From the NCBI GenBank assembly GCA_020849295.1, contig JADLGN010000015.1, positions 91,168 to 155,167 of the forward strand: DNA of 64,000 nt. The letters are read 5' to 3'. The notes under the pieces were generated by a model. That model was not told the DNA's origin. It ran no database searches and worked only from the letters and a program-made list of their open reading frames with translations. This DNA comes from Bacteroidia bacterium. Lineage in GTDB: Bacteria > Bacteroidota > Bacteroidia > NS11-12g > UBA9320. A program made the position numbers and the translations under genes. Below are positions 1 through 64,000 of this stretch, piece after piece; positions within the stretch are counted from its first letter, which is position 1; each line of letters opens with the position of its first letter.

Positions 1-609
1 AAAGAGCAAGGATATAAAGCTTTCACAAAGTCATCTAAAGCATTAGTAAAAGTAATTCATAATGGATTTTATACTGATTTCTTTAAAGACTTGAATTATA
101 AAAGAAACAAAAATTTTGTTACGATAGCATCATACAACCGCGATGCTGTATTTTACCTTAAAGGTATTGATTTAATGGAGAAAGCAGCATTAAAGTTTAA
201 AAATACTTTGTTTACTGTAGTTGGAGTTTCGCAGAAATATATTAATAAAAATCGCCCGTCAAATTTGATATTCATTCCTTTTGTTTCGCATGAAAAACTT
301 AGGGAAATTCTTAATGAAAATTATTTTTATTGCCAACTTTCAGTAAGCGAAGGATTTCCTAATTCACTATGTGAAGCAATGCTATGCGGCTGTATTCCTT
401 TAGTGAGCAACGTTTGTTCAATGCCTGACATTATTGATAAAACCGGATTTGTAATTGAAAAGCGAGACGAAAATTTGTTTTTTAATTTAATTGAAAGAAC
501 ACTTGAACTTAAAAATTTAAATTCACTATCTCAAAATGCAAGAGAAAGAGTAGTTGAAAATTTTTCTTATGAAAATCGCAGAAAATCTTTACTCGATTTA
601 CTTAAATAA
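1..609 (+). CDS. Glycosyltransferase family 1 (GT-B fold), C-terminal part. Frame 1 is open from base 1, so the gene is 5'-truncated by the window edge.
   Basis: There is no stop codon in frame upstream of the annotated Met at 91. The EGFPNSLCEAMLCGCIPLVS motif matches the GT1 E-x7-E region. Confidence 0.6.
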   Translation, partial: KEQGYKAFTKSSKALVKVIHNGFYTDFFKDLNYKRNKNFVTIASYNRDAVFYLKGIDLMEKAALKFKNTLFTVVGVSQKYINKNRPSNLIFIPFVSHEKLREILNENYFYCQLSVSEGFPNSLCEAMLCGCIPLVSNVCSMPDIIDKTGFVIEKRDENLFFNLIERTLELKNLNSLSQNARERVVENFSYENRRKSLLDLLK

Positions 610-673
610 CAACAGAAATTATCTAATTTTGGAACAAAAATTGTAAAAAAAAATCATCAAAAAATAAAAAAAA

Positions 674-1708
674 ATGAAGATTATAAAAACTATTTTCGCA
701 ACACTTTTAATACTATTTGCAATGGAAATATCAGCTCAGAAAGAAGATGGACTTTATGCCAAAATAACTACTAACAGAGGTACAATACTTGTAAAATTTT
801 TTTATAAAGAGGCACCCCTCACAGTATGTAATTTTGTAGGATTAGCCGAAGGTAAAATAAAAAATTCTGCCAAAGCAGCAGGACAACCTTATTTTAATGG
901 ATTAAAATTTCATAGAGTAATAAGTAAAGCCAATGGCGATGCACAAGATTTTATGATACAGGGTGGTGATCCACTAGGTGTAGGAACCGGTGGTCCCGGT
1001 TATTCTTTTCCTGATGAGTTTGCTCCGGGTTTAAAACATGATGCACCAGGTTATCTTTCTATGGCAAATTCAGGACCTGCTACAAATGGAAGTCAATTTT
1101 TTATTACAATTGTTCCAACACCATGGTTAGATGGCAAACACGCCATTTTTGGGAAAGTATTAGAAGGTCAAAATATAGTTGATTCAACACTTCAAAATGA
1201 CATAATGCAAAAAGTTGAAATTATCAGAGTAGGCAACGATGCTAATAAGTTCGTTGCAGATCAGGATCATTTCAACCGTTTGCTAGAAGCATTAAAACAA
1301 AAAGAAATTGAAGCTAATGCAAATGCAGGTAAAGAATTTGGTGAATGGGTTAAGAAAAATTATCCTTCTGCAAAAGTAACTTCCAGCGGATTGTATTATG
1401 TAATTGAAAAAGAAGGCACAGGTGCACAAGCTTTGAATGGTAAAACCGTAAAAGTTCATTACCGCGGCATGTTTACTGATGGTGCAATTTTTGACGAGTC
1501 TTATAAACGTGGAGAGCCATTGCAATTTCAAATAGGAATAGGACAAGTTATTAAAGGATGGGATGAAGGGATTGCACTTATGAAAGCAGGGGCAAAATAT
1601 AAACTTCTTATTCCATATCAACTTGCTTATGGCGAAAAAGGCTATCCGGGAGCTATACCACCTAAAGCAAATCTTATATTTGACACAGAATTGATTTCTG
1701 TTGAATAA
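674..1708 (+). CDS. Secreted dual-domain peptidyl-prolyl cis-trans isomerase with an N-terminal cyclophilin-type domain and a C-terminal FKBP-type domain
   Basis: There is a signal peptide ([22 protein letters not shown]). The cyclophilin motifs are [13 protein letters not shown] and [17 protein letters not shown]. The FKBP motifs are [12 protein letters not shown].., [16 protein letters not shown] and [13 protein letters not shown]. Confidence 0.8.
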
Positions 1709-1788
1709 TTAAAGTAATGCTCGGTTTTCTTTCTGCATAGTTTATAGAAATACTAAATGAACTACGTTTGATTTTTTATTTAGAAAAA

Positions 1789-2784
1789 TTATCCAAAATT
1801 AATTTCTGTACTATCGCCAAGATTTAATGTAAGGGATAATCCGCGTAAACTTGCATCGTTTCCAATAATACTATTATCAAGATTTGCATTTTCAAGGTGT
1901 GAATGTGGGCCTATTATCGAATTTTTTATTATTGAATAATTCAATATTACATTATCTCCTATTGATACATTTGGTCCTATAATTGAGTTCGAAATTTCAG
2001 AATTTTTTCCAATAAAAACAGGCTCAATTAAAATGGTATTTGTATAATTTTTTGCCTCAGCTTTTATGTAATTATTACTTTTAAGTAAAATGGCATTAGT
2101 TTTAAGTAAAATATCTTTTTTACCACAATCAAACCAGGCTTCTACATTATAAGCATACATTTTTACTCCATTGTCTATCATTTTCATTAATGCATCTGTA
2201 AGTTGATATTCACCTCTCGAAATCACATTGTGTTCAATGTTATAGCTTAGTGCATTTAATAATTGTTTGGTTTCACAAATTTTATAAATTCCAACAAGTG
2301 CCTGATTGGATTTTGGAATATTAGGTTTTTCTACAAGCCGAGTTATCAATCCATTTTCATCTATTTCGGCTACACCAAAATCACGAGGATCGTTCACTCG
2401 TTTTACTCCAAGCAAGGTGTTTTCAGAATTTAATATTTTTTTTAAATCAGCTTGAACAATGGTATCGCCAAAAACTATAATTATTGGTTTTCCATCTTTT
2501 AGTAAGTCTTTAGCAAGCCAAATTGCCTGGCCTGTTCCCTTGCCATCTGGTTGAACAACAAAGTGCGATTTTACTCCAGGATAAACTTCTTTTATGTATT
2601 TTTCTATTTTATCACCTAAGTAACCAATTATAAATACATATTCGTTAATTCCTTCTTCTATCAAACTGTCAACAATATGTGCTAAAATTGGCTTGCCTGC
2701 TACTGGTATCAGAGATTTTGGCTGTGTATGAGTATGTGGTCTTAGTCTGCTTCCTATGCCGGCAACAGGTATAATTGCTTTCAT
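1789..2784 (-). CDS. Sugar-phosphate nucleotidyltransferase (G1P thymidylyl/uridylyl/guanylyltransferase-like) with a C-terminal left-handed beta-helix (hexapeptide repeats)
   Basis: The N-terminus MKAIIPVAGIGSRLRP..PK(S)LIPVAGKPIL is the nucleotidyl-transferase signature. The C-terminus carries [LIV]-G-x-x-x-x-[LIV] hexapeptide repeats (IIGPNVSIGDNVIL...). Confidence 0.7.
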   Translation of the reverse strand: MKAIIPVAGIGSRLRPHTHTQPKSLIPVAGKPILAHIVDSLIEEGINEYVFIIGYLGDKIEKYIKEVYPGVKSHFVVQPDGKGTGQAIWLAKDLLKDGKPIIIVFGDTIVQADLKKILNSENTLLGVKRVNDPRDFGVAEIDENGLITRLVEKPNIPKSNQALVGIYKICETKQLLNALSYNIEHNVISRGEYQLTDALMKMIDNGVKMYAYNVEAWFDCGKKDILLKTNAILLKSNNYIKAEAKNYTNTILIEPVFIGKNSEISNSIIGPNVSIGDNVILNYSIIKNSIIGPHSHLENANLDNSIIGNDASLRGLSLTLNLGDSTEINFG

Positions 2785-2844
2785 TTTAAGGTCAAAAATA
2801 ATTTAAACATTTTTTATTAGCAATTTTCAAAATGACATTAAATT

Positions 2845-2882
2845 AAAAAAGCCCGTAATTTTTAGTTTTTACGGGCTTTTTT
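2845..2882 (-). terminator. Rho-independent, bidirectional-looking terminator hairpin (stem gcccgtaa 2851-2858 pairs with ttacgggc 2869-2876), flanked by an A-run and a T-run. It lies 3' of the giant adhesin gene.
   Basis: An 8-bp perfect GC-containing stem with a 10-nt loop is followed by a T-run on the plus strand and an A-run on the other side. It sits 18 bp past the stop of the 2900..8413 gene. Confidence 0.6.
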
Positions 2883-2899
2883 AATAATATTTTAATTTA

Positions 2900-5800
2900 T
2901 TATTTACCTCTTATAAGTGTAACTGTTCCGCTTACAGGGTCATCTTTTCCTTTGCCTCCATTTAGTCCCTGATTTTTTACTTTATAATTGATAATGTAGA
3001 AATAGGTACCTTCTGGACATTCGGCTCCGGTATTTTTCACTTTTCCATTCCATCTGAAGTTTTGATCTTTGCTTTCAAAAACCTTTTCTCCCCAACGGTT
3101 GTAAATAATAATATCGAATTCTTCAAGACCAACTGCGTTTACCCTAAACTCGTCATTTACTCCATCTTTTGGCTCTGGTGTAAATACGTTGTATGGAATA
3201 AATTTAGAAACATACTTGTAGCAAACAGGTTTTACAATTGAATCTCTACAACCGATAGAGTTAATTGCAACAAGTTTAATGTTGTAACATCCTGTATCTG
3301 CCCACTCATAACATGGGTCTTGGTCAGATGAAAATCCGTCAGTCGGGAAGTTTTCAAATGTCCATTCGTATGTTGTTGCTCCAACTGATTTGTTTGTAAA
3401 ACAGAATTTTGGTTTATTGGTCGAATCAATATCAAAGTCTGCTTTAACATCAATAACATTAATTACTTTTTTCACTGTATCAAGACATTTGCGGAATTCT
3501 CCAACTGGTAAATCATAATCCGGTATTAATGTAAGCTTAAATTGTCCAGTCTTATTATAAGTGTGATTTGCAGAGTTTGAAGTTGTGCTTATTGTATCTC
3601 CATCACCAAATCTCCATATATATCTTGTATAAACAGTATCTGTATTAACAGTTGTTAAAGTTGCAGTTGAATTTACACATATTGTATCTTTAGGAGCAAT
3701 ACTGAATTGTGCCGGAGCCTTAGGTTTTACTCTAATAATTCTTTTAAGTTTAATTACCAAATCAGCACTTGTATCAGGATATATAGCAGAACAACGAATA
3801 GATGTTCCTTTTATATTATCATGTTGAGTTAAATAAACTTCGTAAATTCCTTCTTTTATATAGCGATGCCCAACCGATCTTCTTGCATTGTCTGACAAAA
3901 CTTTACCATCGCCAAAATTCCATTCCCATACAGGATTGAAAATAGGGTCAATACTTAAATTATTAAATATTACAGTATCGCCAACACAAACTACTGTGTC
4001 ACTTACAGGATTAAATTTAGGCTGTGGTCCGGCTATGAATAACTTCATACTTGTACTGTCTTCACAACCAAGTTTTGTTTTTACTTTCAGTCTTATTGTA
4101 AACCATCCGTTTTGAGTATAATCATGTGATGGATTTTTCAATTTACTCTTTTGTTTTCCATCACCAAAATCCCATGTGTATTCAATTATATTATCACATG
4201 GTACGCCTTTATCAGCTACACAAGGATCTATCATTACTGATGAATCAAGGAAAGAAACAATGTTTTTGCAGCCAAGAGTCGGGTTCAATATTTTAAAGGC
4301 TGCTTTTACACCTGTTACCCAAACTCTTTGTTTTGCAGTATCTCTACATCCTAAACTGTCTTTCATTGCAATTCTAATATTATATATTCCAGGATCATCA
4401 TAATGCCATCTGAAAGGCGGAACACCTATACCTGTAACATTAAATACATTAGCCGAAATTGAGTCATCGTGTTCGTTAAAATCAATTTTCTTTGTTTCTC
4501 GTTGTGCAAGATATCTTTTTGACTCTTCCCACCATGCCCTCGGATCAAGCCAAATAAAAGGATCTTCATAAGCGTAATATCTTATTTGCTCTTTGAGTTG
4601 AATTTCTGTATTACCATGACAAATTATTGAGTCAGAGAAAGTCCAAATCCAGTCAAATCCTACATCTACTTCTTTATTTTTTGGTTGAATACAGCCTTCG
4701 GTATTTCTCAATGTAAGTGATGGGAAATATCTGTTAGGACGTTTATATACATGGCGATATACATTTGGGGTAACTTTTTTATTACTGTATTTGTTAGGAT
4801 TTTTTTGCTTTAATGTATCAAATCCAATCATAGAACTATCGCGGAAGTGAAGTTTTTGGGAAATTATTGTAGAATCTTTCTTAGTATTATCAGTATATCT
4901 ATACCAAGTTGTCCCTCTTCGGAATGTAAGATTATCTCTGTATGGTGCAACTCCTAAAGTTATCAAATCTCCAAGCCCTGTAGTATCAATACATCCAAAA
5001 CCTGAGCCATTTCCAAAATATAATGGAATTTCGGTAGATGGAATTTCAGTCATTTCTAAACCTAAAGCCTTAAATGCTTTGCTTAAAGCATCACCGGCTC
5101 TTTCCATATTTAATCCTATTGACCATTTTCTTATTATTCCTGTAACAATTGTATCTAAAACATTATCTTTTACACCATCATAATTAATTCTTATAACATA
5201 ATTATATAGCCATTTATCATTTTTATTCCAAACTATATCTTTATCATTCCTTGTTGGACTTGGTCCTTTGTATGGTTTGTAATAAGAGAATCTTTCTTCA
5301 TAATAAGTACCTTCTTTATCATTCCAGTTCCATACAAGTTGTGTTACGCTGTCCATTATTGGATCTGTAAGCAGGAATGAAATAGTATCGCCAACACACA
5401 CGCGTTTCATATCGGCTTCTGGTTGAATTACTGTAAATCTTGAATCTAAATACAGATATCTGAAAGCGTTATGATACCAAGTAGTATCAATACATTCAAT
5501 ACTATCAAGAGGAGCTGCTTTATCTAACCAACGACCATTTCCTATTATTACTCCAACCGTTACCCAACCTGGGTTTTTATTTGTTAAGCTACCAGCGGTA
5601 TATGCCTGTACAAATTTAGTCGGATAAGCACCTGAAAGTTGATAACCCATGTGCCATGGTGGCATACCTGGCAATGGAGGAGGTAAAAATCCGCCATGTG
5701 TAACCCAATTATTTTTGCCACCGGCAGAGTCAAAATTAAATTTAAGCAATCTTTGGGTACAACCCGGTTTTGTTTCCCCTACATCAAACTCCATACCATA

Positions 5801-8413
5801 AGGTGGGCTTGGAGGAGCATAACATTTAATACCTTTAAACTTTAAACCTTTTCCATTTGGTGGTAACAAAGCTAGCGATACATTAGCTGTGGCTTTGCAA
5901 CGAAATGCATGAACTGTGTCTTCGTGGTATAATGTTACAGAATTACATTGTGCATTTTTTAAATAAAAATTTTCTCTGTGAAATGCTGAATCAATATATA
6001 TTCTTGAGCTTTGAATAAATGTATCTCTTCCCCCAATAATTGTATCTATATATACTGTGCTTTTTTGTGCAACAACTAATTTTCCTTTAGTTATAACTAC
6101 TTGTGCAATTGATATTGCAGAATCTCCTTTATTTAGCTGAAACTGATCACCTTTTTTAAGTGTTTTAGTTCCTGACGTAAGAAGATATTTGTTTCCTGTT
6201 GTAATATTTTTAACGAGTATAGATTTTGTAGTATAGAAAGTCCATTTTTCCTCGCTCAATGTTGGCGTATATGTAGCTAAACCTTTTAATTTTGAGGGGA
6301 CTTTCTTTATTCTGTAAAAGCCGTCCATTTTTTCTTTTGTACTTGGTTTTATAGTATCACCTGCATAAATAAATGTAGAATCTTTTGGAACAATTATAAG
6401 TGTATCGTCAGGCACTACAAGAGTATCTACAGGATAATAGTTTATTTTATAACAAAATCTACCGTTTTTACATAGTACTGTTTTTTGTGCCGCTGTAGAA
6501 TAAAACTGCGAATTGTTATAATATTTATAAATATCATCCCATGGTGTGTACCAATGAACAGGTAAGCTATCCATACTAAAGTTACAGTTTAATCCAACGT
6601 TTTTGTTTTTCTTTGTATCTGTTGTACATTTTGGTGCATAATTATCGCCAAAAGTCCATAATCTTATAACATGGTCTTTATGTCTTTGTGTTGGTGGGGG
6701 GAACTTTGAGTTAACTGCAGTTTGGTCGCCAGGCCATTTGAAAACATAATCTTTAACTTTAGTTATTATCACTGTATCTTTACCTGATATTACAGGATTT
6801 ACTACAGGTTTTTTTACCTTTTTACCATTTACAAAATAATAAATACTATCAGCAGTAAGTACAGATTGATAGAATGTTTCAAGTGTATCCTTTTCAAGAT
6901 AAATTCTTGACTTTAATCCCTGCATTACTTTATATGTACCATAAGGATCTATACTGTCTTGTTTTAGTGGAGGTTCATAATATCCAACTTTTCTACCGCT
7001 TAATAACGTAAAATATCTGTTTACGTTTGAACTGTCTTCAAATACAGGATACGGGTCATTATGATAGAATTTAGAATTATTTGGAAAATGGACAGAATCT
7101 CTAATTACACATTGATATTTTTCATCTTCTGGTACTCTGTTAAATGGAATTTCAATTGTAGATCCTGGACCTATTTTTAATATTGGGTTTGATGTACTTG
7201 TGGTTGTAGTAACATCACAAGGACCCACAATTATTCTTATTGAAGCCATCCATGGACCTAAGCCGTAGCTATGTGTTGGTGTCCAAGATTTGTCATCAAA
7301 GTTTGCAGGACCGCTTAGTGGGTCGCCAAAATTCCATAGAAACTTAGCATTTGCTATAGGTCCGTCTTCAAGACTGAATTTTACTTCTGATTCACTTACA
7401 CATGAAGAGTCTGGTTGTATTATTATTTTTGGCTTTAATGTAGAAACAGTAGCAGCCGCACTAAATTTGAATGTTTCGGTACAACCATATTTTGTTGTTA
7501 CTGTCAATGAACCATTATATACATAAGTACCACTTTTTTTACCTGTTGCATCGTATTCATGCACGAAAACACCATTGCCTGTTTTTCCTTTCCACCACTC
7601 TGTATTTGTTACAGAGTCGCCAATAATAATGTTACTTTTTCCTCCCGGATCGCCAAAATCCCATTTGAAAAAAGCTATTTCATTCAATTTTGTAAATGTA
7701 TCTGTCAGGTTTGTAACCGTAGCTGTTGTTTTATTACATTTATGTGGTCCTACAGATGTAAATTTAACACCAATTTTTGGGTAAACTCTTATTAATTTGG
7801 CATAAAATGTTTTAGTTATACATCCATTGTAGTCTTCAGCTTCTATAGTAAGGTCAAAAAATCCACCATTTGGGTCTATTACCGAATGGCATATTGTATC
7901 ACCGCCTTTTGGGTCATTTATTGTGTATAATGCTCCATCGCTGAAAAGGTATTTTATTGAAAGCAATTTACTCCCTTTGCTTGCTTTTGTACTGTCAATA
8001 AAACAAAACTTATTACCCATAAAACACTGAGCAAGCGGAGTAAGTGCTTTGGTTTTTACTTTAGGACTTTCTTTAATTAAAATCATAACAGTATCAGTAC
8101 ATGAAGTTCCTCCCGGGCCTGTACCTTTAAATGTTACAGTGTAAAGTCCTGCTGACGTATATGAGTGAACAGGATCGCGAAAAGCAGTTGTTGTACCAAC
8201 TCCGGTTTTGAAGCCATCTCCAAAATCCCACTCATAAGAATTTAATCCGGGGGCATTGGAGTAAAACTGAATTGGCGAATTTTCGCAATTTGAACTTTTG
8301 ATTTTGTCCCATTTGGGGTCGCAGCCTTGCGAAAAACCATTTTTTGTAATTACAGCAAACAACAGTATTAGTACTGCTTTTGCTAATGTTGAGAATGTAA
8401 ATTTGTGTCTCAT
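2900..8413 (-). CDS. Giant (1837 aa) secreted cell-surface protein with multiple PKD-like repeats and a T9SS type-B (gliding-motility-associated) C-terminal sorting domain. It is a SprB-like adhesin candidate.
   Basis: It has an N-terminal signal peptide. W-x-F-G-D-[GPN] motifs recur (WDFGDG, WDFGDP, WNFGDP, WTFGDN, WRFGDG...). The C-terminus IPYNVFTPEPKDGVNDEF..NRWGEKVF..WNGK matches the type-B CTD consensus (TIGR04131-like). Confidence 0.85.
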   Translation of the reverse strand: MRHKFTFSTLAKAVLILLFAVITKNGFSQGCDPKWDKIKSSNCENSPIQFYSNAPGLNSYEWDFGDGFKTGVGTTTAFRDPVHSYTSAGLYTVTFKGTGPGGTSCTDTVMILIKESPKVKTKALTPLAQCFMGNKFCFIDSTKASKGSKLLSIKYLFSDGALYTINDPKGGDTICHSVIDPNGGFFDLTIEAEDYNGCITKTFYAKLIRVYPKIGVKFTSVGPHKCNKTTATVTNLTDTFTKLNEIAFFKWDFGDPGGKSNIIIGDSVTNTEWWKGKTGNGVFVHEYDATGKKSGTYVYNGSLTVTTKYGCTETFKFSAAATVSTLKPKIIIQPDSSCVSESEVKFSLEDGPIANAKFLWNFGDPLSGPANFDDKSWTPTHSYGLGPWMASIRIIVGPCDVTTTTSTSNPILKIGPGSTIEIPFNRVPEDEKYQCVIRDSVHFPNNSKFYHNDPYPVFEDSSNVNRYFTLLSGRKVGYYEPPLKQDSIDPYGTYKVMQGLKSRIYLEKDTLETFYQSVLTADSIYYFVNGKKVKKPVVNPVISGKDTVIITKVKDYVFKWPGDQTAVNSKFPPPTQRHKDHVIRLWTFGDNYAPKCTTDTKKNKNVGLNCNFSMDSLPVHWYTPWDDIYKYYNNSQFYSTAAQKTVLCKNGRFCYKINYYPVDTLVVPDDTLIIVPKDSTFIYAGDTIKPSTKEKMDGFYRIKKVPSKLKGLATYTPTLSEEKWTFYTTKSILVKNITTGNKYLLTSGTKTLKKGDQFQLNKGDSAISIAQVVITKGKLVVAQKSTVYIDTIIGGRDTFIQSSRIYIDSAFHRENFYLKNAQCNSVTLYHEDTVHAFRCKATANVSLALLPPNGKGLKFKGIKCYAPPSPPYGMEFDVGETKPGCTQRLLKFNFDSAGGKNNWVTHGGFLPPPLPGMPPWHMGYQLSGAYPTKFVQAYTAGSLTNKNPGWVTVGVIIGNGRWLDKAAPLDSIECIDTTWYHNAFRYLYLDSRFTVIQPEADMKRVCVGDTISFLLTDPIMDSVTQLVWNWNDKEGTYYEERFSYYKPYKGPSPTRNDKDIVWNKNDKWLYNYVIRINYDGVKDNVLDTIVTGIIRKWSIGLNMERAGDALSKAFKALGLEMTEIPSTEIPLYFGNGSGFGCIDTTGLGDLITLGVAPYRDNLTFRRGTTWYRYTDNTKKDSTIISQKLHFRDSSMIGFDTLKQKNPNKYSNKKVTPNVYRHVYKRPNRYFPSLTLRNTEGCIQPKNKEVDVGFDWIWTFSDSIICHGNTEIQLKEQIRYYAYEDPFIWLDPRAWWEESKRYLAQRETKKIDFNEHDDSISANVFNVTGIGVPPFRWHYDDPGIYNIRIAMKDSLGCRDTAKQRVWVTGVKAAFKILNPTLGCKNIVSFLDSSVMIDPCVADKGVPCDNIIEYTWDFGDGKQKSKLKNPSHDYTQNGWFTIRLKVKTKLGCEDSTSMKLFIAGPQPKFNPVSDTVVCVGDTVIFNNLSIDPIFNPVWEWNFGDGKVLSDNARRSVGHRYIKEGIYEVYLTQHDNIKGTSIRCSAIYPDTSADLVIKLKRIIRVKPKAPAQFSIAPKDTICVNSTATLTTVNTDTVYTRYIWRFGDGDTISTTSNSANHTYNKTGQFKLTLIPDYDLPVGEFRKCLDTVKKVINVIDVKADFDIDSTNKPKFCFTNKSVGATTYEWTFENFPTDGFSSDQDPCYEWADTGCYNIKLVAINSIGCRDSIVKPVCYKYVSKFIPYNVFTPEPKDGVNDEFRVNAVGLEEFDIIIYNRWGEKVFESKDQNFRWNGKVKNTGAECPEGTYFYIINYKVKNQGLNGGKGKDDPVSGTVTLIRGK

Positions 8414-8496
8414 AATCTTTTTTATTTTTTTAAAAAAGGACTTTTTGTAATAAGTCCGCTATTTTAATATTTAATATTTTAACTTTCAATATTCTT

Positions 8497-9381
8497 TTAA
8501 AATAAATTTAATAATCCTGTTTCAGTTTTTTTAAACCCTGAAATTAATTCATAAATTATTTTGTATGTATAAGCACCTCTTGGGCACATTTCGCCAGTGT
8601 TCTTGTTTTTGCCATTCCAGCAAGTATTTTTATCGTTTGTTTCAAAAATTATTCTGCGATTATTGTCAAAAATTTGAAGTACAAACTTGGTTTCATTTTC
8701 AATTATTATTCTGTAACAATCGTTGTATCCATCAACATCATAAGGTGTAAAAGCATTAGGAATCACTATGTTTTCAGAAGAATATTTACTGTCATTAGTT
8801 GATGTATTATTTTCTTCTTCAGGTTTACTATCATTGTTTTGTATAGTTTCTTTATGATTTTCTATTTTGTTTTTTTGCTCATTAACTATTTTATCATCTT
8901 TATGTTTAGGTTTTTCTGTGTTATTTTTTATTGAAGAATCAACTTTGCTCAGATTATTTTTAGGATTTTCAGATTTATAAATTGAATCTGTGTTTACAGT
9001 TTTTGGGAGTTCAATTGTGGTTCTTAAATTATCAGTAACTGAATTTTCTTTTTCATTGTTTTCAGTTACTGTTGGTTCATTATTGTTTGTTTTTTGTTCA
9101 ACAATATTTATTTTTTTATCTTTATCGGTTGAAGCAAATTCATCTTTATTATTTTTTAAAGCTTCGTAAGTGCCCCAAATTACTGCTCCCGATATTATAA
9201 CTGCAGAAATATATTTTAATGATAATATTTTAAGTAATGTAATTTTTGAAGTAACAGCAGAATATGCTCCAATAGAAGATCCAACTGTTTCCCAAACTCC
9301 GGGAGGCACTGGAATTTGTGCCCCTTCAAGCGATTGCTTGAGCAGAGTGTCGAATTCGTTGAAATTATTATTGTTTTCCAC
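8497..9381 (-). CDS. Membrane protein in anti-sigma position: short cytoplasmic N-terminus, one TM helix, an N/K/E-rich low-complexity region and a T9SS type-B C-terminal domain
   Basis: It lies 9 bp downstream of the ECF sigma gene on the same strand. The TM segment is ISAVIISGAVIWGTY. The C-terminus IPNAFTPYDVDGYNDCYRI...WNGKNKNTGE matches the type-B CTD. Confidence 0.6.
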   Translation of the reverse strand: MENNNNFNEFDTLLKQSLEGAQIPVPPGVWETVGSSIGAYSAVTSKITLLKILSLKYISAVIISGAVIWGTYEALKNNKDEFASTDKDKKINIVEQKTNNNEPTVTENNEKENSVTDNLRTTIELPKTVNTDSIYKSENPKNNLSKVDSSIKNNTEKPKHKDDKIVNEQKNKIENHKETIQNNDSKPEEENNTSTNDSKYSSENIVIPNAFTPYDVDGYNDCYRIIIENETKFVLQIFDNNRRIIFETNDKNTCWNGKNKNTGEMCPRGAYTYKIIYELISGFKKTETGLLNLF

Positions 9382-9390
9382 TGTATTATT

Positions 9391-9954
9391 TTAAAATTTA
9401 TCTTTCAGCATTTTTTGTAAAACTTGCCTTGCTTTAAAAAGCTGCGATTTTGAAGTATTCTCACTTATACCGAGCATTTGTGCAATTTCCTTATGATTGT
9501 ATCCTTCTATAATAAACAAATTTATAACTGTTCGGTATCCTTGTGGCAGTTTTTGTATCAATTCTATAATTTTTCGTGAATCAATACTTGTGATGTGAAA
9601 AGTATCTGATTGCAGTTCATAAGTTTCATCTACATTTACAATATCAGGTTGCCTGTTTTCTTTTCTGATATATTCAAGTGCATGATTGATAAAAATTCTT
9701 TTTAACCAACCTTCAAAAGAACCCTCAAATTTGAACTCACCAAGTTTTGTAAAAACTTTAATAAAACCTTCCTGCAACAAATCTTTTGCTTGTTCTGCAT
9801 TGCCTGAATACCGCATACAGATGGCATACATTGTTGGGGCAAATTTGTCAAATAACGCTTTTTGTGACTTTTGATTTTTTGCAAGGCAACCCTCAATTAG
9901 TATTTTGTTACTTTTATCGGATTGTTGCATATTATTTTTTATTATGTCACTCAA
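9391..9954 (-). CDS. RNA polymerase sigma-70 factor, ECF subfamily
   Basis: A region-2-like segment (LLQEGFIKVF) and a region-4 HTH (EGYNHKEIAQMLGISENTSKSQLFKARQVLQ) are present. The length is 187 aa. Confidence 0.85.
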   Translation of the reverse strand: MSDIIKNNMQQSDKSNKILIEGCLAKNQKSQKALFDKFAPTMYAICMRYSGNAEQAKDLLQEGFIKVFTKLGEFKFEGSFEGWLKRIFINHALEYIRKENRQPDIVNVDETYELQSDTFHITSIDSRKIIELIQKLPQGYRTVINLFIIEGYNHKEIAQMLGISENTSKSQLFKARQVLQKMLKDKF

Positions 9955-9999
9955 CTATGATGTTATTTGTTCAATTCTGGTTGTATGTATTTGAAAAAA

Positions 10000-10500
10000 T
10001 TATTCGGATATTTTCTTTACTCCATATTTTTTTACAAAATATTCGCTAAGCATTTCGGCATAATAGCCTGTACATTCTAAGGCATCTACTACATCATGTT
10101 GATTAATATTGTCAGCCAATTGCTTATATTTTACAGCAAGAACACTGTCTTTCAAGTTAATAATTAAACTTGCTTTGTACAAATGAAAATTAATATGAAG
10201 GAGTTCTTCATAAAACTTAAATTTATTTTCATCATTAGGCAATTTTGTAATAGGTGCTATTACCTGAAATGTTGTATTGTTGTTTTGTTCTACTGTGTAA
10301 TTCCAATCTGTATTGTGTTCAGGAGTCCAAAGGTCAATAAACAAACAAATTGGTCCTCTGAAAATTTGCCACTGTCCGGGTTCTTCGCCACGTATTTCAG
10401 CAGCTTTTACTCCTAATGTTTCTATTGATGATTCAACTATATCTATATATTGTTTTAACATTTTGTTGGTTTTTTTAAAAATTTTTTGCAAAGATAACAA
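10000..10500 (-). CDS. Hypothetical cytoplasmic protein, possibly YbjN-like. The true start is probably the internal Met (MLKQYID).
   Basis: The ORF is about 150 aa after start correction, and it has no signal peptide. No family is assigned. Confidence 0.35.
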   Translation of the reverse strand: MLSLQKIFKKTNKMLKQYIDIVESSIETLGVKAAEIRGEEPGQWQIFRGPICLFIDLWTPEHNTDWNYTVEQNNNTTFQVIAPITKLPNDENKFKFYEELLHINFHLYKASLIINLKDSVLAVKYKQLADNINQHDVVDALECTGYYAEMLSEYFVKKYGVKKISE

Positions 10501-10609
10501 GTTGTTACAGCTTATTTTTTAATTTAAAAGTTTTGATTTTTGTTATATTAATAAAAGATTTTTATACAATAATTTTTTAAACATCTACTGTAAAAAAATC
10601 TGTATGCAA

Positions 10610-12631
10610 TTAGTTTTTTATTATAGTTTTTGAATATATTTTACCATTGCTATCAAAATAAAAAAGATAAATACCTTTTTTTAAATTTTCGCTTGTTATT
10701 TCAGTATTTGTATTAGGCAATATACTTTTTGATAATATAGTTTTACCGCAAATGTCAAGTACTTTTAAATCTGATTTTACAGGTGAATAAATTTGAATTT
10801 TTTCGCAAAACGGATTAGGATAAATTTTTATTTTTTTTTCTAAGTTTTCTTTTACCAAAGTAGTTTTTGCTGCAAAGCAAAATGAATCACTATTTTGTTT
10901 TTTTTCATTGTATCCACTTGCATTAAACCTGTAGCAACCACCGCTAATTATATTTATACTATCGCTGTATTTGTATTTCTGAAACAAAAATTTATTGCTA
11001 AAATTTTCTGTAATATTTTGCCAACGATTAGTTTTTTTATTATATATCTCAAGATTTATCGAGTTTACATTTACTTGCAAGTCACTTTCATATTCAAAGT
11101 AAAATTTACTGTTTTCATTTTGCTTTTTGTTAATAGTATATTTTAAAATAAAAACGTCATCAGATGTGTTCAATGCTCTTAAAGTATCAAAATTATAACG
11201 GTAATATGAAGTTAAATTTTCAGTAATATTTGTTTTTGGAATACCAATAGAAGGGTATTGGCGCATCTGTTGCCACCATTCTGGTTTTGTATTGCTATAA
11301 AAGCTTGCCGGCAATATTATATTATTAAAAGATGCAGTATCAATTTTAGTCCTGTAATTAAAAAGTATTGTATTTCCTTTACCGCTATAGTTACATAAAT
11401 TTCCTACAATTTCATTTGCAATAAAATGAGTATTATCTCCGGCTGCTTCATTCATAAAAACTCCCCAAAGTGTAGCTCGGTTTCTAAAGAATAAATTATT
11501 TGGACCATTAATTCCATGAGAATTGTCAATTACTATATTTCCTACCTGATTTTGTTCAATAAGGTTTGCAAAGGGATAATTGCCATGCAATACTATTTCT
11601 CCGGCTGAGTTTGAAGGTAATAAAGCTTCTGTCCAATATGGATTTTTTGAGTAATTCCCTATGATAATATTTCCATTTGCTCCGCTTTGCAATAGAATAC
11701 TATGTCTTAAATTTTCGAAAATATTGTTTTCAATTCTGCATGATGTTGAAGTATTGCTCAATTCAGTTCCATAAGCTTTGCCACCTCCTCCATAATCTAA
11801 TCCATGATGAATATAGCAATCTCTTACCAAACAATTGTAGCTTTTTGAGAAAGTAATATGCGACATATTTGTATTTATGCTTTCTACGCCTTTTACTTCA
11901 CAATTTGCAGCATATTGAAAGTTGAAATTATTTGTTTGACTGCTTGTTTTATCTTTGCGTTCGATACTGAAAAATCTGAAATTGACATTGTTTATGGGGA
12001 TTATTTTTCTATATCTTACATTGTTTTTTACCTTAAAATCATGTTTAAAATCTCCATATATAAAAACATAATTATTTTCAATTGATTTTACTTTTATTAT
12101 TTGTCCGATTGACTGCATTGCCCAGTCAGAAGTAGCAAAATTTTCAGCATCTATCAATATTTCATAGTATGCTTTATTTTCAAAAACATTTGAATTGCAA
12201 ATGAAATTTTCTGATCTCGCCTGTAAGTCTGATTTTAATTGAATAAAATTATTTTTTTGAGTACTTCTTATTTCAAACAAATTTCCTATTCCTCCATTAT
12301 CAAATATCAATTTAGTTTTATCAGCTCCTTTACCTTCTATTGATACATTTGATTTTAGAAATATTGTTTTTGAAAATTTATAAATTCCTTCGCTTAAAAT
12401 TATTACAGTTTGGCTATCTATATAGCTTTTGTCTATAATTGATTGTAAAAGTATTGAATTGTCGTACTTTCCACTATTATCAAATCCTATGGTTTTCGAT
12501 AAAATTATTTTTTTTGGTAATTCGGATAATGAATTTTCAGAAATATTCCATTTGTATATAATACTGTCAGGGATTTGGCTTTTTAAGCAGACAGTGAAAA
12601 AGATGAATAATATTTGAAAAAATATTTTCAT
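10610..12631 (-). CDS. Secreted right-handed parallel beta-helix (pectin-lyase-fold) protein with a T9SS type-A C-terminal sorting domain
   Basis: It has a signal peptide. The beta-helix repeat block is NIIIGNYS..GEIVLHGN..NIVIDNSHGI. The C-terminus KIYPNPFCEKIQIY...KGIYLFYF..SKTIIKN has the type-A (Por_Secre_tail) pattern. Confidence 0.75.
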   Translation of the reverse strand: MKIFFQILFIFFTVCLKSQIPDSIIYKWNISENSLSELPKKIILSKTIGFDNSGKYDNSILLQSIIDKSYIDSQTVIILSEGIYKFSKTIFLKSNVSIEGKGADKTKLIFDNGGIGNLFEIRSTQKNNFIQLKSDLQARSENFICNSNVFENKAYYEILIDAENFATSDWAMQSIGQIIKVKSIENNYVFIYGDFKHDFKVKNNVRYRKIIPINNVNFRFFSIERKDKTSSQTNNFNFQYAANCEVKGVESINTNMSHITFSKSYNCLVRDCYIHHGLDYGGGGKAYGTELSNTSTSCRIENNIFENLRHSILLQSGANGNIIIGNYSKNPYWTEALLPSNSAGEIVLHGNYPFANLIEQNQVGNIVIDNSHGINGPNNLFFRNRATLWGVFMNEAAGDNTHFIANEIVGNLCNYSGKGNTILFNYRTKIDTASFNNIILPASFYSNTKPEWWQQMRQYPSIGIPKTNITENLTSYYRYNFDTLRALNTSDDVFILKYTINKKQNENSKFYFEYESDLQVNVNSINLEIYNKKTNRWQNITENFSNKFLFQKYKYSDSINIISGGCYRFNASGYNEKKQNSDSFCFAAKTTLVKENLEKKIKIYPNPFCEKIQIYSPVKSDLKVLDICGKTILSKSILPNTNTEITSENLKKGIYLFYFDSNGKIYSKTIIKN

Positions 12632-12669
12632 ATTGTAATAAAATTAGCTTTAGCACAACAAACATAATA

Positions 12670-13380
12670 TTATTTTCCAATAATAAAAATACAAGGAATT
12701 TTATTTAAATCAATTTTTTTGTTTTTCCAGTTTGCAATATTCATTCTACTTATAATCTGATTTGGCGAAGTTATTCCTGCCGCCACAAACAGAACAGTTT
12801 CGTTTTTTAAATTTTTTATGAGTAGTTCGAGTAACTGATTGTTTCTATACGGTGTCTCCATAAATATTTGAGTTATTCCGTTTGTTAACATTTCGTTTTC
12901 TAAAGTTTTTACTTTTTTAATTCTCAATGATGTATCTAAAGGCAAATATCCGTTGAATTTAAAATTCTGTCCACCAAGTCCACTTGCCATTAATGCCAAA
13001 AAAATACTCGAATTTCCTCCAAATGGTACAACTTTAATATTTTTTTTATGTGCAAATTCAACAGCAAAAGCACCAGGATCGGCTACACACGGAATTCCTG
13101 CATCACTTATCAATCCTATGTTTGAGCCTGAAATACAATTTTTGAAAATATCATTATAGTCAACTTCTTTTAGATTGTGTTCATTGTAAATATGAAATAT
13201 AAAATTGTCTTGTTTTAATGGATGTTCGATTGACTTTAAAAAAGCTCTTGCTTTTTTTTCTGACTCAACAATAAATTCATTTATCGTATAAATAATTTTT
13301 AATTGATTTAGTGGCAAATCATCTTTGCTACCTGCATAAAGATAATTTGGTATCAGATATAACTTCCCTTTATAGTGCAT
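12670..13380 (-). CDS. SAM-dependent methyltransferase of the tetrapyrrole-methylase family (RsmI-like)
   Basis: The motifs LISDAGIPCVADPG and VVPFGGNSSIFLALMASGL are present. They correspond to the RsmI DAGxPxxSDPG and VVPxPGxSAxxxALxxSGL motifs. Confidence 0.6.
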   Translation of the reverse strand: MHYKGKLYLIPNYLYAGSKDDLPLNQLKIIYTINEFIVESEKKARAFLKSIEHPLKQDNFIFHIYNEHNLKEVDYNDIFKNCISGSNIGLISDAGIPCVADPGAFAVEFAHKKNIKVVPFGGNSSIFLALMASGLGGQNFKFNGYLPLDTSLRIKKVKTLENEMLTNGITQIFMETPYRNNQLLELLIKNLKNETVLFVAAGITSPNQIISRMNIANWKNKKIDLNKIPCIFIIGK

Positions 13381-13460
13381 TTAAAGCAACAATGATAATC
13401 AGTAATTATAAATTTTCAACGAATAAATTTTAAAAGTAATTTTGACACTTTGTTTATTGA

Positions 13461-15509
13461 ATGAAAAAATTAATAATACCACCCCAAGCCATTAGAAAAC
13501 CAAAACAATTAGAAATACACGGAGATGTAAGAATTGACGAATACTACTGGCTGAATGAAAGAGAAAATTCGGAAGTAATAAAGTATTTGAAAGATGAAAA
13601 TATTTATACTGAAAAAGTACTAAAACATACCGAAGCATTTCAACAAAAACTTTTTGAAGAAATGAAAGGCAGAATTAAAAAAACTGATGAATCTGTACCA
13701 TATAAATACAATGGATACTGGTATTATACAAGGTATGAAGAAAACAAAGAGTATCCAATATATTGTCGTAAGAAAGATACACTTGATAATGAAGAAAAAA
13801 TTATACTCGATGTAAATATACTAGCCGCAGGTAAACAATATATTGATGTTTCAGGGCTTTCGGTAAGTGAAGATAATAAAATTCTCGCTTATGGAACAGA
13901 CACATTAAGCAGAAGAATTTATACAATTTATTTCAAAAACCTGCAAACTGATGAAATATTGCCTGATTCAATTGAAAATACAACTGGTAGCTGTAGCTGG
14001 GCAAACGACAGTAAGCATGTTTTTTATACAGAAAAAGATACAGTAACTCTGCGTTCATGTAAAATTTATATTAAGAAATTAGGCGAAAAACAATCAAAAC
14101 TAATCTATGAAGAAACTGACAATACTTTTAATACCTATGTTTATAAAAGCAAGTCGAAAAAATATATAATAATTGGTTGCGACAGTACGTTGACAAACGA
14201 ATACAGAATTCTTAATGCCGATAATCCAAAAGGGAAATTTAAAATTTTTAGTAAACGAAAAAAGAATATTGAATATGGAATAGCACATTACGATGACAAG
14301 TTTTATATTATTACAAATTATAAAGCCCGAAATTTCAGGTTAATGCTTACTGAAGAAAGTAAAACTAATATAAAAAACTGGAAGGAAGTTATTCCAAATA
14401 GAAATGAAACAATGCTTGAAGGGATTGAGATTTTCAAAGATTATATGGTGTTGGATGAACGTACAAATGGACTAACTCAATTAAGAATAATAAACAATAA
14501 AGATAAAAATGAACATTATCTTGATTTTGGCGAACCGGTATATAGTGCCGGAATTTCTATAAATCCGGAGTTTGATAGTTATGTTTTGCGTTATGGCTAT
14601 ACTTCACTTACAACTCCAAACAGCACTTTTGAATATAATATGCAAAGCAAAACTAAAAAATTGCTTAAACAGCAGGAAATTGTAGGAGGCTATAACCCCG
14701 AAGAATATAAAACAGAAAGAATTTTTGCTACAGCTAAAGATAAAACCCAAATACCTGTTTCTATTGTTTATAAAAAATCATTAAAAAAAAATACAGGAAA
14801 TCCACTGCTTTTATATGGTTATGGCTCTTATGGTGCCAGTATGGATGTATATTTTAGTTCTGTTAGACTGAGTTTGTTAGACAGGGGATTTGTTTTTGCA
14901 ATTGCACATATAAGGGGAGGGCAGGAAATGGGAAGAAAATGGTATGAAAATGGCAAATTATTAAGGAAGAAAAATACATTTACCGATTTTATAGCATGTG
15001 CAAATACGTTACTAAAACTTGGATTTACAAACAACAAAAACTTATATGCAATGGGAGGAAGTGCCGGAGGATTGCTAATGGGTGCAGTAATAAATCTTAA
15101 ACCTAATTTGTGGAATGGTGTTGTAGCTCAGGTACCATTTGTTGATGTGGTAACAACAATGCTTGACGAAAGTATCCCACTTACTACCGGAGAATATGAC
15201 GAATGGGGCAATCCTAATAATATTAAATATTATAATTACATTAAATCATATAGTCCTTATGATAATATAAAACCGGCAAAATATCCGTCAATGCTAGTCA
15301 CTACCGGATTGCACGACAGTCAGGTTCAATATTGGGAGCCTGCAAAATGGGTTGCCAGATTGAGAGAAAACAATATCGGTACAAATAAAATACTATTGTT
15401 TACTAATATGGATACGGGTCATGGCGGAGCATCCGGTAGATTTGAAAGGCTAAAAGAAATTGCTCTCGAATACGCTTTTTTACTTAATCTTGAAGGAATA
15501 AAAATTTAA
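13461..15509 (+). CDS. ptrB: Oligopeptidase B (S9A prolyl-oligopeptidase family serine protease)
   Basis: The N-terminal beta-propeller region carries EYYWLNEREN..YLKDENIYTE. The C-terminal alpha/beta-hydrolase domain carries GGSAGGLLMG with catalytic Ser, plus D and H contexts. The length is 682 aa. Confidence 0.8.
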   Translation: MKKLIIPPQAIRKPKQLEIHGDVRIDEYYWLNERENSEVIKYLKDENIYTEKVLKHTEAFQQKLFEEMKGRIKKTDESVPYKYNGYWYYTRYEENKEYPIYCRKKDTLDNEEKIILDVNILAAGKQYIDVSGLSVSEDNKILAYGTDTLSRRIYTIYFKNLQTDEILPDSIENTTGSCSWANDSKHVFYTEKDTVTLRSCKIYIKKLGEKQSKLIYEETDNTFNTYVYKSKSKKYIIIGCDSTLTNEYRILNADNPKGKFKIFSKRKKNIEYGIAHYDDKFYIITNYKARNFRLMLTEESKTNIKNWKEVIPNRNETMLEGIEIFKDYMVLDERTNGLTQLRIINNKDKNEHYLDFGEPVYSAGISINPEFDSYVLRYGYTSLTTPNSTFEYNMQSKTKKLLKQQEIVGGYNPEEYKTERIFATAKDKTQIPVSIVYKKSLKKNTGNPLLLYGYGSYGASMDVYFSSVRLSLLDRGFVFAIAHIRGGQEMGRKWYENGKLLRKKNTFTDFIACANTLLKLGFTNNKNLYAMGGSAGGLLMGAVINLKPNLWNGVVAQVPFVDVVTTMLDESIPLTTGEYDEWGNPNNIKYYNYIKSYSPYDNIKPAKYPSMLVTTGLHDSQVQYWEPAKWVARLRENNIGTNKILLFTNMDTGHGGASGRFERLKEIALEYAFLLNLEGIKI

Positions 15510-15525
15510 AAAAACTTCAATTTTA

Positions 15526-16176
15526 TTACTCAAATTTGCTAACCGCATCTTTGTGTCGGAGCATTTTTATTAATTGAATAAAAGCTGTAATTGCAAAAAT
15601 ACTCCCTATAGCCCAATTGATATATTGTTGGCTGTTGTCTATTTTTTGAACAAGTAGTTTTCCTCCAAATATAAAAACACAATTACCTGCCAAAGTTCCA
15701 AGCCCAATTCCTGTAATATATAGATTGTATTGACTTTTTACAGGCTCAAGAATTTTTTTTGAAAATAAAACTGTACTCCAGCCAAACCAAAAAGGAATTT
15801 GAACCGGATTAATTGCACACATCATCATACCAAGTATAAAGCGGTGCATATTGTTAAGTAAAATTGCATTTTTTGAATTTTCACCGTTAAGTGCAGCATA
15901 AAAACTCCCCGAAGCAAGGGCAATAATTATAGTAAGTGTAATCCACTCCATAGCCATCATTATTTTTTTTTGCTTCCTTATCCAGTCTATACCAACTAAA
16001 GATATTCTAACATAAATCATTTCTACAAGCAAAGAACCCAAAGAAAAATAAATTGCATTTTGCACATTTTCCTGTATTCCTATTTGCATAGCAGCCACAT
16101 TTAATGTGCCTAATGGAAGACTTCCTAGAAAACTAACAAGCAGACCCCATAAAAATACATTAATTAATTTTTGCAT
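15526..16176 (-). CDS. LysE/RhtB-type small-solute exporter family membrane protein
   Basis: It is a polytopic membrane protein with the N-terminal LPLGTLN motif (resembling LysE PGPxN), and it is about 210 aa. Confidence 0.5.
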   Translation of the reverse strand: MQKLINVFLWGLLVSFLGSLPLGTLNVAAMQIGIQENVQNAIYFSLGSLLVEMIYVRISLVGIDWIRKQKKIMMAMEWITLTIIIALASGSFYAALNGENSKNAILLNNMHRFILGMMMCAINPVQIPFWFGWSTVLFSKKILEPVKSQYNLYITGIGLGTLAGNCVFIFGGKLLVQKIDNSQQYINWAIGSIFAITAFIQLIKMLRHKDAVSKFE

Positions 16177-16179
16177 TAT

Positions 16180-17229
16180 TTATATAAGTTGTTTGTCTAT
16201 TTCTTTTAATTTTTTAAAACTTTTGTTGAAATCATTCAAAAACCTATATCCTTTGATAAATGACCATTTAGGAACTCCTTGTTTTTTATTGTACTTACAT
16301 ATTTCAAAAAGCAATTTCCAGTGTTTTAATATTTCGCGGTATGCTCCAATAAGGGTATAACCAGTATCGTAAAAGTGATTTGGTTCTGCGCCACATCCGT
16401 TGTATTCAAGAATTTTAAAATTTTTACCTTCTTTCAAACTTTCAACATCGCTGCAAAGTATATCGTACCTCCCATAAAACAAATCATTTGCTGCAATACT
16501 TATTTTATCATAAAAATCTGTAAGCTCAGTGTCAATGTGGTTTTTTAAATCAATAAAATGTGCACCACGATTGTGGTTGGCTGCATGGCTTAACATATAT
16601 TTGGTTTTATCAGGAATTATTTTATCCCAATTATTAGAATGTTTTATTTTTAATTCTTCAATTTTATCAGCCGCTTTATGATGATTTGCCACAAGTTGCG
16701 AAAGTGTATGTATTCCATCACCTATTACGTTTAGAGGTACTTTGTGCAGAAATCCCGTAATTATACCCTTATTTTCCCATGGTTTTCTGATATAAAATAT
16801 ACTTACTTCGGTTTGGTATTCTACTTTTTGTTGTATGAGATAATCTACCGGTATGATATTATGATATTTTGCTAACTGATTTTCATTTTCAATAATTCTA
16901 AATAGTACACCTTGTTTGCCCACATCAGGTTTTACTATAAAAGGATATTTTATATTGTTATTTTTAATGTTTTCAATTATTGAGTTGAAATTTTGCCTTG
17001 CTTTTACAAGTATGGTTTCGGGGTATAAATTTTTAGATAGTAAATTGTATATATCAGATTTTTTTTCACCATCTAATCCCCCAAATTCAATTTTTGGGTT
17101 ACTATAAGCAAAAAACCAAAAAGAACGCAATCTTATACAATACCAAATCCATACAAAAATGATAGGAGAATATAATATTTTAAAATTCCAACTTTCCCAA
17201 TTTGTAATAGATTTATAAATGTTTTTCAA
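16180..17229 (-). CDS. Putative ATP-grasp-fold protein with an N-terminal membrane anchor
   Basis: An FIVKPDVGKQG-type ATP-grasp lysine loop is present, with a DxN-like region and an N-terminal TM helix. The family is not firmly assigned. Confidence 0.4.
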   Translation of the reverse strand: MKNIYKSITNWESWNFKILYSPIIFVWIWYCIRLRSFWFFAYSNPKIEFGGLDGEKKSDIYNLLSKNLYPETILVKARQNFNSIIENIKNNNIKYPFIVKPDVGKQGVLFRIIENENQLAKYHNIIPVDYLIQQKVEYQTEVSIFYIRKPWENKGIITGFLHKVPLNVIGDGIHTLSQLVANHHKAADKIEELKIKHSNNWDKIIPDKTKYMLSHAANHNRGAHFIDLKNHIDTELTDFYDKISIAANDLFYGRYDILCSDVESLKEGKNFKILEYNGCGAEPNHFYDTGYTLIGAYREILKHWKLLFEICKYNKKQGVPKWSFIKGYRFLNDFNKSFKKLKEIDKQLI

Positions 17230-17240
17230 AAATTAATTGT

Positions 17241-18206
17241 TTATTTTTTTTCTGACTTTGCTTTTTTTCTAAAATATCTTTTGAACAAAATAGAATGTTT
17301 TAATGCTTCCATATTTTCACTAAAACTTTTCGAACCCTCTTTCAGATTTACAAGAGATTCGTTCAAATCATTAACAAGTGTAGTATCCATAAGCAAAGTA
17401 CCAACATTTCCTTCGCCGCGCTTTATTTTATCTGTAATATAATTTAAATCACCGCTTATAAGAGCAGTATTATCAGTAAGTGCATTTACTTTTACAATAG
17501 TTTGATTTAGTTTTCCCGAAAATGATGTGTCCATAATCAATGACCCCACTGAGCCTTTGCCGGCTTTAATGTCTTGTACAATTTTTCCAATATTTCCTGT
17601 GATTATGGCTGTACGTTCGCCTGTAAGTTTAATGTTTACTACAGCATTTTTTATTTCATTTATCAATTCTCTATCATTCAGTAAATCCCAAATCGCATTA
17701 CTGTTGTTTATCTTATTTGTAATTTGCTTTAAATCTTCGGTTATTTTTTTTGTATTGTATGAAGTACTTGTTAATGTTTTAATCATATCGTCAATATCCA
17801 TAGGCTTTTTTGTATCAAGTATGTCGCCATCTGATACAGTTTCGCTTTTTATTTTTGATGTAACAATATTTATTAGCTTATTTCCCATAAGTCCATCAGT
17901 ACCTATGCTTGCTATTGATTTTTTCTTAATATGTTTTTTAACCTTTTTATCAATAAGCATAGTAATTTTTACTGTTGTGTCATTTATTATATCAATATTT
18001 TCAACTGTACCTACATCAATTCCGGCAAATCTCACATTGTGCCCGGTCATTAGTCCATTTACATCCTTAAATTCAGCGTAAATTCTGAAATTAGAACCAA
18101 AAAGATTTTGTTTTGCACCAATTATATACATAGAAACTATGAGTGCCAATGTGCCAATTACCACAAATAATCCCAAGCTTACGTTTCTTATAAATGTATT
18201 GTCCAC
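17241..18206 (-). CDS. mlaD: MlaD/MCE-domain substrate-binding protein
   Basis: An N-terminal TM is followed by the MCE domain (FKDVNGLMTGHNVRFAGIDVGTV). The gene is adjacent to the MlaF/MlaE-like genes. Confidence 0.75.
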   Translation of the reverse strand: MDNTFIRNVSLGLFVVIGTLALIVSMYIIGAKQNLFGSNFRIYAEFKDVNGLMTGHNVRFAGIDVGTVENIDIINDTTVKITMLIDKKVKKHIKKKSIASIGTDGLMGNKLINIVTSKIKSETVSDGDILDTKKPMDIDDMIKTLTSTSYNTKKITEDLKQITNKINNSNAIWDLLNDRELINEIKNAVVNIKLTGERTAIITGNIGKIVQDIKAGKGSVGSLIMDTSFSGKLNQTIVKVNALTDNTALISGDLNYITDKIKRGEGNVGTLLMDTTLVNDLNESLVNLKEGSKSFSENMEALKHSILFKRYFRKKAKSEKK

Positions 18207-18212
18207 TTTTAT

Positions 18213-18953
18213 TTAATTAAAAAAACTTAATACACGTTGGTCTTTTGATTCTTTAAGAGATAAATAAGTACCTTCGGCATAATTTGTTCCTTCAATAAGC
18301 ATCACTATTCTGTCTGCTACAATTTTCACGCAATTTATATCATGCGAAATTAATACAGAAGAAGTTTTATATTTATCCTGAATTTCCACCATCAAATTAC
18401 TTATCTCTCTCGAAGTAATTGGATCAAGTCCCGTTGTTGGTTCATCATACAAAATTATTTTTGGTTTTAAAATAAGTGTACGAGCAAGAGCAATTCTCTT
18501 TTTCATACCGCCCGATAGCTCAGATGGCATCATGTTGGCAGTTTCGGGTAGTTTTACATTATCCAATGCTTCACTTACCAGTAAATTTATTTCTGTTTCA
18601 CTCAAATGTCTTTTATGCCTTCTTAAAGGAAACAGTAGATTTTCTTTTACAGTCATTGAATCATACAAGGCATTACTTTGAAATAAAAATCCTACCTGAG
18701 CCCTTATTTTATCAAGTTCTTCAATATTTAATGTTGAAATATCTTTGTTTAAAACAAAAATTTCACCTTTTTCAAATTTTATCAAACCAATAATACATTT
18801 TATCAAAACAGATTTTCCGGAGCCAGATTTACCTAATACAGCTACACTTTCACCTTCATTCAAATCAAAATTAAAATTCTTTAACACATTATTTGTTCCA
18901 AATGATTTGTAAAGATTTTTTATAGTAATTACTGAATTTTTTACCGCAGTCAT
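18213..18953 (-). CDS. mlaF: ABC transporter ATP-binding protein (MlaF-like)
   Basis: Walker A is GKSGSGKS, the ABC signature is LSGGMKKRIALAR, and the Walker B motif is ILYDEPT. Confidence 0.85.
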   Translation of the reverse strand: MTAVKNSVITIKNLYKSFGTNNVLKNFNFDLNEGESVAVLGKSGSGKSVLIKCIIGLIKFEKGEIFVLNKDISTLNIEELDKIRAQVGFLFQSNALYDSMTVKENLLFPLRRHKRHLSETEINLLVSEALDNVKLPETANMMPSELSGGMKKRIALARTLILKPKIILYDEPTTGLDPITSREISNLMVEIQDKYKTSSVLISHDINCVKIVADRIVMLIEGTNYAEGTYLSLKESKDQRVLSFFN

Positions 18954-18961
18954 TCTTTAAT

Positions 18962-19750
18962 TTATGTTAATCCTAATAAATCTGTAATCTGTACTGCAAT
19001 AAGGTCTATGATAAAAACAAGCAGAGATGAAATTACAACCGATGAGTTTGCAGAAAGCCCTACTCCCTCAGTCCCTTTTTGTGAATTATATCCTTTATAG
19101 CAACCTACAATTCCTATAGCAAAACCAAAAAAGAAAGTTTTTAAAAGTGATGGAATTATATCTGCATAAACGAGCACATCAAAAACCTGACTCCAAAACA
19201 AATTCCAACTTACCACACCTCTTAAATTTGTACCTAAATATGCACCATATAGCGAAATTCCGTCAGCTAAAACAGTAAGAACAGGAATCATAAGTGTTGT
19301 GGCAAGAACTCTTGTTACAACAAGATATTTAAAAGGATTAGTTCCTGATACCTCCATTGCGTCAATTTGTTCGGTAACTTTCATCGAGCCAAGTTCTGCA
19401 CCTATCCCCGAACCAATTTTTCCGGCACAAATCAATGCTGTAATTACAGGTACTATTTCGCGAACAAGAGAAACAGAAACCATTTTGGGCAACCACGCTT
19501 CAGCACCAAATTCTACAAGAGTAGGTCTTGATTGAATTGTAATAACCAAACCCATTATTAATGCTGTTACTGCTACAAGTGGTAATGATTTATTGCCTAT
19601 ATAATAACATTGCCTTGCAAATTCATTGTACTCAAACGGGCGATTGAAAATTAATTTAAAAAACCTTAAAGCGAATTTAGTTATTTCGCCGGCTTCGTTT
19701 AGAACATTGTAAAGTGGTTTTAAGATTTTACCTCTGTCTTTTTTCATCAA
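18962..19750 (-). CDS. mlaE: ABC transporter permease (MlaE family)
   Basis: The MlaE signature QIDAMEVSGTNPFKYLVVTRVLA is present. It is a polytopic membrane protein. Confidence 0.8.
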   Translation of the reverse strand: MMKKDRGKILKPLYNVLNEAGEITKFALRFFKLIFNRPFEYNEFARQCYYIGNKSLPLVAVTALIMGLVITIQSRPTLVEFGAEAWLPKMVSVSLVREIVPVITALICAGKIGSGIGAELGSMKVTEQIDAMEVSGTNPFKYLVVTRVLATTLMIPVLTVLADGISLYGAYLGTNLRGVVSWNLFWSQVFDVLVYADIIPSLLKTFFFGFAIGIVGCYKGYNSQKGTEGVGLSANSSVVISSLLVFIIDLIAVQITDLLGLT

Positions 19751-19855
19751 AATTTATAAAATAAAATTTTCAACGAAGTAAACTATTTTCTTTGTTTAAA
19801 AGTAATGCAATTTTTTAAATTTAATTAAATATAAATTTGTGCTGATTTTAAGAAA

Positions 19856-21340
19856 TTGAGTTATCTAAAAAAACTTGCATCACAAACTGTAATTTATGGG
19901 CTAAGTACAATAGCAGGCAGGTTTATCAATTTTTTGCTTGTTCCGCTTTATACTGCATGTTTCAATCCACAACAATATGGTATTGTTACAGATTTGTATG
20001 CTATTTCAGCATTTTTCAATATACTTTTGGTATATGGCATGGAAACTGCTTTTTTTAATTTTACCAGATTAAATGAATATAAATACTCTTCAGTTTTTTC
20101 TACTGCTCTCAATAGTTTGTTGATTTCAACACTCACTTTTTTAATAATTGGGAGTGTTTTTCAAAATCAAATTTCGTTTTTTTTGGGTTATGAAAATCAT
20201 AGTTTTTATATCTTATGTTTTATATGGATTTTGGGAATTGACGCATTGTGCACTTTGCCATTTGCATTACTTAGGCAGCAAGAAAAAGCATTAAAATTTT
20301 CTATAATAAAGTTAGTAAATATTGGTAGTAATGTAATGTTCAATTTATATTTTTTAGTTTTTGCTCCACAACTAATTTCAAAAGGTATTAATACTCCATT
20401 TTATTATAAAGATATTGGAGTGGGCTATATTTTTATTTCAAATCTTGCAGCAAGTATTATTACTGCAATTTTGCTTTTGCCTGAATTTATAAAATATGGA
20501 ATTAAAGTAGAAAAAAGTTTAAGAACAGAAATGTTAAAATACGCTTGGCCTCTTATATTTATAGGATTAGCCGGTATGGCAAACGAAACTTTTGACAGAG
20601 CAATTCTTAAATATTTAACACCACAAAACGACAAACTTTATGAAGTTGGGGTTTATGGTGCATTTTATAAGCTAAGCATGATAATGACAATTTTTGTACA
20701 GGCTTTTAGATATGCAGCCGAGCCGTTTTTTTTTAATAGGCATAAAAATGAAGATTCAAAAGTAGTATATGCAAGAGTACTCGATTATTTTGTTATTACA
20801 TGCTGTTTTATTTTTATCATTACTATGTTATTTGTACAAGATATTTCTTCAGTTATAATAAGAAAAACAGAATATTTTACACATCCTGACGGAATGACTA
20901 TTGTCCCAATATTATTAATGGCTAATCTTTTTCTTGGTATTTATTACAGCATTAGTGTTTGGTATAGGCTTACAGACAATACCCGAAAAGGTTCATTAAT
21001 ATCAATAGTTGCAGCTATTTTTACGGTTGTATTAAATATTATTTTTATACCAATTTATGGTTTTGTTGCTGCAGCCTGGGTTACTTTAGCTGTATATATT
21101 TTCCTTGCTGTTGTAAATTATATAATTGGTCAGAAATACTTTAAAGTTCCTTACAACTTACCAAAAATTTTTCTGTTTCTATTTATTTCGCTTGTTACAT
21201 ATTATTTTGCTGAAAGTATAAAATCAAAAATTCAGATTAATCATTACTTGTTTAATTTTATAATAATAATTGTGTTTTCAATTTTGATATATATTACAGA
21301 ATTTAAGTTTTATAAAAATTATTATGCCAATAGAAATTAA
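19856..21340 (+). CDS. Polysaccharide biosynthesis protein / oligosaccharide flippase (MOP superfamily, Wzx-like)
   Basis: It has about 12 predicted TM helices. The N-terminus KKLASQTVIYGLSTIAGRFINFLLVPLYT is typical of the family. Confidence 0.65.
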   Translation: MSYLKKLASQTVIYGLSTIAGRFINFLLVPLYTACFNPQQYGIVTDLYAISAFFNILLVYGMETAFFNFTRLNEYKYSSVFSTALNSLLISTLTFLIIGSVFQNQISFFLGYENHSFYILCFIWILGIDALCTLPFALLRQQEKALKFSIIKLVNIGSNVMFNLYFLVFAPQLISKGINTPFYYKDIGVGYIFISNLAASIITAILLLPEFIKYGIKVEKSLRTEMLKYAWPLIFIGLAGMANETFDRAILKYLTPQNDKLYEVGVYGAFYKLSMIMTIFVQAFRYAAEPFFFNRHKNEDSKVVYARVLDYFVITCCFIFIITMLFVQDISSVIIRKTEYFTHPDGMTIVPILLMANLFLGIYYSISVWYRLTDNTRKGSLISIVAAIFTVVLNIIFIPIYGFVAAAWVTLAVYIFLAVVNYIIGQKYFKVPYNLPKIFLFLFISLVTYYFAESIKSKIQINHYLFNFIIIIVFSILIYITEFKFYKNYYANRN

Positions 21341-21761
21341 AATTATAAATCGTTCAAAAAATCTCCTGCCTCAATATCAAACAGAACATGCTGCAGGAGT
21401 TGATCTAAGTGCAGATATTGATGAAAATATTGAAATAAAACCACTCGAAAGAAAATTGATAGGTACAGGATTATATATAGAAATACCAGAAGGATACGAA
21501 GCTCAAATAAGGCCGCGAAGCGGACTTGCTGCTAAAAGCGGAATTACTGTAATTAACACTCCCGGAACTATTGACTCTGATTACAGAGGAGAAATAAAAG
21601 TTTGCCTTGTAAATATTTCAAATGATATATACATAGTAAAACAGGGCGACCGTATAGCTCAAATGATTTTTGCCAGATTCGAAAAGGCAGATTTTATAGT
21701 AACTGAAAAATTATCAGAAACTACAAGAGGTGAAGGCGGATACGGGCATACAGGTATATGA
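21324..21761 (+). CDS. dut: dUTP diphosphatase
   Basis: dUTPase motifs are present: AAGVDL, RPRSGLAAKSG, GTIDSDYRGEI and QMIF. Confidence 0.9.
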   Translation: MPIEIKIINRSKNLLPQYQTEHAAGVDLSADIDENIEIKPLERKLIGTGLYIEIPEGYEAQIRPRSGLAAKSGITVINTPGTIDSDYRGEIKVCLVNISNDIYIVKQGDRIAQMIFARFEKADFIVTEKLSETTRGEGGYGHTGI

Positions 21762-21852
21762 TTTTTTTATAATTGTTTTACTTTTCAACTGTTACTTTCG
21801 ATAAAACTATAAATAAAACTTTGTGTTAAATTTGAAGATTAATATTTAACTA

Positions 21853-22389
21853 TTGAAAATAAAGAGAAAAATAGCAGATATGTACCTTCACTCGATGGCT
21901 CGAGCTAATAAACATACGCGTAAAATAACCTCTTTTAATAAAATAAAAACAATTGGAATTTTATATCAAGCCGATACAATTGAAGAAATAAATATTATTA
22001 AAAAAGCAGCAGCAAAACTAAATTCACTTGGCAAAGAAGTCTATCTACTTGGATTTTCTAAACAAAAAAAACTACCTGAAGGAGTAATACCGCATACCAA
22101 AGATGATTTCTTTTTACGCAAAGATTTAATGTGGCATGGCATACCAAAACTTGACCGAATAAATCGTTTTGCAAATGAAGAATTTGATTTTTTATTAAAT
22201 GCTTATAACCCCGAAATATTATCATTGCTGGGAATATCGGCTTTGAGCAAAGCAAAATGTCGTATTGGGATTTACAACAAAAAATACACAAATTGTTTTG
22301 ATTTTATAATTAGTGAAAAAGAAACCAAACAAACTCAAGAGTTAATAGATGCATTTATTTTATATTTATACAAATTGAAAAATGATTAA
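21853..22389 (+). CDS. Hypothetical protein
   Basis: The ORF is 178 aa with no recognisable motif. It overlaps the dapA start by 8 bp. Confidence 0.4.
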   Translation: MKIKRKIADMYLHSMARANKHTRKITSFNKIKTIGILYQADTIEEINIIKKAAAKLNSLGKEVYLLGFSKQKKLPEGVIPHTKDDFFLRKDLMWHGIPKLDRINRFANEEFDFLLNAYNPEILSLLGISALSKAKCRIGIYNKKYTNCFDFIISEKETKQTQELIDAFILYLYKLKND

Positions 22390-23260
22390 TACACAATATA
22401 AAGGATTGGGAGTAGCTATGGTTACTCCGTTTAAAAATGATTACTCGGTAGATTATGATGCACTTGCAAATCTTACCGAATTTTTGATTAAAGGAAATGT
22501 AAATTACCTTGTGGTGCTTGGTACTACAGGCGAAACAGCTACATTGTCAAAAGAAGAAAAAAAACTTATTTACAATAAAATAAAAGAAGTAAATGCAGGA
22601 CGAGTACCCTTAGTGGCTGGTATAGGAGGTAATAACACTTATGAAGTAATTGAAACACTTAAAGGTTTTGATTTTTCGGGATATGATGCTGTACTTAGTG
22701 TAAGCCCATATTACAATAAACCAAATCAGGAAGGAATATTTCAACATTATAAAGCAATTGCACAAATCTCACCAAAGCCCATTATAATTTATAATGTCCC
22801 CGGACGTACAGGTAGTAATATTACAGCAAATACACAAATAAGAATAGCAGAGATTTCAAATATTATAGGTACAAAAGAAGCATCTGGTAATTTTTCGCAG
22901 GTTATGGAGATAATTTTAAAACGTCCCGAAAACTTTATGGTAATAAGTGGCGATGATGCATTTACTTATCCTTTTATGACTCTTGGTATGGAAGGAGTAA
23001 TTTCTGTAATTGGAAATGCATTTCCCTCTGATTTTTCAAAAATGGTAAACTTATGTCTTAATGCAGATTGGCTTGAAGCTCGAAAAATACATTACAGAAT
23101 GCTTTCACTTATGGAAACAATATTTGAAGATGGCAGCCCAGGCGGAATAAAAGTATTACTAAATTATCTTGGAATTTGCGGAACAACCGTTAGGCTTCCA
23201 CTTGCTAACGTAAACAAATCTACCGAAGACAAACTTATAAATCTGATTAAAAACTATTAA
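22382..23260 (+). CDS. dapA: 4-hydroxy-tetrahydrodipicolinate synthase
   Basis: The motifs GVAMVTPF..VVLGTTGE..TLS.EE are present, and the Schiff-base lysine lies in the IIIYNVPGRTG context. Confidence 0.9.
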   Translation: MINTQYKGLGVAMVTPFKNDYSVDYDALANLTEFLIKGNVNYLVVLGTTGETATLSKEEKKLIYNKIKEVNAGRVPLVAGIGGNNTYEVIETLKGFDFSGYDAVLSVSPYYNKPNQEGIFQHYKAIAQISPKPIIIYNVPGRTGSNITANTQIRIAEISNIIGTKEASGNFSQVMEIILKRPENFMVISGDDAFTYPFMTLGMEGVISVIGNAFPSDFSKMVNLCLNADWLEARKIHYRMLSLMETIFEDGSPGGIKVLLNYLGICGTTVRLPLANVNKSTEDKLINLIKNY

Positions 23261-23370
23261 ACAGATTTTTATTTGACAAATACATTAATTAAACTATAAT
23301 TAATTTACGTTAAGTTTGTAATCCTTTTGGCACATCAATTGTTTTAATAAAAAGTTATAATTTAATAGAG

Positions 23371-25470
23371 ATGGTAGATCCACAAAATACTAAAGAAGAG
23401 AAACCAAAAATTGTTTTTAAACGCAATCAAAGTTCAGGAGATAACAAATCAAGCCCTGATAATAATCCATTTAACAAAAACAAAAAGCCGTCATCTCCAA
23501 AATTCAGTTTTTACTGGATTTATGGCATATTGGCAGCTATATTTTTATTTTTTTCATATTATTCAGGAAATTCAGCCAAAACCGTTACTACCAAAGAACT
23601 AAAGCAAATGTTGTCAAAAGGAGATGTAAGCAAAGTTATAGTTGTTAATAGGTCAAAAGCTGAAATTTTTTTAACTGATTCGGCTAAATTAAAATCAGAA
23701 TACAAAAAAGACATTGACAAGGGAAGCGTATTTGAAGATGCCAAAGCTCCAAATTACTTATTAGAAGACATTGGTGATTTTGAAACTTTTAGCCGATTAG
23801 TAGAAAAAGCACAAGAAAATATACCTGATAACGAAAAAGTAAGTATTGACCCACAAATAAGGAGTAATTATCTGCAAGAATTTATGCCATGGATTATAAT
23901 GCTTTCAATATTTGGTATTTTTTGGTTTATTATGATGAGAAGAGTTGGGGGAGGAGGTTCAGGCGGAGGTCAGATTTTTAATATAGGCAGAAGCAAAGCT
24001 CAGCTTTTTGATAAGGATACTAAAGTTAATATAACATTTAAAGATGTAGCTGGACTTGAAGAAGCAAAAACAGAAATTATGGAAATTGTGGATTTTCTAA
24101 AAAATCCTAAAAAATATACCGAATTAGGTGGTAAAATACCCAAAGGTGCATTATTAATTGGACCTCCTGGTACAGGAAAAACTCTTATGGCAAAGGCAGT
24201 AGCAGGAGAAGCAAATGTTCCTTTTTTCTCGTTGTCAGGTTCTGATTTTGTAGAAATGTTTGTTGGTGTAGGAGCAAGTCGCGTTAGAGATTTATTCAGA
24301 CAAGCAAAAGAAAAAGCACCATGTATTATTTTTATTGACGAAATAGATGCAATAGGAAGAGCAAGAGGTAAAGGAGCAATTCAGGGTGGAAATGATGAGA
24401 GAGAAAGTACATTAAATCAATTACTGACTGAAATGGATGGTTTTCAAACAGATTCAGGAGTAATAATATTGGCTGCTACAAACCGCCCAGACATTCTCGA
24501 TTCGGCTTTATTAAGACCGGGTAGATTTGACAGGCAAATAGCAATAGATAAACCTGATTTGATTGGACGTGAAGAAATATTCAAAGTACATTTAAAAGGT
24601 TTAAAACTAAGTAAGGATATAGATCCTAAAAAACTTTCATCACAAACTCCCGGATTTGCAGGAGCTGAAATAGCAAACGTATGTAATGAAGCAGCTCTGA
24701 TTGCTGCCAGAAACAACAAAACCGAAATTACAATGAAAGATTTTGAAGCAGCTATAGATAGAGTAATTGGCGGACTTGAAAAGAAAAACAAACTAATTTC
24801 GCCTGAAGAAAAAAAGATAGTTGCCTATCATGAATCAGGTCATGCTATTGTTGGCTGGTTTCTTGAACATGCCGACCCACTTGTAAAAGTTTCAATTGTG
24901 CCACGCGGAATTGCCGCACTCGGATATGCACAATACCTTCCCAAAGAACAATTTCTTTACAGAACCGAGCAGTTGATAGACATGATGTGTATGACACTTG
25001 GCGGAAGGGCAGCCGAAGATGTGTTTTTTGGTAAAATTTCTACAGGAGCACAAAACGATCTCGAAAAAGTAACAAAAATGGCTTATGCAATGGTTACTAT
25101 CTATGGTATGAACGAAAGAGTTGGTCATGTTTCATTCAGAGATGATGCCGGCGAATATGGCTTATTAGGTAAGCCCTACTCAGAAGAAACATCAAAAATG
25201 ATAGACGAAGAAGTTCGCAAGTTGATTAATGACGCATATAACAGAACAAAAAATTTGATTAACGAACAAAAAGATAATCTTGAAAAATTGGCTCATGAAC
25301 TGTTAAACAAAGAAATTTTGTTTCAACAAGACTTGGAGGTTTTATTAGGTAAACGTCCATTTGATACCAAAACCACTTTACAGGAATATATGGAATCATC
25401 GCCTGTAAGCGAAAATAGTGATAATGAAAAACAAATTTTAAATGAAGAAGAGGTAGTTGAAAAAAGTTAG
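23371..25470 (+). CDS. ftsH: ATP-dependent zinc metalloprotease FtsH
   Basis: The AAA Walker A motif is GPPGTGKT, the SRH region is present, and the zinc site is HESGHAIVG. There are two N-terminal TM helices. Confidence 0.9.
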
Positions 25471-25563
25471 ATAATAATTAATCGTAATAAATATATTTTT
25501 TAACCATTTTTAATTCTAAAAGTAAAATAAAATAATCAATAAATTCGTACTGATTTTAATACA

Positions 25564-27645
25564 ATGAATATAAAAAAAGCATTATTAGTTCTAATACCAG
25601 TTACGCTTATAGCTACTGGATTTTATTTTAAAAATCAGGAAGCAGGAAAAAGTTTCTTATTACCTTCAATTTTAAAAAATCTTGAATTATACCATTTCAG
25701 TCCGCAAACGATTGATGATAATTTTTCAAAGAAAGTTTTTGATGAGTTTATAAGCGTTTTAGATGCAAACAAACGTTTTTTTACTAAAGATGATATTGAT
25801 AAACTATCTATATATAAAACGAAAATTGATGATTTTGCCAAATCAGGTGAAGATGAATTTTATGATAAAACAATGGAAATTTACGAATCAAGAATTAATC
25901 AATACCAATTATGGTACAGAGAAATTCTGAGTAAACCATTTGAATTTAACACTAATGAGGTTTTTAATTTTGATGATAAGCAACCATGGGCTAAAAATGA
26001 AGTTGAGCTTAAAGATAGATTAAGAAAATATTTAAAATACAATGTAATGTCAAATCTTGCTACAAATCTTGAAATTCAGGAAAATGCAATTCAAAATAAA
26101 GACACAACAATAAAGACCTACTCTTATGATACATTAGAAACCAGAGCAAGAAAAATTGTATTAAAAAATCAGGATGATTTTGTTGCAAGATGGAAAAAAA
26201 TACAGGAAAGTGAAAAAGTAAGTTATTATATTAATTCTGTTACCGCAGTGTTTGATCCTCATACAAACTATTTTCCTCCGGCAGACAAAGAAAATTTTGA
26301 CATAAATATTTCAGGAAGACTAGAAGGAATTGGAGCATCATTGCAGGAAAAAGACGGATATATAAAAGTAGTAAGGATAGTGCCTGGTAGCCCTTCGGCA
26401 TTACAAGGCGAACTTAAAGAAGGAGATATAATTCTTAAAGTAGCACAAGGTGCAAAAGAACCGGTAGATGTAGTAAATATGCCAATGGATGATGCAATAA
26501 AAATGATTCGCGGACCCAAAGGCACCGAAGTAAGACTAACTGTAAAAAAGCCCGATGGTTCTACTAAAGTTATAAAAATAATAAGAGATGTGGTTATATT
26601 AGAAGAAACATTTGCCAAATCAGTAATTTTAGAAGATAATGACCATAAAAAAACAGGTTATATTTATTTGCCTTCTTTTTATACAGATTTGAACGGAGGT
26701 GAAGGCAGAACATGCTGGACAGATGTGAGAAATGAAATAAGAAAGCTAAAAAATAACGGTGCCGAACGCATTGTGTTTGACTTAAGAAATAATGGCGGTG
26801 GATCATTGCAAGATGTTGTGTATATGTCAGGATTATTTATAGAAAATGGTCCAATTGTTCAAGTTAAAACAAGAGATGAAGCCCCAGATATGTTAGAAGA
26901 TTACGACCCATCAGTAGAGTGGGATGGACCGCTTGTAATTATGGTAAATGAGTTTAGTGCATCAGCAAGTGAAATTCTGGCTGCAGCCATGCAAGATTAT
27001 AAACGAGCTGTAATAGTAGGAAGTAAGCAAACTTACGGAAAAGGTACAGTACAGCGATTTGTTGACTTAAATGATAAAATTAGAAGCAAACAGGCATCAG
27101 AGTTTGGCTCTTTAAAAATTACAATACAGAAATTTTACAGAATTAATGGAGGAACAACGCAAATAAAAGGAGTAGAGTCAGATATTAAATTGCCTGATAA
27201 TTTTACCTATTTACAAAGCGGAGAAATAGAACAAGATTATCCTCTGGCATGGGATAAAATTAGTCCGGCAAAATATTTTACAAATAGTAAATACCTATCA
27301 AATCTTTCAACCGTAAAATCGCGCTCTGCTTCAAGAGTAAAAGATAATGAAATATTTACTTTGATTGATGAAAATGCTAAACGCATTAAAAAAGAAGATG
27401 ATAAAAAAAGCATAGTTTTGAATCTGAAACTTTTCATGATAGAAGAAAAGCTGAAAAAAGAACAAAGCAAAAAACTTGATAATTCATTTAAAGAAATAAA
27501 AGATTTGATGATTTCATCATTGATAGAAGATAGAGTTGGACTTGACAAAGACAAGGGAAAAATGGACAGAGCAAACGATTGGTATAAAACTCTAAAGAAA
27601 GATATATATCTGTATGAAGCTTTACAGATTGCTGAAGATTTATAG
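25564..27645 (+). CDS. Carboxy-terminal processing (tail-specific) protease, S41 family
   Basis: It has a PDZ region and the S41 catalytic block DLRNNGGGSLQDVV..ASASEI. The length is 693 aa. Confidence 0.85.
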   Translation: MNIKKALLVLIPVTLIATGFYFKNQEAGKSFLLPSILKNLELYHFSPQTIDDNFSKKVFDEFISVLDANKRFFTKDDIDKLSIYKTKIDDFAKSGEDEFYDKTMEIYESRINQYQLWYREILSKPFEFNTNEVFNFDDKQPWAKNEVELKDRLRKYLKYNVMSNLATNLEIQENAIQNKDTTIKTYSYDTLETRARKIVLKNQDDFVARWKKIQESEKVSYYINSVTAVFDPHTNYFPPADKENFDINISGRLEGIGASLQEKDGYIKVVRIVPGSPSALQGELKEGDIILKVAQGAKEPVDVVNMPMDDAIKMIRGPKGTEVRLTVKKPDGSTKVIKIIRDVVILEETFAKSVILEDNDHKKTGYIYLPSFYTDLNGGEGRTCWTDVRNEIRKLKNNGAERIVFDLRNNGGGSLQDVVYMSGLFIENGPIVQVKTRDEAPDMLEDYDPSVEWDGPLVIMVNEFSASASEILAAAMQDYKRAVIVGSKQTYGKGTVQRFVDLNDKIRSKQASEFGSLKITIQKFYRINGGTTQIKGVESDIKLPDNFTYLQSGEIEQDYPLAWDKISPAKYFTNSKYLSNLSTVKSRSASRVKDNEIFTLIDENAKRIKKEDDKKSIVLNLKLFMIEEKLKKEQSKKLDNSFKEIKDLMISSLIEDRVGLDKDKGKMDRANDWYKTLKKDIYLYEALQIAEDL

Positions 27646-27647
27646 AA

Positions 27648-28778
27648 TTATTGAAACAAATCTTTCATACGACTGAAAAATCCTTTTTCATTATTTTCGC
27701 TTGGAGGAGTAAAATTTTCAGAAGACTCAAGTTTTTTAAGAATTTCTTTTTCTTCATTACTTAGTTTTTTAGGTGTAAAAATATTTATTTGTACAAGTTG
27801 GTCGCCACGTCCGTATCCATTTATATCTGGAATACCTTTGTTTCTTAATCTCAACATTTTTCCGGCTTGTGTACCAGTATCTATTTTTACTTTTACTTTA
27901 CTGTCAATAGTTGGTATTTCTACTTCTCCACCCATTGCAGCAGTAGGAAAACTTATGAATAAATCATAAAGAATATTGTTTCCATCTCTTTTGAAATCTT
28001 TATGCTGAATTTCTTCAATTAAAACTATTAAATCTCCACTTTCACCGCCCATTGGAGATTGATTGCCTTGTCCATGAACAGATAATTGCATACCATTTTG
28101 AACACCTGCAGGAATTTTAATTGAAGTGGTTACTTCTTCATTTAATAATCCGTTGCTATCTGTACCCGCTGGTCGGTTTTCTATTTTTTTCCCTAATCCG
28201 TTGCATGTATGGCAAGTGCTTGAAGTTTGCATTGGTCCTAGAAAAGTATTAGTAACTTTATTTACCATTCCACTTCCTTTACATGTATCGCAAATATTAA
28301 ATTTTACACCAGGGGCAGCTACTTTCTTGGTATATTTAACCTTCTTTTCAACACCATTACATATTTCTTCAAGATTTAGTTTTAACTTTATTCTGATATT
28401 AGAACCTTGAGGGGCACGGTTTCTGTTTCTTCCGCCGCCATTGCCACCAAAAAAACTTTCAAAAGGATTATTATTTCCAAAAATATCTCCAAACTGGCTG
28501 AAAATATCTTCCATATTCATTCCGCCAAAACCTCCTTGACCGCCTGCACCTTTTACTCCATCGTGTCCAAACCTGTCGTAAGCACTTCTTTTTTCCGAAT
28601 TACTTAATACTTCATAAGCCTGTGCTGCTTCTTTAAAATGTTCTTCAGCTTCTTTGTTCCCTGGATTTTTGTCAGGGTGATATTTTATTGCAAGTTTTCT
28701 GTAAGCTTTTTTCAGTTCTTCGTCAGTAGCGTTTTTGGCTACACCTAATATTTCATAATAATCACGCTTTTTACTCAT
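27648..28778 (-). CDS. dnaJ: Molecular chaperone DnaJ
   Basis: The J-domain is YYEILGV..HPDKN, followed by a G/F-rich region and four CxxCxG zinc-finger repeats. Confidence 0.9.
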
Positions 28779-28781
28779 TTT

Positions 28782-29354
28782 CTATTCTCCTACTATTACT
28801 TTAGCAAAACGTATTACTTTATCTTTCAGTTTATACCCTTTTTCTATTACATCTACAATTTTGCCTTTCATTTTTGGGTTAGTTGCAGGTATTTTGGTTA
28901 TTGCATCGTGCAATTCATCATTAAATGTTTCTCCAATTGAATTAAATTCTTTTAGCCCTTGTTGTTCTAAAACATTTTTTAATTTATTAAATATAATAAA
29001 TAAACCTTCGTCAGCAGAATTTTTTTCTTTGTTTTCAATTAATGTTTTTTCTGCTCTTTCAATATCGTCAATTATCGGCAACAAAGATTTTAGAATTTCT
29101 TGCCCGGCATTATTTATTATTTCAATTTTTTCTTTAGTAACACGTCTTCTGTAGTTATCAAATTCACTGTAAAGACGCAGATATTTGTCTTTTAACTCTT
29201 CAATTTCATTTTTAAGTGTATCATCATTTTTTGATTGAGTTTCTGAGTTTTCAGCATTTAGTTCACTATTAACTATTGTACTATCTTTTATTTCTGCTTC
29301 CTCTTTGTTTTGCGACATTTTATCTTTCATCAACTTTCTGAATATTTTTTGCAT
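28782..29354 (-). CDS. grpE: Nucleotide exchange factor GrpE
   Basis: The GrpE C-terminal block is present. The gene sits immediately upstream of dnaJ on the same strand. Confidence 0.85.
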   Translation of the reverse strand: MQKIFRKLMKDKMSQNKEEAEIKDSTIVNSELNAENSETQSKNDDTLKNEIEELKDKYLRLYSEFDNYRRRVTKEKIEIINNAGQEILKSLLPIIDDIERAEKTLIENKEKNSADEGLFIIFNKLKNVLEQQGLKEFNSIGETFNDELHDAITKIPATNPKMKGKIVDVIEKGYKLKDKVIRFAKVIVGE

Positions 29355-29410
29355 TTCCTCAAAAATTTTGCCAACATAAAGTGTGTGACAATTTGGCTGC
29401 GAAATTAACT

Positions 29411-29944
29411 CTATTTAAAGAGAATTTTTTCAAGTTCGGTTTCTATGTTAGAACCACTTATGTCATTAGAAATTATTATACCGTTAGGGTCTATTAAAAA
29501 TCCGGCCGGCAAAGCTGATATACCATAATTTGTAACTGACGGACAACCCCATTTTTTTAAACTACTCACGTGGTTTGCCCAAATAAGTTTATCATTTTTT
29601 ATTGCTTTTTGCCAAACTTCTTTATCAGTATCAAGCGAAACAGAGAAAAATACTATAGTTTTTGAGTTTAACAGTTTTTTGTCCTTAAATTTATGAAAGG
29701 CTCTTACAAGATTTTGATTTTCTTTGCGACAAGCTACACACCATGAAGCCCAAAAATCAACCACAACATATTGTCCTTTGAAAGAATCAAGAGAAATAAT
29801 TTGATTTGAGTTGTTTGGCAATGAAATGTCGGGGGCTTTGTCGCCAACTTTTAATTTAGGTATATTATAATTTTTGTTGACAAATGAAAAAGCAAAAAAA
29901 CAAGCCAGTGTTATTAATATAAATTTATTTTTTTTGAATAACAT
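29411..29944 (-). CDS. Thioredoxin-fold thiol:disulfide oxidoreductase (TlpA/redoxin-like), exported
   Basis: There is a signal peptide, and the WCxxC active site reads VVVDFWASWCVACRKE. Confidence 0.7.
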   Translation of the reverse strand: MLFKKNKFILITLACFFAFSFVNKNYNIPKLKVGDKAPDISLPNNSNQIISLDSFKGQYVVVDFWASWCVACRKENQNLVRAFHKFKDKKLLNSKTIVFFSVSLDTDKEVWQKAIKNDKLIWANHVSSLKKWGCPSVTNYGISALPAGFLIDPNGIIISNDISGSNIETELEKILFK

Positions 29945-29979
29945 ATAAATAATTAAGCAATCATTAATCCAAAAAATAA

Positions 29980-31290
29980 TTAATTGACGCGTTCAATATC
30001 TGCACCAAGTGCGTTAAGTCTTTTTTCAATATTCTGATAGCCTCTGTCTATTTGCTCAATATTATTAATAATACTTGTACCTTGTGCAGAAAGTGCAGCA
30101 ATTAATAAAGAAACACCGGCTCTTATATCTGGCGAAGTCATTTTAATTCCACGCAAAGGCAACCTGCGATTTAATCCCATAACTGTTGCTCGATGAGGGT
30201 CGCAAAGAATTATTTGAGCCCCCATATCAATAAGGTTATCTACAAAAAATAAGCGGCTTTCAAACATTTTTTGATGTATAAGAATATTGCCTTTGGCTTG
30301 AGTTGCCATTACAAGAATTACACTAAGCAAGTCAGGAGTAAGCCCAGGCCAAGGTGCATCGGCTACAGTAAGCATACTACCATCAATAAATGACTCAATT
30401 TCGTAGTGTTTTTGTGATGGTATAAAAATATTGTCGTCTTTTATAAGAAAACTTAATCCTAATTTTTCAAAAGTTAATGGAATTATACCTAAATGCTGAA
30501 CTCCGGCTCCTTTTATGGTAATTTCTGATTCGGTAAGTGCAGCCAAAGCCATAAAACTTCCTACTTCTATCATATCCGGCAGTAAAGTATGGCTGCAGCC
30601 ATTCAATTTTTCTACACCTTCAATGAAAATAAGATTAGAACTAATTCCGTTTATTTTAGCACCCATATTGTTCAGCATTTTGCACAATTGCTGTATATAA
30701 GGTTCGCATGCGGCGTTGTATATAGTTGTTGTACCTTCAGCCAAAGTAGCAGCCATTATAAGATTTGCAGTACCTGTTACTGATGCTTCTTCAAGTAAAA
30801 TATAATTACCTTTAAGTTTTCCGGATTTTACTTTATAGAAATTTTCATCTTTAAGAAATTCGAATTTTGCACCAAGTTTTTCAAATCCTGTAAAATGCGT
30901 GTCGAGCCTTCTTCTGCCTATTTTATCACCTCCTGGGCTTGGAATATATCCTTTGCCGAAGCGTGTAAGTAAAGGACCAATTATCATTATTGAGCCGCGC
31001 AAGCTACCGCCTTTTTTTCTGAATTCTTTGCTATTCATGTAGTTTAAGTCAATTTCATCAGCCTTAAAGGTCCAAGTACCTTCAATATTTGATTTGTTGA
31101 CTTTTACTCCTAAATCTCTAAGAAGATCTATGAGTTTATTTACATCTAAAATATCGGGGATATTGCTTATTGTTACCTCATCAGAAGTAAGTAAAACAGC
31201 AGATAACACCTGCAAAGCTTCATTTTTTGCACCTTGTGGAACAAGTTCGCCTTTTAGTTTTATTCCGCCATTTATTTTAAATAAACCCAT
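29980..31290 (-). CDS. murA: UDP-N-acetylglucosamine 1-carboxyvinyltransferase
   Basis: The N-terminus MGLFKINGG..L.GE..VQGAKNEAL is the EPT family signature. The length is 436 aa. Confidence 0.9.
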   Translation of the reverse strand: MGLFKINGGIKLKGELVPQGAKNEALQVLSAVLLTSDEVTISNIPDILDVNKLIDLLRDLGVKVNKSNIEGTWTFKADEIDLNYMNSKEFRKKGGSLRGSIMIIGPLLTRFGKGYIPSPGGDKIGRRRLDTHFTGFEKLGAKFEFLKDENFYKVKSGKLKGNYILLEEASVTGTANLIMAATLAEGTTTIYNAACEPYIQQLCKMLNNMGAKINGISSNLIFIEGVEKLNGCSHTLLPDMIEVGSFMALAALTESEITIKGAGVQHLGIIPLTFEKLGLSFLIKDDNIFIPSQKHYEIESFIDGSMLTVADAPWPGLTPDLLSVILVMATQAKGNILIHQKMFESRLFFVDNLIDMGAQIILCDPHRATVMGLNRRLPLRGIKMTSPDIRAGVSLLIAALSAQGTSIINNIEQIDRGYQNIEKRLNALGADIERVN

Positions 31291-31293
31291 TAA

Positions 31294-31932
31294 TTAAAAT
31301 CTGTTTTTATTGCGGTTGTTTTTATTTTTAAACTTTTTATTGTTTTGCTTAAAAAAGGTTTTATTCTTTTTATAATCTTTTTCAAAATGAATGTTAAGAT
31401 TTTCGGATTGAAGATGAAGCTTATCTTTTGATAAAATCTTTAAATGTTCGGTAATAACATCTGGTGTAAGATATTCATTATTCCAGTTTCGTGAGGAGTT
31501 TGACATAAATGATGCAATCATATTTATGAAACTTTGTTTTATTTCATCATTTTCAATTTTGGTAGCTCTGTCAACCATGTATTGAAGATTTCTTCCATAA
31601 AATCTAAATTTTATTCGAATATTATTATATGGTATAATTTCTGGTTTTTGGTTGATTAGTTCATGTTCAGGTTTAGGAAATGGACCATCAATATCAAGTT
31701 TATAATTTGATATTATATGTATTTGATCCCATAGTTTTTGCTGATAATTATCTAATTCTTTAATTGAAGGATTTAGATTAACCATAACGTTCATCAAGCT
31801 TACTGCAAGTTTTGAGCGTTGTTCTCTATCATTAATCAATGAGATTTTATCAACCATTTTCTGAAAACATCTTCCATATTCACTCAAATGCAAATGAGGT
31901 CTTGTTGTATTATATTCAAGTATATTTTGCAT
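31294..31932 (-). CDS. DUF4290-like hypothetical protein (the conserved upstream partner of murA in Bacteroidota)
   Basis: It lies 4 bp upstream of murA on the same strand. The N-terminus MQNILEYNTTRPHLHLSEYGR resembles DUF4290. Confidence 0.5.
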   Translation of the reverse strand: MQNILEYNTTRPHLHLSEYGRCFQKMVDKISLINDREQRSKLAVSLMNVMVNLNPSIKELDNYQQKLWDQIHIISNYKLDIDGPFPKPEHELINQKPEIIPYNNIRIKFRFYGRNLQYMVDRATKIENDEIKQSFINMIASFMSNSSRNWNNEYLTPDVITEHLKILSKDKLHLQSENLNIHFEKDYKKNKTFFKQNNKKFKNKNNRNKNRF

Positions 31933-32134
31933 GGCTTCAAATTTAAAAAAAATATTTGAAGTAAAGAATTTATCTTATTTGCTATAATGAAAATTGAATA
32001 TGACAGATTAAATTATAAAAATATTCATTTTGAAATTCAGTGAATTAAAATAATTTTTACATAAATGATTGTATATAGTTTGGCGATATTAAATTTTTCA
32101 TACATTTGAAATATCTAATTAACACTTATTTTAT

Positions 32135-35100
32135 ATGAAAAAGTATTACATATTATTATTAGGATTATTGCTCATTGGATGGGCGATACCTGCAGCAGCA
32201 CAAAACCGGACTATTACCGGTAAAGTAACATCAGCTACCGACAAAGAACCAATTCCCGGTGTCTCGGTAGTTGTAAGAGGTACCACAATTGGTACAACTA
32301 CAGACATTAATGGTAAGTACTCAGTTACTGTTTCTTCTTCAAAATCTGTACTAATTTTTTCCTACATTTCAATGAAAACAGTAGAAATTGCTATTGGTAG
32401 CAATACTACAATTGATTTGTCTATGGAAGATGACGGAAAAGGATTAGATGAAGTAGTAGTAACAGCAGTCGCATTAGAAAAATCAGCAAAATCACTTGGT
32501 TACTCTACCCAAAAAGTAAATGGGAAAGAGGTTTCTGAATCAGGTGAGCAAAACGTAATTCAGGGTTTATCAGGAAAAGCAGCCGGAGTTTTTGTTCAAG
32601 GTACAAGCGGTACACCTGGGGCTTCAAGTAAAATCTTGCTTCGCGGTAATGTAACATTTGAAGGAAACAATCAGCCACTTATTGTAATTGACGGGTTGCC
32701 TATTGACAACAGCACATCAAATACAGTAGCGTCTGATTATCCTTTCAACATGAATCTTCAGGGAGTTAATAACTCAAACAGAGGAATTGATATAAATCCT
32801 GACGACATTGAGTCTATCAATATTTTGAAAGGTCCGGCCGCTGCCGCACTTTATGGAGCTCAGGCAGCTAGTGGTGCTATTATTATTACTACCAAAAAAG
32901 CCAGAGCAAAAGGAAAGGGCAAAGGTTTTGGAGTTGTATATTCTACAAGTATTGAACTTCAAAAAGTAAATAAACTTCCTGAATTACAAACCAAATATGG
33001 TCAAGGAAACGGTGGCGGAGCTTTATTAAAAAGCAAACTTACCGGAAAATTAGACTCTGTTGTTGAACAAGGTAAATACAGTCCATCTGCTGTAAATAGC
33101 TGGGGTCCAATTATACCTACTGACAAGGCTTATGATAATATGGAAGAATTCTTTAAACGTGGAGAAGTTTATAATAACAGCATTACATTAAATGCATTTA
33201 ATGAAAAATCTTCACTGCGTTTGTCTATGGCAAATTTGAAACAAAGCGGTATTATTCCAAATTCAGATTATAAGAGAAATACTATAACTGTAAATGCAGA
33301 CCATAAAATAAGCGATAAGTTTAGTTTTGGAACAGCTTTCAGTTATGTAAATTCAGGAGGTACTTTAGTTCAAAACGGAAGTAATCTTGCAGGTGTTATG
33401 CTCGGTCTTACCCGTACTCCCACAGATTATAGACTTGACGACCCAACAAGTACAGGCGAAAATGGCTGGACAAATGCGGATGGTTCACAAAGACAGTGGT
33501 ATCCATTATATGATAATCCACACTGGAGTGTAAGAAACAATCCTTATACTACTGATGTAAACCGTATGTATGGAAATATTAATTTCAAAGCAACTCCATT
33601 TACATTTATGGACTTAACATATCGTCTTGGAACAGATGTATATACTGACAAACGTGTTTCAATATTTTCTATTGGCTCAAACCAACCTGACAATGCACCA
33701 GGTGGTGAAATCAATCAGAACATTCAAACATACAGATATGTTTATCAAGATGTTATTGCTACTTTCAAAAGAAGTCTTACTGATGATATAGTTGGAAGCT
33801 TGGCATTGGGAAGCAATTTACAATATGAAAGAAGTGAAGACCAGTTTTTAAGAGGAAGAGACCTTACAATTCCAAATTATTATAATCTGGCAAATGCATC
33901 AAATTTGTATGCAAACGGTTCTTATGGAATACTTAAAAAATCAGGTATTTTCGGTGATTTGAATCTTAGTTATAAAGAGTATTTGTTTTTAAATGTTACC
34001 GGACGTCAGGACAGATGGTCATCATTTAATAAAACTATTCTATACCCTTCTACTTCACTTGCATTTATTTTTTCAGATTTCGTAAAGCAAAAATGGCTTA
34101 CATTTGGTAAATTACGTATTGCTTATGCAAAAGCAGGAAAAGGACCAGGAGCATATCGTACACAAAATTACTATGCAAAACCAAGCTTTACTGATGGATT
34201 TACTTCAGGACTTGGATTTCCATATTTATCACAAAACGGATTTGGAATTAGTAACACTTTAAATGATCCAAATATTAAACCTGAAACTACTTCATCAACA
34301 GAAATAGGACTTGATATTAGATTTTTTGAATCAAGATTGAGATTTGATATAACATCTTACAATCAACAATCAAAAAACATCATTCTTTCATTACCAATTG
34401 CTCCATCTTCAGGATTTAGAGCACTTTATACAAATTCTGGTGAAATGGAAAATAAAGGTATCGAAATTGTGGCAACAGGCAACCCATATAAAAACAAAAA
34501 TTTTAATTGGGATATAAGTTTGAACTTTAACAGAAATAAAAATAAAGTTAAAAAACTTGGTAATGGTGTTGAAGAGTTAGCCCCAGAAGCTGCTTTCAGT
34601 TCAAATCAAGCTTATGCAATTGTTGGAGAGCCATTTGGTGTATTATATGGTACAAAATGGTTGAGAAATGACCAAGGTCAGCTTTTAATAAAATCAAATG
34701 GTTTGCCGGCGGTTGACCCACAAAAAGGCAACATAGGAAGTCCATATCCAGACTGGATGATGGGCTTAAGAAATACTTTTACATATAAAGGAGTAAGACT
34801 TACAGGCTTATTAGATATTAGAGAAGGTGGAGTTATATGGAACGGTACTTATGCACGATTAAACAGAATGGGCAGAACACAGGAATCAGCAGAACAAAGA
34901 AATGGATACTACATTATTAAAGGTGTAAAACAAAGCGACGGCACTGATAACGATATACCGGTATCTGCATCTGCTTATTGGCAAACATATCAAGGCGACG
35001 GAGGTTCTTATGCGTCAGAAAATGCTATGCAAGATGCATCTTGGGTTAGATTGAGAGAAATTGGTATTTCTTACAATTTGAAGGTAAAACAAATTGAAAA

Positions 35101-35278
35101 ATACATTAAATCAATTGATTTAGGAATAGTAGGTAAAAATTTATGGCTAAGTACAGAATACAAAGGTGTTGATCCTGAGACAAGTTTGACAGGTGCAGGT
35201 TCTAACATCGGAGGATTTGATTACTTTAACAATCCGGGTTTGAAATCTTGGATTTTCAGTCTTAAAGCAAACTTTTAA
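32135..35278 (+). CDS. SusC/RagA-family TonB-dependent outer-membrane transporter
   Basis: There is a signal peptide and a carboxypeptidase-regulatory-like N-terminal domain (TITGKVTS..PIPGVSVVVRGTT..TDINGKYS). A TonB plug region and a 1047-aa barrel follow. The protein ends in a C-terminal F. Confidence 0.9.
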   Translation: MKKYYILLLGLLLIGWAIPAAAQNRTITGKVTSATDKEPIPGVSVVVRGTTIGTTTDINGKYSVTVSSSKSVLIFSYISMKTVEIAIGSNTTIDLSMEDDGKGLDEVVVTAVALEKSAKSLGYSTQKVNGKEVSESGEQNVIQGLSGKAAGVFVQGTSGTPGASSKILLRGNVTFEGNNQPLIVIDGLPIDNSTSNTVASDYPFNMNLQGVNNSNRGIDINPDDIESINILKGPAAAALYGAQAASGAIIITTKKARAKGKGKGFGVVYSTSIELQKVNKLPELQTKYGQGNGGGALLKSKLTGKLDSVVEQGKYSPSAVNSWGPIIPTDKAYDNMEEFFKRGEVYNNSITLNAFNEKSSLRLSMANLKQSGIIPNSDYKRNTITVNADHKISDKFSFGTAFSYVNSGGTLVQNGSNLAGVMLGLTRTPTDYRLDDPTSTGENGWTNADGSQRQWYPLYDNPHWSVRNNPYTTDVNRMYGNINFKATPFTFMDLTYRLGTDVYTDKRVSIFSIGSNQPDNAPGGEINQNIQTYRYVYQDVIATFKRSLTDDIVGSLALGSNLQYERSEDQFLRGRDLTIPNYYNLANASNLYANGSYGILKKSGIFGDLNLSYKEYLFLNVTGRQDRWSSFNKTILYPSTSLAFIFSDFVKQKWLTFGKLRIAYAKAGKGPGAYRTQNYYAKPSFTDGFTSGLGFPYLSQNGFGISNTLNDPNIKPETTSSTEIGLDIRFFESRLRFDITSYNQQSKNIILSLPIAPSSGFRALYTNSGEMENKGIEIVATGNPYKNKNFNWDISLNFNRNKNKVKKLGNGVEELAPEAAFSSNQAYAIVGEPFGVLYGTKWLRNDQGQLLIKSNGLPAVDPQKGNIGSPYPDWMMGLRNTFTYKGVRLTGLLDIREGGVIWNGTYARLNRMGRTQESAEQRNGYYIIKGVKQSDGTDNDIPVSASAYWQTYQGDGGSYASENAMQDASWVRLREIGISYNLKVKQIEKYIKSIDLGIVGKNLWLSTEYKGVDPETSLTGAGSNIGGFDYFNNPGLKSWIFSLKANF

Positions 35279-35297
35279 TTAATAGGAGGACAAAATC

Positions 35298-36710
35298 ATG
35301 AAAAAATTATTTATAATATTAACATTATCATTACTTGTAATAACTCAAGGATGTAAAAAATTTACGGATGGAGATAAAATTTCTCCAAATTCTCCAAGTA
35401 CAGTAACTCCTGCTTTATTGCTATCAAATTGTGAGTTGGCATTATTTGCTGCTTATGGAGGAAATCTGGCAAGAACTACTTCTATTTTTACTCAGCAAAG
35501 TTCTGGTAATACTGACCAGGCTTTTATTTATGAAAAATACGGTATGGTAGAAGGAGATTATGATAACGAGTGGCAAACACTTTATTCAAGCGGTTTGATT
35601 AATACCAAAAAACTTATTTCAAGAGCAGGTACAGCAAATCCACGCTATACTGGAATAGCAAAGGTATTACAGGTTATGATGATTGGTGCAGCTACTGATC
35701 TTTGGGGAGATGTACCATATAGCCAGGCTTGCAAAGGCGATGATATGACAGAAGCATCTTTAAAACCTGCTTACGACAAGCAAGAAGATGTTATCAAAGC
35801 TATGCAAGCATTGCTTACTGAAGCAATTGCTGAATTAGGACAGGCTGATGATAAAAATATTATTCTGCCCGGAGCAGACGATTATATTTTTGGAGGCGAC
35901 AAAGATAAGTGGATAAGAACAGCATGGATGCTAAAAGCACGTTATGAAATGAGACTTAGCAAAAAAAGTTCTACAGCATCACAAAATACACTTACTGCCC
36001 TTACAGCAGCTTATGCAGCAGGCTTAGCAAGTAGTGATGATGATTGCAATTTGATTTTTGGGACTAATGCAAATGAGTATAATCAATGGTATGCATTCTG
36101 CAAAGTAGAAAGAGAAGGATATATAAGAATGGGTGCAAAACTTGTAAATATGATGAAAGCTATAAATGACCCACGTTTGCCAATGTACTGCGCTTTGAGC
36201 GATACAACAGAATATTTGGGAACTCCTGCAGGTGAAGCAGAAATGATACCTTATGCAGGCAAAGTATCAACAATAGGCACATATTATGCATCTCCAAATT
36301 CTGTTTTACCAATGATTACTTTTGTAGAGGCAAAGTTTCTTGAAGCAGAAGCTAAATTAGGTACTGATAAAGACGGAGCAGCAAAAGCATACAATGCTGC
36401 CGTTATTGAACACATAACAAAGGTAACAGGAACAGCCCCCGATGCAGCTTATGTAACTGCAAATGCTTCTGAAAATGCAGGCAGTATAACTCTTGAAAAA
36501 ATTATTAATCAAAAATATATTGCATTATTTACCCAGATAGAAGCATATAATGACTGGCGCCGTACAGGTTTCCCAACAATAACTAAAGCTACCGGTGCTA
36601 CTTCTGATATTCCTCGCAGATTGCCTAATGTACTTGAAGAAAGACAGTATAATCCTAATGCAACCATAGTTTCTGACATGTCAGTTCCTGTATGGTGGGA
36701 TAAAAACTAA
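35298..36710 (+). CDS. SusD/RagB-family nutrient-binding outer-membrane lipoprotein
   Basis: It has a lipoprotein signal (LVITQGCKK). It lies 20 bp after the SusC-like gene, is about 470 aa, and is TPR-like helical. Confidence 0.8.
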   Translation: MKKLFIILTLSLLVITQGCKKFTDGDKISPNSPSTVTPALLLSNCELALFAAYGGNLARTTSIFTQQSSGNTDQAFIYEKYGMVEGDYDNEWQTLYSSGLINTKKLISRAGTANPRYTGIAKVLQVMMIGAATDLWGDVPYSQACKGDDMTEASLKPAYDKQEDVIKAMQALLTEAIAELGQADDKNIILPGADDYIFGGDKDKWIRTAWMLKARYEMRLSKKSSTASQNTLTALTAAYAAGLASSDDDCNLIFGTNANEYNQWYAFCKVEREGYIRMGAKLVNMMKAINDPRLPMYCALSDTTEYLGTPAGEAEMIPYAGKVSTIGTYYASPNSVLPMITFVEAKFLEAEAKLGTDKDGAAKAYNAAVIEHITKVTGTAPDAAYVTANASENAGSITLEKIINQKYIALFTQIEAYNDWRRTGFPTITKATGATSDIPRRLPNVLEERQYNPNATIVSDMSVPVWWDKN

Positions 36711-36729
36711 TTTCTTGTTTATTAAGAAC

Positions 36730-36766
36730 AAAATCCCCAAAGGTTTTCTTTTGGGGATTTTTTTTT
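36730..36766 (+). terminator. Rho-independent terminator downstream of the SusD-like gene (stem aaaatccccaaa paired with tttggggatttt, followed by a T-run)
   Basis: A GC-cored 12-bp stem with a short loop is followed by TTTTTTTTT. Confidence 0.6.
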
Positions 36767-36801
36767 ATAACAATTCTTTTTTTTACTAAATTGCACATAA
36801 T

Positions 36802-38625
36802 ATGAAAACAATATTTTTTTCAAAATTTTATATCACAGTATTAGTCTTTATTATAATGTCAATATCAAGTTGCAACAATACAAATAACAAAAATTTCAAA
36901 AATGAAGTACAAAAATTTCTAGATGCATATAATTTAGAGTTTCAAAAATTACTAACTGCAAACAACGAAGCACAATGGAAACTTAATACAATGATAATAG
37001 AAGGTGATACAGTAACTTCAAAAAAGGCAAGTGATGCTGCAGAAAAATATGCTGATTTTACCGGGAGCAAAGCAAATATTGAAAAAGCAACAAATTTTTT
37101 AAAATCAAAAGATAAATTAGATGCAATTCAGATAAAACAATTAGAAACCATACTCTTTCTTGCTGGAGCTAATCCTGAAACAGTAAAAGATATTGTAAAG
37201 AAAAAAATAAAAGCAGAAACTGACCAAGTTGGTTTGCTTTATGGGTTTAAATATGTGATAAACGGTAAAGAAGTTACAACTAATAATATTGATGAAATAT
37301 TAAGAATATCAAATAAACTTGATGATAGACTTACAGCATGGACTACAAGCAAAGAAGTTGGCAAAACACTTAAAAACGGACTCGAAAATTTAAGAAATTT
37401 AAGAAATCAATCTGTTCAACCTCTTGGGTATAAAGATTTTTTTGCTTATCAAGCCTCCGAGTATGGTATGACAAGTGAAGAAATTATGCAAAGTTGCAAT
37501 GATATGATAAATGAAGTATGGCCATTATATCGCGAATTGCATACATGGGCACGATACGAACTTGCAGCCAAATACAAACAAGAAGTGCCTGAATATTTGC
37601 CAGCTCATTGGCTTCCAAACAGGTGGGGTCAAGACTGGACAGCAATGATAAATTCATCAGGAATAAACTTAGATGAAAAACTTAAAGAAAAAAATGCCGA
37701 ATGGATAGTTAAACAAGGAGAAGAATTTTATAAAAGTCTTGGATTTAGTCCTCTTCCTGCTTCATTTTATGAAAAATCAAGTTTATACCCTTTGCCTGCT
37801 GACGCTAAGTATAAAAAAAATAATCATGCAAGTGCATGGCATATTGATAACGATAAAGACGTTAGAAGTTTAATGAGTGTAGAACCAAATACTGATTGGT
37901 GGGGTACTGTTTTGCATGAGTTAGGACACATCTATTATTATATATCTTATTCAAACAAAGACGTACCTTTAATTTTAAGAGGAGGAGCAAACCGCGCTTA
38001 TCATGAAGCAATGGGAAGTCTTATTGGTTTGGCAGCATTACAAAAACCATTCTTGCAAAATTTTGGGTTGATTGATAAAAATGCAAAATCTAACGATACT
38101 ATTAATATGCTCAAAGAATCGCTTGATTTTATAGTTCATATTCCTTGGGGAGCAGGAGTAATGACTGCATTTGAACACGATATTTATTCAAAAAATATTT
38201 CTATAAATCAGTTTAACAAAACATGGTGGGATTATGTAAAAAAATATCAAGGAATAGTTCCACCAAATGAAAGAGGTGAAGAATATTGCGATGCAGCTAC
38301 CAAAACTCATATAAATGACGATGCTGCACAGTATTACGACTACTCTATGAGTAATGTATTACTTTTTCAGTTTCATGATTATATTTCTAACAAAATTTTA
38401 AAACAAGACCCACATAACACAAATTACTGGGGGAGTAAAGAAACAGGAAAATTTTTACAAAATATTATGTATTCAGGTGCAAGTGTTGACTGGCGTGAAC
38501 ATCTAAAAAAGAATCTGGGTTCTGATATGAGTGCAAAACCTATGATAGATTATTTTGAGCCGCTTTTAGTTTATTTGAAAAGAGTAAATAAAGGCAGAAA
38601 ATATACTTTGCCCAATAAGTTATAA
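36802..38625 (+). CDS. M2-family (angiotensin-converting-enzyme-like) peptidyl-dipeptidase, lipoprotein
   Basis: It has a lipoprotein signal (ISSCNN). The zinc motif TVLHELGHIYYYISY resembles the ACE motif HHEMGHIQY. A downstream E lies in the EAMGSL context. Confidence 0.65.
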   Translation: MKTIFFSKFYITVLVFIIMSISSCNNTNNKNFKNEVQKFLDAYNLEFQKLLTANNEAQWKLNTMIIEGDTVTSKKASDAAEKYADFTGSKANIEKATNFLKSKDKLDAIQIKQLETILFLAGANPETVKDIVKKKIKAETDQVGLLYGFKYVINGKEVTTNNIDEILRISNKLDDRLTAWTTSKEVGKTLKNGLENLRNLRNQSVQPLGYKDFFAYQASEYGMTSEEIMQSCNDMINEVWPLYRELHTWARYELAAKYKQEVPEYLPAHWLPNRWGQDWTAMINSSGINLDEKLKEKNAEWIVKQGEEFYKSLGFSPLPASFYEKSSLYPLPADAKYKKNNHASAWHIDNDKDVRSLMSVEPNTDWWGTVLHELGHIYYYISYSNKDVPLILRGGANRAYHEAMGSLIGLAALQKPFLQNFGLIDKNAKSNDTINMLKESLDFIVHIPWGAGVMTAFEHDIYSKNISINQFNKTWWDYVKKYQGIVPPNERGEEYCDAATKTHINDDAAQYYDYSMSNVLLFQFHDYISNKILKQDPHNTNYWGSKETGKFLQNIMYSGASVDWREHLKKNLGSDMSAKPMIDYFEPLLVYLKRVNKGRKYTLPNKL

Positions 38626-38823
38626 TTACATTTTGGTTTTATTTGAATCAATATTTTTTCTTTGTCTTTTCCGTAAAAAATACATAAATACAGCAACCAC
38701 AAATACAAGCCCGAATAACTGAAAATGTTGGCTTGATATACCTTTTTGATTATATCCAACTATCATTTCTACAATTGAAATGGCTGCAATTGCAAGCCAC
38801 ATTATTTCTATAAATCTTCTCAT
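38626..38823 (-). CDS. Small two-TM membrane protein (hypothetical)
   Basis: The 65-aa product has two hydrophobic helices and a basic C-terminus. Only ORF-level evidence supports it. Confidence 0.3.
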   Translation of the reverse strand: MRRFIEIMWLAIAAISIVEMIVGYNQKGISSQHFQLFGLVFVVAVFMYFLRKRQRKNIDSNKTKM

Positions 38824-38824
38824 T

Positions 38825-39379
38825 TTATTTTACTGTAATTCTACCTCTGAGTTTTTTGATTCTGTATCTTGTAAAATTTTGATTAGATTCAAGACCATCA
38901 CCATATAGTATTTCATCAGGGGTTTTTATTTTTACAAATTTATCTGTATAAATTTTTTCAGTTTGTTGATTCCATATAAGTTTTTCGGTTTCTAATTCTT
39001 CGCCTCTAATATTCAAAACCCTTACATTGTTTTTTATAATCACAATCTTTTTATTTTCGTAGCTAATTGCATATTCTGAAGTTAGCGAACTTTCAATCTT
39101 TCCATTTTTATTATAAAAAAATGCTTTTACACCTTTCTTCATTTCAGAGTATGGTTCAGTTTTTCCGGTATAATGTTCAATGACAGTTGAGTAAATTTTT
39201 GCTTTTAATAATCCGGAATCTGTATAATTTATCATAACTTCTTTCGCTTTTTCAACTCCGGGTTCAAGTTTCATTTTACTTATTTTATTCAACTTTTCGT
39301 TTTCATTTTTACAAGAAGCAAATAAAATTATTATAATTACCGATGTAAAAAGTTTATGATAATGCATGAACTTCATCAA
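38825..39379 (-). CDS. LptC-like periplasmic lipoprotein (DUF1239/OstA-N-like)
   Basis: It has a lipoprotein signal (LFASCKN). The position downstream of coaX and a conserved OMP matches the Bacteroidota lptC neighbourhood. Confidence 0.45.
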   Translation of the reverse strand: MMKFMHYHKLFTSVIIIILFASCKNENEKLNKISKMKLEPGVEKAKEVMINYTDSGLLKAKIYSTVIEHYTGKTEPYSEMKKGVKAFFYNKNGKIESSLTSEYAISYENKKIVIIKNNVRVLNIRGEELETEKLIWNQQTEKIYTDKFVKIKTPDEILYGDGLESNQNFTRYRIKKLRGRITVK

Positions 39380-40707
39380 TTGTATAATCTTTTGTTAAAC
39401 CATTTATCAGCCAAGTTTAAACCAAGAGTAAATCTAAAATAATTTTCTTCTATAAGATTGTTTTGAGTTGTACCTTTTTTTACAAATTCACCTGATAAGA
39501 AAATACGTGAGGTTACTATTGTTCTGCTTCCGTCAATGTGCTTATGAACTTGTGTAAATGGAAGACCTAAGCCAATACATAATGCTGTTTCTCTAATATT
39601 TTTTTCTTTAATATTTATGAATCCGTTACTTTGATAATAGCCTATACTATATCTAATACTTTTAAAGTAATTTTTTATTTTTTCTGTTTTTACAGATTTA
39701 TCATAAAAGGATTTTGGACATACGAAAAATCCTAAAGAAAAACTATTTTCATCTGTAAATTGATTATTGTTTCCAAAAACATTTTTATACTTACTCCAAA
39801 AATTTTTGAAATATGCGCCACTTGCTTGCCATTTTTCGCCTTTGCCAATAGTATATGACACATTTATAGAGTTTGGAAGTGAAACATTTGTTTTTTTTTC
39901 TTTTTCAAGCAAAATTGTATCCCATTCTATTTCTGAGCCTGTATATAACTCAGTAAAAGTATAAACTAAGCGGTTTTGTTCACCTTTTAATTTTGTAAAA
40001 CCTGTATATGAAATTCCTAAAACATGATTAAATCCTGAATCTCTCGAGATATGAAATTGTAAACCCAAATCTAGTCTGTTTCCTCGTAAATACAAATTTC
40101 TATTATCTGAAAGACTTGTCATTATCCTGTTTCCTGGGTATCTGCGTTTTTGAGTTTCATCTACTTGCCCAAAAATATAAGAATAATTAAAACCTGCACT
40201 TGCATATTTAAAAATAGAAGTTCCCCAACCTAAACAAAATCTTGACAAACCTCCCCTTCCGGTATATTCATTTTTTATACTTATGCCCGCAGAATCTTTT
40301 GAGTTGATTATATTATACCCTACATCAGAAAATGGCAAAAGTGCAAATCCAACTCCGCTTTTAAGTTTTTTTACAGGTGCAGCAAGCGATATATAATTGA
40401 ACCCGGCATTACTAAAATCACTATTTATTGTATTTGTTTTAAATTTTCCTATATCAACAAAAGCTGATGCATTAAAAACAGTAACTTTTAAAGCAGATAA
40501 AGATGAAGGATTTTTTAGTGAATAATTGCTCTGAAATCTATATGATGAACCATTTCTACCAATTGATACATTGTCAGCAAAACCATCATAATGCAATATT
40601 CCAACACCATATAGAGAATATGGCGAACGTGTATTTTGTTGTGAAAAAGCATTTAAATACAAAATTGTAAATGCAGATATTAGGCAAAATCTCAATTTAT
40701 TTAACAT
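39376..40707 (-). CDS. Hypothetical outer-membrane beta-barrel protein (the conserved coaX neighbour)
   Basis: It has a signal peptide. It is rich in alternating aromatic and hydrophilic strands, with many G/S/N/Y residues. The length is 443 aa. Confidence 0.4.
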   Translation of the reverse strand: MLNKLRFCLISAFTILYLNAFSQQNTRSPYSLYGVGILHYDGFADNVSIGRNGSSYRFQSNYSLKNPSSLSALKVTVFNASAFVDIGKFKTNTINSDFSNAGFNYISLAAPVKKLKSGVGFALLPFSDVGYNIINSKDSAGISIKNEYTGRGGLSRFCLGWGTSIFKYASAGFNYSYIFGQVDETQKRRYPGNRIMTSLSDNRNLYLRGNRLDLGLQFHISRDSGFNHVLGISYTGFTKLKGEQNRLVYTFTELYTGSEIEWDTILLEKEKKTNVSLPNSINVSYTIGKGEKWQASGAYFKNFWSKYKNVFGNNNQFTDENSFSLGFFVCPKSFYDKSVKTEKIKNYFKSIRYSIGYYQSNGFINIKEKNIRETALCIGLGLPFTQVHKHIDGSRTIVTSRIFLSGEFVKKGTTQNNLIEENYFRFTLGLNLADKWFNKRLYN

Positions 40708-41413
40708 TATATTTTAATATGTGGTAAAGCCCCTTTAGTACCAAATCAGGGTCTGCAAATATCATATCTTTAATTTTATCTGCAAAATACATCATATCGC
40801 CTCCGGTAAATATTATTTTTAGGTTATCGTAATTGTTTTTGTATTCCTTTATTAATCCGTTTATCTCTGAAAAAGTACCAAACATAACACCATTTTTTAT
40901 AGCGTCTGATGTATTTGTACCACAAAATGAATAAATCTTGTCTTTTCTTTCAAAGGGTAATTTTTGTGTAAAACGGTTTAGTGCCTGAAATTTCATTTCT
41001 ATTCCCGGAGAAATACTACCACCTATATACTCATTATTTTTATTAATAAAATCATATTTAATACAAGTACCAATATCTATTACAAGAATATTTTCATCTT
41101 TGAAAACTGACCATGCACCAATAACAGCGGCAAGTCTGTCGTTTCCTAATGTTTCGGGAGTTTGGTATTTGTTTTTAATTGGAATTGGAGTATTATTATT
41201 CAGTATTATCATACTTTTAATATACTGATTCAACGATTTTATATCACTATTAGTTACATCTGAAATAATTACTGGAACATCAATTTTGAATTCTTTTATA
41301 AAATTTGTTAAATCTTTAAAATTTTCAAAATCGAGTTTATTTTGGATTTTGCCATCATTAAAAATAGCTGTTTTAATTCTTGTATTACCTATATCAATTG
41401 CTGCCCCGTTCAA
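40697..41413 (-). CDS. coaX: Type III pantothenate kinase
   Basis: The N-terminus AIDIGNTRIK and the GGSISPG..FTGG motifs of the CoaX/Bvg accessory-factor family are present. Confidence 0.85.
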   Translation of the reverse strand: MNGAAIDIGNTRIKTAIFNDGKIQNKLDFENFKDLTNFIKEFKIDVPVIISDVTNSDIKSLNQYIKSMIILNNNTPIPIKNKYQTPETLGNDRLAAVIGAWSVFKDENILVIDIGTCIKYDFINKNNEYIGGSISPGIEMKFQALNRFTQKLPFERKDKIYSFCGTNTSDAIKNGVMFGTFSEINGLIKEYKNNYDNLKIIFTGGDMMYFADKIKDMIFADPDLVLKGLYHILKYNVK

Positions 41414-42158
41414 ATTCTATTTCTTTATTATTAAAATTAATTATTTCGTTATTTACATCTACAATTAACTGTCCGCTATTATTTATACCTTTTATAATAC
41501 CGCTAAATTTATTTCCATTTCTGCGAAAATACTTTTTTATATTTATACCATACAGATGAGATTCATAGTTGTCTTTAATTTCTTTTTTTTCTAAGTCCTT
41601 ATATTTTGTCATACTTATATTAAATGTATCTAGAAATAAAGCTGCTATTTCATCAATATTAAAATAGTTTTTGCTTAAAGTAAATAGCGAACAAGTATTA
41701 TTTAAGTAATACGGAAATTCTTCTTCATTTACATTTAAACCTATACCAATTATTAAATTTTTTATTTTTTCGCCACTTATGTTCGACTCAATTAATATTC
41801 CTGCAATTTTACTCTCATTTACCAAAATATCATTTGGCCATTTTATTTCAATTTTTTCGTTCTTTAAATAAATTTTTAGAATATCGTACAAGGCAATAGA
41901 TACAATCATATTAATGTAAAATAGAGATGTAACATTAATATTAATATCTTTACAAATAACCGAAAGAAGCATATTTTTATCTTTGCCCGAATACCAAGTA
42001 TTTTGAGATTGACCTCTTCCGCCACTTTGAAAACCAGCAATAATTACATCTCCATGATTTGCTTTATCAGATTTCAAAAGTTGGTTTGCAAAAGAATTTG
42101 TTGAATCAAGTTCATTAAATTTATGAATAGTAAAGTTTTCAAAAAATTTATAAGCCAT
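41394..42158 (-). CDS. birA: Biotin--[acetyl-CoA-carboxylase] ligase
   Basis: The motif GFQSGGRGQSQNTWYS resembles the biotin-protein-ligase GRGRxGRxW box. Confidence 0.8.
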   Translation of the reverse strand: MAYKFFENFTIHKFNELDSTNSFANQLLKSDKANHGDVIIAGFQSGGRGQSQNTWYSGKDKNMLLSVICKDININVTSLFYINMIVSIALYDILKIYLKNEKIEIKWPNDILVNESKIAGILIESNISGEKIKNLIIGIGLNVNEEEFPYYLNNTCSLFTLSKNYFNIDEIAALFLDTFNISMTKYKDLEKKEIKDNYESHLYGINIKKYFRRNGNKFSGIIKGINNSGQLIVDVNNEIINFNNKEIEFERGSN

Positions 42159-42212
42159 AATTGAATTTTTTCCGATTTTTGCGGTTACAAAATTAAAAAA
42201 TAAAAATACTGA

Positions 42213-42584
42213 ATGTTGAAAAAAGCCGTATCAGGCAATAAATTAGCTGACATCGTTATAAAAGGGATGCAGGAAAAAAAAGCAAAAAGCATAGTAAAAA
42301 TTGACTTACGAAAACTAAAAATTTCCATTACTGATTACTTTGTTATATGTCATGCAGAATCATCAAAACAAATTGATGCAATAGCAGACTCAGTAGAAGA
42401 AGAAGTGAGAAAAACTACCGGAATAAAGCCTTATAGCCGCGAAGGTTTTATGAATGCAGAATGGATAATTATAGATTATAGTGATGTGATAGTTCATATT
42501 TTTAATAGAGAAAAAAGATATTATTATAATCTTGAAGATCTATGGGACGATGGCACTATTAAAAACTATAAAGATATAGAATAA
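42213..42584 (+). CDS. rsfS: Ribosome silencing factor RsfS (Iojap)
   Basis: Motifs are YFVICHAESSKQIDAIADSV and WIIIDYSDVIVHIF. The length is 123 aa. Confidence 0.85.
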   Translation: MLKKAVSGNKLADIVIKGMQEKKAKSIVKIDLRKLKISITDYFVICHAESSKQIDAIADSVEEEVRKTTGIKPYSREGFMNAEWIIIDYSDVIVHIFNREKRYYYNLEDLWDDGTIKNYKDIE

Positions 42585-42687
42585 TTTTTTTTAATAACTA
42601 AAACCTTAATTTCTAAATATAATAAGCACAGTAAAGTTCAACTGTTTAAGCATGATTTTTATCATTACAAAAAAGGGCAAACAAAAA

Positions 42688-42719
42688 TAATTTTGCCAAA
42701 TAACTTATTTTAAAATAAG
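42688..42719 (+). promoter_or_regulatory. Candidate promoter/operator region of the reductase cluster. It contains a Bacteroidota-type -7 box TAATTTTG (42688-42695) and a perfect 16-bp palindrome CTTATTTTAAAATAAG (42704-42719) between that box and the first ATG (42751).
   Basis: The -7 box matches TAnnTTTG. The palindrome is perfect but lies in AT-rich DNA, so a chance occurrence is possible. Confidence 0.3.
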
Positions 42720-42750
42720 ATTTTTTAATAGAAAATTATAAGAAATAATA

Positions 42751-43914
42751 ATGAACAACATAGAGGAAATATTGTCATGGTGCGAAAAAACAGCTTTCGA
42801 CCTTAACTTTAATCATGCAAAACAATGGAAAAACAATGACAGTAAAAGGGTAATAGTAGGATATCTGCCAATTTATGTACCTCGTGAAATTATCCACGCT
42901 TCAAATGGTATAGCAGTAGGAATAATGGGCACGGGCGATCGTAAGCAAATTATAAAAGGTGACGCATATTATCAGTCGTATATATGCCATTTGCCAAGAG
43001 GAATCATTGAGTTAGCATTAGATAATAATTTAGAAGGTTTTGATGGTTTTCTATTTCCGGCAATTTGCGATTGTGTAAGAAATCTTTCAGGAATGTTCAA
43101 ATTATCAAAAAAAGGAAAATTTCAAAGATATTTTGATTATGCTCAAAACTTTGACCCATTTATTGGAGGCACTTTTTATAAACACGAAATGGAAAAAGTG
43201 CTGGACGATATATATAATGTAAATGGTATAAAGGCAACAAAAGAAAATTTAAACAATGCAATAAAATTATATAATATAAATCGCAGATTGATAGAAGAAA
43301 TATATGATATCAGACAAAAATATCCTTGGAGATTATCTGCTGTTGATACTTATCACTTACTTCGAGCAGGTATTTGCATTACTGTAGAAGAACACAATGA
43401 AATACTGCATAAAATACTTAATGTAATAAGAAATGAAAGAGGCGAAGCTATGGATAATATAAGGGTAGTAGTTTCTGGTTCATTTTGCGAACAACCGCCT
43501 GTAGGACTGATTAAGTCTATTGAAATGGCGGGTTGTTATATTGTTGATGATGACTTTATGCTTGGATCACGCTGGATACAAGGTGATATTGCCGATAATA
43601 CTGACGACCCACTTGGAGCAATTACTGATGCATATCTAAATCAAAGCACATTTTCATCATGCTATTACGATGTTGGAAATCCAAAAGGAAAAAGACTTGT
43701 AGAACTTGTAAAAAGGAGAGAAGCAGATGGTGTAATATTTTCGGCAGCAAGTTTTTGCGATCCGGCATTGTTAGACAGACCAGAAATGCAGAAAGAATGT
43801 GATGTTGCAGGCGTACCTCATATAAATTTCCAATATCACGAAAACACAGGACAGTTCAAAGTAATAAAAGAACAGGCAGGAACATTTTCTGATTCAATAA
43901 AACTTTGGGCATAA
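42751..43914 (+). CDS. 2-hydroxyacyl-CoA dehydratase / benzoyl-CoA reductase BcrC(gamma)-like iron-sulfur subunit (HGD-D family)
   Basis: The N-terminus RVIVGYLPIYVPREIIHASNG matches the family VGY.C.Y.P.E.I.AAG block. Conserved cysteines are AICDC, SGSFCEQ and ASFCDP. Confidence 0.75.
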   Translation: MNNIEEILSWCEKTAFDLNFNHAKQWKNNDSKRVIVGYLPIYVPREIIHASNGIAVGIMGTGDRKQIIKGDAYYQSYICHLPRGIIELALDNNLEGFDGFLFPAICDCVRNLSGMFKLSKKGKFQRYFDYAQNFDPFIGGTFYKHEMEKVLDDIYNVNGIKATKENLNNAIKLYNINRRLIEEIYDIRQKYPWRLSAVDTYHLLRAGICITVEEHNEILHKILNVIRNERGEAMDNIRVVVSGSFCEQPPVGLIKSIEMAGCYIVDDDFMLGSRWIQGDIADNTDDPLGAITDAYLNQSTFSSCYYDVGNPKGKRLVELVKRREADGVIFSAASFCDPALLDRPEMQKECDVAGVPHINFQYHENTGQFKVIKEQAGTFSDSIKLWA

Positions 43915-43954
43915 AATAAAGTAGTAGAAAAAATTAATTTTTAAAAAAAAAGCT

Positions 43955-45256
43955 ATGGCAAATCCAAAAGATGCAGTAAAAGAAAAGAGCATGATTATTC
44001 AAAAAGAAATGCTCGCAAAGCAATTTAACGACCTAAGTAAAGCAAGAGAAACAGGCAAAAAAGTATGTTATACATTCGTTCCGGGGAATTTAATAGAACT
44101 GATATTATCATTTGATATGCTTCCGGTATATCCTGAAATTAATGCATTACAATCGGGTATGAGAAAAAAATCAGCAGGATATATAAAAGATGCTGAGAAA
44201 ATGGGACATTCAGAAGATGTTTGCACTTATGTAAAATGCGATATTGGAATGATGCTAAACGGCAACATTGGACCTACAGGCGAAAAATTGCCAGACCCCG
44301 ATTTATTGCTTTTAAGTTACACAGGTTGTTTTACTTTTCTAAAATGGTTTGAAAACTTAAACCGTTTATATCCAAATGCTGAAATAGCAATGCTTCACAC
44401 TCCGTATCAAGAAGACGGACAAATTACTCAGGAGCAAATTGAATATATGATAAAGCAGCTAAAAGAAGATGTAATACCAAAATTTGAAAAAGTAACAGGT
44501 AAGAAATTTGATGAAGCAAAATTAAAAAAATTGTTAGATAACTCTGTGCAAGCAGAAGATTACTGGGTAAAAATTCTTCAACTTGCAAAAAATAAACCTT
44601 CGCCTATTGATGCATATTTTGCAGGAGTATATTATATGGGACCTATAAATACAGCCTTTAGAGGAAGTGAAGAGTGTCTTGAATATTACAAAGAACTATA
44701 TAAAGAAGTAAAAGAAAGAGCAGATCAAAAACTACTACCTGTAACACCGGAGGGAGAAATGAAACATGAAAGATTCAGACTAGTAGTAGAAGGACCACCA
44801 AATTGGACAAATTTCCGTGAATTTTGGAAAATATTTTATGATATGGGTGCTGTAATTGTAGCATCTACTTATACCAAGGTTGGTGGAGTTTATGATTTGG
44901 GCTATAGGCAAAATCCTGAGAAACCACTTGAAAGCCTTGCTACATATTGCATGGGATGCTATACAAATTTGAATTTACCGCAAAGGGTAGATTTAATTGA
45001 AAAATATGTAAAAGAATATCAGGCAGACGGATTTTTGATAAACTCAATAAAATCTTGTAATTCATTTTCGGCAGGGCAACTTATGATAATGCGTGAAATT
45101 GAACAAAGAACAGGAGTTCCGGTAGGATTTATTGAAAGCGACCTTGTTGACCCACGATATTTTTCTTATGCAAATATCAAAAACAGGCTCGAATCGTACT
45201 TCCAAATGCTTGAGCAACGTAAAATTATTTTATCACAAGAATCATTAACAGTTTAA
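43955..45256 (+). CDS. 2-hydroxyacyl-CoA dehydratase / BcrB(beta)-like subunit (HgdA-type)
   Basis: The motifs KKVCYTFVPGNLIELI and DVCTYVKCDIG are present. The protein is colinear with the paralogue at 49728..50948 (shared AIVASTY and ..IE[SG]DL.D.R blocks). Confidence 0.75.
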   Translation: MANPKDAVKEKSMIIQKEMLAKQFNDLSKARETGKKVCYTFVPGNLIELILSFDMLPVYPEINALQSGMRKKSAGYIKDAEKMGHSEDVCTYVKCDIGMMLNGNIGPTGEKLPDPDLLLLSYTGCFTFLKWFENLNRLYPNAEIAMLHTPYQEDGQITQEQIEYMIKQLKEDVIPKFEKVTGKKFDEAKLKKLLDNSVQAEDYWVKILQLAKNKPSPIDAYFAGVYYMGPINTAFRGSEECLEYYKELYKEVKERADQKLLPVTPEGEMKHERFRLVVEGPPNWTNFREFWKIFYDMGAVIVASTYTKVGGVYDLGYRQNPEKPLESLATYCMGCYTNLNLPQRVDLIEKYVKEYQADGFLINSIKSCNSFSAGQLMIMREIEQRTGVPVGFIESDLVDPRYFSYANIKNRLESYFQMLEQRKIILSQESLTV

Positions 45257-45261
45257 ATAAA

Positions 45262-46686
45262 ATGAGCAAATATTATCTTGGAGTTGACCTTGGCTCCACA
45301 ACATCAAAGTCAGTAATAATAAATGAACAAGACGAGATAATTGGAAGAGGAATTACAAATACTCGTGCAAATTACTCAGTAGCCGCTGATATAGCAAGGG
45401 ATGAAGCAACCTACAATGCAAGATTTTCAATATTAAAGAAAAATCTGGAAGACGAAATAGCTTCAAAGCCTGAATACAAAAAATATATTTCTGATTTAGA
45501 AAGCGTATTTCAATATGAGCAATTCAAAATAAAATTAGATAAACTTGGGGATGAGTTGGTAAAAACATGTAATAATTTTTTTAAAGATGATACTCAAAGA
45601 AATGAAATTTTAGTACATCTTAGAAATATTCGCAAAGCCTTTAAACCAAAGATTAAACATGATTATTTATATAATAATCTTGGAGAAAAAAATCAATTTT
45701 TCAGAGATATAGTTTCCGAAAAATATAATGAAGAAGTGAACAAACTCGAAATGGCATTATTCGAGCCATTAATGACGGTATGGGACAAAAGTATTTCGCC
45801 GGCAGAAAATGAAAGAATAAAATTTGATTTTAAAGAACTTGTTCATAAAGCAATGGAAGAATTAAAAGACAAATACAAGAATTTACCTGATACTGCAGCC
45901 GAAGGAGAGAGTATAAACTTTGACGCAGAGATGAATTTGCTTAAGGGAAATTTCGATCAGGTATCAGAAACTCTTCGTTCACACATTGACCATATTGCCG
46001 AACTTGAATTTCATATTGAAAACATGACAGGAACAGGCTATGGAAGAGCATTATTGCCATTTCCACAAGAATGTATCCGCTCAGAAATTTTGTGTCATGC
46101 ATTTGGAGCACATGCTGTTTTCCCTGATACAAGAACAGTTTTAGACATTGGAGGTCAGGATACAAAGGCAATTCAGGTAGATAAATACGGGCTTGTTACA
46201 TCATTTCAGATGAATGACCGCTGTGCGGCAGGCTGTGGAAGATATTTGGGATACATTGCAGATGAAATGAGCATTTCATTAAATGAATTAGGACCAATGG
46301 CAATGGAAGCACAAAAAGAAGTTAGTATTTGTTCTACATGTACAGTATTTGCCGGAGCAGAATTAAGAGAACTTACAAATCTTGGCGAAAAAAGAGAAGA
46401 TATTTTGGGAGGTTTACACAAAGCAATTATTATGCGTGCCATGTCGCTTATTGCACGTTCAGGAGGAGTCTTTAATGAATTTACATTTACCGGAGGAGTT
46501 GCAAGAAATCCGGCTGTTATAAAATATCTTACACAGCTTGTAAGAGATAATTACGGAAGCGATATAAAAATAAATATTCATACCGATTCTATATTTATGG
46601 GAGCCTTGGGAGGTGCAATGTTTGCCAGAAGAAATATTAATGTTGATTTGCCAAATGCCAAAAAAACACAAGAAGTAACACAATAA
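45262..46686 (+). CDS. BadF/BadG/BcrA/BcrD-type ATPase, large form (BcrA/alpha-like), with an internal K/E-rich helical insertion of about 200 aa
   Basis: Phosphate-1 is YYLGVDLGSTTSKSVII. Later blocks are TGTGYGR and DIGGQDTKAI. The cluster-ligand region is NDRCAAGCGRYLGY...ICSTCTVFAGAE. Confidence 0.75.
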   Translation: MSKYYLGVDLGSTTSKSVIINEQDEIIGRGITNTRANYSVAADIARDEATYNARFSILKKNLEDEIASKPEYKKYISDLESVFQYEQFKIKLDKLGDELVKTCNNFFKDDTQRNEILVHLRNIRKAFKPKIKHDYLYNNLGEKNQFFRDIVSEKYNEEVNKLEMALFEPLMTVWDKSISPAENERIKFDFKELVHKAMEELKDKYKNLPDTAAEGESINFDAEMNLLKGNFDQVSETLRSHIDHIAELEFHIENMTGTGYGRALLPFPQECIRSEILCHAFGAHAVFPDTRTVLDIGGQDTKAIQVDKYGLVTSFQMNDRCAAGCGRYLGYIADEMSISLNELGPMAMEAQKEVSICSTCTVFAGAELRELTNLGEKREDILGGLHKAIIMRAMSLIARSGGVFNEFTFTGGVARNPAVIKYLTQLVRDNYGSDIKINIHTDSIFMGALGGAMFARRNINVDLPNAKKTQEVTQ

Positions 46687-46701
46687 ATTAAAAAAAAAAT
46701 C

Positions 46702-47538
46702 ATGGAAAATTTTTATACTATGGGTATTGACGTAGGTTCTAATTTTATAAAATTAGTACTTATGGACTATTCAGATAATCCAAAATTATTAGATAAACAT
46801 ACTGAAAAAATAAGGAAACGCGACCCATCACAAGTTGCTGAAGAAATGACTCAAAATATGCTTGCCAAGCATAAATTGAAATATGAGGATATAGCTTATT
46901 TTGCTTCTACCGGAGAAGGAGATCTTGTAAAAAGAAAAAGAGGTCATTTTTATGGAATGACAACACATGCCAAAGGAGCACATTTTTTATATTCTGATGC
47001 AATAACTGTGGTAGATATGGGTGCACTTTATGTAAGAGCAATTAAAATATCTGATGATGCAAGAGTATATGATTATAAAATGACCGGACAATGTGCCTCA
47101 GGTTCGGGGCAGTTTGTTGAAAATATTTCACGATATCTAGGTCTGTCAATTGAAGAAGTTGGCGATGTTTCAATGCAATCAAAAAATCCAGAAGTTTCTT
47201 CAGGAATTTGTGCCGTACTTGCCGAAACTGACGTAATTAATATGGTTTCAAGAGGTATATCAACACCTGATATAATAAAGGGAATTCATATTTCAATTGC
47301 CAACAGAATACTTAAACTATTGAGTTCCCTTAAAGCAGAATCGCCTATAGTAGTTACAGGAGGAATGGCATTAAACAAAGGAATGATAGAAGCACTTGAA
47401 GAACAATTGCAGGAAATGGGAAAATCTTTCCAGATTAAATCTCATCCAGATGCAATATATGCAGGTGCTATAGGAGCAGCACTTTGGGGAGGATACAGAC
47501 ATATTAAGCTAAAAGAAAAGCAAGCAGTTCTTGCATAA
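46702..47538 (+). CDS. BadF/BadG/BcrA/BcrD-type ATPase, small form (BcrD/delta- or HgdC-like activase)
   Basis: Motifs are MGIDVGSNFIKLVLMD, TGQCASGSGQFVE, SSGICAVLAETD and VVTGGMALN. The length is 278 aa. Confidence 0.8.
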   Translation: MENFYTMGIDVGSNFIKLVLMDYSDNPKLLDKHTEKIRKRDPSQVAEEMTQNMLAKHKLKYEDIAYFASTGEGDLVKRKRGHFYGMTTHAKGAHFLYSDAITVVDMGALYVRAIKISDDARVYDYKMTGQCASGSGQFVENISRYLGLSIEEVGDVSMQSKNPEVSSGICAVLAETDVINMVSRGISTPDIIKGIHISIANRILKLLSSLKAESPIVVTGGMALNKGMIEALEEQLQEMGKSFQIKSHPDAIYAGAIGAALWGGYRHIKLKEKQAVLA

Positions 47539-47599
47539 GCAATTGTTTTTATTTCATAATTAAAACAAAATTTATGAAATAATAATTTTTGATAGGATA

Positions 47600-49723
47600 A
47601 TGAGCGTACAAAATCAAACAATGAGTATTGAAACAAAAAAACATGAGTTGGATACTCTTTTTAAACCTAAATCAATAGCAATAATTGGAGCATCATCCAA
47701 AGAGCTTTCAATAGGAAATGTTATTATTAAAAATCTTGTTCATTTTAATTATACAGGGAAAATTTACCCAATAAACCCAAAAGAACCTGAAATAAGAGGA
47801 ATAAAAGCATATTCTACAATCTTTGAAGTCCCTGATGATATTGACCTAGCACACGTAATAATACCAAGCAAATTTGTGCCACAGATAATTGAGGATTGTG
47901 GAAAAAAGGGAATAAAATCAGTAATTATCAATTCTGCCGGTTTTAGCGAAATGGGTGATGAAGGTATGGCTTTACAAGAAGCATTTCTACAAAATGCAAA
48001 AAAATACGGAGTTAGAATTTTCGGACCAAATTGTCAGGGAATAATTAATTGCGACCCTGAGTATAATGCATATTGCGATTTTACATTTACATTTCCTAAT
48101 CCGGGCAGCATATCAATTGTAGCACTAAGCGGTGGTGTTGGTGCATTTATAATGCAAAGCCTTTTCGACCTTAATATAGGGATGAGAATGTATGCTTCTA
48201 ATGGTAATGCTTGCGATATTTCTATTTCTGAAGTTATAAAATACTACGGACAAGATGATGGAACTAAAGCAATTATTTTATATACCGAAGGTTTTCATAA
48301 ACCATTAGAATTTTTAAATACTGCAAAACTTGTTGCAAGAAAAAAACCAATTCTTGCAATGAAATCAGGAAGGACAGAAGCAGGAGCAAAAGCAGCAGCT
48401 TCACATACAGGAGCACTTGCAGGTATTGATATTTCTACTGAGTTAATATTTGAAAAAACAGGTGTGTTGTCATTCACAAATGAAGAAGAAATGTGTCAGG
48501 CAGCAATGGCTTTCTCTACACAACCAATTCCAAAGGGCAATAAAGTAGGTATAATTACAAATACAGGCGGACCTGCAGTAATTGCAACAGACGAACTAGT
48601 TAATTCAGGACTTGAGATTCCAGCTATATCAGCAAAAGCAGAAGAAATATTAAAAAATACATTGTTGCCTGAAGCCACAATAGGCAATCCGATTGATGTA
48701 GTTGCTACCGGCGGTGGAGTACATTTTAGAAGTGCACTTGATGTGCTGATGAATGAAAGTCAAATAGACAGTATTTTTATAAATTTTGTAACAGCACCAT
48801 TTACAGATACTGATGAGGTAGCAAGAAATATAGTAGAAGTAAATCAACTTAAGAAGAAACCAATAATTTGTAATTTTATGACAAATATGAGTTTTGAAAG
48901 ATTTCAAAAAACTGCCAAAATACTTCAGGATGGCGGTGTGCCATGTTATAGTTTTCCTACTACTGCAGCTAAAGCTCTTGGAGCATTATACAAATTTCAT
49001 AAAATTCAAAATAGAGAAATTGGCTTCCCTCAGCTTTTTAGGGATATAGACAAAAATACAGTTAAAGAAATTATTGAAAATTCAGCTATTAATGAATTTA
49101 TGTCTTCCGAGAAAGTTTTTAGTATTCTTAAAGCATACAATATTCCTATAGCAGACTGGGGAATAGCATCAAATATAGATACTGCCCATGAAATAGCATC
49201 AAAAATTTCATACCCAGTAGTAGTAAAAGCAGAGGCATCAGATATAATACACAAAAGCGATAAAGGAGGTGTGGCAGTAAATATTAAAAACCAAGCAGAA
49301 TTGATATCGACTATTGAAAATATGAAGAACAATTTTGATAATTCTGCTTTGAAATTTCTTATACAAAAATTTGAACCGGGAGGAAAAGAATTAATAATTG
49401 GAGTTACATCAAATGGAGATTTAGGGCATTTAATAATGTTTGGAATGGGAGGCATTTATGTAGAAATATTAAAAGATGTTGTTTTCAAATTAAGCCCCGT
49501 AACGCAAGTTGAAGCCGAAGAAATGCTATCAACAATTAAATCGTCAAAATTATTAGATGGAGTAAGAGGTCAACAAGGAATTGATAAAAAAAGAGTTATT
49601 GAAATAATTGAAAGGATATCTCAATTGGTAACAGATTTTCCTCAAATAAAAGAAATGGATTTAAATCCTGTAATGGCATTTTCAGATAGAGCTATTGCAG
49701 TTGATGCAAGAATTAAATTATAA
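47600..49723 (+). CDS. ADP-forming (NDP-forming) acyl-CoA synthetase with fused alpha and beta domains (CoA-binding + succinyl-CoA-synthetase-like + ATP-grasp)
   Basis: The N-terminal CoA-binding Rossmann region is SIAIIGASSKELSIGN. The CoA-ligase/flavodoxin-like middle contains a phosphohistidine loop (GAKAAASHTGALAG). The C-terminal ATP-grasp has YPVVVKAEASDIIHKSDKGGV. The length is 707 aa. Confidence 0.8.
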   Translation: MSVQNQTMSIETKKHELDTLFKPKSIAIIGASSKELSIGNVIIKNLVHFNYTGKIYPINPKEPEIRGIKAYSTIFEVPDDIDLAHVIIPSKFVPQIIEDCGKKGIKSVIINSAGFSEMGDEGMALQEAFLQNAKKYGVRIFGPNCQGIINCDPEYNAYCDFTFTFPNPGSISIVALSGGVGAFIMQSLFDLNIGMRMYASNGNACDISISEVIKYYGQDDGTKAIILYTEGFHKPLEFLNTAKLVARKKPILAMKSGRTEAGAKAAASHTGALAGIDISTELIFEKTGVLSFTNEEEMCQAAMAFSTQPIPKGNKVGIITNTGGPAVIATDELVNSGLEIPAISAKAEEILKNTLLPEATIGNPIDVVATGGGVHFRSALDVLMNESQIDSIFINFVTAPFTDTDEVARNIVEVNQLKKKPIICNFMTNMSFERFQKTAKILQDGGVPCYSFPTTAAKALGALYKFHKIQNREIGFPQLFRDIDKNTVKEIIENSAINEFMSSEKVFSILKAYNIPIADWGIASNIDTAHEIASKISYPVVVKAEASDIIHKSDKGGVAVNIKNQAELISTIENMKNNFDNSALKFLIQKFEPGGKELIIGVTSNGDLGHLIMFGMGGIYVEILKDVVFKLSPVTQVEAEEMLSTIKSSKLLDGVRGQQGIDKKRVIEIIERISQLVTDFPQIKEMDLNPVMAFSDRAIAVDARIKL

Positions 49724-49727
49724 AGAA

Positions 49728-50948
49728 ATGTATAAAATACAAAGTACAAAGGTGATGAAGGAAATAATGGGAAATTATTTCCTAGGTATGAAAGATAAAT
49801 CAAAAAAAATAGCATGGTGTACAAGCGTAGGACCAGCCGAACTTTTGCGTTCGTTTGGTTTTGAAGTACATTTTCCTGAAAATCATGGAGCATTGCTTGG
49901 TGCTACACGTACAGCAGGAGATTTAATACCCGAATCAGCAAAATTCGGTTATTCAAATGATATATGTTCTTATCTTACAGCCGATATAGGTTCATATCTG
50001 AAAAGTGAAACGCCACTTAAAGAACATTATGGTCTTGAAGGACCGCCCAAGCCCGATTTGATTGTTTATAACACAAACCAATGTAGAGAAGTACAGGATT
50101 GGTTTACATATTTTGGAAGAGAACTTAATGTGCCTGTTATCGGAATTTATCCACCAAGACATCTTGATGAAGTTACGGATGAAATAATAGAAGATGTTGC
50201 TACACAATTCAGAAAAATGATTCCGATATGCGAAGAAGTAAGCGGACAAAAATTTGATAATGATAAATTCAAAGCAACATTAAAACTAAGCAAAGAAGCA
50301 ACTGACTTATGGAAAAAAGTTCTTTATACTGCTACAAATACTCCGGCACCAATAAGCTTTTTTGATGCAACTATCCACATGGGACCTATAGTAGTTTTAC
50401 GCGGTACACAGCAAGCAAAAGACTATTATATTACATTGCTTAAAGAAATGGAAGAAAATGTAGAGAAAGGAATAGGATTTCTTGAAAAAGAAAAATGCCG
50501 ATTGTATTGGGATGGAATGCCAATTTGGGGCAAGTTGCGTTCATTATCTGACTTATTTGTTCAAAACAATACAGCAATAGTAGCTTCAACATATTGCAAT
50601 AGCTGGGTTTTTGATGCATTTGACGAAGAAAACCCATTTGAATCATCAGCTAAAGCATATACTGAAATTTTTATTAATAGAAGCGAAGAAGCTAAACAAA
50701 GACTTTTAACCGAGTTAATAGAAAAATTTAGGATAGATGGTGTGATTTTTCACGATGCTAAAACATGTGCAAACAATTCTAACTCAAGATTTGGAATGCC
50801 GCAAAGACTTACAGAATCAATAGGAATACCAACATTAATAATAGAAGGCGACCTATGTGATTTGAGATTTTATTCAGAAGGGCAAAGTATTACCAAAATT
50901 GAAACTTTTATTGAGCAAATTGAGAGTACAAAAATTTTAAGTAATTAA
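49728..50948 (+). CDS. Second BcrB/HgdA-type subunit, paralogous to 43955..45256. The ORF-track start at 49695 overlaps the upstream stop by 29 bp, so the ATG at 49728 (or 49755) is more likely the true start.
   Basis: KKIAWCTSVGPAELLRSFG and DICSYLTADIG align position-for-position with the 43955 protein. The blocks AIVASTY and TLIIEGDLCDLR are conserved. Confidence 0.7.
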   Translation: MYKIQSTKVMKEIMGNYFLGMKDKSKKIAWCTSVGPAELLRSFGFEVHFPENHGALLGATRTAGDLIPESAKFGYSNDICSYLTADIGSYLKSETPLKEHYGLEGPPKPDLIVYNTNQCREVQDWFTYFGRELNVPVIGIYPPRHLDEVTDEIIEDVATQFRKMIPICEEVSGQKFDNDKFKATLKLSKEATDLWKKVLYTATNTPAPISFFDATIHMGPIVVLRGTQQAKDYYITLLKEMEENVEKGIGFLEKEKCRLYWDGMPIWGKLRSLSDLFVQNNTAIVASTYCNSWVFDAFDEENPFESSAKAYTEIFINRSEEAKQRLLTELIEKFRIDGVIFHDAKTCANNSNSRFGMPQRLTESIGIPTLIIEGDLCDLRFYSEGQSITKIETFIEQIESTKILSN

Positions 50949-50960
50949 TATAATAAAGGT

Positions 50961-51416
50961 ATGGATACTGAAAACAAAAGTAAAGTTTATAAACTCACAG
51001 ACGGAAGTGAGGTAGATTCAAATCAAGTTGAAAAACTAATTCAGGACACATGCCATTACGTAAAATATGTTGTTATTAACCAAAATGATAAAAACGAAAA
51101 TGTAGCTTTTATTTTTCCCGATAAAAACCTTTACAACAATCCCGATTATCTTTTGGCACCTAATGACAATGAAGGTTGTTTTTGCCCACGAAACCTTGAT
51201 GAGCTTGGAAGATGTCTTACAGGGTGTATGAAAAAGGTTAATTTGAGTTTTGAAAATATTGAAGATAAATTTTCAAATGCAGTGATTTTATCAGGAGAAA
51301 ACGAAATAGAAAACGAAGTAGAAAAGTATAAGAATATTTTAAAAAATTCATTGGGGAATGAAATTTCAGATGATGAAGTATATTATATCAAAAACTTAAA
51401 GGAAAAAAAGAAGTAA
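50961..51416 (+). CDS. Hypothetical small cysteine-containing protein (C-x-C...C...C in EGCFCPRNLDELGRCLTGC)
   Basis: The 151-aa ORF is tightly packed between cluster genes (12 bp and 6 bp gaps). It has no signal peptide, and no family is recognised. Confidence 0.4.
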   Translation: MDTENKSKVYKLTDGSEVDSNQVEKLIQDTCHYVKYVVINQNDKNENVAFIFPDKNLYNNPDYLLAPNDNEGCFCPRNLDELGRCLTGCMKKVNLSFENIEDKFSNAVILSGENEIENEVEKYKNILKNSLGNEISDDEVYYIKNLKEKKK

Positions 51417-51422
51417 AAATTA

Positions 51423-53273
51423 ATGAAAAAATCATCAAAATTAAAAGTTGGTATTGTAGGAATAGGTCCGGTTGGGATGATAATGGCTGTAAAACTAAAT
51501 GAGGCAGGTTGTGAAGTGGCACTTTGCGATAAAGATGAATTTAAAGTAAAAAAAGTAAGAGAAAACGGAATAGTACTTGAAAATATTTATAATTCAACTA
51601 CAAAGTTTGAACATATTTACAATTCTGTAACAGAGATGAGAAAACTTGATTTGGATTATCTTGTTTTTGCATTAAAATCATATCAAACACTTGGAGCAGC
51701 AAAAGAAGCAGAAATTCTCAATTCTGAAAAACTTACAGTAATTGCAGCTCAAAACGGTATAGATACAGAACAAATACTTGCATCAGTTTTCGGTGAAAAT
51801 AAAACACTGAGAATGGTTATAAATTATGCAGGAAATCTTACATCGCCCAATACAGTTAAAGTAACTTTTTTTACCCCACCCAACTATATAGGTTCTATAG
51901 ACGACAGCATAACCGAACAATCAAAAATATTTACATCATTACTTAATGAAGTAAATTTTGAAACAGTTAATCTCAATTCGTTTGAAATACTAAAACGTAC
52001 TTGGGAGAAAACTATTTTGAATGCATCGTTAAGTCCACTGTGTGGGGTAGGAAGACTAACTATGGCAGAAGCAATGTCTGACCCTGAAACAGTTGAACTA
52101 GTTGAGCAAATTATAAATGAGGGAATAGAAGTAGCAGAAAGAGAAAAAATACGTTTCTCAGACGATTTTTATCGAAAATGCCTGCAATATTTAAAAAAAG
52201 GTGGAGAGCATTTCCCATCATTAGCAATAGATTTAATTAATAACCGCCAGACAGAAATTGATTATTTCAACGGAAAAATTGTAGAATATGGGAAAAAACA
52301 TTATGTAAAAACCTCATTGAATTTAGCATTTACAAACATGGTAAAAGCTATGACTAATAAAAACGTAATGAACAGGTCAATTGCTTCAGATGCAGTTTTA
52401 AACAAGAAAATAGTAAGTAAAGGTTTAATAGAAAAAAATAATTCCTCATTATATTATAAAGAGCAAAATTGTTTTCTGGGGATTGACCTTGGCTCAGCAT
52501 ATACCAAGTTTACAGTTATAAATGCAAAAGGGAAACCCGTATTCAGGTACTTTGTTCACACAATGAACAAAGACAGAAATGCTATGAAAAATGTAATTCA
52601 GGCTATATATTCAACATTTAATATTAAATACAGTTGCGCTACAGGTTATGGCAGAAAACACTTTACTGATACAGATATTATTAAAACCGAAATAAACTGT
52701 GCAGCTGCAGGAGTTGCAGAATATCACGATGGTGAAAAAAACATAATAGATATCGGTGGCGAAGATATAAAGGTTATACATTGTAATAATGATAATCAGG
52801 TTGCAAATTTTTACATGAATGATAAGTGTGCTGCCGGTACAGGTGCATTTTTACAGGAAATATCAGAAAGAGCAGAAATTAAAATTGAAGATATGAGCAG
52901 CCTTGCTTCACATTCTGATTTCGACAAAGAATTAAACAGCTTTTGTACTGTTTTTGCAAAAACTGAAATTATGAATTGGGTTTTTGACGGAATGCCAATG
53001 CAAGATATTGCAAGAGGTATTTATATATCAATAGCCAATAAAGTAGCAAAAATGAGATTAATACCGGGTTTGCCAATTATTATGATTGGTGGTGTAATTG
53101 CGCATCATCCTTATATGAGTACAATACTAAGCCAGAAATTTAATAAGGATATTAAAACCATTGAACACCCTCAGTTTGTTGTGTCACTTGGTGCTGCTAT
53201 AATTGCAAAACAAACATGGGCAAACGCAAATGAAAAAATTGATTTAAATAAAGAGATTAAACTACCAGCATAA
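51423..53273 (+). CDS. Fusion protein: an N-terminal ketopantoate-reductase-like (ApbA/PanE family) NAD(P)-binding 2-oxoacid reductase domain joined to a C-terminal BadF/BcrA/HgdC-type ATPase (activase) domain
   Basis: N-terminus: KVGIVGIGPVGMIMAVKLNEAGCEVALCD (Rossmann GxGxxG). The ApbA-like middle and C-terminal helical domain carry SLAIDLINNRQTEIDYFNG (ApbA E/N substrate block). C-terminal half from about aa 345: CFLGIDLGSAYTKFTVI, DIGGEDIKVI, DKCAAGTGAFLQEISE, NSFCTVFAKTEI. Confidence 0.7.
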   Translation: MKKSSKLKVGIVGIGPVGMIMAVKLNEAGCEVALCDKDEFKVKKVRENGIVLENIYNSTTKFEHIYNSVTEMRKLDLDYLVFALKSYQTLGAAKEAEILNSEKLTVIAAQNGIDTEQILASVFGENKTLRMVINYAGNLTSPNTVKVTFFTPPNYIGSIDDSITEQSKIFTSLLNEVNFETVNLNSFEILKRTWEKTILNASLSPLCGVGRLTMAEAMSDPETVELVEQIINEGIEVAEREKIRFSDDFYRKCLQYLKKGGEHFPSLAIDLINNRQTEIDYFNGKIVEYGKKHYVKTSLNLAFTNMVKAMTNKNVMNRSIASDAVLNKKIVSKGLIEKNNSSLYYKEQNCFLGIDLGSAYTKFTVINAKGKPVFRYFVHTMNKDRNAMKNVIQAIYSTFNIKYSCATGYGRKHFTDTDIIKTEINCAAAGVAEYHDGEKNIIDIGGEDIKVIHCNNDNQVANFYMNDKCAAGTGAFLQEISERAEIKIEDMSSLASHSDFDKELNSFCTVFAKTEIMNWVFDGMPMQDIARGIYISIANKVAKMRLIPGLPIIMIGGVIAHHPYMSTILSQKFNKDIKTIEHPQFVVSLGAAIIAKQTWANANEKIDLNKEIKLPA

Positions 53274-53280
53274 AAATATA

Positions 53281-54543
53281 ATGAGAGCATTTCACGACAA
53301 AGAAAAAGGTATAGGTATAATATTCGATGATATTTATTTTGTTAACGGAGCAAGAACTCCGTTTGGAAAATATTGCGGAACACTTGCAAATGTATCGCCT
53401 ACAGATTTAGGAATTTTTGCCAGTAAAGCAGCAATTAATAAAAGTAATATTTCAGCAGATAAAATTGACCAGGCAGTTATGGCAAATATTGGTCAGTCTT
53501 CAGGCGATGCATATTTTTTCCCTCGTCATGTTTCATTATTTGCAGGATTGCCGGTTACTGTACCTGCACTTATGGTTCAAAGAATATGTGCATCCGGATT
53601 TGAAACTATAATTACTTCTGCCGAGCAGATTACACTTGGCAAAGCCGATTCAACACTATGCTGCGGTGCAGAAAGTATGTCACTTTCACCAACCGTAAGT
53701 TTTGGCAACAGAATGGGTTATATGCTTGGTCGCCCTGTTTTTAAAGATATGCTTTGGGAAGCTTTAGACGATACCGCAGCAGGTTATCCAATGGGTTTTA
53801 CAGCAGAAAATATTGCAGTAAAGCACAATATTAGCAGGCAACAGTGTGACGAATATGCTCTAATATCTTTTAACAGAGCTATTGCAGCAAGAAACAAAGG
53901 ATTTTTTAATGAAGAAATTACACCTATCAATTCTACGGTATTTGAAGCAGATGGTTTAAAATCACGAAAAGTTAAACTAACTGGAGGAGTAAAAGATTTT
54001 AATATTGACGAACAAATAAGAGAAACCACATTAGAATCATTGTCAAAATTGCCAAATGTATTTAAAGAAGTAGGAGTACTGTCAGCTGGTAATTGCAGTG
54101 GCATTGTTGATGGAGCAGCAGCAGCAGTTGTAGCATCTGATAGTTTTGTAAAATCAAATAATTTAAAACCCCTTGCAAAAGTGGTAGCCGCTGCAACAAG
54201 TGCAATAGACCCTAAAGTAATGGGGCTGGGTCCGGTACCTGCTATTAAATATTTATTGGAAATTACAGGTTTAAAAATTGATGATATCGGATTGTTTGAG
54301 ATTAATGAAGCATTTTCATCACAGGTAATAGGCTGCGAAATAGAATTAGGACTTGATAGGAATAAACTTAATGTAAATGGTGGTGCAATTGCTATCGGAC
54401 ATCCGCTTGCAGCAAGCGGCTTAAGACTTTCGCTAACACTTATTAGAGAAATGAATCAAAAAAATATAAAATACGGAATTGCTTCTGCTTGTATAGGTGG
54501 CGGACAAGGTACAGCAATTCTTTTTGAAAATTTAAATAATTAA
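53281..54543 (+). CDS. Acetyl-CoA C-acyltransferase (thiolase)
   Basis: NGARTPFGKY with the active-site Cys in RICASGFETI, the motifs NEAFSSQV and GHPLAASG, and the C-terminal CIGGGQGTA are present. Confidence 0.9.
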   Translation: MRAFHDKEKGIGIIFDDIYFVNGARTPFGKYCGTLANVSPTDLGIFASKAAINKSNISADKIDQAVMANIGQSSGDAYFFPRHVSLFAGLPVTVPALMVQRICASGFETIITSAEQITLGKADSTLCCGAESMSLSPTVSFGNRMGYMLGRPVFKDMLWEALDDTAAGYPMGFTAENIAVKHNISRQQCDEYALISFNRAIAARNKGFFNEEITPINSTVFEADGLKSRKVKLTGGVKDFNIDEQIRETTLESLSKLPNVFKEVGVLSAGNCSGIVDGAAAAVVASDSFVKSNNLKPLAKVVAAATSAIDPKVMGLGPVPAIKYLLEITGLKIDDIGLFEINEAFSSQVIGCEIELGLDRNKLNVNGGAIAIGHPLAASGLRLSLTLIREMNQKNIKYGIASACIGGGQGTAILFENLNN

Positions 54544-54547
54544 AAAA

Positions 54548-54727
54548 ATGGAAATCACAGATAAAATTTTAAATCAATTTGCAAAATCTGGCAAAGCACT
54601 AAAAGGTGGCGAAATAGCCGATCTTACAGGTATTGATAAAAAACTAGTAGATAAAACCTTAAAGAAATTGATGAGTGAAGATAAAATATATTCGCCTGTA
54701 AGGTGCTATTACGATTTAAAAAAATAA
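54548..54727 (+). CDS. Unannotated 59-aa ORF (below the 60-aa cutoff of the ORF track) with winged-helix/HTH-like sequence: MEITDKILNQFAKSGKALKGGEIADLTGIDKKLVDKTLKKLMSEDKIYSPVRCYYDLKK
   Basis: Its ATG lies 4 bp after the thiolase stop, and its stop lies 3 bp before the next ATG, which is operon-tight packing. An HTH-like segment (GEIADLTGIDKKLVDKTLKKL) is followed by a beta-hairpin-like tail. Confidence 0.45.
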   Translation: MEITDKILNQFAKSGKALKGGEIADLTGIDKKLVDKTLKKLMSEDKIYSPVRCYYDLKK

Positions 54728-54730
54728 TAA

Positions 54731-55789
54731 ATGCAAAATACTAAAATGTATAAATGGGAAATGATAGAAACTGACAAAGATTTTGTCAGAAAAGAATGTG
54801 ATATTCCTGAAATTGAAGAAAATGAAGCAATAGTAAAAGTTGCAGGATGTGGTGTGTGTCATACAGATTTAAGTTTTTGGCATTTTGGAGTACAAACCAA
54901 AAAATCTTTACCCCTTACTTTAGGACACGAAATAAGCGGAACAGTTGTAGTAGGAGATAGTAGTATTATTGGAAAAAATGTAATTATACCTGCTGTATTG
55001 CCTTGTGGCAACTGCGAATTGTGTAATAATGGAAGAAGTAATATTTGTCGCAATCAACTTATGCCCGGTAATGATTTTGACGGAGGATTTGCATCTCATA
55101 TCAAAGTACCATCAAAATATTTGTGTGAAGTAGATAATGAAATATTGAAAAAATACCCATTAGAAACACTTTCTGTAATTGCTGATGCTATTTCTACACC
55201 TTATCAGGTTGTAAAAAAATCAGAATTGAAAGAAGGAGATTTTGCTATTGTGATTGGAGTGGGCGGTGTAGGAATTTACGGGGCACAAATAGCAAAAATA
55301 TTTGGAGCAAAAGTTCTTGCAATGGATATTAGTGATGAAAAACTAAATGTTGCAAAAGAAAATGGAACAGATGCAGTTTTGAACATAAAAGGAATGGATA
55401 TAAAAACTGTAAAAGAAAATGTTAAAAATATTGCTAAAGAACTTAATGCACCAAAAAATAGTTGGAAAATTTATGAAATATCGGGAACCAAAGCAGGCCA
55501 AGAACTCGCTTTTAATCTTATAACTTTTGCTTCTACATTATCAGTTGTAGGTTTTACAATGGATAAAGTAGATGTAAGACTTAGTAATCTTATGGCATTT
55601 GATGCAAAATTGATTGGCACTTGGGGATGTAAGCCAGAACTATACCCTGAAGTTGTTAAATTGGTATCAGACGGTAAATTAAAAATTGAACCTTTTATTC
55701 AAACATTTCCCTTGTCTCAAATTAATGAAGTATTTAAAAACACATTAGAACATAAATATTCAAAGCGCTCAGTACTTATTCCCGATTAA
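54731..55789 (+). CDS. Zinc-dependent medium-chain dehydrogenase/reductase (ADH_N + Rossmann), a candidate beta-hydroxyacyl-CoA / 6-hydroxycyclohexenoyl-CoA-type dehydrogenase (Had-like)
   Basis: Catalytic Zn ligands are present (GCGVCHTDL, GHE in TLGHEISG). Structural Zn cysteines are CGNCELCNNGRSNIC. The Rossmann motif is VIGVGGVGIYG. Confidence 0.85.
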   Translation: MQNTKMYKWEMIETDKDFVRKECDIPEIEENEAIVKVAGCGVCHTDLSFWHFGVQTKKSLPLTLGHEISGTVVVGDSSIIGKNVIIPAVLPCGNCELCNNGRSNICRNQLMPGNDFDGGFASHIKVPSKYLCEVDNEILKKYPLETLSVIADAISTPYQVVKKSELKEGDFAIVIGVGGVGIYGAQIAKIFGAKVLAMDISDEKLNVAKENGTDAVLNIKGMDIKTVKENVKNIAKELNAPKNSWKIYEISGTKAGQELAFNLITFASTLSVVGFTMDKVDVRLSNLMAFDAKLIGTWGCKPELYPEVVKLVSDGKLKIEPFIQTFPLSQINEVFKNTLEHKYSKRSVLIPD

Positions 55790-55799
55790 TAAAAAAAAT

Positions 55800-56882
55800 A
55801 TGCTTAAAAACCACAATATAACAGAAGTTTCTTATAAAGAAATACTATTCGAAAAAAGACCATGTCTAGATAAAAACGGACAGGCAATAGATGGATTATA
55901 CAACTCATGGATTTGCTTAAATAATCCAAAACAATACAACTCCTACACAACACAAGCTGTAAAAGAAATTATTCTTGCTTTTGGCGAAGCTTCAAACGAT
56001 CGCAGTATAGTTGCAGTTGTTTTTACGGCGGTAGAAGATAAAGCATTTTGTACAGGAGGCAATACAAAAGAATATGCAGAGTATTACTCTGGCAATCCGC
56101 AAGAATACAGCCAGTATATGCGACTATTTAATGACATGGTAAGTGCAATATTAAAATGCGAAAAACCTGTAATTTGCAGAGTAAACGGCATGAGAATAGG
56201 AGGAGGACAGGAAATAGGTATGGCTTGCGATTATACTATATCAAGTGATTTGGCTAGATTTGGTCAGGCAGGACCAAAACATGGTAGTGCAGCAATAGGC
56301 GGTGCTACAGATTTTCTTCATCTATATGTAGGTATAGAAAGAGCAATGATGTCATTAACACTTTGTGAACCTTGGACTGCTCATCAGGCATACAATTTTG
56401 GAATGATAACTGATATTGTACCTGCTCTTAAGCTTGACGGTAAATTTATACCCAACCCATTGGTAGTTTTAGATAAACAAACAGATGAGTTTGGAAAAAT
56501 AGTTTTTGGTACAATGAAAAAAGGTGATGAATTGAAAGCCGGAAAAGAAATAATGGAAAAATCGGAAATAGATTTATCAGAACTTGACAAAGCTGTAAAT
56601 AATCTTATTGCAAAACTTCTTTATACGTTCCCTAATTGTTTATCAAAAACTCTTACAGAAGTAAGAAAGAAAAAACTTGAGCATTGGGATAAAAATAAAG
56701 AAAGCAGCCGCGAATGGCTTGCTCTAAATATGATGACTGAAGCAAAAGCAGGGTTTAGAGCATTTAATTTTGGGCCAAAAGACAACAGAGAAGTTGATTT
56801 TATACTTTTAAGGCAACTTCTTGCCGAGGGTCATGAATGGAATGAAGAACTTCATCAAAAAATTTCACCTCAATATAAATAA
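55800..56882 (+). CDS. Crotonase-fold (enoyl-CoA hydratase/isomerase superfamily) protein, long form of 360 aa. It is a candidate ring-cleaving 6-oxocyclohexenoyl-CoA hydrolase (Oah/BamA-like).
   Basis: The oxyanion-hole blocks are AFCTGGNTKEY and ICRVNGMRIGGGQEIGMACDYTISS. Its length matches the approximately 370-380 aa Oah class rather than 260-aa hydratases. Confidence 0.7.
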   Translation: MLKNHNITEVSYKEILFEKRPCLDKNGQAIDGLYNSWICLNNPKQYNSYTTQAVKEIILAFGEASNDRSIVAVVFTAVEDKAFCTGGNTKEYAEYYSGNPQEYSQYMRLFNDMVSAILKCEKPVICRVNGMRIGGGQEIGMACDYTISSDLARFGQAGPKHGSAAIGGATDFLHLYVGIERAMMSLTLCEPWTAHQAYNFGMITDIVPALKLDGKFIPNPLVVLDKQTDEFGKIVFGTMKKGDELKAGKEIMEKSEIDLSELDKAVNNLIAKLLYTFPNCLSKTLTEVRKKKLEHWDKNKESSREWLALNMMTEAKAGFRAFNFGPKDNREVDFILLRQLLAEGHEWNEELHQKISPQYK

Positions 56883-57655
56883 TGGAAAAAATAAAAGTTA
56901 ATTATTTGTATGAAAATACTGTAGTTCAAATTGTGATGGACGATGGTAAAGGTAATATTTTGGATTCTGTAATGATGAAAGAACTAACAAACTTACTTGA
57001 TAGTTTTAAAACAAATAATAATCTGAAATTAATAATTTTTGAAGGAGCAGGCAAACACTATTCGTTTGGTGCAAGTGTAGAAGAGCATAAAAAAGACGAA
57101 GCTGCTCAAATGCTTAAATCATTTCATAACTTATTTTATTTGTTAATAGAATTGTCAATTCCAACCTTATCAAAAGTTAGTGGACAGTGCCTTGGAGGAG
57201 GAATGGAACTTGCCATTATGTGCAATTTTATTTATGCTGATAATACAGCAAAATTAGGACAACCCGAAATTGTTCTCGGAGTTTTTCCACCCCCTGCTTC
57301 ACTTATTTTACCTCAAAAAATTGGTCAAGCTCAAGCTGATGAATTATTATTGACAGGTAAATCAATAAACGCACAACAAGCAAAATCAATAAATTTAATT
57401 AATGAAATTTTTGAAAGCAAAGAAGAACTTCAAAATGGGTTAAACTCATTTATTGAAAATCAAATTTTACCAAAAAGTGCTTCATCACTACGTTTTGCAG
57501 TAAAAGCAGCAAGAAAAACTTTTAATAAAATATTGCTTGAAAATCTCCCTCAATTAGAAGAAATGTATGTTTCACAATTGATGAACACCAATGATGCTAA
57601 TGAAGGTATAAATTCTTTTCTCGAAAAACGCAAACCTGTTTGGGTTGGATCGTAG
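56882..57655 (+). CDS. Enoyl-CoA hydratase (crotonase family, canonical about 260 aa); Dch-like candidate
   Basis: IIFEGAGKHYSFGASVEEH and SKVSGQCLGGGMELAIMCNFIYA match the crotonase A-x-x-G-x-D and GGG-x-E motifs. The start overlaps the upstream stop by 1 bp. Confidence 0.8.
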   Translation: MEKIKVNYLYENTVVQIVMDDGKGNILDSVMMKELTNLLDSFKTNNNLKLIIFEGAGKHYSFGASVEEHKKDEAAQMLKSFHNLFYLLIELSIPTLSKVSGQCLGGGMELAIMCNFIYADNTAKLGQPEIVLGVFPPPASLILPQKIGQAQADELLLTGKSINAQQAKSINLINEIFESKEELQNGLNSFIENQILPKSASSLRFAVKAARKTFNKILLENLPQLEEMYVSQLMNTNDANEGINSFLEKRKPVWVGS

Positions 57656-57719
57656 TTTACTATATTTGACTTTTACAATATAAGGTTTATAATTTTATAG
57701 ATATAAAGAATACATCAAA

Positions 57720-58295
57720 TTACTTATTCCCTTTTTTCAATATATCTTTATAATAAGGGTTATCTTCTTTCATTTCCATTCGCAATTCATCGCACAAGTA
57801 CCAGTATTCGCCAAGTTTTAGTGCTACAAATTTTATGGTAAATTCTTTTTTTGATTTGCTGCAATAAAGTGAGATATATGAAAAATTTACACCTTTTTCA
57901 TCTTTGCCTTCACGGGTTTTTATTTCATTAAGGTTACATGTTTTAAATTTTATTCCATTTTTTCTTGCGTATATTTTCATTGCTTTATATTGCTTTCGCA
58001 ATCTGTATGAAATATAATTATGTTTAATTTTAAGAATTTGCGGGTTGTTTTTTAATTCAAGCGAATCAAAAGTTATTTTAAGAGATTCTAAGCTAGGTAA
58101 AAGACTGTAAAATTGTTCGTCAGTTTTTTGTTTTAATGCTTGCCAAACAGTGTCAGCAAGATTTTCGGGGCTTGAAGTTTTCCATTTCTTTTCATTAGTA
58201 TTAATTGAATCAGTTTGTTCTGTCTGAGCAATACAAAAATTTGACACTATAATAAATGTAAAAAAGAAAAAAGGTTTTCTAAATTTAAAATTCAT
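57720..58295 (-). CDS. Hypothetical exported protein. The start was adjusted to the internal Met (MNFKFRK) to avoid a 34-bp overlap with the upstream gene.
   Basis: A signal-peptide-like N-terminus is present (FFFFTFIIVSNFCIAQT). No family is assigned. Confidence 0.4.
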   Translation of the reverse strand: MNFKFRKPFFFFTFIIVSNFCIAQTEQTDSINTNEKKWKTSSPENLADTVWQALKQKTDEQFYSLLPSLESLKITFDSLELKNNPQILKIKHNYISYRLRKQYKAMKIYARKNGIKFKTCNLNEIKTREGKDEKGVNFSYISLYCSKSKKEFTIKFVALKLGEYWYLCDELRMEMKEDNPYYKDILKKGNK

Positions 58296-60391
58296 TAGTA
58301 GGAACCACTTCGTTTTCTTATAAACCATTCAAGCGAAATAAAAAAAAGGATTAAAAAAAACATCCATTTTTGATTTATCAAATCGCGATATTCTTTTTTG
58401 CTAAATATTACTGACTTTAATGATTCGTTGTTTTTAATATTTTTTATAAAGTATTCAAGTTCATCTAATTTTAAAAATTTACCATTTGTAGTATTTGCTA
58501 AGTTTTTAAGCAATTCATGATTAGCTTTAGTTTCATTGTATTCTACTTGAATTGGTTTTACTATAAAACTACCTTTTACTGTTTCATTATTTCCGTTCTG
58601 TACTTTTGCAAGGTAAGTATATTTGCCTGGTGAGTATATTCCGGCATCAAGTTTATATGCATTTTCTGTTCGGCTGAAATTATAAGAATAATTTTTACCT
58701 TTTTCGTTTGTAATTATCATTGATATATCAGTTTTATTTACCAATTCAAATGTTTCATTGTAATATTCTGCATTAATTATAATATTTTCATCTTCATTGT
58801 ACGAATTTTCGCTTGTATAAACTCGAAGCCTTCTTTTGTCATTATGTGCAGTTAAGTATTGTATCATTTTACTCAAAATAGAATTTGACACATCATGATT
58901 GCCATTTTTATCGTAATCAATAAGTCGCCACCGCCATATTCCTTCTCCGGTTATAAAACCATATCGTTTGTTTTCATTGTTGCTAAAACAAATTAGAGGC
59001 TGGTCGGTTTTTACGCTGCCTATTTGCTGAAAAATAAAAATATCTGATTTATCAGTTATGTTAAAATTGCCAAAAGATACTGCCAGAGGAGGAAAATAAG
59101 GTATTGTTGATTTTGTTTCGTCAGAATTTTCAAATAAATTAAATTCACTGTTTACAATAGCTGTACTTTGATTGTATCCATTGCCGGTAATACTGAAATT
59201 TAAACCTGTTTTTAAAGTATTAAACAAATTTAAATTTGATTGTCTGCCAAATACAAAAAGAATAGGAATATTGCTGTTTTTTATATTTTCGGCAAATTTC
59301 AGATTACTTCCGTTTGAAGGTATCTGATGTAGGATTATCATATCGTATTTTGCAATATTATCGCTTGAAATATTTCCGCTGAAATCTATCTCTGCCTGAT
59401 AGTTTTTATTTGATTCAATTGCTTGCTTAATAGCTGATATATCAGGATGAGGACTAAGGGCAGAAATTAAAATTTTTTGTCTTGCATCAATTATTTCTAC
59501 AAAAAAATCTTTGCGGTTGTTTGAATAAGTTATTTCATCCTTAAGATTTGATACAACAGCCACAAGATGCATAATACCCGGTTTTTGAGCTTCAATATTT
59601 AAATTAAAGGTATTAAGTTCACTATTCTTTGAAGGTGTAAACGAATTTTCATATATTTTTTTATCTTCATTATATACTGTAATAGTATATGATTGCGAAA
59701 CACATTTGTCAGACTTTATATCTATTTGTGCAGGAAATGAATTGTTAAGATATGCAATAGAATTAGTTCTGATATTTGAAATTTTTAAATCTTTTCGGGT
59801 AGATGTATCGCCCAATCCAACTGCAAAAATGGGGTATTTTAAATTTTTTATTGTGTAAATAGGGCTGTTTCCCTTATTGTAAATACCATCAGATAGTAAA
59901 ATTACACCACCTGAGTTACTTTCAGAATAAACATTTAGAATTTCATCAAAAAATGCTGAAATATCAGTTTGTTTATCTTTAAAATCTGGCTTAGTGTTTA
60001 TTTTAGTTTCTTTGCCAAAAAGATACTTGTGTACTTTTACTTTATCACCTGCAATATTTTCTATAGTGTTAAAAATTTCATTAATTTTATTCTTATAAGT
60101 TATGGAATCTTTTGTATTTACAATTGAAATTGAATTATCAATACCCAAAATCAGAAATGGTTTTTGAGTTTCATTTGACACAAATTTTAACAAAGGATTT
60201 AATAGCAAAAATGCAATTATACTTACTGACAAAAACCTTAAAAGCGAAAGAGTGAAAGTTATAAAACTTTGGTATTTTCCTGCAGATATACCATGCCCTT
60301 TTCTATAAAGAATATAAGAAGATAAGCCTCCTGCAGTCAAACAAAATATAATAAACCAAAGTGGATACTCGGTGAAAAATTGAACCGACAT
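58295..60391 (-). CDS. von Willebrand factor A (VWA) domain membrane protein (BatA-like, extended form)
   Basis: It has two N-terminal TM helices, a MIDAS motif (GIDNSIS, DxSxS), and a C-terminal TM helix with a basic tail. The length is 698 aa. Confidence 0.5.
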   Translation of the reverse strand: MSVQFFTEYPLWFIIFCLTAGGLSSYILYRKGHGISAGKYQSFITFTLSLLRFLSVSIIAFLLLNPLLKFVSNETQKPFLILGIDNSISIVNTKDSITYKNKINEIFNTIENIAGDKVKVHKYLFGKETKINTKPDFKDKQTDISAFFDEILNVYSESNSGGVILLSDGIYNKGNSPIYTIKNLKYPIFAVGLGDTSTRKDLKISNIRTNSIAYLNNSFPAQIDIKSDKCVSQSYTITVYNEDKKIYENSFTPSKNSELNTFNLNIEAQKPGIMHLVAVVSNLKDEITYSNNRKDFFVEIIDARQKILISALSPHPDISAIKQAIESNKNYQAEIDFSGNISSDNIAKYDMIILHQIPSNGSNLKFAENIKNSNIPILFVFGRQSNLNLFNTLKTGLNFSITGNGYNQSTAIVNSEFNLFENSDETKSTIPYFPPLAVSFGNFNITDKSDIFIFQQIGSVKTDQPLICFSNNENKRYGFITGEGIWRWRLIDYDKNGNHDVSNSILSKMIQYLTAHNDKRRLRVYTSENSYNEDENIIINAEYYNETFELVNKTDISMIITNEKGKNYSYNFSRTENAYKLDAGIYSPGKYTYLAKVQNGNNETVKGSFIVKPIQVEYNETKANHELLKNLANTTNGKFLKLDELEYFIKNIKNNESLKSVIFSKKEYRDLINQKWMFFLILFFISLEWFIRKRSGSY

Positions 60392-60491
60392 TTTTTAAAA
60401 ATACAAAAATAGCTAATTGTAAATTCAAAAAAAGATAGTTTGAAAATTAAAAAAAAATATACATATTTGTTTTTATTAATTTTTAAAGAAT

Positions 60492-62744
60492 ATGAAAAAA
60501 TCTATACTTAAAATTTATTTACTCTCAATTGTTTTAATATTAATTGTAAATAAAAGTTATTGTCAGGGAGTTCCCGAAATTTTGTATTACAAATTTAACG
60601 ATACCGGAGTATCGGTAAAAAACTATGCATCATCACCGCCTACAGGTACATCTACTGCAACTATTAATGGAGCTTTGAAACAAGGCTCAAAAGGGGTATG
60701 CAATAGCAAAACCTTGGTTGGCTCAGGTGGTTCGAGCAGTTCAGACTATGTTGATACAAAATGGATACCTAAATTAACAGGCTCATGGACAATTGCATTT
60801 TGGTGTAAAAATCTCGACAGTTCAACAACCTTGTATTATTTGTTTGGCGAAGTTACAGCATCGAGTTTTCGTTGTTTTTCGGGCGGAGTAGCCGGTGCAG
60901 GCAATCTTTTATTAAGAGGTCCGGTTACAGATGTTTTATTAACCGGAGGTGCATCAAAAAATGCTAATTTTAATACTTTTGTGTATGATTCTGTAGCGGG
61001 TTATATTTATGCTTACAAAAATGGTTCATTAATTAACTCTGTAGCCCAAAGTGCTATTACTATATCAGGTACCGGAAATTTTAAAGTTGGTGGTTATTCT
61101 ACATCTACAGGTCTGAATAAAGATGGTTTGATAGATGAATTCAAGTTTTTTAAGAAAGCATTAAGCTCAAAAGAAGTGTCAGCCTTGATGTATTCAAGCG
61201 CTACTTATGGTACTTTAACCCAAAAATCATTATGTAGTTATACTGGTCCAAGCGGAAAGCACACATGGAACAGAACAGGTACATACAAAGACACAATTGC
61301 TAATTCCAATGGTTGTGATAGTATTATCACAATAAACCTAACTATCACAGGAAATACAACATCTACCATTTCACCTACAGCGTGCAATTTTTACCTTAGC
61401 CCAAGTAAAAAATATTATTGGCTTAAATCTGGCACATATAGTGATTTTATTAAGAATAAATCTAATGGTTGCGATAGTTTAATTACAATTAATTTAACCA
61501 TTATAAAAAGTTCGGAAGTAAACTTTAAAGTTGAGACTTGTAATTCATATAAAAGCCCAAGTGGAAAATACACATGGACACAAACAGGGAAATATATTGA
61601 TACCATTAAAAATAAGGTAGGATGCGACAGTATTATGAATTTTGACTTAACAATTAATAATGATCAAACAAGTACAATAAACATTACCACTTGCGATTTT
61701 TATACAAGCCCAAGTGGAAAATCAACATGGACAAGTTCGGGAAAATATACAGATGTTATACCAACAAGCAAAGGCTGCGATAGCATAATAACAATTAATC
61801 TAACAGTAAATAAGCAGATAGTTAAAAATATTACTGTTAAAGAATGTAATACCTATAAAAGCCCGAGTAAAAAATATATTTGGACAAAAACAGGTACTTA
61901 TAATGATACTTTAAAACGCAAAACAGGTTGCGACAGTATTTTGATTATCGATTTAACAATAAACTATACAAAATATGTAAATATTGCTCCTCAAAGTTGC
62001 GGAAATTATAAAAGCCCAAGCGGTAAATATATTTGGAACAAAACCGGAAATTATATAGATACTATAAAAACAAAAGCAGGTTGTGATAGTATTATTGGAA
62101 TAGATTTAAAAATAAATGATAAAACAACTTCATCTTTTTCAAAAACAACATGTATAGAATATTACAGCCCAAGCGGAAAATATAAATGGACCAAATCAGG
62201 CAAATATTACGACACAATAGCAAATAAGAATGGATGTGATAGTATAATTACGTTTAATCTTACAATTATAGAAGTAAATATTGATGTATCTCAAACAGGC
62301 AATGTTTTAACTTCATTAGCAAACGGTGCCCAATACCAATGGTTAAATTGTGCTACAAACTATTCGCCAATTACAGGTGAAACCGGACAAACATTTACTG
62401 CAAAACAAATAGGAAACTATGCAGTACAGGTAAAAGAATATAATTGTACCGACACTTCAATTTGTTATATTGTATCTAACATTGGCAGTGTAAAAACTCA
62501 AGCAACAAATCACATATATGTTTATCCGAATCCAACATCAGGCGAATTTATTGTAAATACGGCATATCCTATTAATGATGCTACTATCAAGATTTATTCA
62601 GTATCAGGAGAATTTATTTATATGAAACAAAACTGCTTTGGATTGAAAAATACAATTGATATTTCACAGTTTTCAAATGGTATATATTACATAGAAATAA
62701 ATGAAAAGAACAACAAAATTCATCAGAAGATTGTGAAGTTTTGA
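60492..62744 (+). CDS. Secreted LamG/concanavalin-A-like lectin-fold protein with seven tandem approximately 51-aa two-cysteine repeats and a T9SS type-A C-terminal sorting domain
   Basis: It has a signal peptide, and a LamG-like N-terminal third (WTIAFWCK..FGEV..LIDEFKFF). The repeats run from residue 248 to 604. The C-terminus YVYPNPTSGEFIV...NGIYYIEI..KIVKF has the type-A pattern. Confidence 0.75.
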   Translation: MKKSILKIYLLSIVLILIVNKSYCQGVPEILYYKFNDTGVSVKNYASSPPTGTSTATINGALKQGSKGVCNSKTLVGSGGSSSSDYVDTKWIPKLTGSWTIAFWCKNLDSSTTLYYLFGEVTASSFRCFSGGVAGAGNLLLRGPVTDVLLTGGASKNANFNTFVYDSVAGYIYAYKNGSLINSVAQSAITISGTGNFKVGGYSTSTGLNKDGLIDEFKFFKKALSSKEVSALMYSSATYGTLTQKSLCSYTGPSGKHTWNRTGTYKDTIANSNGCDSIITINLTITGNTTSTISPTACNFYLSPSKKYYWLKSGTYSDFIKNKSNGCDSLITINLTIIKSSEVNFKVETCNSYKSPSGKYTWTQTGKYIDTIKNKVGCDSIMNFDLTINNDQTSTINITTCDFYTSPSGKSTWTSSGKYTDVIPTSKGCDSIITINLTVNKQIVKNITVKECNTYKSPSKKYIWTKTGTYNDTLKRKTGCDSILIIDLTINYTKYVNIAPQSCGNYKSPSGKYIWNKTGNYIDTIKTKAGCDSIIGIDLKINDKTTSSFSKTTCIEYYSPSGKYKWTKSGKYYDTIANKNGCDSIITFNLTIIEVNIDVSQTGNVLTSLANGAQYQWLNCATNYSPITGETGQTFTAKQIGNYAVQVKEYNCTDTSICYIVSNIGSVKTQATNHIYVYPNPTSGEFIVNTAYPINDATIKIYSVSGEFIYMKQNCFGLKNTIDISQFSNGIYYIEINEKNNKIHQKIVKF
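61233..62303 (+). repeat. Seven in-frame tandem repeats of about 150-156 bp (50-52 aa) inside the 60492..62744 CDS, with the consensus C-x-x-Y-x-S-P-S-G-K-Y-x-W-T-K-(T/S)-G-x-Y-x-D-T-I-x-N-K-x-G-C-D-S-I-I-x-I-x-L-T-I-N
   Basis: I counted the repeats directly in the translation. Each starts at a Cys (residues 248, 298, 350, 401, 452, 503, 554) and carries an internal GCDS. Confidence 0.75.
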
Positions 62745-62989
62745 TATAGATAATAATTTAATAAAATAAAATCTTCATAAGGAATTTAAGCTAATAAATG
62801 TAGGTAATACAGTAAGAAATATTTTATTGTCTTATATTTTCTATATACATTCAGTTTTTTTATTTGAAACTTCTGCATATAAATTTCACTCATATAAAAT
62901 TTTACATACAGCAAAACTTTTTTTTAAATATTAAAACTTAAAGGAGTTTTGATACTAATTTCGAAAATTAGAAATAATAAGTATTAAAT

Positions 62990-64000
62990 ATGAAACCAGA
63001 AAGCTTAATGATGTCTTACGGTTACAAGCCTCACTTATCAGAAGGAGCTATAAAATGCCCAATTTTTCAAACTTCGACCTTTGTTTTTAAAAGTGCAGAA
63101 GAGGGAAAATCATTTTTTGAAATTGCTTATGGGCTACGCCAAAAAAATGAAAAAGAAGAACTTGGTTTAATATATAGTAGGATAAACAATCCTGATCTTG
63201 AAATATTGGAAAACAGACTTACACTTTGGGATGGTGCAGAACAATGTGCTGTTTTCGAAAGCGGAATGTCTGCAATTACAACAGTACTTTTAGAATTTTT
63301 AAAGCCCGGCGACCTTTTACTTACTAGCAGCCCGCTTTATGGTGGCAGCGATCATTTTATTAAAAAAATTCTCCCTAAATTTGGTATTGAAGTAGTAAGT
63401 TTTACCGTTGGACAAACAAGGCAGGAAATTATAGAATCAGTTATTAAAACAGGAAAGTCAGAAAAACTTGCATTAGTATATCTTGAAACACCGGCAAACC
63501 CAACAAACGACCTTATTGATATATCACTTGGCAAAGAAATAGCCGACTATTTTACCAAAAATGATAAAAAAGTGTATGTAGCTGTTGATAATACTTATAT
63601 GGGACCATTATGGCAACATCCATTAAAACATGGGGCAGACCTAGTTTTATATTCAGCTACAAAATATATAGGAGGGCATAGTGATGTAATTGCGGGTGCA
63701 TGTCTTGGCAATAATGAACTGATAAATAGAGTAAAAGTTTTAAGAACTTTTCTTGGAAATATGGCTGGTCCTTGGACTGGTTGGCTTCTTCTCAGAAGCC
63801 TTGAAACCTTAAAGGCAAGAATGGACATTCAGGCATTTAATGCAAAACGTGTTGCAGATTTTTTAAATAATCATAATAAAATAGAAAGAGTATATTATCT
63901 TGGAAATTTTACCGAAAAGGATGGTGAGCAATTCAAAATAAAGCAAAAACAATGTTTGGCAGATGGAGCAATGATTTCTTTTGATGTGAAAGGTACAGAA
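62990..64000 (+). CDS. PLP-dependent Cys/Met-metabolism enzyme (methionine gamma-lyase / cystathionine gamma-synthase / O-acylhomoserine sulfhydrylase family), 3'-truncated by the window end. It is absent from the ORF track because no stop codon is reached.
   Basis: The frame is open for 337 codons from the ATG at 62990. The PLP-lysine block is YSATKYIGGHSDVIAGA. The motifs SGMSAI and DNTYMGP are present. Confidence 0.75.
   Translation, partial: MKPESLMMSYGYKPHLSEGAIKCPIFQTSTFVFKSAEEGKSFFEIAYGLRQKNEKEELGLIYSRINNPDLEILENRLTLWDGAEQCAVFESGMSAITTVLLEFLKPGDLLLTSSPLYGGSDHFIKKILPKFGIEVVSFTVGQTRQEIIESVIKTGKSEKLALVYLETPANPTNDLIDISLGKEIADYFTKNDKKVYVAVDNTYMGPLWQHPLKHGADLVLYSATKYIGGHSDVIAGACLGNNELINRVKVLRTFLGNMAGPWTGWLLLRSLETLKARMDIQAFNAKRVADFLNNHNKIERVYYLGNFTEKDGEQFKIKQKQCLADGAMISFDVKGTE

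What the first reader, a model, noticed from the sequence alone, without database searches (positions are those of the whole stretch)
53281..57655. Thiolase, Zn-MDR dehydrogenase, 360-aa crotonase and 257-aa crotonase form a Had/Oah/Dch-like lower-pathway module
Beta-oxidation normally uses a HAD-family (3-hydroxyacyl-CoA dehydrogenase) enzyme. Here the only dehydrogenase is a zinc-containing medium-chain ADH-type protein with both catalytic and structural Zn sites. The known 6-hydroxycyclohex-1-ene-1-carbonyl-CoA dehydrogenase of the benzoyl-CoA pathway is of exactly that type. The 360-aa crotonase has the length class of the ring-opening hydrolase Oah/BamA rather than that of an ordinary hydratase. 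The 257-aa crotonase would fit the dienoyl-CoA hydratase. Together with the thiolase this is a complete ring-hydration, oxidation, hydrolytic cleavage and thiolysis set immediately downstream of the reductase genes.
Basis: partly seen in the sequence, partly recalled or inferred. Interest (0 to 1): 0.75.

Follow-up and report, generated by a model that had tools for sequence, protein, structure and literature searches.

The report
Benzoyl-CoA ring-opening genes in a Bacteroidota
These four genes are a correctly recognised but ordinary copy of the known pathway that hydrates, oxidises and opens the reduced benzene ring of benzoyl-CoA without oxygen, found here in an uncultured low-GC Bacteroidota bacterium at the end of a 13-gene operon that also holds some unexplained extra genes.

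Summary
Four intact, co-directional ORFs sit exactly at 53281-57655.

- **Had (352 aa):** passes the curated equivalog model (461 bits, cutoff 339). It is 48% identical to the solved Thauera aromatica enzyme and keeps all 8 zinc ligands.
- **Oah/BamA (360 aa):** passes its model (589 bits, cutoff 464). BadI and MenB score only about 120 bits.
- **Dch (257 aa):** the Dch model is its best hit, but at 221 bits it falls below the 292.5 cutoff. It shares Dch signature motifs and lies next to oah, as in most related loci examined.
- **Thiolase (420 aa):** a generic degradative thiolase. Its substrate is inferred.

The genes end a 13-ORF operon that starts with class I bcrCBAD.

- The set is not complete. 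No 3-hydroxypimelyl-CoA dehydrogenase lies in the window; relatives carry one right after dch.
- Four genes (5.7 kb) separate the reductase from the module.
- A 59-aa ORF between the thiolase and had was missed.

Close homologues in Bacteroidota genome bins already carry these names in NCBI, so this is a new member of a known kind. The open question is the conserved accessory module upstream.

The parts
53281..54543 (+). Degradative 3-ketoacyl-CoA thiolase (420 aa). The proposed substrate is 3-oxopimelyl-CoA; this is inferred.
   Evidence: It passes TIGR01930 (397 bits, cutoff 240.55) but no equivalog model. The best solved relative is human mitochondrial 3-ketoacyl-CoA thiolase 4C2J at 365 bits, and the Cys/His/Cys motifs (RICASGF, GHP, SACIGGGQG) are present. 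An ortholog lies immediately before had in 39 of 62 related loci.
54548..54727 (+). Unannotated 59-aa ORF between the thiolase and had; function unknown.
   Evidence: It starts with ATG, and gaps of 4 and 3 nt separate it from its neighbours. A 58%-identical copy lies at the same position in L002. It has no Pfam or NCBIfam hit. The AlphaFold2 model has pLDDT 62, too low to assign a fold.
54731..55789 (+). had: NAD-dependent, Zn-containing 6-hydroxycyclohex-1-ene-1-carbonyl-CoA dehydrogenase (352 aa).
   Evidence: It scores 461.2 bits on TIGR03201, above the 338.65 cutoff. It scores 361 bits against PDB 7QUL/7QUY, the T. aromatica Had, with 48% identity. Of the 19 residues annotated in that structure, 17 are identical, including all 8 Zn ligands and the proton-relay Thr.
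55800..56882 (+). [quoted passage not shown]
   Evidence: It scores 588.7 bits on TIGR03200, above the 464.45 cutoff, with residues 4-354 covering model positions 3-358 of 360. It is 64% identical to the Oah of cultured Magnetospirillum fulvum and 86% identical to those of Bacteroidota genome bins. Homologues 84-92% identical already carry this name in NCBI or JGI records.
55932..56223 (+). The bamA marker amplicon region inside oah (292 bp).
   Evidence: Sites for primers SP9F and ASP1R (sequences from PMC3794298) were found with 3 mismatches each. The encoded peptides QYNSYTT and QEIGM are conserved.
56882..57655 (+). [quoted passage not shown]
   Evidence: TIGR03189 is the best hit at 221.4 bits, below the 292.5 cutoff; the next family scores 148.7. 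Both crotonase catalytic Glu motifs (GGGMELA, GQPEIVLG) are present. It shares the motifs HxSFGASVxEH, GQCLGGGxE and GQPEIxLGVFxPxAS with the M. fulvum Dch, which scores 437 bits. A member of the same homolog cluster follows oah in most of the 70 loci with a full-length oah.
42751..47538 (+). Context: bcrC, bcrB, bcrA and bcrD, a Thauera-type class I (ATP-dependent) benzoyl-CoA reductase that makes the dienoyl-CoA substrate of Dch.
   Evidence: BcrC scores 452.8 (cutoff 421.15), BcrB 674.5 (cutoff 486.55) and BcrD 320.6 (cutoff 312.85). BcrA scores 438.5, below its 578 cutoff.
47600..53273 (+). Context: accessory genes between the reductase and the module. They are an ADP-forming acyl-CoA synthetase (47600-49723), a HadB-like single-subunit 2-hydroxyacyl-CoA-dehydratase-family protein (49704-50948), orf151 (50961-51416) and a fusion of a ketopantoate-reductase-family domain with an activase (51423-53273).
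   Evidence: orf151 is 36% identical to the C-terminal domain of the AMP-forming ligase of L010. The genes are conserved in FCB-group loci.

Best explanation
The four genes are the downstream end of one 13-ORF operon (42751-57655) for anaerobic benzoyl-CoA degradation in an uncultured, roughly 31% GC Bacteroidota bacterium. The class I reductase BcrCBAD reduces benzoyl-CoA to cyclohexa-1,5-diene-1-carbonyl-CoA. The 257-aa crotonase (Dch) adds water to give 6-hydroxycyclohex-1-ene-1-carbonyl-CoA. The Zn-dependent MDR dehydrogenase (Had) oxidises this with NAD+ to the 6-oxo compound. The 360-aa crotonase (Oah/BamA) hydrates it and hydrolytically opens the ring to 3-hydroxypimelyl-CoA. After oxidation by a 3-hydroxyacyl-CoA dehydrogenase that is not encoded in this window, the 420-aa thiolase most likely splits 3-oxopimelyl-CoA into glutaryl-CoA and acetyl-CoA. 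What is shown here: the family identities of Had and Oah, the conserved catalytic residues, and the operon and synteny. What is inferred: the Dch substrate, the thiolase substrate, and all enzyme activities.
For: Had and Oah score above the curated equivalog cutoffs, and Dch has the Dch model as its best hit. Had is 48% identical to the crystallised T. aromatica enzyme, with 17 of 19 annotated active-site and Zn residues identical. Oah is 64% identical to that of cultured M. fulvum, whose locus has the order had-oah-dch-bcrCBAD and whose Dch and Had pass the cutoffs. Dch shares signature motifs with that enzyme. The bamA marker region is conserved at peptide level. The 13 ORFs are co-directional, with gaps of -20 to 61 nt and uniform GC3. 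BcrB, BcrC and BcrD pass the benzoyl-CoA reductase equivalogs. The had-oah-dch order is present in 52 of 70 loci from several phyla, and thl lies directly before had in 39 of 62. In 52 loci with adequate flanks, a HAD+crotonase fusion was found in 25, always together with the thiolase, and it lies right after dch in the loci mapped. This fits a beta-oxidation pair bracketing the ring-opening genes. The pathway chemistry is as described for T. aromatica in PMC5742626. Thiolases are among the most benzoate-induced genes in Geobacter (PMC1924859).
Against: Dch scores 221 bits, below the 292.5 cutoff, and is only 38% identical to a bona fide Dch. That is more divergent than the characterised Geobacter enzyme, listed at 73% in PMC1924859. 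The thiolase passes no equivalog model, so its substrate is open. The window has no HAD-family dehydrogenase, no ferredoxin, no glutaryl-CoA dehydrogenase and no recognisable benzoate-CoA ligase. BcrA is below its cutoff. My literature searches found no cultured Bacteroidota shown to degrade benzoate anaerobically, and no expression or activity data exist for this locus.
Confidence: 0.85

Rival explanations
1. Dch, Had and Oah are as described, but the thiolase belongs to the upstream accessory genes rather than the lower pathway. In this reading it cleaves benzoylacetyl-CoA or its 4-hydroxy form, produced by side-chain beta-oxidation of cinnamoyl- or coumaroyl-CoA, to give benzoyl-CoA plus acetyl-CoA. 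It could also serve both steps.
For: The thiolase directly follows the KPR-family~activase fusion, and it co-occurs with the HadB-like gene in 31 of 36 loci. Some related loci carry two beta-oxidation sets: HAD+crotonase with a 420-aa thiolase, and an SDR with a 380-aa thiolase. In ORF clustering of the 80 loci, 26 carry a molybdenum enzyme; the one scanned (L010) is 4-hydroxybenzoyl-CoA-reductase-like at 822 bits on TIGR03194. Five carry an aminotransferase.
Against: The HAD+crotonase fusion, which supplies the step just before the thiolase, lies after dch rather than beside the HadB-like gene in the loci mapped, so thl and HAD+crotonase bracket had-oah-dch. In these data the fusion never occurs without thl. 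No substrate evidence supports either reading.
Confidence: 0.3
2. The module processes the dienoyl-CoA of a substituted analogue, such as a methyl- or hydroxy-benzoyl-CoA, rather than that of benzoyl-CoA itself.
For: Dch (38%) and Had (48%) are markedly divergent from the characterised enzymes, and Dch and BcrA fall below their equivalog cutoffs. From my own knowledge, separate Dch/Had/Oah-like paralogue sets exist for 4-methylbenzoyl-CoA in Magnetospirillum sp. pMbN1.
Against: BcrB, BcrC, BcrD, Had and Oah all pass models built for the benzoyl-CoA enzymes. Eight of the ten first-shell substrate residues of T. aromatica Had are identical and the other two changes are conservative. The window holds only one such set.
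Confidence: 0.08
3. It is an ordinary fatty-acid beta-oxidation, menaquinone (MenB) or Rhodopseudomonas-type (BadK/BadH/BadI) gene set with a generic alcohol dehydrogenase.
For: All four folds also occur in those systems. MenB is the best solved relative of the long crotonase, but only because no Oah structure exists.
Against: The long crotonase scores 588.7 bits on Oah, against 123.6 on BadI (cutoff 467.6) and 111-120 on MenB. Had scores 461 bits, against 146 or less on other dehydrogenase models. The genes share an operon with bcrCBAD.
Confidence: 0.02
4. The pathway runs in reverse, building a ring to make cyclohexanecarboxylate or benzoate, as reported for Syntrophus aciditrophicus growing on crotonate (my own knowledge).
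For: The Dch, Had and Oah reactions are reversible in principle. An ADP-forming acyl-CoA synthetase in the operon could conserve ATP.
Against: The class I reductase hydrolyses ATP to drive ring reduction. Related operons carry AMP-forming ligases and 4-hydroxybenzoyl-CoA-reductase-like enzymes, which are typical of degradation.
Confidence: 0.04

Closest known systems
Thauera aromatica / Magnetospirillum-type benzoyl-CoA cluster (had-oah-dch-bcrCBAD)
   Same: It has the same three enzyme families (Dch, Had, Oah) and the same Thauera-type class I reductase subunits. had, oah and dch are adjacent in the same order. The Had active site is conserved.
   Different: The reductase lies upstream rather than downstream. 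A thiolase, a 59-aa ORF and four accessory genes lie in between. No ferredoxin gene is present. Had is only 48% and Dch only 38% identical, while Oah is 64% identical. The host is a low-GC Bacteroidota.
Geobacter metallireducens BamR (Dch) / BamQ (Had) / BamA (Oah)
   Same: The ring-hydration, oxidation and hydrolysis chemistry is the same. The bamA marker region is conserved at peptide level.
   Different: Geobacter uses a class II, ATP-independent reductase, and its oah is not adjacent to dch-had (PMC1924859). Here the reductase is class I and the genes are contiguous.
Benzoyl-CoA clusters in genome bins of the FCB superphylum (Krumholzibacteriota, mBio 2024, PMC10936416; Bacteroidota and Ignavibacteria bins in NCBI)
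   Same: They combine class I bcrABCD with the pathway to 3-hydroxypimelyl-CoA. In the loci fetched here, the operon architecture matches: bcrCBAD, then a ligase or ADP-forming synthetase, HadB-like, KPR-family plus activase, thl, had, oah, dch.
   Different: This window has the ADP-forming synthetase variant with a stand-alone orf151. It lacks the HAD+crotonase fusion and the 4-hydroxybenzoyl-CoA-reductase-like genes that follow dch in many relatives.
Rhodopseudomonas palustris BadK/BadH/BadI and MenB
   Same: BadI and MenB belong to the same crotonase subgroup as Oah, sharing the GP(K)xGS motif.
   Different: BadI and MenB are about 260-290 aa and score only about 111-124 bits here, against 589 for Oah. 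BadH is a short-chain dehydrogenase, not a Zn-containing MDR (own knowledge). Membership is rejected.

Membership tests
[quoted passage not shown] | Full-length match to the equivalog model above its curated cutoff | tested here: met
   It scores 588.7 bits against a cutoff of 464.45, with residues 4-354 covering model positions 3-358 of 360.
[quoted passage not shown] | Crotonase N-terminal domain plus a C-terminal extension of about 100 aa (total about 360-380 aa) | tested here: met
   ECH_1 covers only residues 38-215 of 360. MenB structures align only to residues 31-215.
[quoted passage not shown] | bamA marker region bounded by the SP9F and ASP1R primer sites | tested here: met
   Both sites are present 292 bp apart, and the peptides QYNSYTT and QEIGM are conserved. 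Each primer has 3 mismatches, so PCR amplification is doubtful.
[quoted passage not shown] | Hydrolytic ring opening to 3-hydroxypimelyl-CoA | not testable with these tools
   This needs an enzyme assay.
Had, 6-hydroxycyclohex-1-ene-1-carbonyl-CoA dehydrogenase (TIGR03201) | Match to the equivalog model above its cutoff, clearly separated from other MDR dehydrogenases | tested here: met
   It scores 461.2 bits against a cutoff of 338.65, and the next model scores 146.5. Against PDB it scores 361 bits on Had and 151 on the best ADH.
Had, 6-hydroxycyclohex-1-ene-1-carbonyl-CoA dehydrogenase (TIGR03201) | Catalytic Zn (Cys, His, Glu, Asp), structural Zn (4 Cys), the proton-relay Thr and the substrate first shell of the T. 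aromatica structure | tested here: met
   C43, H66, E67, D152, C92, C95, C98, C106 and T45 are all identical. Eight of the 10 first-shell residues are identical; the changes are T159S and N301T.
Had, 6-hydroxycyclohex-1-ene-1-carbonyl-CoA dehydrogenase (TIGR03201) | Gene adjacent to oah and dch | tested here: met
   A 10-nt gap separates it from oah. had lies upstream of oah in 58 of 70 loci.
[quoted passage not shown] | Match to the equivalog model above its curated cutoff | tested here: not met
   It scores 221.4 bits against a cutoff of 292.5, although this is the best hit by 73 bits. FCB-group orthologs in L010 and L032 also score 212-233, while the M. fulvum Dch scores 437.
[quoted passage not shown] | Crotonase fold with both catalytic Glu residues and the sequence motifs shared by bona fide Dch | tested here: met
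   The motifs GGGMELA, GQPEIVLG and HYSFGASVEEH align with the M. fulvum Dch.
[quoted passage not shown] | Positional orthology: the gene directly follows oah in a bcr-containing cluster | tested here: met
   It overlaps the oah stop codon by 1 nt. dch lies downstream of oah in 62 of 70 loci, including proteobacterial ones.
[quoted passage not shown] | Specific 1,4-hydration of the dienoyl-CoA | not testable with these tools
   This needs an enzyme assay.
Degradative thiolase (acetyl-CoA C-acyltransferase, TIGR01930) | Thiolase N and C domains, the Cys/His/Cys catalytic residues, and the subfamily model above its cutoff | tested here: met
   It scores 397.3 bits against a cutoff of 240.55, has both Pfam domains, and the catalytic motifs align with 4C2J.
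3-oxopimelyl-CoA-specific thiolase | Substrate specificity for the C7 dicarboxyl 3-oxoacyl-CoA | not testable with these tools
   No equivalog model passes; 3-oxoadipyl-CoA thiolase models score 315-320 bits against cutoffs near 600. Only the synteny is suggestive.
BadI / MenB (rivals for the long crotonase) | Match to the equivalog model above its cutoff | tested here: not met
   BadI scores 123.6 against a cutoff of 467.6. MenB scores 111.5 against 342.7 and 120.3 against 380.

The most novel reading that the evidence does not exclude
The four genes may be the tail of a superoperon typical of the FCB (Fibrobacterota-Chlorobiota-Bacteroidota) group, in which the upstream accessory genes form an undescribed entry route. 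Those genes are an acid-CoA ligase (here replaced by an ADP-forming acyl-CoA synthetase plus a leftover ligase C-terminal domain), a single-subunit HadB-like [4Fe-4S] 2-hydroxyacyl-CoA-dehydratase-family enzyme, and its activase fused to a ketopantoate-reductase-family 2-hydroxyacid dehydrogenase. The proposed route runs arylpyruvate to aryllactate to aryllactyl-CoA to cinnamoyl- or coumaroyl-CoA, and then by beta-oxidation to benzoyl-CoA or 4-hydroxybenzoyl-CoA. The 420-aa thiolase would serve that route as well as, or instead of, 3-oxopimelyl-CoA thiolysis. This would link anaerobic breakdown of aromatic amino acids or phenylpropanoids directly to ring reduction in Bacteroidota.
Probability: 0.25. 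Interest if true: 0.65.

Novelty: new member of a known kind. Interest (0 to 1): 0.32.

Why it matters
My literature searches turned up no cultured Bacteroidota shown to degrade aromatic compounds anaerobically. This locus and its dozens of relatives in Bacteroidota, Ignavibacteria, Marinimicrobia and Zixibacteria genome bins carry an intact, conserved class I benzoyl-CoA pathway. That suggests these abundant polymer and protein degraders may also mineralise aromatic rings without oxygen. The standard bamA PCR primers mismatch this gene at three positions each, so marker surveys may undercount such organisms. The core chemistry itself is textbook and is already assigned automatically in public annotations.

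Tried and rejected
- **Annotated reference on a plasmid:** a protein search of the Oah against 72,556 plasmids found only a distant enoyl-CoA hydratase.
- **Solved Oah or Dch structure:** none exists. Only MenB and generic crotonases matched.
- **RNA elements:** the Rfam and tRNA scans of the window found nothing.
- **Promoter and terminator scans:** counts were at chance level (86 found against 81 expected; 9 against 8) and are not suited to Bacteroidota promoters.
- **16-bp palindrome upstream of bcrC:** it is unique in the window, but 42 of 100 shuffles give at least one match at the tolerance used (up to 2 mismatches).
- **The 59-aa ORF:** the AlphaFold2 model had pLDDT 62, too low for a fold search.
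- **orf151:** it has no Pfam or PDB match. It was identified only through its similarity to the ligase C-terminal domain of L010.
- **Specificity of the L010 ligase:** it could not be assigned. The best PDB hits are oxalate-, feruloyl- and malonyl-CoA ligases at about 104-120 bits.
- **HadB-like homologues:** they carry only generic names in the sources.
- **Literature:** searches for class I benzoyl-CoA reductase in Bacteroidota, or for phenyllactate dehydratase linked to benzoyl-CoA, gave nothing specific.
- **Recent horizontal transfer:** not indicated, because GC and GC3 of the operon match the rest of the window.

Full report
**Observation**

Pfam gives the stated folds: thiolase N and C domains, ADH_N plus ADH_zinc_N, and ECH_1 for both crotonases. 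Each protein aligns end to end with its best NCBIfam model, so none is truncated or frameshifted.

**Had**

- The 352-aa medium-chain (MDR) dehydrogenase scores 461.2 bits on the equivalog TIGR03201 for 6-hydroxycyclohex-1-ene-1-carbonyl-CoA dehydrogenase (cutoff 338.65). The next dehydrogenase model reaches 146.5 bits.
- Its best solved relatives are PDB 7QUL and 7QUY at 361 bits; the best ordinary alcohol dehydrogenase scores 151 bits. Those entries are the Thauera aromatica enzyme, whose physiological role in the benzoyl-CoA pathway is stated in PMC9400901.
- Identity over the alignment is 48% (168 of 347 positions).
- I mapped the residues that paper lists onto the window protein. All four catalytic-Zn ligands (C43, H66, E67, D152), all four structural-Zn cysteines (C92, C95, C98, C106) and the proton-relay Thr (T45) are identical. 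Eight of the ten first-shell substrate residues are identical, and the other two changes are conservative (T to S, N to T).

**Oah**

- The 360-aa crotonase scores 588.7 bits on TIGR03200 (cutoff 464.45) over its whole length. BadI scores 123.6 bits and the MenB models 111-120 bits, covering the N-terminal crotonase core only.
- The two standard bamA primers (sequences taken from PMC3794298) find their sites at 55932 and 56206-56223, 292 bp apart. The encoded peptides QYNSYTT and QEIGM are conserved. Each primer has three mismatches, one of them at the 3' end of the forward primer.

**Dch**

- The 257-aa crotonase has TIGR03189 (cyclohexa-1,5-dienecarbonyl-CoA hydratase) as its best hit at 221.4 bits. 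That is 73 bits above the next family but below the 292.5 cutoff.
- Orthologs in a Ferruginibacter bin (L010) and an Ignavibacterium bin (L032) behave the same way, at 212 and 233 bits. The Dch of cultured Magnetospirillum fulvum (L078) scores 437 bits.
- An alignment shows 38% identity to the M. fulvum enzyme. Both catalytic glutamates are conserved, and the motifs HxSFGASVxEH, GQCLGGGxE and GQPEIxLGVFxPxAS are shared.
- The gene overlaps the oah stop codon by one base.
- I treat it as a divergent Dch ortholog typical of the FCB (Fibrobacterota-Chlorobiota-Bacteroidota) group. Formal membership by model cutoff is not met, and the activity is inferred.

**Thiolase**

It passes only the general acetyl-CoA C-acyltransferase model (397 bits, cutoff 240.55). 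The 3-oxoadipyl-CoA thiolase and BktB models score far below their cutoffs. Its best solved relative is the human mitochondrial degradative 3-ketoacyl-CoA thiolase (4C2J, 365 bits), and the catalytic Cys/His/Cys motifs are present. Its substrate cannot be read from the sequence.

**Operon and host**

- Thirteen co-directional ORFs run from 42751 to 57655, with gaps of -20 to 61 nt and uniform GC3 of 0.16-0.24.
- The order is bcrC, bcrB, bcrA, bcrD, a 707-aa ADP-forming acyl-CoA synthetase, a HadB-like protein, orf151, a fusion of a ketopantoate-reductase-family (KPR/PanE) domain with an activase, the thiolase, a 59-aa ORF, had, oah and dch.
- BcrB, BcrC and BcrD pass the Thauera-type benzoyl-CoA reductase equivalogs; BcrA is below its cutoff.
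- The flanking genes are housekeeping or typical of Bacteroidota: rsfS, a biotin/lipoate ligase-family gene, coaX, lptC, susC/susD-like genes and type IX secretion cargo. Composition is even across the window. The operon therefore looks native to a roughly 31% GC Bacteroidota.
- So the module is in the same operon as the reductase, but 5.7 kb and four genes downstream of it, not immediately adjacent.

**Comparative genomics**

- A scan of one genome per species found at least 594 Oah relatives. The best 80 loci were fetched.
- Oah identity falls with taxonomic distance: 86% in Bacteroidota bins, about 72% in Ignavibacteria, 67-69% in Marinimicrobia, Fidelibacterota and Zixibacteria, and 64-65% in Proteobacteria, Gemmatimonadota and Acidobacteria.
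- had upstream and dch downstream of oah, on the same strand, occur in 52 of 70 loci with a full-length oah. A thiolase ortholog lies directly before had in 39 of 62 loci.
- Proteobacterial loci, including M. fulvum, have the classical order had-oah-dch-bcrCBAD. FCB-group loci have bcrCBAD, then a ligase or ADP-forming synthetase, HadB-like, KPR-family plus activase, thl, had, oah and dch.
- In ORF clustering of the 80 loci, 30 carry a fused 3-hydroxyacyl-CoA dehydrogenase/crotonase (667 aa); it follows dch directly in the loci mapped. In 52 loci with good flanks, this fusion (25 loci) never occurs without the thiolase.
- That pattern supports reading the thiolase as the partner of a 3-hydroxypimelyl-CoA dehydrogenase in the lower pathway.
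- In this window the fusion gene is absent. Unrelated minus-strand genes follow dch, and a search of the whole window found no HAD-family gene, no ferredoxin motif and no molybdenum enzyme.

**Mechanism**

The chemistry follows the pathway established for T. aromatica (summarised in PMC5742626):
1. BcrCBAD reduces benzoyl-CoA to the 1,5-dienoyl-CoA.
2. Dch hydrates it to 6-hydroxycyclohex-1-ene-1-carbonyl-CoA.
3. Had oxidises that with NAD+.
4. Oah hydrates the product and hydrolytically opens the ring to 3-hydroxypimelyl-CoA.
5. A dehydrogenase encoded elsewhere, followed by the thiolase, would give glutaryl-CoA and acetyl-CoA.

Thiolases are among the most strongly benzoate-induced genes in Geobacter metallireducens (PMC1924859). 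The family identities and conserved catalytic residues are shown here. All activities are inferred.

**Unexplained neighbours**

- The HadB-like protein is closest to the alpha subunit of 2-hydroxyisocaproyl-CoA dehydratase (3O3M, 177 bits). The reductase subunits MbdO and BzdO score 122 and 82 bits. Three cysteines align with cysteines of that dehydratase subunit; I take them to be its [4Fe-4S] ligands from my own knowledge. No beta subunit is encoded in the operon.
- Its activase is fused to a KPR-family domain. In Marinimicrobia, Fidelibacterota and Ignavibacteriales loci the two are separate adjacent genes. HadB-like and KPR-family genes co-occur in 36 of 36 loci.
- An AMP-forming ligase occupies the position after bcrD in 29 loci, and the ADP-forming synthetase does so in 12.
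- orf151 is a stand-alone homolog of that ligase's C-terminal domain (36% identity). In the five loci mapped that carry it, it accompanies the ADP-forming synthetase; a similar ORF occurs in 8 loci in all.
- Relatives also carry a molybdenum enzyme (26 loci); the one scanned (L010) is 4-hydroxybenzoyl-CoA-reductase-like at 822 bits on TIGR03194, below the 994 cutoff. They also carry a KorAB-like 2-oxoacid:ferredoxin oxidoreductase (11 loci) and an aminotransferase (5 loci).
- These genes could form an entry route for aromatic 2-oxo or 2-hydroxy acids through an aryllactyl-CoA dehydratase and side-chain beta-oxidation. This is inference only, and I give it about 25%.

**Novelty**

- The Dch/Had/Oah module is textbook biochemistry, and public pipelines already name close homologues.
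- Class I bcrABCD with the full pathway has been reported in genome bins of the FCB superphylum (Krumholzibacteriota; PMC10936416).
- I found no paper on the Bacteroidota operon or its accessory genes.
- The verdict is a new member of a known kind, of modest interest. The points worth following up are the primer mismatch, the divergent Dch, and above all the conserved accessory genes.

Noticed in passing
window 54548-54727 (+): A 59-aa ORF fills the apparent gap between the thiolase and had. A 58%-identical copy lies at the same position in L002. It has no family hit, and the AlphaFold2 model is too weak (pLDDT 62) to name a fold.
   Followed up: partly
window 49704-50948 (+): This is a single-subunit 2-hydroxyacyl-CoA-dehydratase-family protein, HadB-like (177 bits to 3O3M alpha). 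Three cysteines align with those of the dehydratase alpha subunit, but no beta subunit is in the operon. Homologues are 69-89% identical across Bacteroidota bins and carry only generic names.
   Followed up: partly
window 51423-53273 (+): This is a fusion of a ketopantoate-reductase-family dehydrogenase (residues 1-312, closest to Enterococcus-type enzymes 2EW2 and 3WFI) with a dehydratase/reductase activase (residues 352-594). The two parts are separate adjacent genes in Marinimicrobia, Fidelibacterota and Ignavibacteriales loci (L049, L058, L059, L065, L067).
   Followed up: partly
window 47600-49723 (+) and 50961-51416 (+): An ADP-forming acyl-CoA synthetase sits where 29 related loci carry an AMP-forming ligase, which looks like non-orthologous displacement. 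orf151 is a stand-alone homolog of that ligase's C-terminal domain. In the loci mapped, it accompanies the ADP-forming synthetase.
   Followed up: partly
window 55932-55953 and 56206-56223: The standard bamA primers SP9F and ASP1R each mismatch at 3 positions, one at the 3' end of the forward primer, although the encoded peptides are conserved. PCR surveys may miss low-GC Bacteroidota bamA genes.
   Followed up: yes
L010 11878-19783; L032 4970-8766; other loci: In many relatives dch is followed by a HAD+crotonase fusion, MobA, XdhC, an SDR and a 4-hydroxybenzoyl-CoA-reductase-like molybdenum enzyme (a Fer2-MoCoBD fusion plus an FAD subunit). Some also carry a KorAB-like oxidoreductase, an aminotransferase, hemerythrin and an Nramp-like transporter. 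None of these is in the window.
   Followed up: partly
window 42688-42719: Upstream of bcrC lie TAATTTTG, which fits the Bacteroidetes -7 promoter motif TAnnTTTG (own knowledge), and a perfect 16-bp palindrome, CTTATTTTAAAATAAG. The palindrome is unique in the window but is not significant against shuffled sequence.
   Followed up: partly
window 45262-46686 (+): BcrA is 474 aa and scores 438 bits, below the 578 cutoff of TIGR02259, whereas BcrB, BcrC and BcrD pass their cutoffs. No ferredoxin gene accompanies the reductase.
   Followed up: no
window 2900-8413 (-), 10610-12631 (-), 60492-62744 (+): There is a very large 1837-aa ORF that I did not examine, and two proteins with type IX secretion C-terminal sorting domains. 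The rest of the window is housekeeping: dnaJ, grpE, ftsH, the mla genes, peptidases and susC/susD-like genes.
   Followed up: no

What the first reader, a model, noticed from the sequence alone, without database searches (positions are those of the whole stretch)
54548..54727. Unannotated 59-codon winged-helix-like ORF wedged between the thiolase and dehydrogenase genes
An ATG lies 4 bp after the thiolase stop. It opens a 59-codon frame that ends 3 bp before the next gene's ATG. Such tight packing in a coding-dense operon argues that it is translated, although its 59 codons put it just below the 60-aa threshold. The sequence GEIADLTGIDKKLVDKTLKKLMSEDKI reads like a helix-turn-helix recognition helix followed by a wing (YSPVRCYY). 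It may be a small pathway regulator or a DNA-binding or acyl-carrier-like accessory protein.
Basis: seen in the sequence. Interest (0 to 1): 0.55.

Follow-up and report, generated by a model that had tools for sequence, protein, structure and literature searches.

The report
Conserved mini winged-helix gene in benzoyl-CoA operon
The 59-codon frame between the thiolase and dehydrogenase genes is a real gene for a tiny winged-helix protein from a very large, uncharacterised family of anaerobe proteins, and it sits unusually inside an aromatic-degradation operon, but nothing shows that it regulates that pathway.

Summary
The ORF at 54548-54727 (+) exists exactly as described: 4 nt after the thiolase stop and 3 nt before the next ATG. 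It is a genuine protein-coding gene. An identical protein is already in NCBI, over-named 'MarR family regulator'. Homologues of 57-59 codons occur in 86 of 86 related loci. dN/dS is 0.10-0.26.

It belongs to a family of at least 7,688 protein clusters, found in Bacteroidales, Chlorobi, Clostridia, Aquificota and Fusobacteriota. AlphaFold gives a canonical winged helix (pLDDT 90.6). The closest folds are Zalpha domains (TM 0.89), but the Z-DNA-specifying Asn and Tyr are Asp and Lys.

The family hallmark is a basic recognition helix plus a wing motif S-P-x-R-C with one almost invariant cysteine. The only named relative is 'PscE' (CT1067) of the green-sulfur-bacterial reaction centre (E=1e-25), and that assignment looks doubtful.

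Family members are normally free-standing with unrelated neighbours. Only one small Bacteroidia clade has the gene inside the benzoyl-CoA operon (bcrCBAD...thiolase|ORF|had-oah-dch).

Function is untested. I favour nucleic-acid binding through helix 3 and the wing (0.45) over a DsrD-like protein-binding accessory role (0.33). The proposed 16-bp palindrome is at chance frequency. The acyl-carrier idea is rejected.

The parts
54548..54727 (+). Small gene: 59 codons plus TAA. Product is MEITDKILNQFAKSGKALKGGEIADLTGIDKKLVDKTLKKLMSEDKIYSPVRCYYDLKK, a stand-alone mini winged-helix protein of the PscE-like / SPxRC family.
   Evidence: sequence; homologues; dN/dS 0.10-0.26; AF2 pLDDT 90.6; 7ueb_E: E=1e-25 with the profile, 6e-10 with the single sequence
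54554..54589 (+). Helix 1 (residues 3-14)
   Evidence: DSSP on the model
54605..54628 (+). Helix 2 (residues 20-27; G21, A24 and G28 are at least 90% conserved)
54638..54676 (+). Helix 3, the 'recognition' helix (residues 31-43). K31, K32, V34, K36, K39 and L41 are 90-99% conserved and D35 is 73% D. K31/K32/K36 align with Zalpha K169/K170/R174. D35 and K39 replace Zalpha N173 and Y177.
54692..54706 (+). Wing motif S49-P50-V51-R52-C53 (family S 98%, P 99%, K 86%, R 87%, C 99%). It holds the single cysteine of the protein.
53281..54543 (+). Upstream gene: acetyl-CoA C-acyltransferase (thiolase), whose stop lies 4 nt before the small gene
   Evidence: TIGR01930 397 bits, above cut-off
54731..55789 (+). 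Downstream gene: 6-hydroxycyclohex-1-ene-1-carbonyl-CoA dehydrogenase (Had), whose first ATG lies 3 nt after the small gene's stop
   Evidence: TIGR03201 461 bits, cut-off 339
55800..57655 (+). oah (6-oxocyclohex-1-ene-1-carbonyl-CoA hydrolase, 55800-56882) and a dch-like dienoyl-CoA hydratase (56882-57655)
   Evidence: TIGR03200 589 bits, above cut-off; TIGR03189 221 bits, best hit but below cut-off
42751..47538 (+). bcrC, bcrB, bcrA, bcrD: class I (Thauera/bcr-type) ATP-dependent benzoyl-CoA reductase at the start of the same tightly packed operon
   Evidence: TIGR02263, TIGR02260 and TIGR02261 above cut-off; TIGR02259 best hit but below cut-off; gaps
47600..53273 (+). Middle of the operon: ADP-forming acyl-CoA synthetase (707 aa), HgdB/BcrB-like protein, orf151 (no family), and an ApbA-like reductase fused to a BcrAD/HgdC-type activase (616 aa)

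Best explanation
SHOWN: 54548-54727 is a real gene under purifying selection. It lies within a 13-gene run (42751-57655) of same-strand, closely spaced benzoyl-CoA degradation genes (gaps <=61 nt), which implies co-transcription. Its 59-aa product is a complete, stand-alone winged-helix domain. It belongs to a very large chromosomal family seen here in anaerobic and microaerophilic lineages. The family is defined by a basic, nearly invariant exposed face of helix 3 (K31, K32, D35, K36, K39) and a wing motif S-P-x-R-C with one near-invariant cysteine. INFERRED mechanism: the conserved helix-3/wing face is the working surface. It is the same face that Zalpha domains use to grip a nucleic-acid backbone. 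Five of the backbone-contact positions are kept or conservatively replaced (K169/K170/R174 to K31/K32/K36 by alignment; T191/P192 to S49/P50 by register). I therefore think the protein binds nucleic acid (DNA or structured RNA) as a small, low-sequence-specificity or structure-specific binder, not through a palindromic operator. In most genomes it is a free-standing general factor. In this Bacteroidia clade the gene has been captured between the thiolase and had, so its dose follows operon transcription and could give feedback on expression of the pathway. C53 is predicted by analogy to Zalpha W195/Y177 to sit next to K39 on that face, and is a plausible redox switch of binding. No step of the mechanism has been tested.
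For: Gene reality. Peptides of the family member CT1067 were detected by mass spectrometry, at 58% coverage (supplement of PMC9529944). Fold: AF2 pLDDT 90.6 with winged-helix topology. The Foldseek top hits are nucleic-acid-bound Zalpha domains of ZBP1, PKZ and ORF112 (TM 0.82-0.89, rmsd 1.0-1.5) followed by MarR/ArsR/IclR DNA-binding domains. Sequence: the family profile matches ZBP1 Zalpha at E about 1e-6 and ADAR1 Zalpha at E=1e-5, with K31/K32/K36 on K169/K170/R174. Mean family net charge is +3.2 and the window protein is +4. The most conserved residues lie on helix 3 and the wing. General-factor reading: neighbours are heterogeneous, no neighbour is conserved across phyla, and the family is absent from plasmids and phages. 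Operon capture: the position thiolase|ORF|had is kept in the window, L010, L007 and L022. The closest free-standing relative (L004, 69% identity) lies 1.7-7 kb from had (75.6% identical), apbA and acs homologues.
Against: There is no DNA- or RNA-binding experiment for any family member. The residues that define Zalpha function (N173, Y177, W195) are replaced by D35, K39 and C53 (for the first two; W195 by register only). A conserved acidic residue sits in the middle of helix 3. Lys is strictly preferred over Arg at positions 32, 36 and 39, and S-P-x-R-C is near-invariant. That looks more like a stereospecific interface than generic phosphate binding. The protein has no dimerisation or effector domain. 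The in-operon clade has replaced three otherwise charged, conserved positions with hydrophobic residues (E33 to L/I/V, K42 to M/L, K51 to V), which weakens a DNA-binding face and suits a protein interface. The only experimental sighting of a family member is in a protein complex (7UEB). DsrD shows that a Zalpha-like winged helix encoded within a redox-enzyme operon can be an enzyme activator that binds DNA only non-specifically (PMC8794893). A mid-operon position with 3-4 nt gaps is more typical of enzyme subunits than of regulators.
Confidence: 0.45

Rival explanations
1. Protein-binding accessory factor, working like DsrD. The winged helix does not act on nucleic acid. It docks through its conserved helix-3/wing face, including C53, onto an oxygen-sensitive low-potential redox enzyme or its electron donor. 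Here that would be the benzoyl-CoA reductase, the HgdB-like/activase system or a ferredoxin, and the factor would stabilise or allosterically activate it. The operon position would give near-stoichiometric co-expression.
For: The gene sits mid-operon with 4-nt and 3-nt gaps, conserved in four lineages. The in-operon clade carries hydrophobic replacements at three conserved charged surface positions. The conservation of K36, S49, P50 and C53 is strict and stereospecific. DsrD is a precedent: a Zalpha-like winged helix encoded with dsrAB that is an allosteric activator (PMC8794893). The family member CT1067 was detected in, and modelled into, the reaction-centre/FMO complex (7UEB). Rpa2 and MCM winged-helix domains, which mediate protein contacts, are among the structural and Pfam neighbours. 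Some contexts are redox or Fe-S related: IscU/IscS in Persephonella, rubrerythrin plus Fur in Haliovirga, and a rubredoxin fusion in P0093.
Against: Most family members are free-standing with unrelated neighbours, so no common protein partner is suggested. DsrD is not detectably homologous (E=0.068). The PscE assignment is weak. Its MS signal is about 1000-fold below that of true subunits, and the deposited chain does not resemble the confident winged-helix prediction. The redox-flavoured contexts are a minority and were not tested statistically.
Confidence: 0.33
2. Dedicated, autoregulated transcription factor of the benzoyl-CoA operon. It would bind an operator such as the 42704-42719 palindrome 32 nt upstream of bcrC and repress or activate the operon.
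For: The fold is a winged helix. The gene lies in the operon it would control. A perfect 16-bp palindrome lies just upstream of bcrC. Known benzoyl-CoA regulators include winged-helix proteins such as BadR (MarR-type) and BadM (Rrf2-type); this rests on my own knowledge and was not tested here.
Against: The protein has no effector-binding or dimerisation domain in its 59 aa. The recognition-helix face is nearly identical in thousands of homologues from genomes where the gene is not next to this operon. The palindrome is at chance frequency (4 observed, 3.4 expected) and is absent near the free-standing homologues. The protein fails the MarR and Rrf2 thresholds.
Confidence: 0.15
3. Not a gene: a chance open frame in an AT-rich intergenic spacer.
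For: It is short (59 codons) and AT-rich, and there is no expression data for this organism.
Against: The protein is conserved in unlinked genomic contexts across several phyla with fixed length. dN/dS is 0.10-0.26. The fold prediction is confident. Peptides were detected for a homologue.
Confidence: 0.01

Closest known systems
'PscE' = CT1067 / UniProt Q8KDI3 of Chlorobaculum tepidum (PDB 7UEB chain E; Puskar et al. 2022, PMC9529944)
   Same: It is a true family member. It has 59 aa and 41% identity to the window protein (phmmer E=6e-10; family profile E=1e-25). It shares the K-K-x-V-D-K helix 3 and the S-P-K-R-C wing motif. Its orthologue is predicted to have the same winged-helix fold.
   Different: It is reported as a membrane-associated subunit that links PscC and FMO in a photosynthetic reaction centre. 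The window organism's gene sits in a benzoyl-CoA operon. Chlorobium orthologues lie between methylglyoxal synthase and a hydantoinase gene, not with photosynthesis genes. The assignment itself is doubtful: MS abundance is about 1e6 against about 1e9 for PscD, and the deposited chain is not retrieved by Foldseek with a 95%-identical AF2 model. No function has been demonstrated.
Zalpha Z-DNA/Z-RNA-binding domains (ZBP1/DLM-1, ADAR1, PKZ, CyHV-3 ORF112; Pfam PF02295)
   Same: They are the best structural matches (TM 0.82-0.89, rmsd 1.0-1.5 A over 54-58 residues). They share the minimal a1-b1-a2-a3-b2-b3 topology and a similar size. The profile matches at E about 1e-6 and 1e-5. The basic contacts K169/K170/R174 align with K31/K32/K36, and T191/P192 correspond to S49/P50 by register.
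   Different: The residues that confer Z-conformation recognition are not kept: N173 is D35 and Y177 is K39, and W195 is C53 by register only. The window protein has no PF02295 hit, and only 9 of 32 relatives have sub-threshold hits. It is a bacterial, stand-alone, single-domain protein. Published searches for bacterial Zalpha-like folds describe ArsR proteins, not this family (PMC11293857).
DsrD (dissimilatory sulfite reductase D; Ferreira et al. 2022, PMC8794893)
   Same: It works in a similar setting. It is a small Zalpha-like winged-helix protein encoded inside an operon for an anaerobic redox enzyme. It was long presumed to be a DNA-binding regulator.
   Different: It is not detectably homologous (hhalign E=0.068, probability 0.8%, using a DsrD sequence recalled from memory). 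It has 78 aa and no SPxRC motif. It is shown to be an allosteric activator of DsrAB with only non-specific DNA binding. Nothing comparable has been tested here.
MarR-family regulators (the public annotation of the identical protein; includes BadR of Rhodopseudomonas palustris)
   Same: They share the winged helix-turn-helix core. Sub-threshold MarR_2 hits occur in 20 of 32 relatives.
   Different: MarR proteins have about 140-170 aa, with N- and C-terminal helices that form the dimer and the ligand pocket. This protein is only the 59-aa core and scores below every Pfam and NCBIfam cut-off. The public name is an over-annotation.

Membership tests
PscE-like / 'SPxRC' mini winged-helix family (uncurated; no Pfam or NCBIfam model) | Stand-alone protein of 57-60 aa that aligns end to end with family members | tested here: met
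   59 aa. It aligns over residues 1-59 with 59-aa homologues. Length is 57-59 codons in 86 of 86 loci.
PscE-like / 'SPxRC' mini winged-helix family (uncurated; no Pfam or NCBIfam model) | Wing motif S-P-x-R-C-[FY]-[YW] with a single Cys, plus helix-3 residues K32, K36, K39 and L41 | tested here: met
   S49, P50, R52, C53, Y54, Y55, K32, K36, K39 and L41 are all present. Family frequencies are 87-99%.
PscE-like / 'SPxRC' mini winged-helix family (uncurated; no Pfam or NCBIfam model) | Significant sequence similarity to the named member 7ueb_E | tested here: met
   phmmer E=6.3e-10; family profile E=9.6e-26.
PscE as a reaction-centre subunit (functional class) | Association with a type-I photosynthetic reaction centre / FMO complex | tested here: not met
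   No reaction-centre or FMO gene was seen among the window ORFs that were scanned (38825-62744). The family is widespread in non-phototrophs.
Zalpha domain (PF02295) | a1-b1-a2-a3-b2-b3 winged-helix fold of about 60-70 aa | tested here: met
   AF2 topology. Foldseek TM 0.89 and rmsd 1.3 A to 9j8g_A, and TM 0.86 to 1j75_A.
Zalpha domain (PF02295) | Conserved Asn173 and Tyr177 in helix 3 and Trp195 in the wing (ADAR1 numbering), needed for Z-DNA/Z-RNA recognition | tested here: not met
   hhalign places D35 on N173 and K39 on Y177. C53 occupies the Trp position by register; this is inferred, because the alignment did not extend that far.
Zalpha domain (PF02295) | Score above the Pfam gathering threshold | tested here: not met
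   No PF02295 hit for the window protein at E<=0.1. The best hit among 32 relatives is E=5e-4, sub-threshold.
MarR family (PF01047 / PF12802) | About 140-170 aa, with the wHTH flanked by dimerisation helices; score above the Pfam threshold | tested here: not met
   59 aa. No MarR hit for the window protein at E<=0.1. The only hit at E<=0.01 is HTH_5 at 16.5 bits against a cut-off of 22.
Rrf2 family (for example BadM, IscR; PF02082) | About 140-160 aa, with a wHTH plus a dimerisation helix and often three Cys ligands for an Fe-S cluster | tested here: not met
   Only sub-threshold hits in relatives (best 4.8e-6 in 20 of 32). There is one Cys and the protein has 59 aa.
DsrD (PF08679) | Sequence homology to DsrD and linkage to dsrAB | tested here: not met
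   hhalign E=0.068. No dsr gene was seen among the window ORFs that were scanned.
Acyl carrier protein (PF00550) | Four-helix bundle with a phosphopantetheine-attachment Ser (DSL motif) | tested here: not met
   No PP-binding hit at E<=0.1. The model has three helices plus a beta wing. There is no DSL motif in the sequence.
Sequence-specific operon repressor (functional class) | Binds a conserved operator in its own operon's promoter | not testable with these tools
   The palindrome 42704-42719 exists but is at chance frequency.

The most novel reading that the evidence does not exclude
The SPxRC mini winged-helix family is a previously unrecognised, anaerobe-wide thiol-based accessory or switch protein for low-potential, oxygen-sensitive Fe-S enzyme systems. 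Its invariant Cys53 would be activated by the neighbouring invariant lysines on the helix-3/wing face, and would sense or transmit redox state while the domain docks on a partner complex. That partner would be benzoyl-CoA reductase in this Bacteroidia clade and the reaction centre/ferredoxin side in Chlorobi. In this reading the in-operon copy is a DsrD-like activator or protector of ATP-dependent benzoyl-CoA reduction rather than a DNA-binding regulator.
Probability: 0.12. Interest if true: 0.75.

Novelty: new member of a known kind. Interest (0 to 1): 0.38.

Why it matters
The family comprises thousands of sequence clusters across major anaerobic phyla, including human-gut Firmicutes and Bacteroidales. 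It has no curated model. Its database names contradict one another (MarR, ArsR, GntR, Rrf2, IclR, MCM, TFIIE). No function has been tested. This locus is one of very few places where the gene is locked into a defined metabolic operon, so it offers a concrete handle for experiments: does it bind the operon's DNA or RNA, or the oxygen-sensitive benzoyl-CoA reductase? The work also shows that 'PscE', treated in recent structural and simulation papers as a small membrane subunit of the green-sulfur-bacterial reaction centre, belongs to this soluble, ubiquitous winged-helix family. That calls for re-examination of the cryo-EM assignment. If the ORF is just a small generic nucleic-acid binder that happens to sit in the operon, the finding is ordinary.

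Tried and rejected
1. Pfam and NCBIfam scans of the protein and of 32 relatives gave only sub-threshold, generic winged-helix hits (HTH_5, HTH_11, TrmB, Rrf2, MarR_2, ORF80). No specific family was found.
2. A search for a conserved gene neighbour used 86 Bacteroidales/Chlorobi/Clostridia loci and 80 gut or rumen metagenome loci. The commonest neighbour (2-oxoacid:ferredoxin oxidoreductase, 13 loci) comes from one closely related clade (KorA 83-100% identical). It therefore reflects synteny by descent, not functional linkage. In the gut subfamily the commonest real neighbour is a 68-aa Cys-rich ORF that is specific to that clade.
3. DsrD homology was rejected.
4. The palindrome as operator is at chance frequency and is not shared with the homologues' loci.
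5. Sigma-70 promoter and terminator scans around the ORF gave counts equal to shuffled controls. These models are also unsuited to Bacteroidota.
6. A mobile-element origin was tested: no tblastn hit in 72,556 plasmids or 50,697 phages.
7. No second copy is present in the window.
8. No RNA element is present: there are no Rfam hits.
9. A first attempt to scan genomes with the diverse alignment A1 failed because no stretch was conserved enough. It was repeated with the narrower alignment A2.
Full report
OBSERVATION. The window reads ...AAT TAA AAAA ATG GAA... at 54538-54553. The 420-aa ORF 53281-54543 ends, four A's follow, and an ATG at 54548 opens 59 sense codons that end with TAA at 54725-54727. 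A second TAA follows, and then the ATG of the 352-aa ORF 54731-55789. The peptide is MEITDKILNQFAKSGKALKGGEIADLTGIDKKLVDKTLKKLMSEDKIYSPVRCYYDLKK.

SURROUNDINGS. The ORF lies in a run of 13 same-strand genes (42751-57655) with gaps of 61 nt or less and uniform composition. GC3 is 0.16-0.24 across the run and 0.22 for the small ORF.
- bcrC, bcrB and bcrD pass NCBIfam equivalog cut-offs, and bcrA is the best hit for its ORF.
- Next come an ADP-forming acyl-CoA synthetase, an HgdB/BcrB-like protein, a 151-aa ORF without family, and an ApbA-like reductase fused to a BcrAD/HgdC-type activase.
- Then come a thiolase (TIGR01930), the small ORF, Had (TIGR03201, 461 bits against a cut-off of 339) and Oah (TIGR03200, 589 bits against 464).
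- The last gene is a Dch-like hydratase.
This is a class I (bcr-type) anaerobic benzoyl-CoA pathway operon in a genome region of 31% G+C. Public metadata for the identical small protein assign it to a Bacteroidia MAG.

IS IT A GENE? Yes.
- An identical 59-aa protein is in NCBI (named 'MarR family transcriptional regulator [Bacteroidia bacterium]'). Seven further 59-aa proteins are 64-92% identical.
- An exhaustive HMMER scan of 1.84 billion representatives found 241 relatives at E<=1e-3, most of them 57-61 aa. The longer ones carry what look like junk N- or C-terminal extensions from mis-called ends.
- A profile search found at least 7,688 clusters at 90% identity.
- In 86 related loci the frame is 57-59 codons without exception.
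- Nei-Gojobori dN/dS is 0.10-0.26 between the window, L010, L007, L004 and L001, with dS up to about 2.
- The protein is conserved in genomic contexts that share nothing else with this operon. That excludes conservation of a non-coding spacer.
- Peptides of the C. tepidum family member CT1067 were seen by mass spectrometry at 58% coverage (supplementary table of PMC9529944).
- No Rfam family matches anywhere in the window.

WHAT IS IT? AlphaFold2 with a 32-sequence alignment gives mean pLDDT 90.6. The model has H3-14, a short strand at 18-19, H20-27, H31-43, a strand at 47-48 and a strand at 54-57. This is the minimal winged helix.

Foldseek against the PDB ranks Zalpha domains first: ZBP1 9j8g_A (TM 0.89, rmsd 1.3 A), DLM-1 1j75_A, PKZ and ORF112. 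The Rpa2 winged helix follows, and then many MarR/ArsR/IclR/DtxR DNA-binding domains. A family profile also matches ZBP1 Zalpha by sequence (E about 1e-6) and ADAR1 Zalpha (hhalign E=1e-5).

The hhalign register puts K31, K32 and K36 on the backbone-contacting K169, K170 and R174. It puts D35 on N173 and K39 on Y177. By register, S49-P50 correspond to T191-P192 and C53 to W195; this last step is my inference, because the alignment stops before the wing. The fold and part of the contact surface are therefore Zalpha-like, but the residues that define Z-DNA/Z-RNA recognition are not present. I do not file the protein as a Zalpha domain.

Pfam and NCBIfam give only sub-threshold generic winged-helix hits. 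The names that sources give to relatives are mutually inconsistent: MarR, ArsR, GntR, Rrf2, IclR, biotin repressor, MCM, TFIIE. The 'MarR' label is an over-annotation, because the protein is only the 59-aa core without the dimerisation helices.

FAMILY SIGNATURE. In 172 distinct family sequences the most conserved positions are these:
- L41, P50 and C53: 99%.
- S49: 98%. K36: 97%.
- A24, G28, K32 and K39: 93%. V34: 92%. K31 and G21: 90%.
- R52: 87%. K51: 86%.
Net charge averages +3.2, and 166 of 172 proteins have exactly one cysteine. The conserved residues cluster on the helix-3 face at positions 32, 35, 36 and 39, which I take to be solvent-exposed from helical periodicity (no coordinates were available), and on the wing S-P-x-R-C. 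In Zalpha and most winged-helix proteins this is the ligand-binding face.

THE ONLY NAMED RELATIVE. The PDB sequence search gives one strong hit: 7UEB chain E, 'PscE', 59 aa. The profile E-value is 9.6e-26 and the single-sequence E-value is 6.3e-10, at 41% identity. Puskar et al. 2022 built UniProt Q8KDI3 (CT1067) de novo into density next to PscC and the second FMO trimer. They called it a helix-turn-helix 'membrane subunit' and noted its 39% charged residues (PMC9529944). A 2026 simulation paper treats it as a small membrane protein (PMC13220206).

Four observations make me cautious about that assignment.
- An AF2 model of a 95%-identical Chlorobaculum orthologue is the same soluble winged helix (pLDDT 83.5).
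- Foldseek with that model, and with the window model, does not return 7ueb_E among the top 50. That would be impossible if the deposited chain had this fold.
- The MS abundance of CT1067 in the preparation is about 1e6, against about 1e9 for PscD.
- The family is ubiquitous in non-phototrophs. In Chlorobium luteolum the gene sits between methylglyoxal synthase and a hydantoinase gene.
The homology is solid. The functional transfer from 'PscE' is not.

DISTRIBUTION AND CONTEXT. Relatives occur in Bacteroidales, Tenuifilaceae, Marinilabiliales, Chlorobiota, Persephonella (Aquificota), Haliovirga (Fusobacteriota), Spirochaetota, KSB1, Clostridia, and abundantly in human-gut and rumen metagenomes. 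All named hosts that I saw belong to lineages I know as anaerobic or microaerophilic; this was not tested statistically. None is on a plasmid or phage in the collections searched.

Neighbours are heterogeneous:
- an OmpA/PD40 gene (divergent), with an alpha/beta hydrolase downstream in one lineage;
- a tyrosine recombinase in Tenuifilum;
- IscU and a cysteine desulfurase in Persephonella;
- rubrerythrin and Fur in Haliovirga;
- SSB in a Chlorobi MAG;
- ribonucleotide reductase and DUF2284 in a Firmicutes MAG;
- LemA and a peptidase;
- WbqC, an EEP nuclease and cyclophilin in Alistipes.
Clustering the neighbours across 86 loci gave no partner shared across phyla. The top cluster (2-oxoacid:ferredoxin oxidoreductase, 13 loci) comes from one clade with 83-100% identical KorA, so it is inherited synteny. 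Most copies are separated from their neighbours by more than 30 nt, or face them convergently or divergently.

THE IN-OPERON CLADE. The arrangement thiolase|ORF|had is found in the window, L010 (92% identity), L007 (78%) and L022 (MAG_48, 73%). It occurs in only 1 of 80 species-representative genomes that carry a relative. No second locus from the MAG_48 assembly appeared among the 80 kept loci. The in-operon copy may therefore be that genome's only copy, although a MAG cannot prove this.

The closest free-standing relative (L004, 69% identity) lies 1.7-7 kb from an opposite-strand acs-apbA-had trio. Its Had is 75.6% identical to the window's. Physical proximity to these genes may therefore predate the fusion into one operon.

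The seven sequences of this clade share derived replacements at positions that are otherwise charged and conserved:
- position 33 is L, I or V (family: E or D);
- position 42 is M or L (family: K 79%);
- position 51 is V (family: K 86%).
Context is verified for four of the seven sequences.

MECHANISM (inferred). The family evidence points to a universal ligand bound by the helix-3/wing face. The evidence is a winged-helix fold, basic charge, conserved Zalpha-type backbone-contact residues, free-standing genes and no conserved protein-coding partner. I judge nucleic acid the most likely ligand (0.45). Binding would have low sequence specificity or be structure-specific, because the binding face hardly varies among thousands of homologues. 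In this clade the protein's dose would follow operon transcription.

The main rival (0.33) is a DsrD-like protein-binding accessory role. It is favoured by the mid-operon position with 3-4 nt gaps, the clade-specific hydrophobic replacements on the putative binding face, and the strict Lys/Ser/Pro/Cys conservation. It is also favoured by the DsrD precedent: a Zalpha-like winged helix long presumed to bind DNA that is actually an allosteric activator of DsrAB (PMC8794893).

A dedicated operator-binding repressor (0.15) is least supported. There is no effector or dimerisation module. The proposed palindrome CTTATTTTAAAATAAG (42704-42719, 32 nt before bcrC) is one of four perfect 16-bp palindromes in the window, against 3.4 expected in composition-matched simulations. 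It is also absent from the homologues' loci. A chance ORF is excluded.

COMPARISON AND NOVELTY. The gene is a new member, in a new genomic setting, of an existing but uncurated and functionally unknown family. An identical protein is already deposited. It is not a MarR, Rrf2, Zalpha, DsrD or ACP family member by the tests listed. What is mildly new is threefold. First, the family's signature, size and spread are now defined. Second, 'PscE' belongs to it. Third, one Bacteroidia clade has fixed the gene inside a benzoyl-CoA operon, with clade-specific surface changes. I score interest at 0.38. This is a solid and useful annotation result with one testable open question (DNA or RNA binder versus enzyme accessory), not a surprising new system.

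Noticed in passing
PDB 7UEB chain E (relative of window 54548-54727); models mfa07bac7b91b and m03a958b858cd: The green-sulfur-bacterial reaction-centre 'subunit' PscE (CT1067/Q8KDI3) is a member of this ubiquitous soluble winged-helix family. A 95%-identical orthologue is predicted as a winged helix, yet the deposited chain is not retrieved by Foldseek. Its MS signal in the preparation was about 1000-fold below that of PscD. The cryo-EM assignment as a 'membrane subunit' looks questionable.
   Followed up: partly
window 42751-57655: A complete bcr-type (class I, ATP-dependent) benzoyl-CoA pathway operon sits in a 31% G+C Bacteroidia genome. It has an ADP-forming (NDP-forming) acyl-CoA synthetase (47600-49723). 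None of the 13 operon ORFs matches an AMP-forming benzoate-CoA ligase or a ferredoxin family.
   Followed up: partly
window 49695-53273: A second BCR/2-hydroxyacyl-CoA-dehydratase-like module lies inside the operon. It comprises an HgdB/BcrB-like protein (its TTG start overlaps acs by 29 nt, and a relative is called 399 aa, so the true start is probably later), a 151-aa ORF with no family and four cysteines (including a CFC pair), and an unusual 616-aa fusion of an ApbA/ketopantoate-reductase-like domain to a BcrAD/HgdC-type activase ATPase.
   Followed up: no
L022 8713-9768 (MAG_48): In the most distant in-operon relative, a KorA-like 2-oxoacid:ferredoxin oxidoreductase gene lies between oah and dch. 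This recalls the ferredoxin-regenerating KGOR of the Thauera pathway. The window has no such gene.
   Followed up: partly
L004 753-5013 and 8001-8180: The closest free-standing homologue (69% identity) lies 1.7-7 kb from an opposite-strand acs-apbA-had trio. Its Had is 75.6% identical to the window's, which suggests old physical linkage before the operon fusion.
   Followed up: partly
window 54644-54646, 54671-54673, 54698-54700 (codons 33, 42, 51): The in-operon clade replaces three conserved charged residues with hydrophobic ones: E/D33 to L/I/V, K42 to M/L, and K51 to V. This combination was not seen in the other 165 family sequences examined.
   Followed up: partly
L102-L181 (gut and rumen metagenome loci), for example L123 2981-3187: In the gut-Firmicutes subfamily ('SPVRCKW'), a 68-aa ORF with a C-x3-C-x2-C-x2-C motif and no Pfam family lies about 160 nt upstream on the same strand in 25 of 80 loci.
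   Followed up: no
protein P0093 (representative library): One relative is a fusion of a rubredoxin domain to the N-terminus of the mini winged helix. Haliovirga has rubrerythrin and Fur immediately downstream, and Persephonella has IscU and IscS on either side. This is a possible redox or Fe-S theme that was not tested statistically.
   Followed up: no
window 42704-42719: A perfect 16-bp palindrome, CTTATTTTAAAATAAG, lies 32 nt upstream of bcrC. Perfect 16-bp palindromes occur 4 times in the window against 3.4 expected, so it carries no statistical weight by itself.
   Followed up: yes
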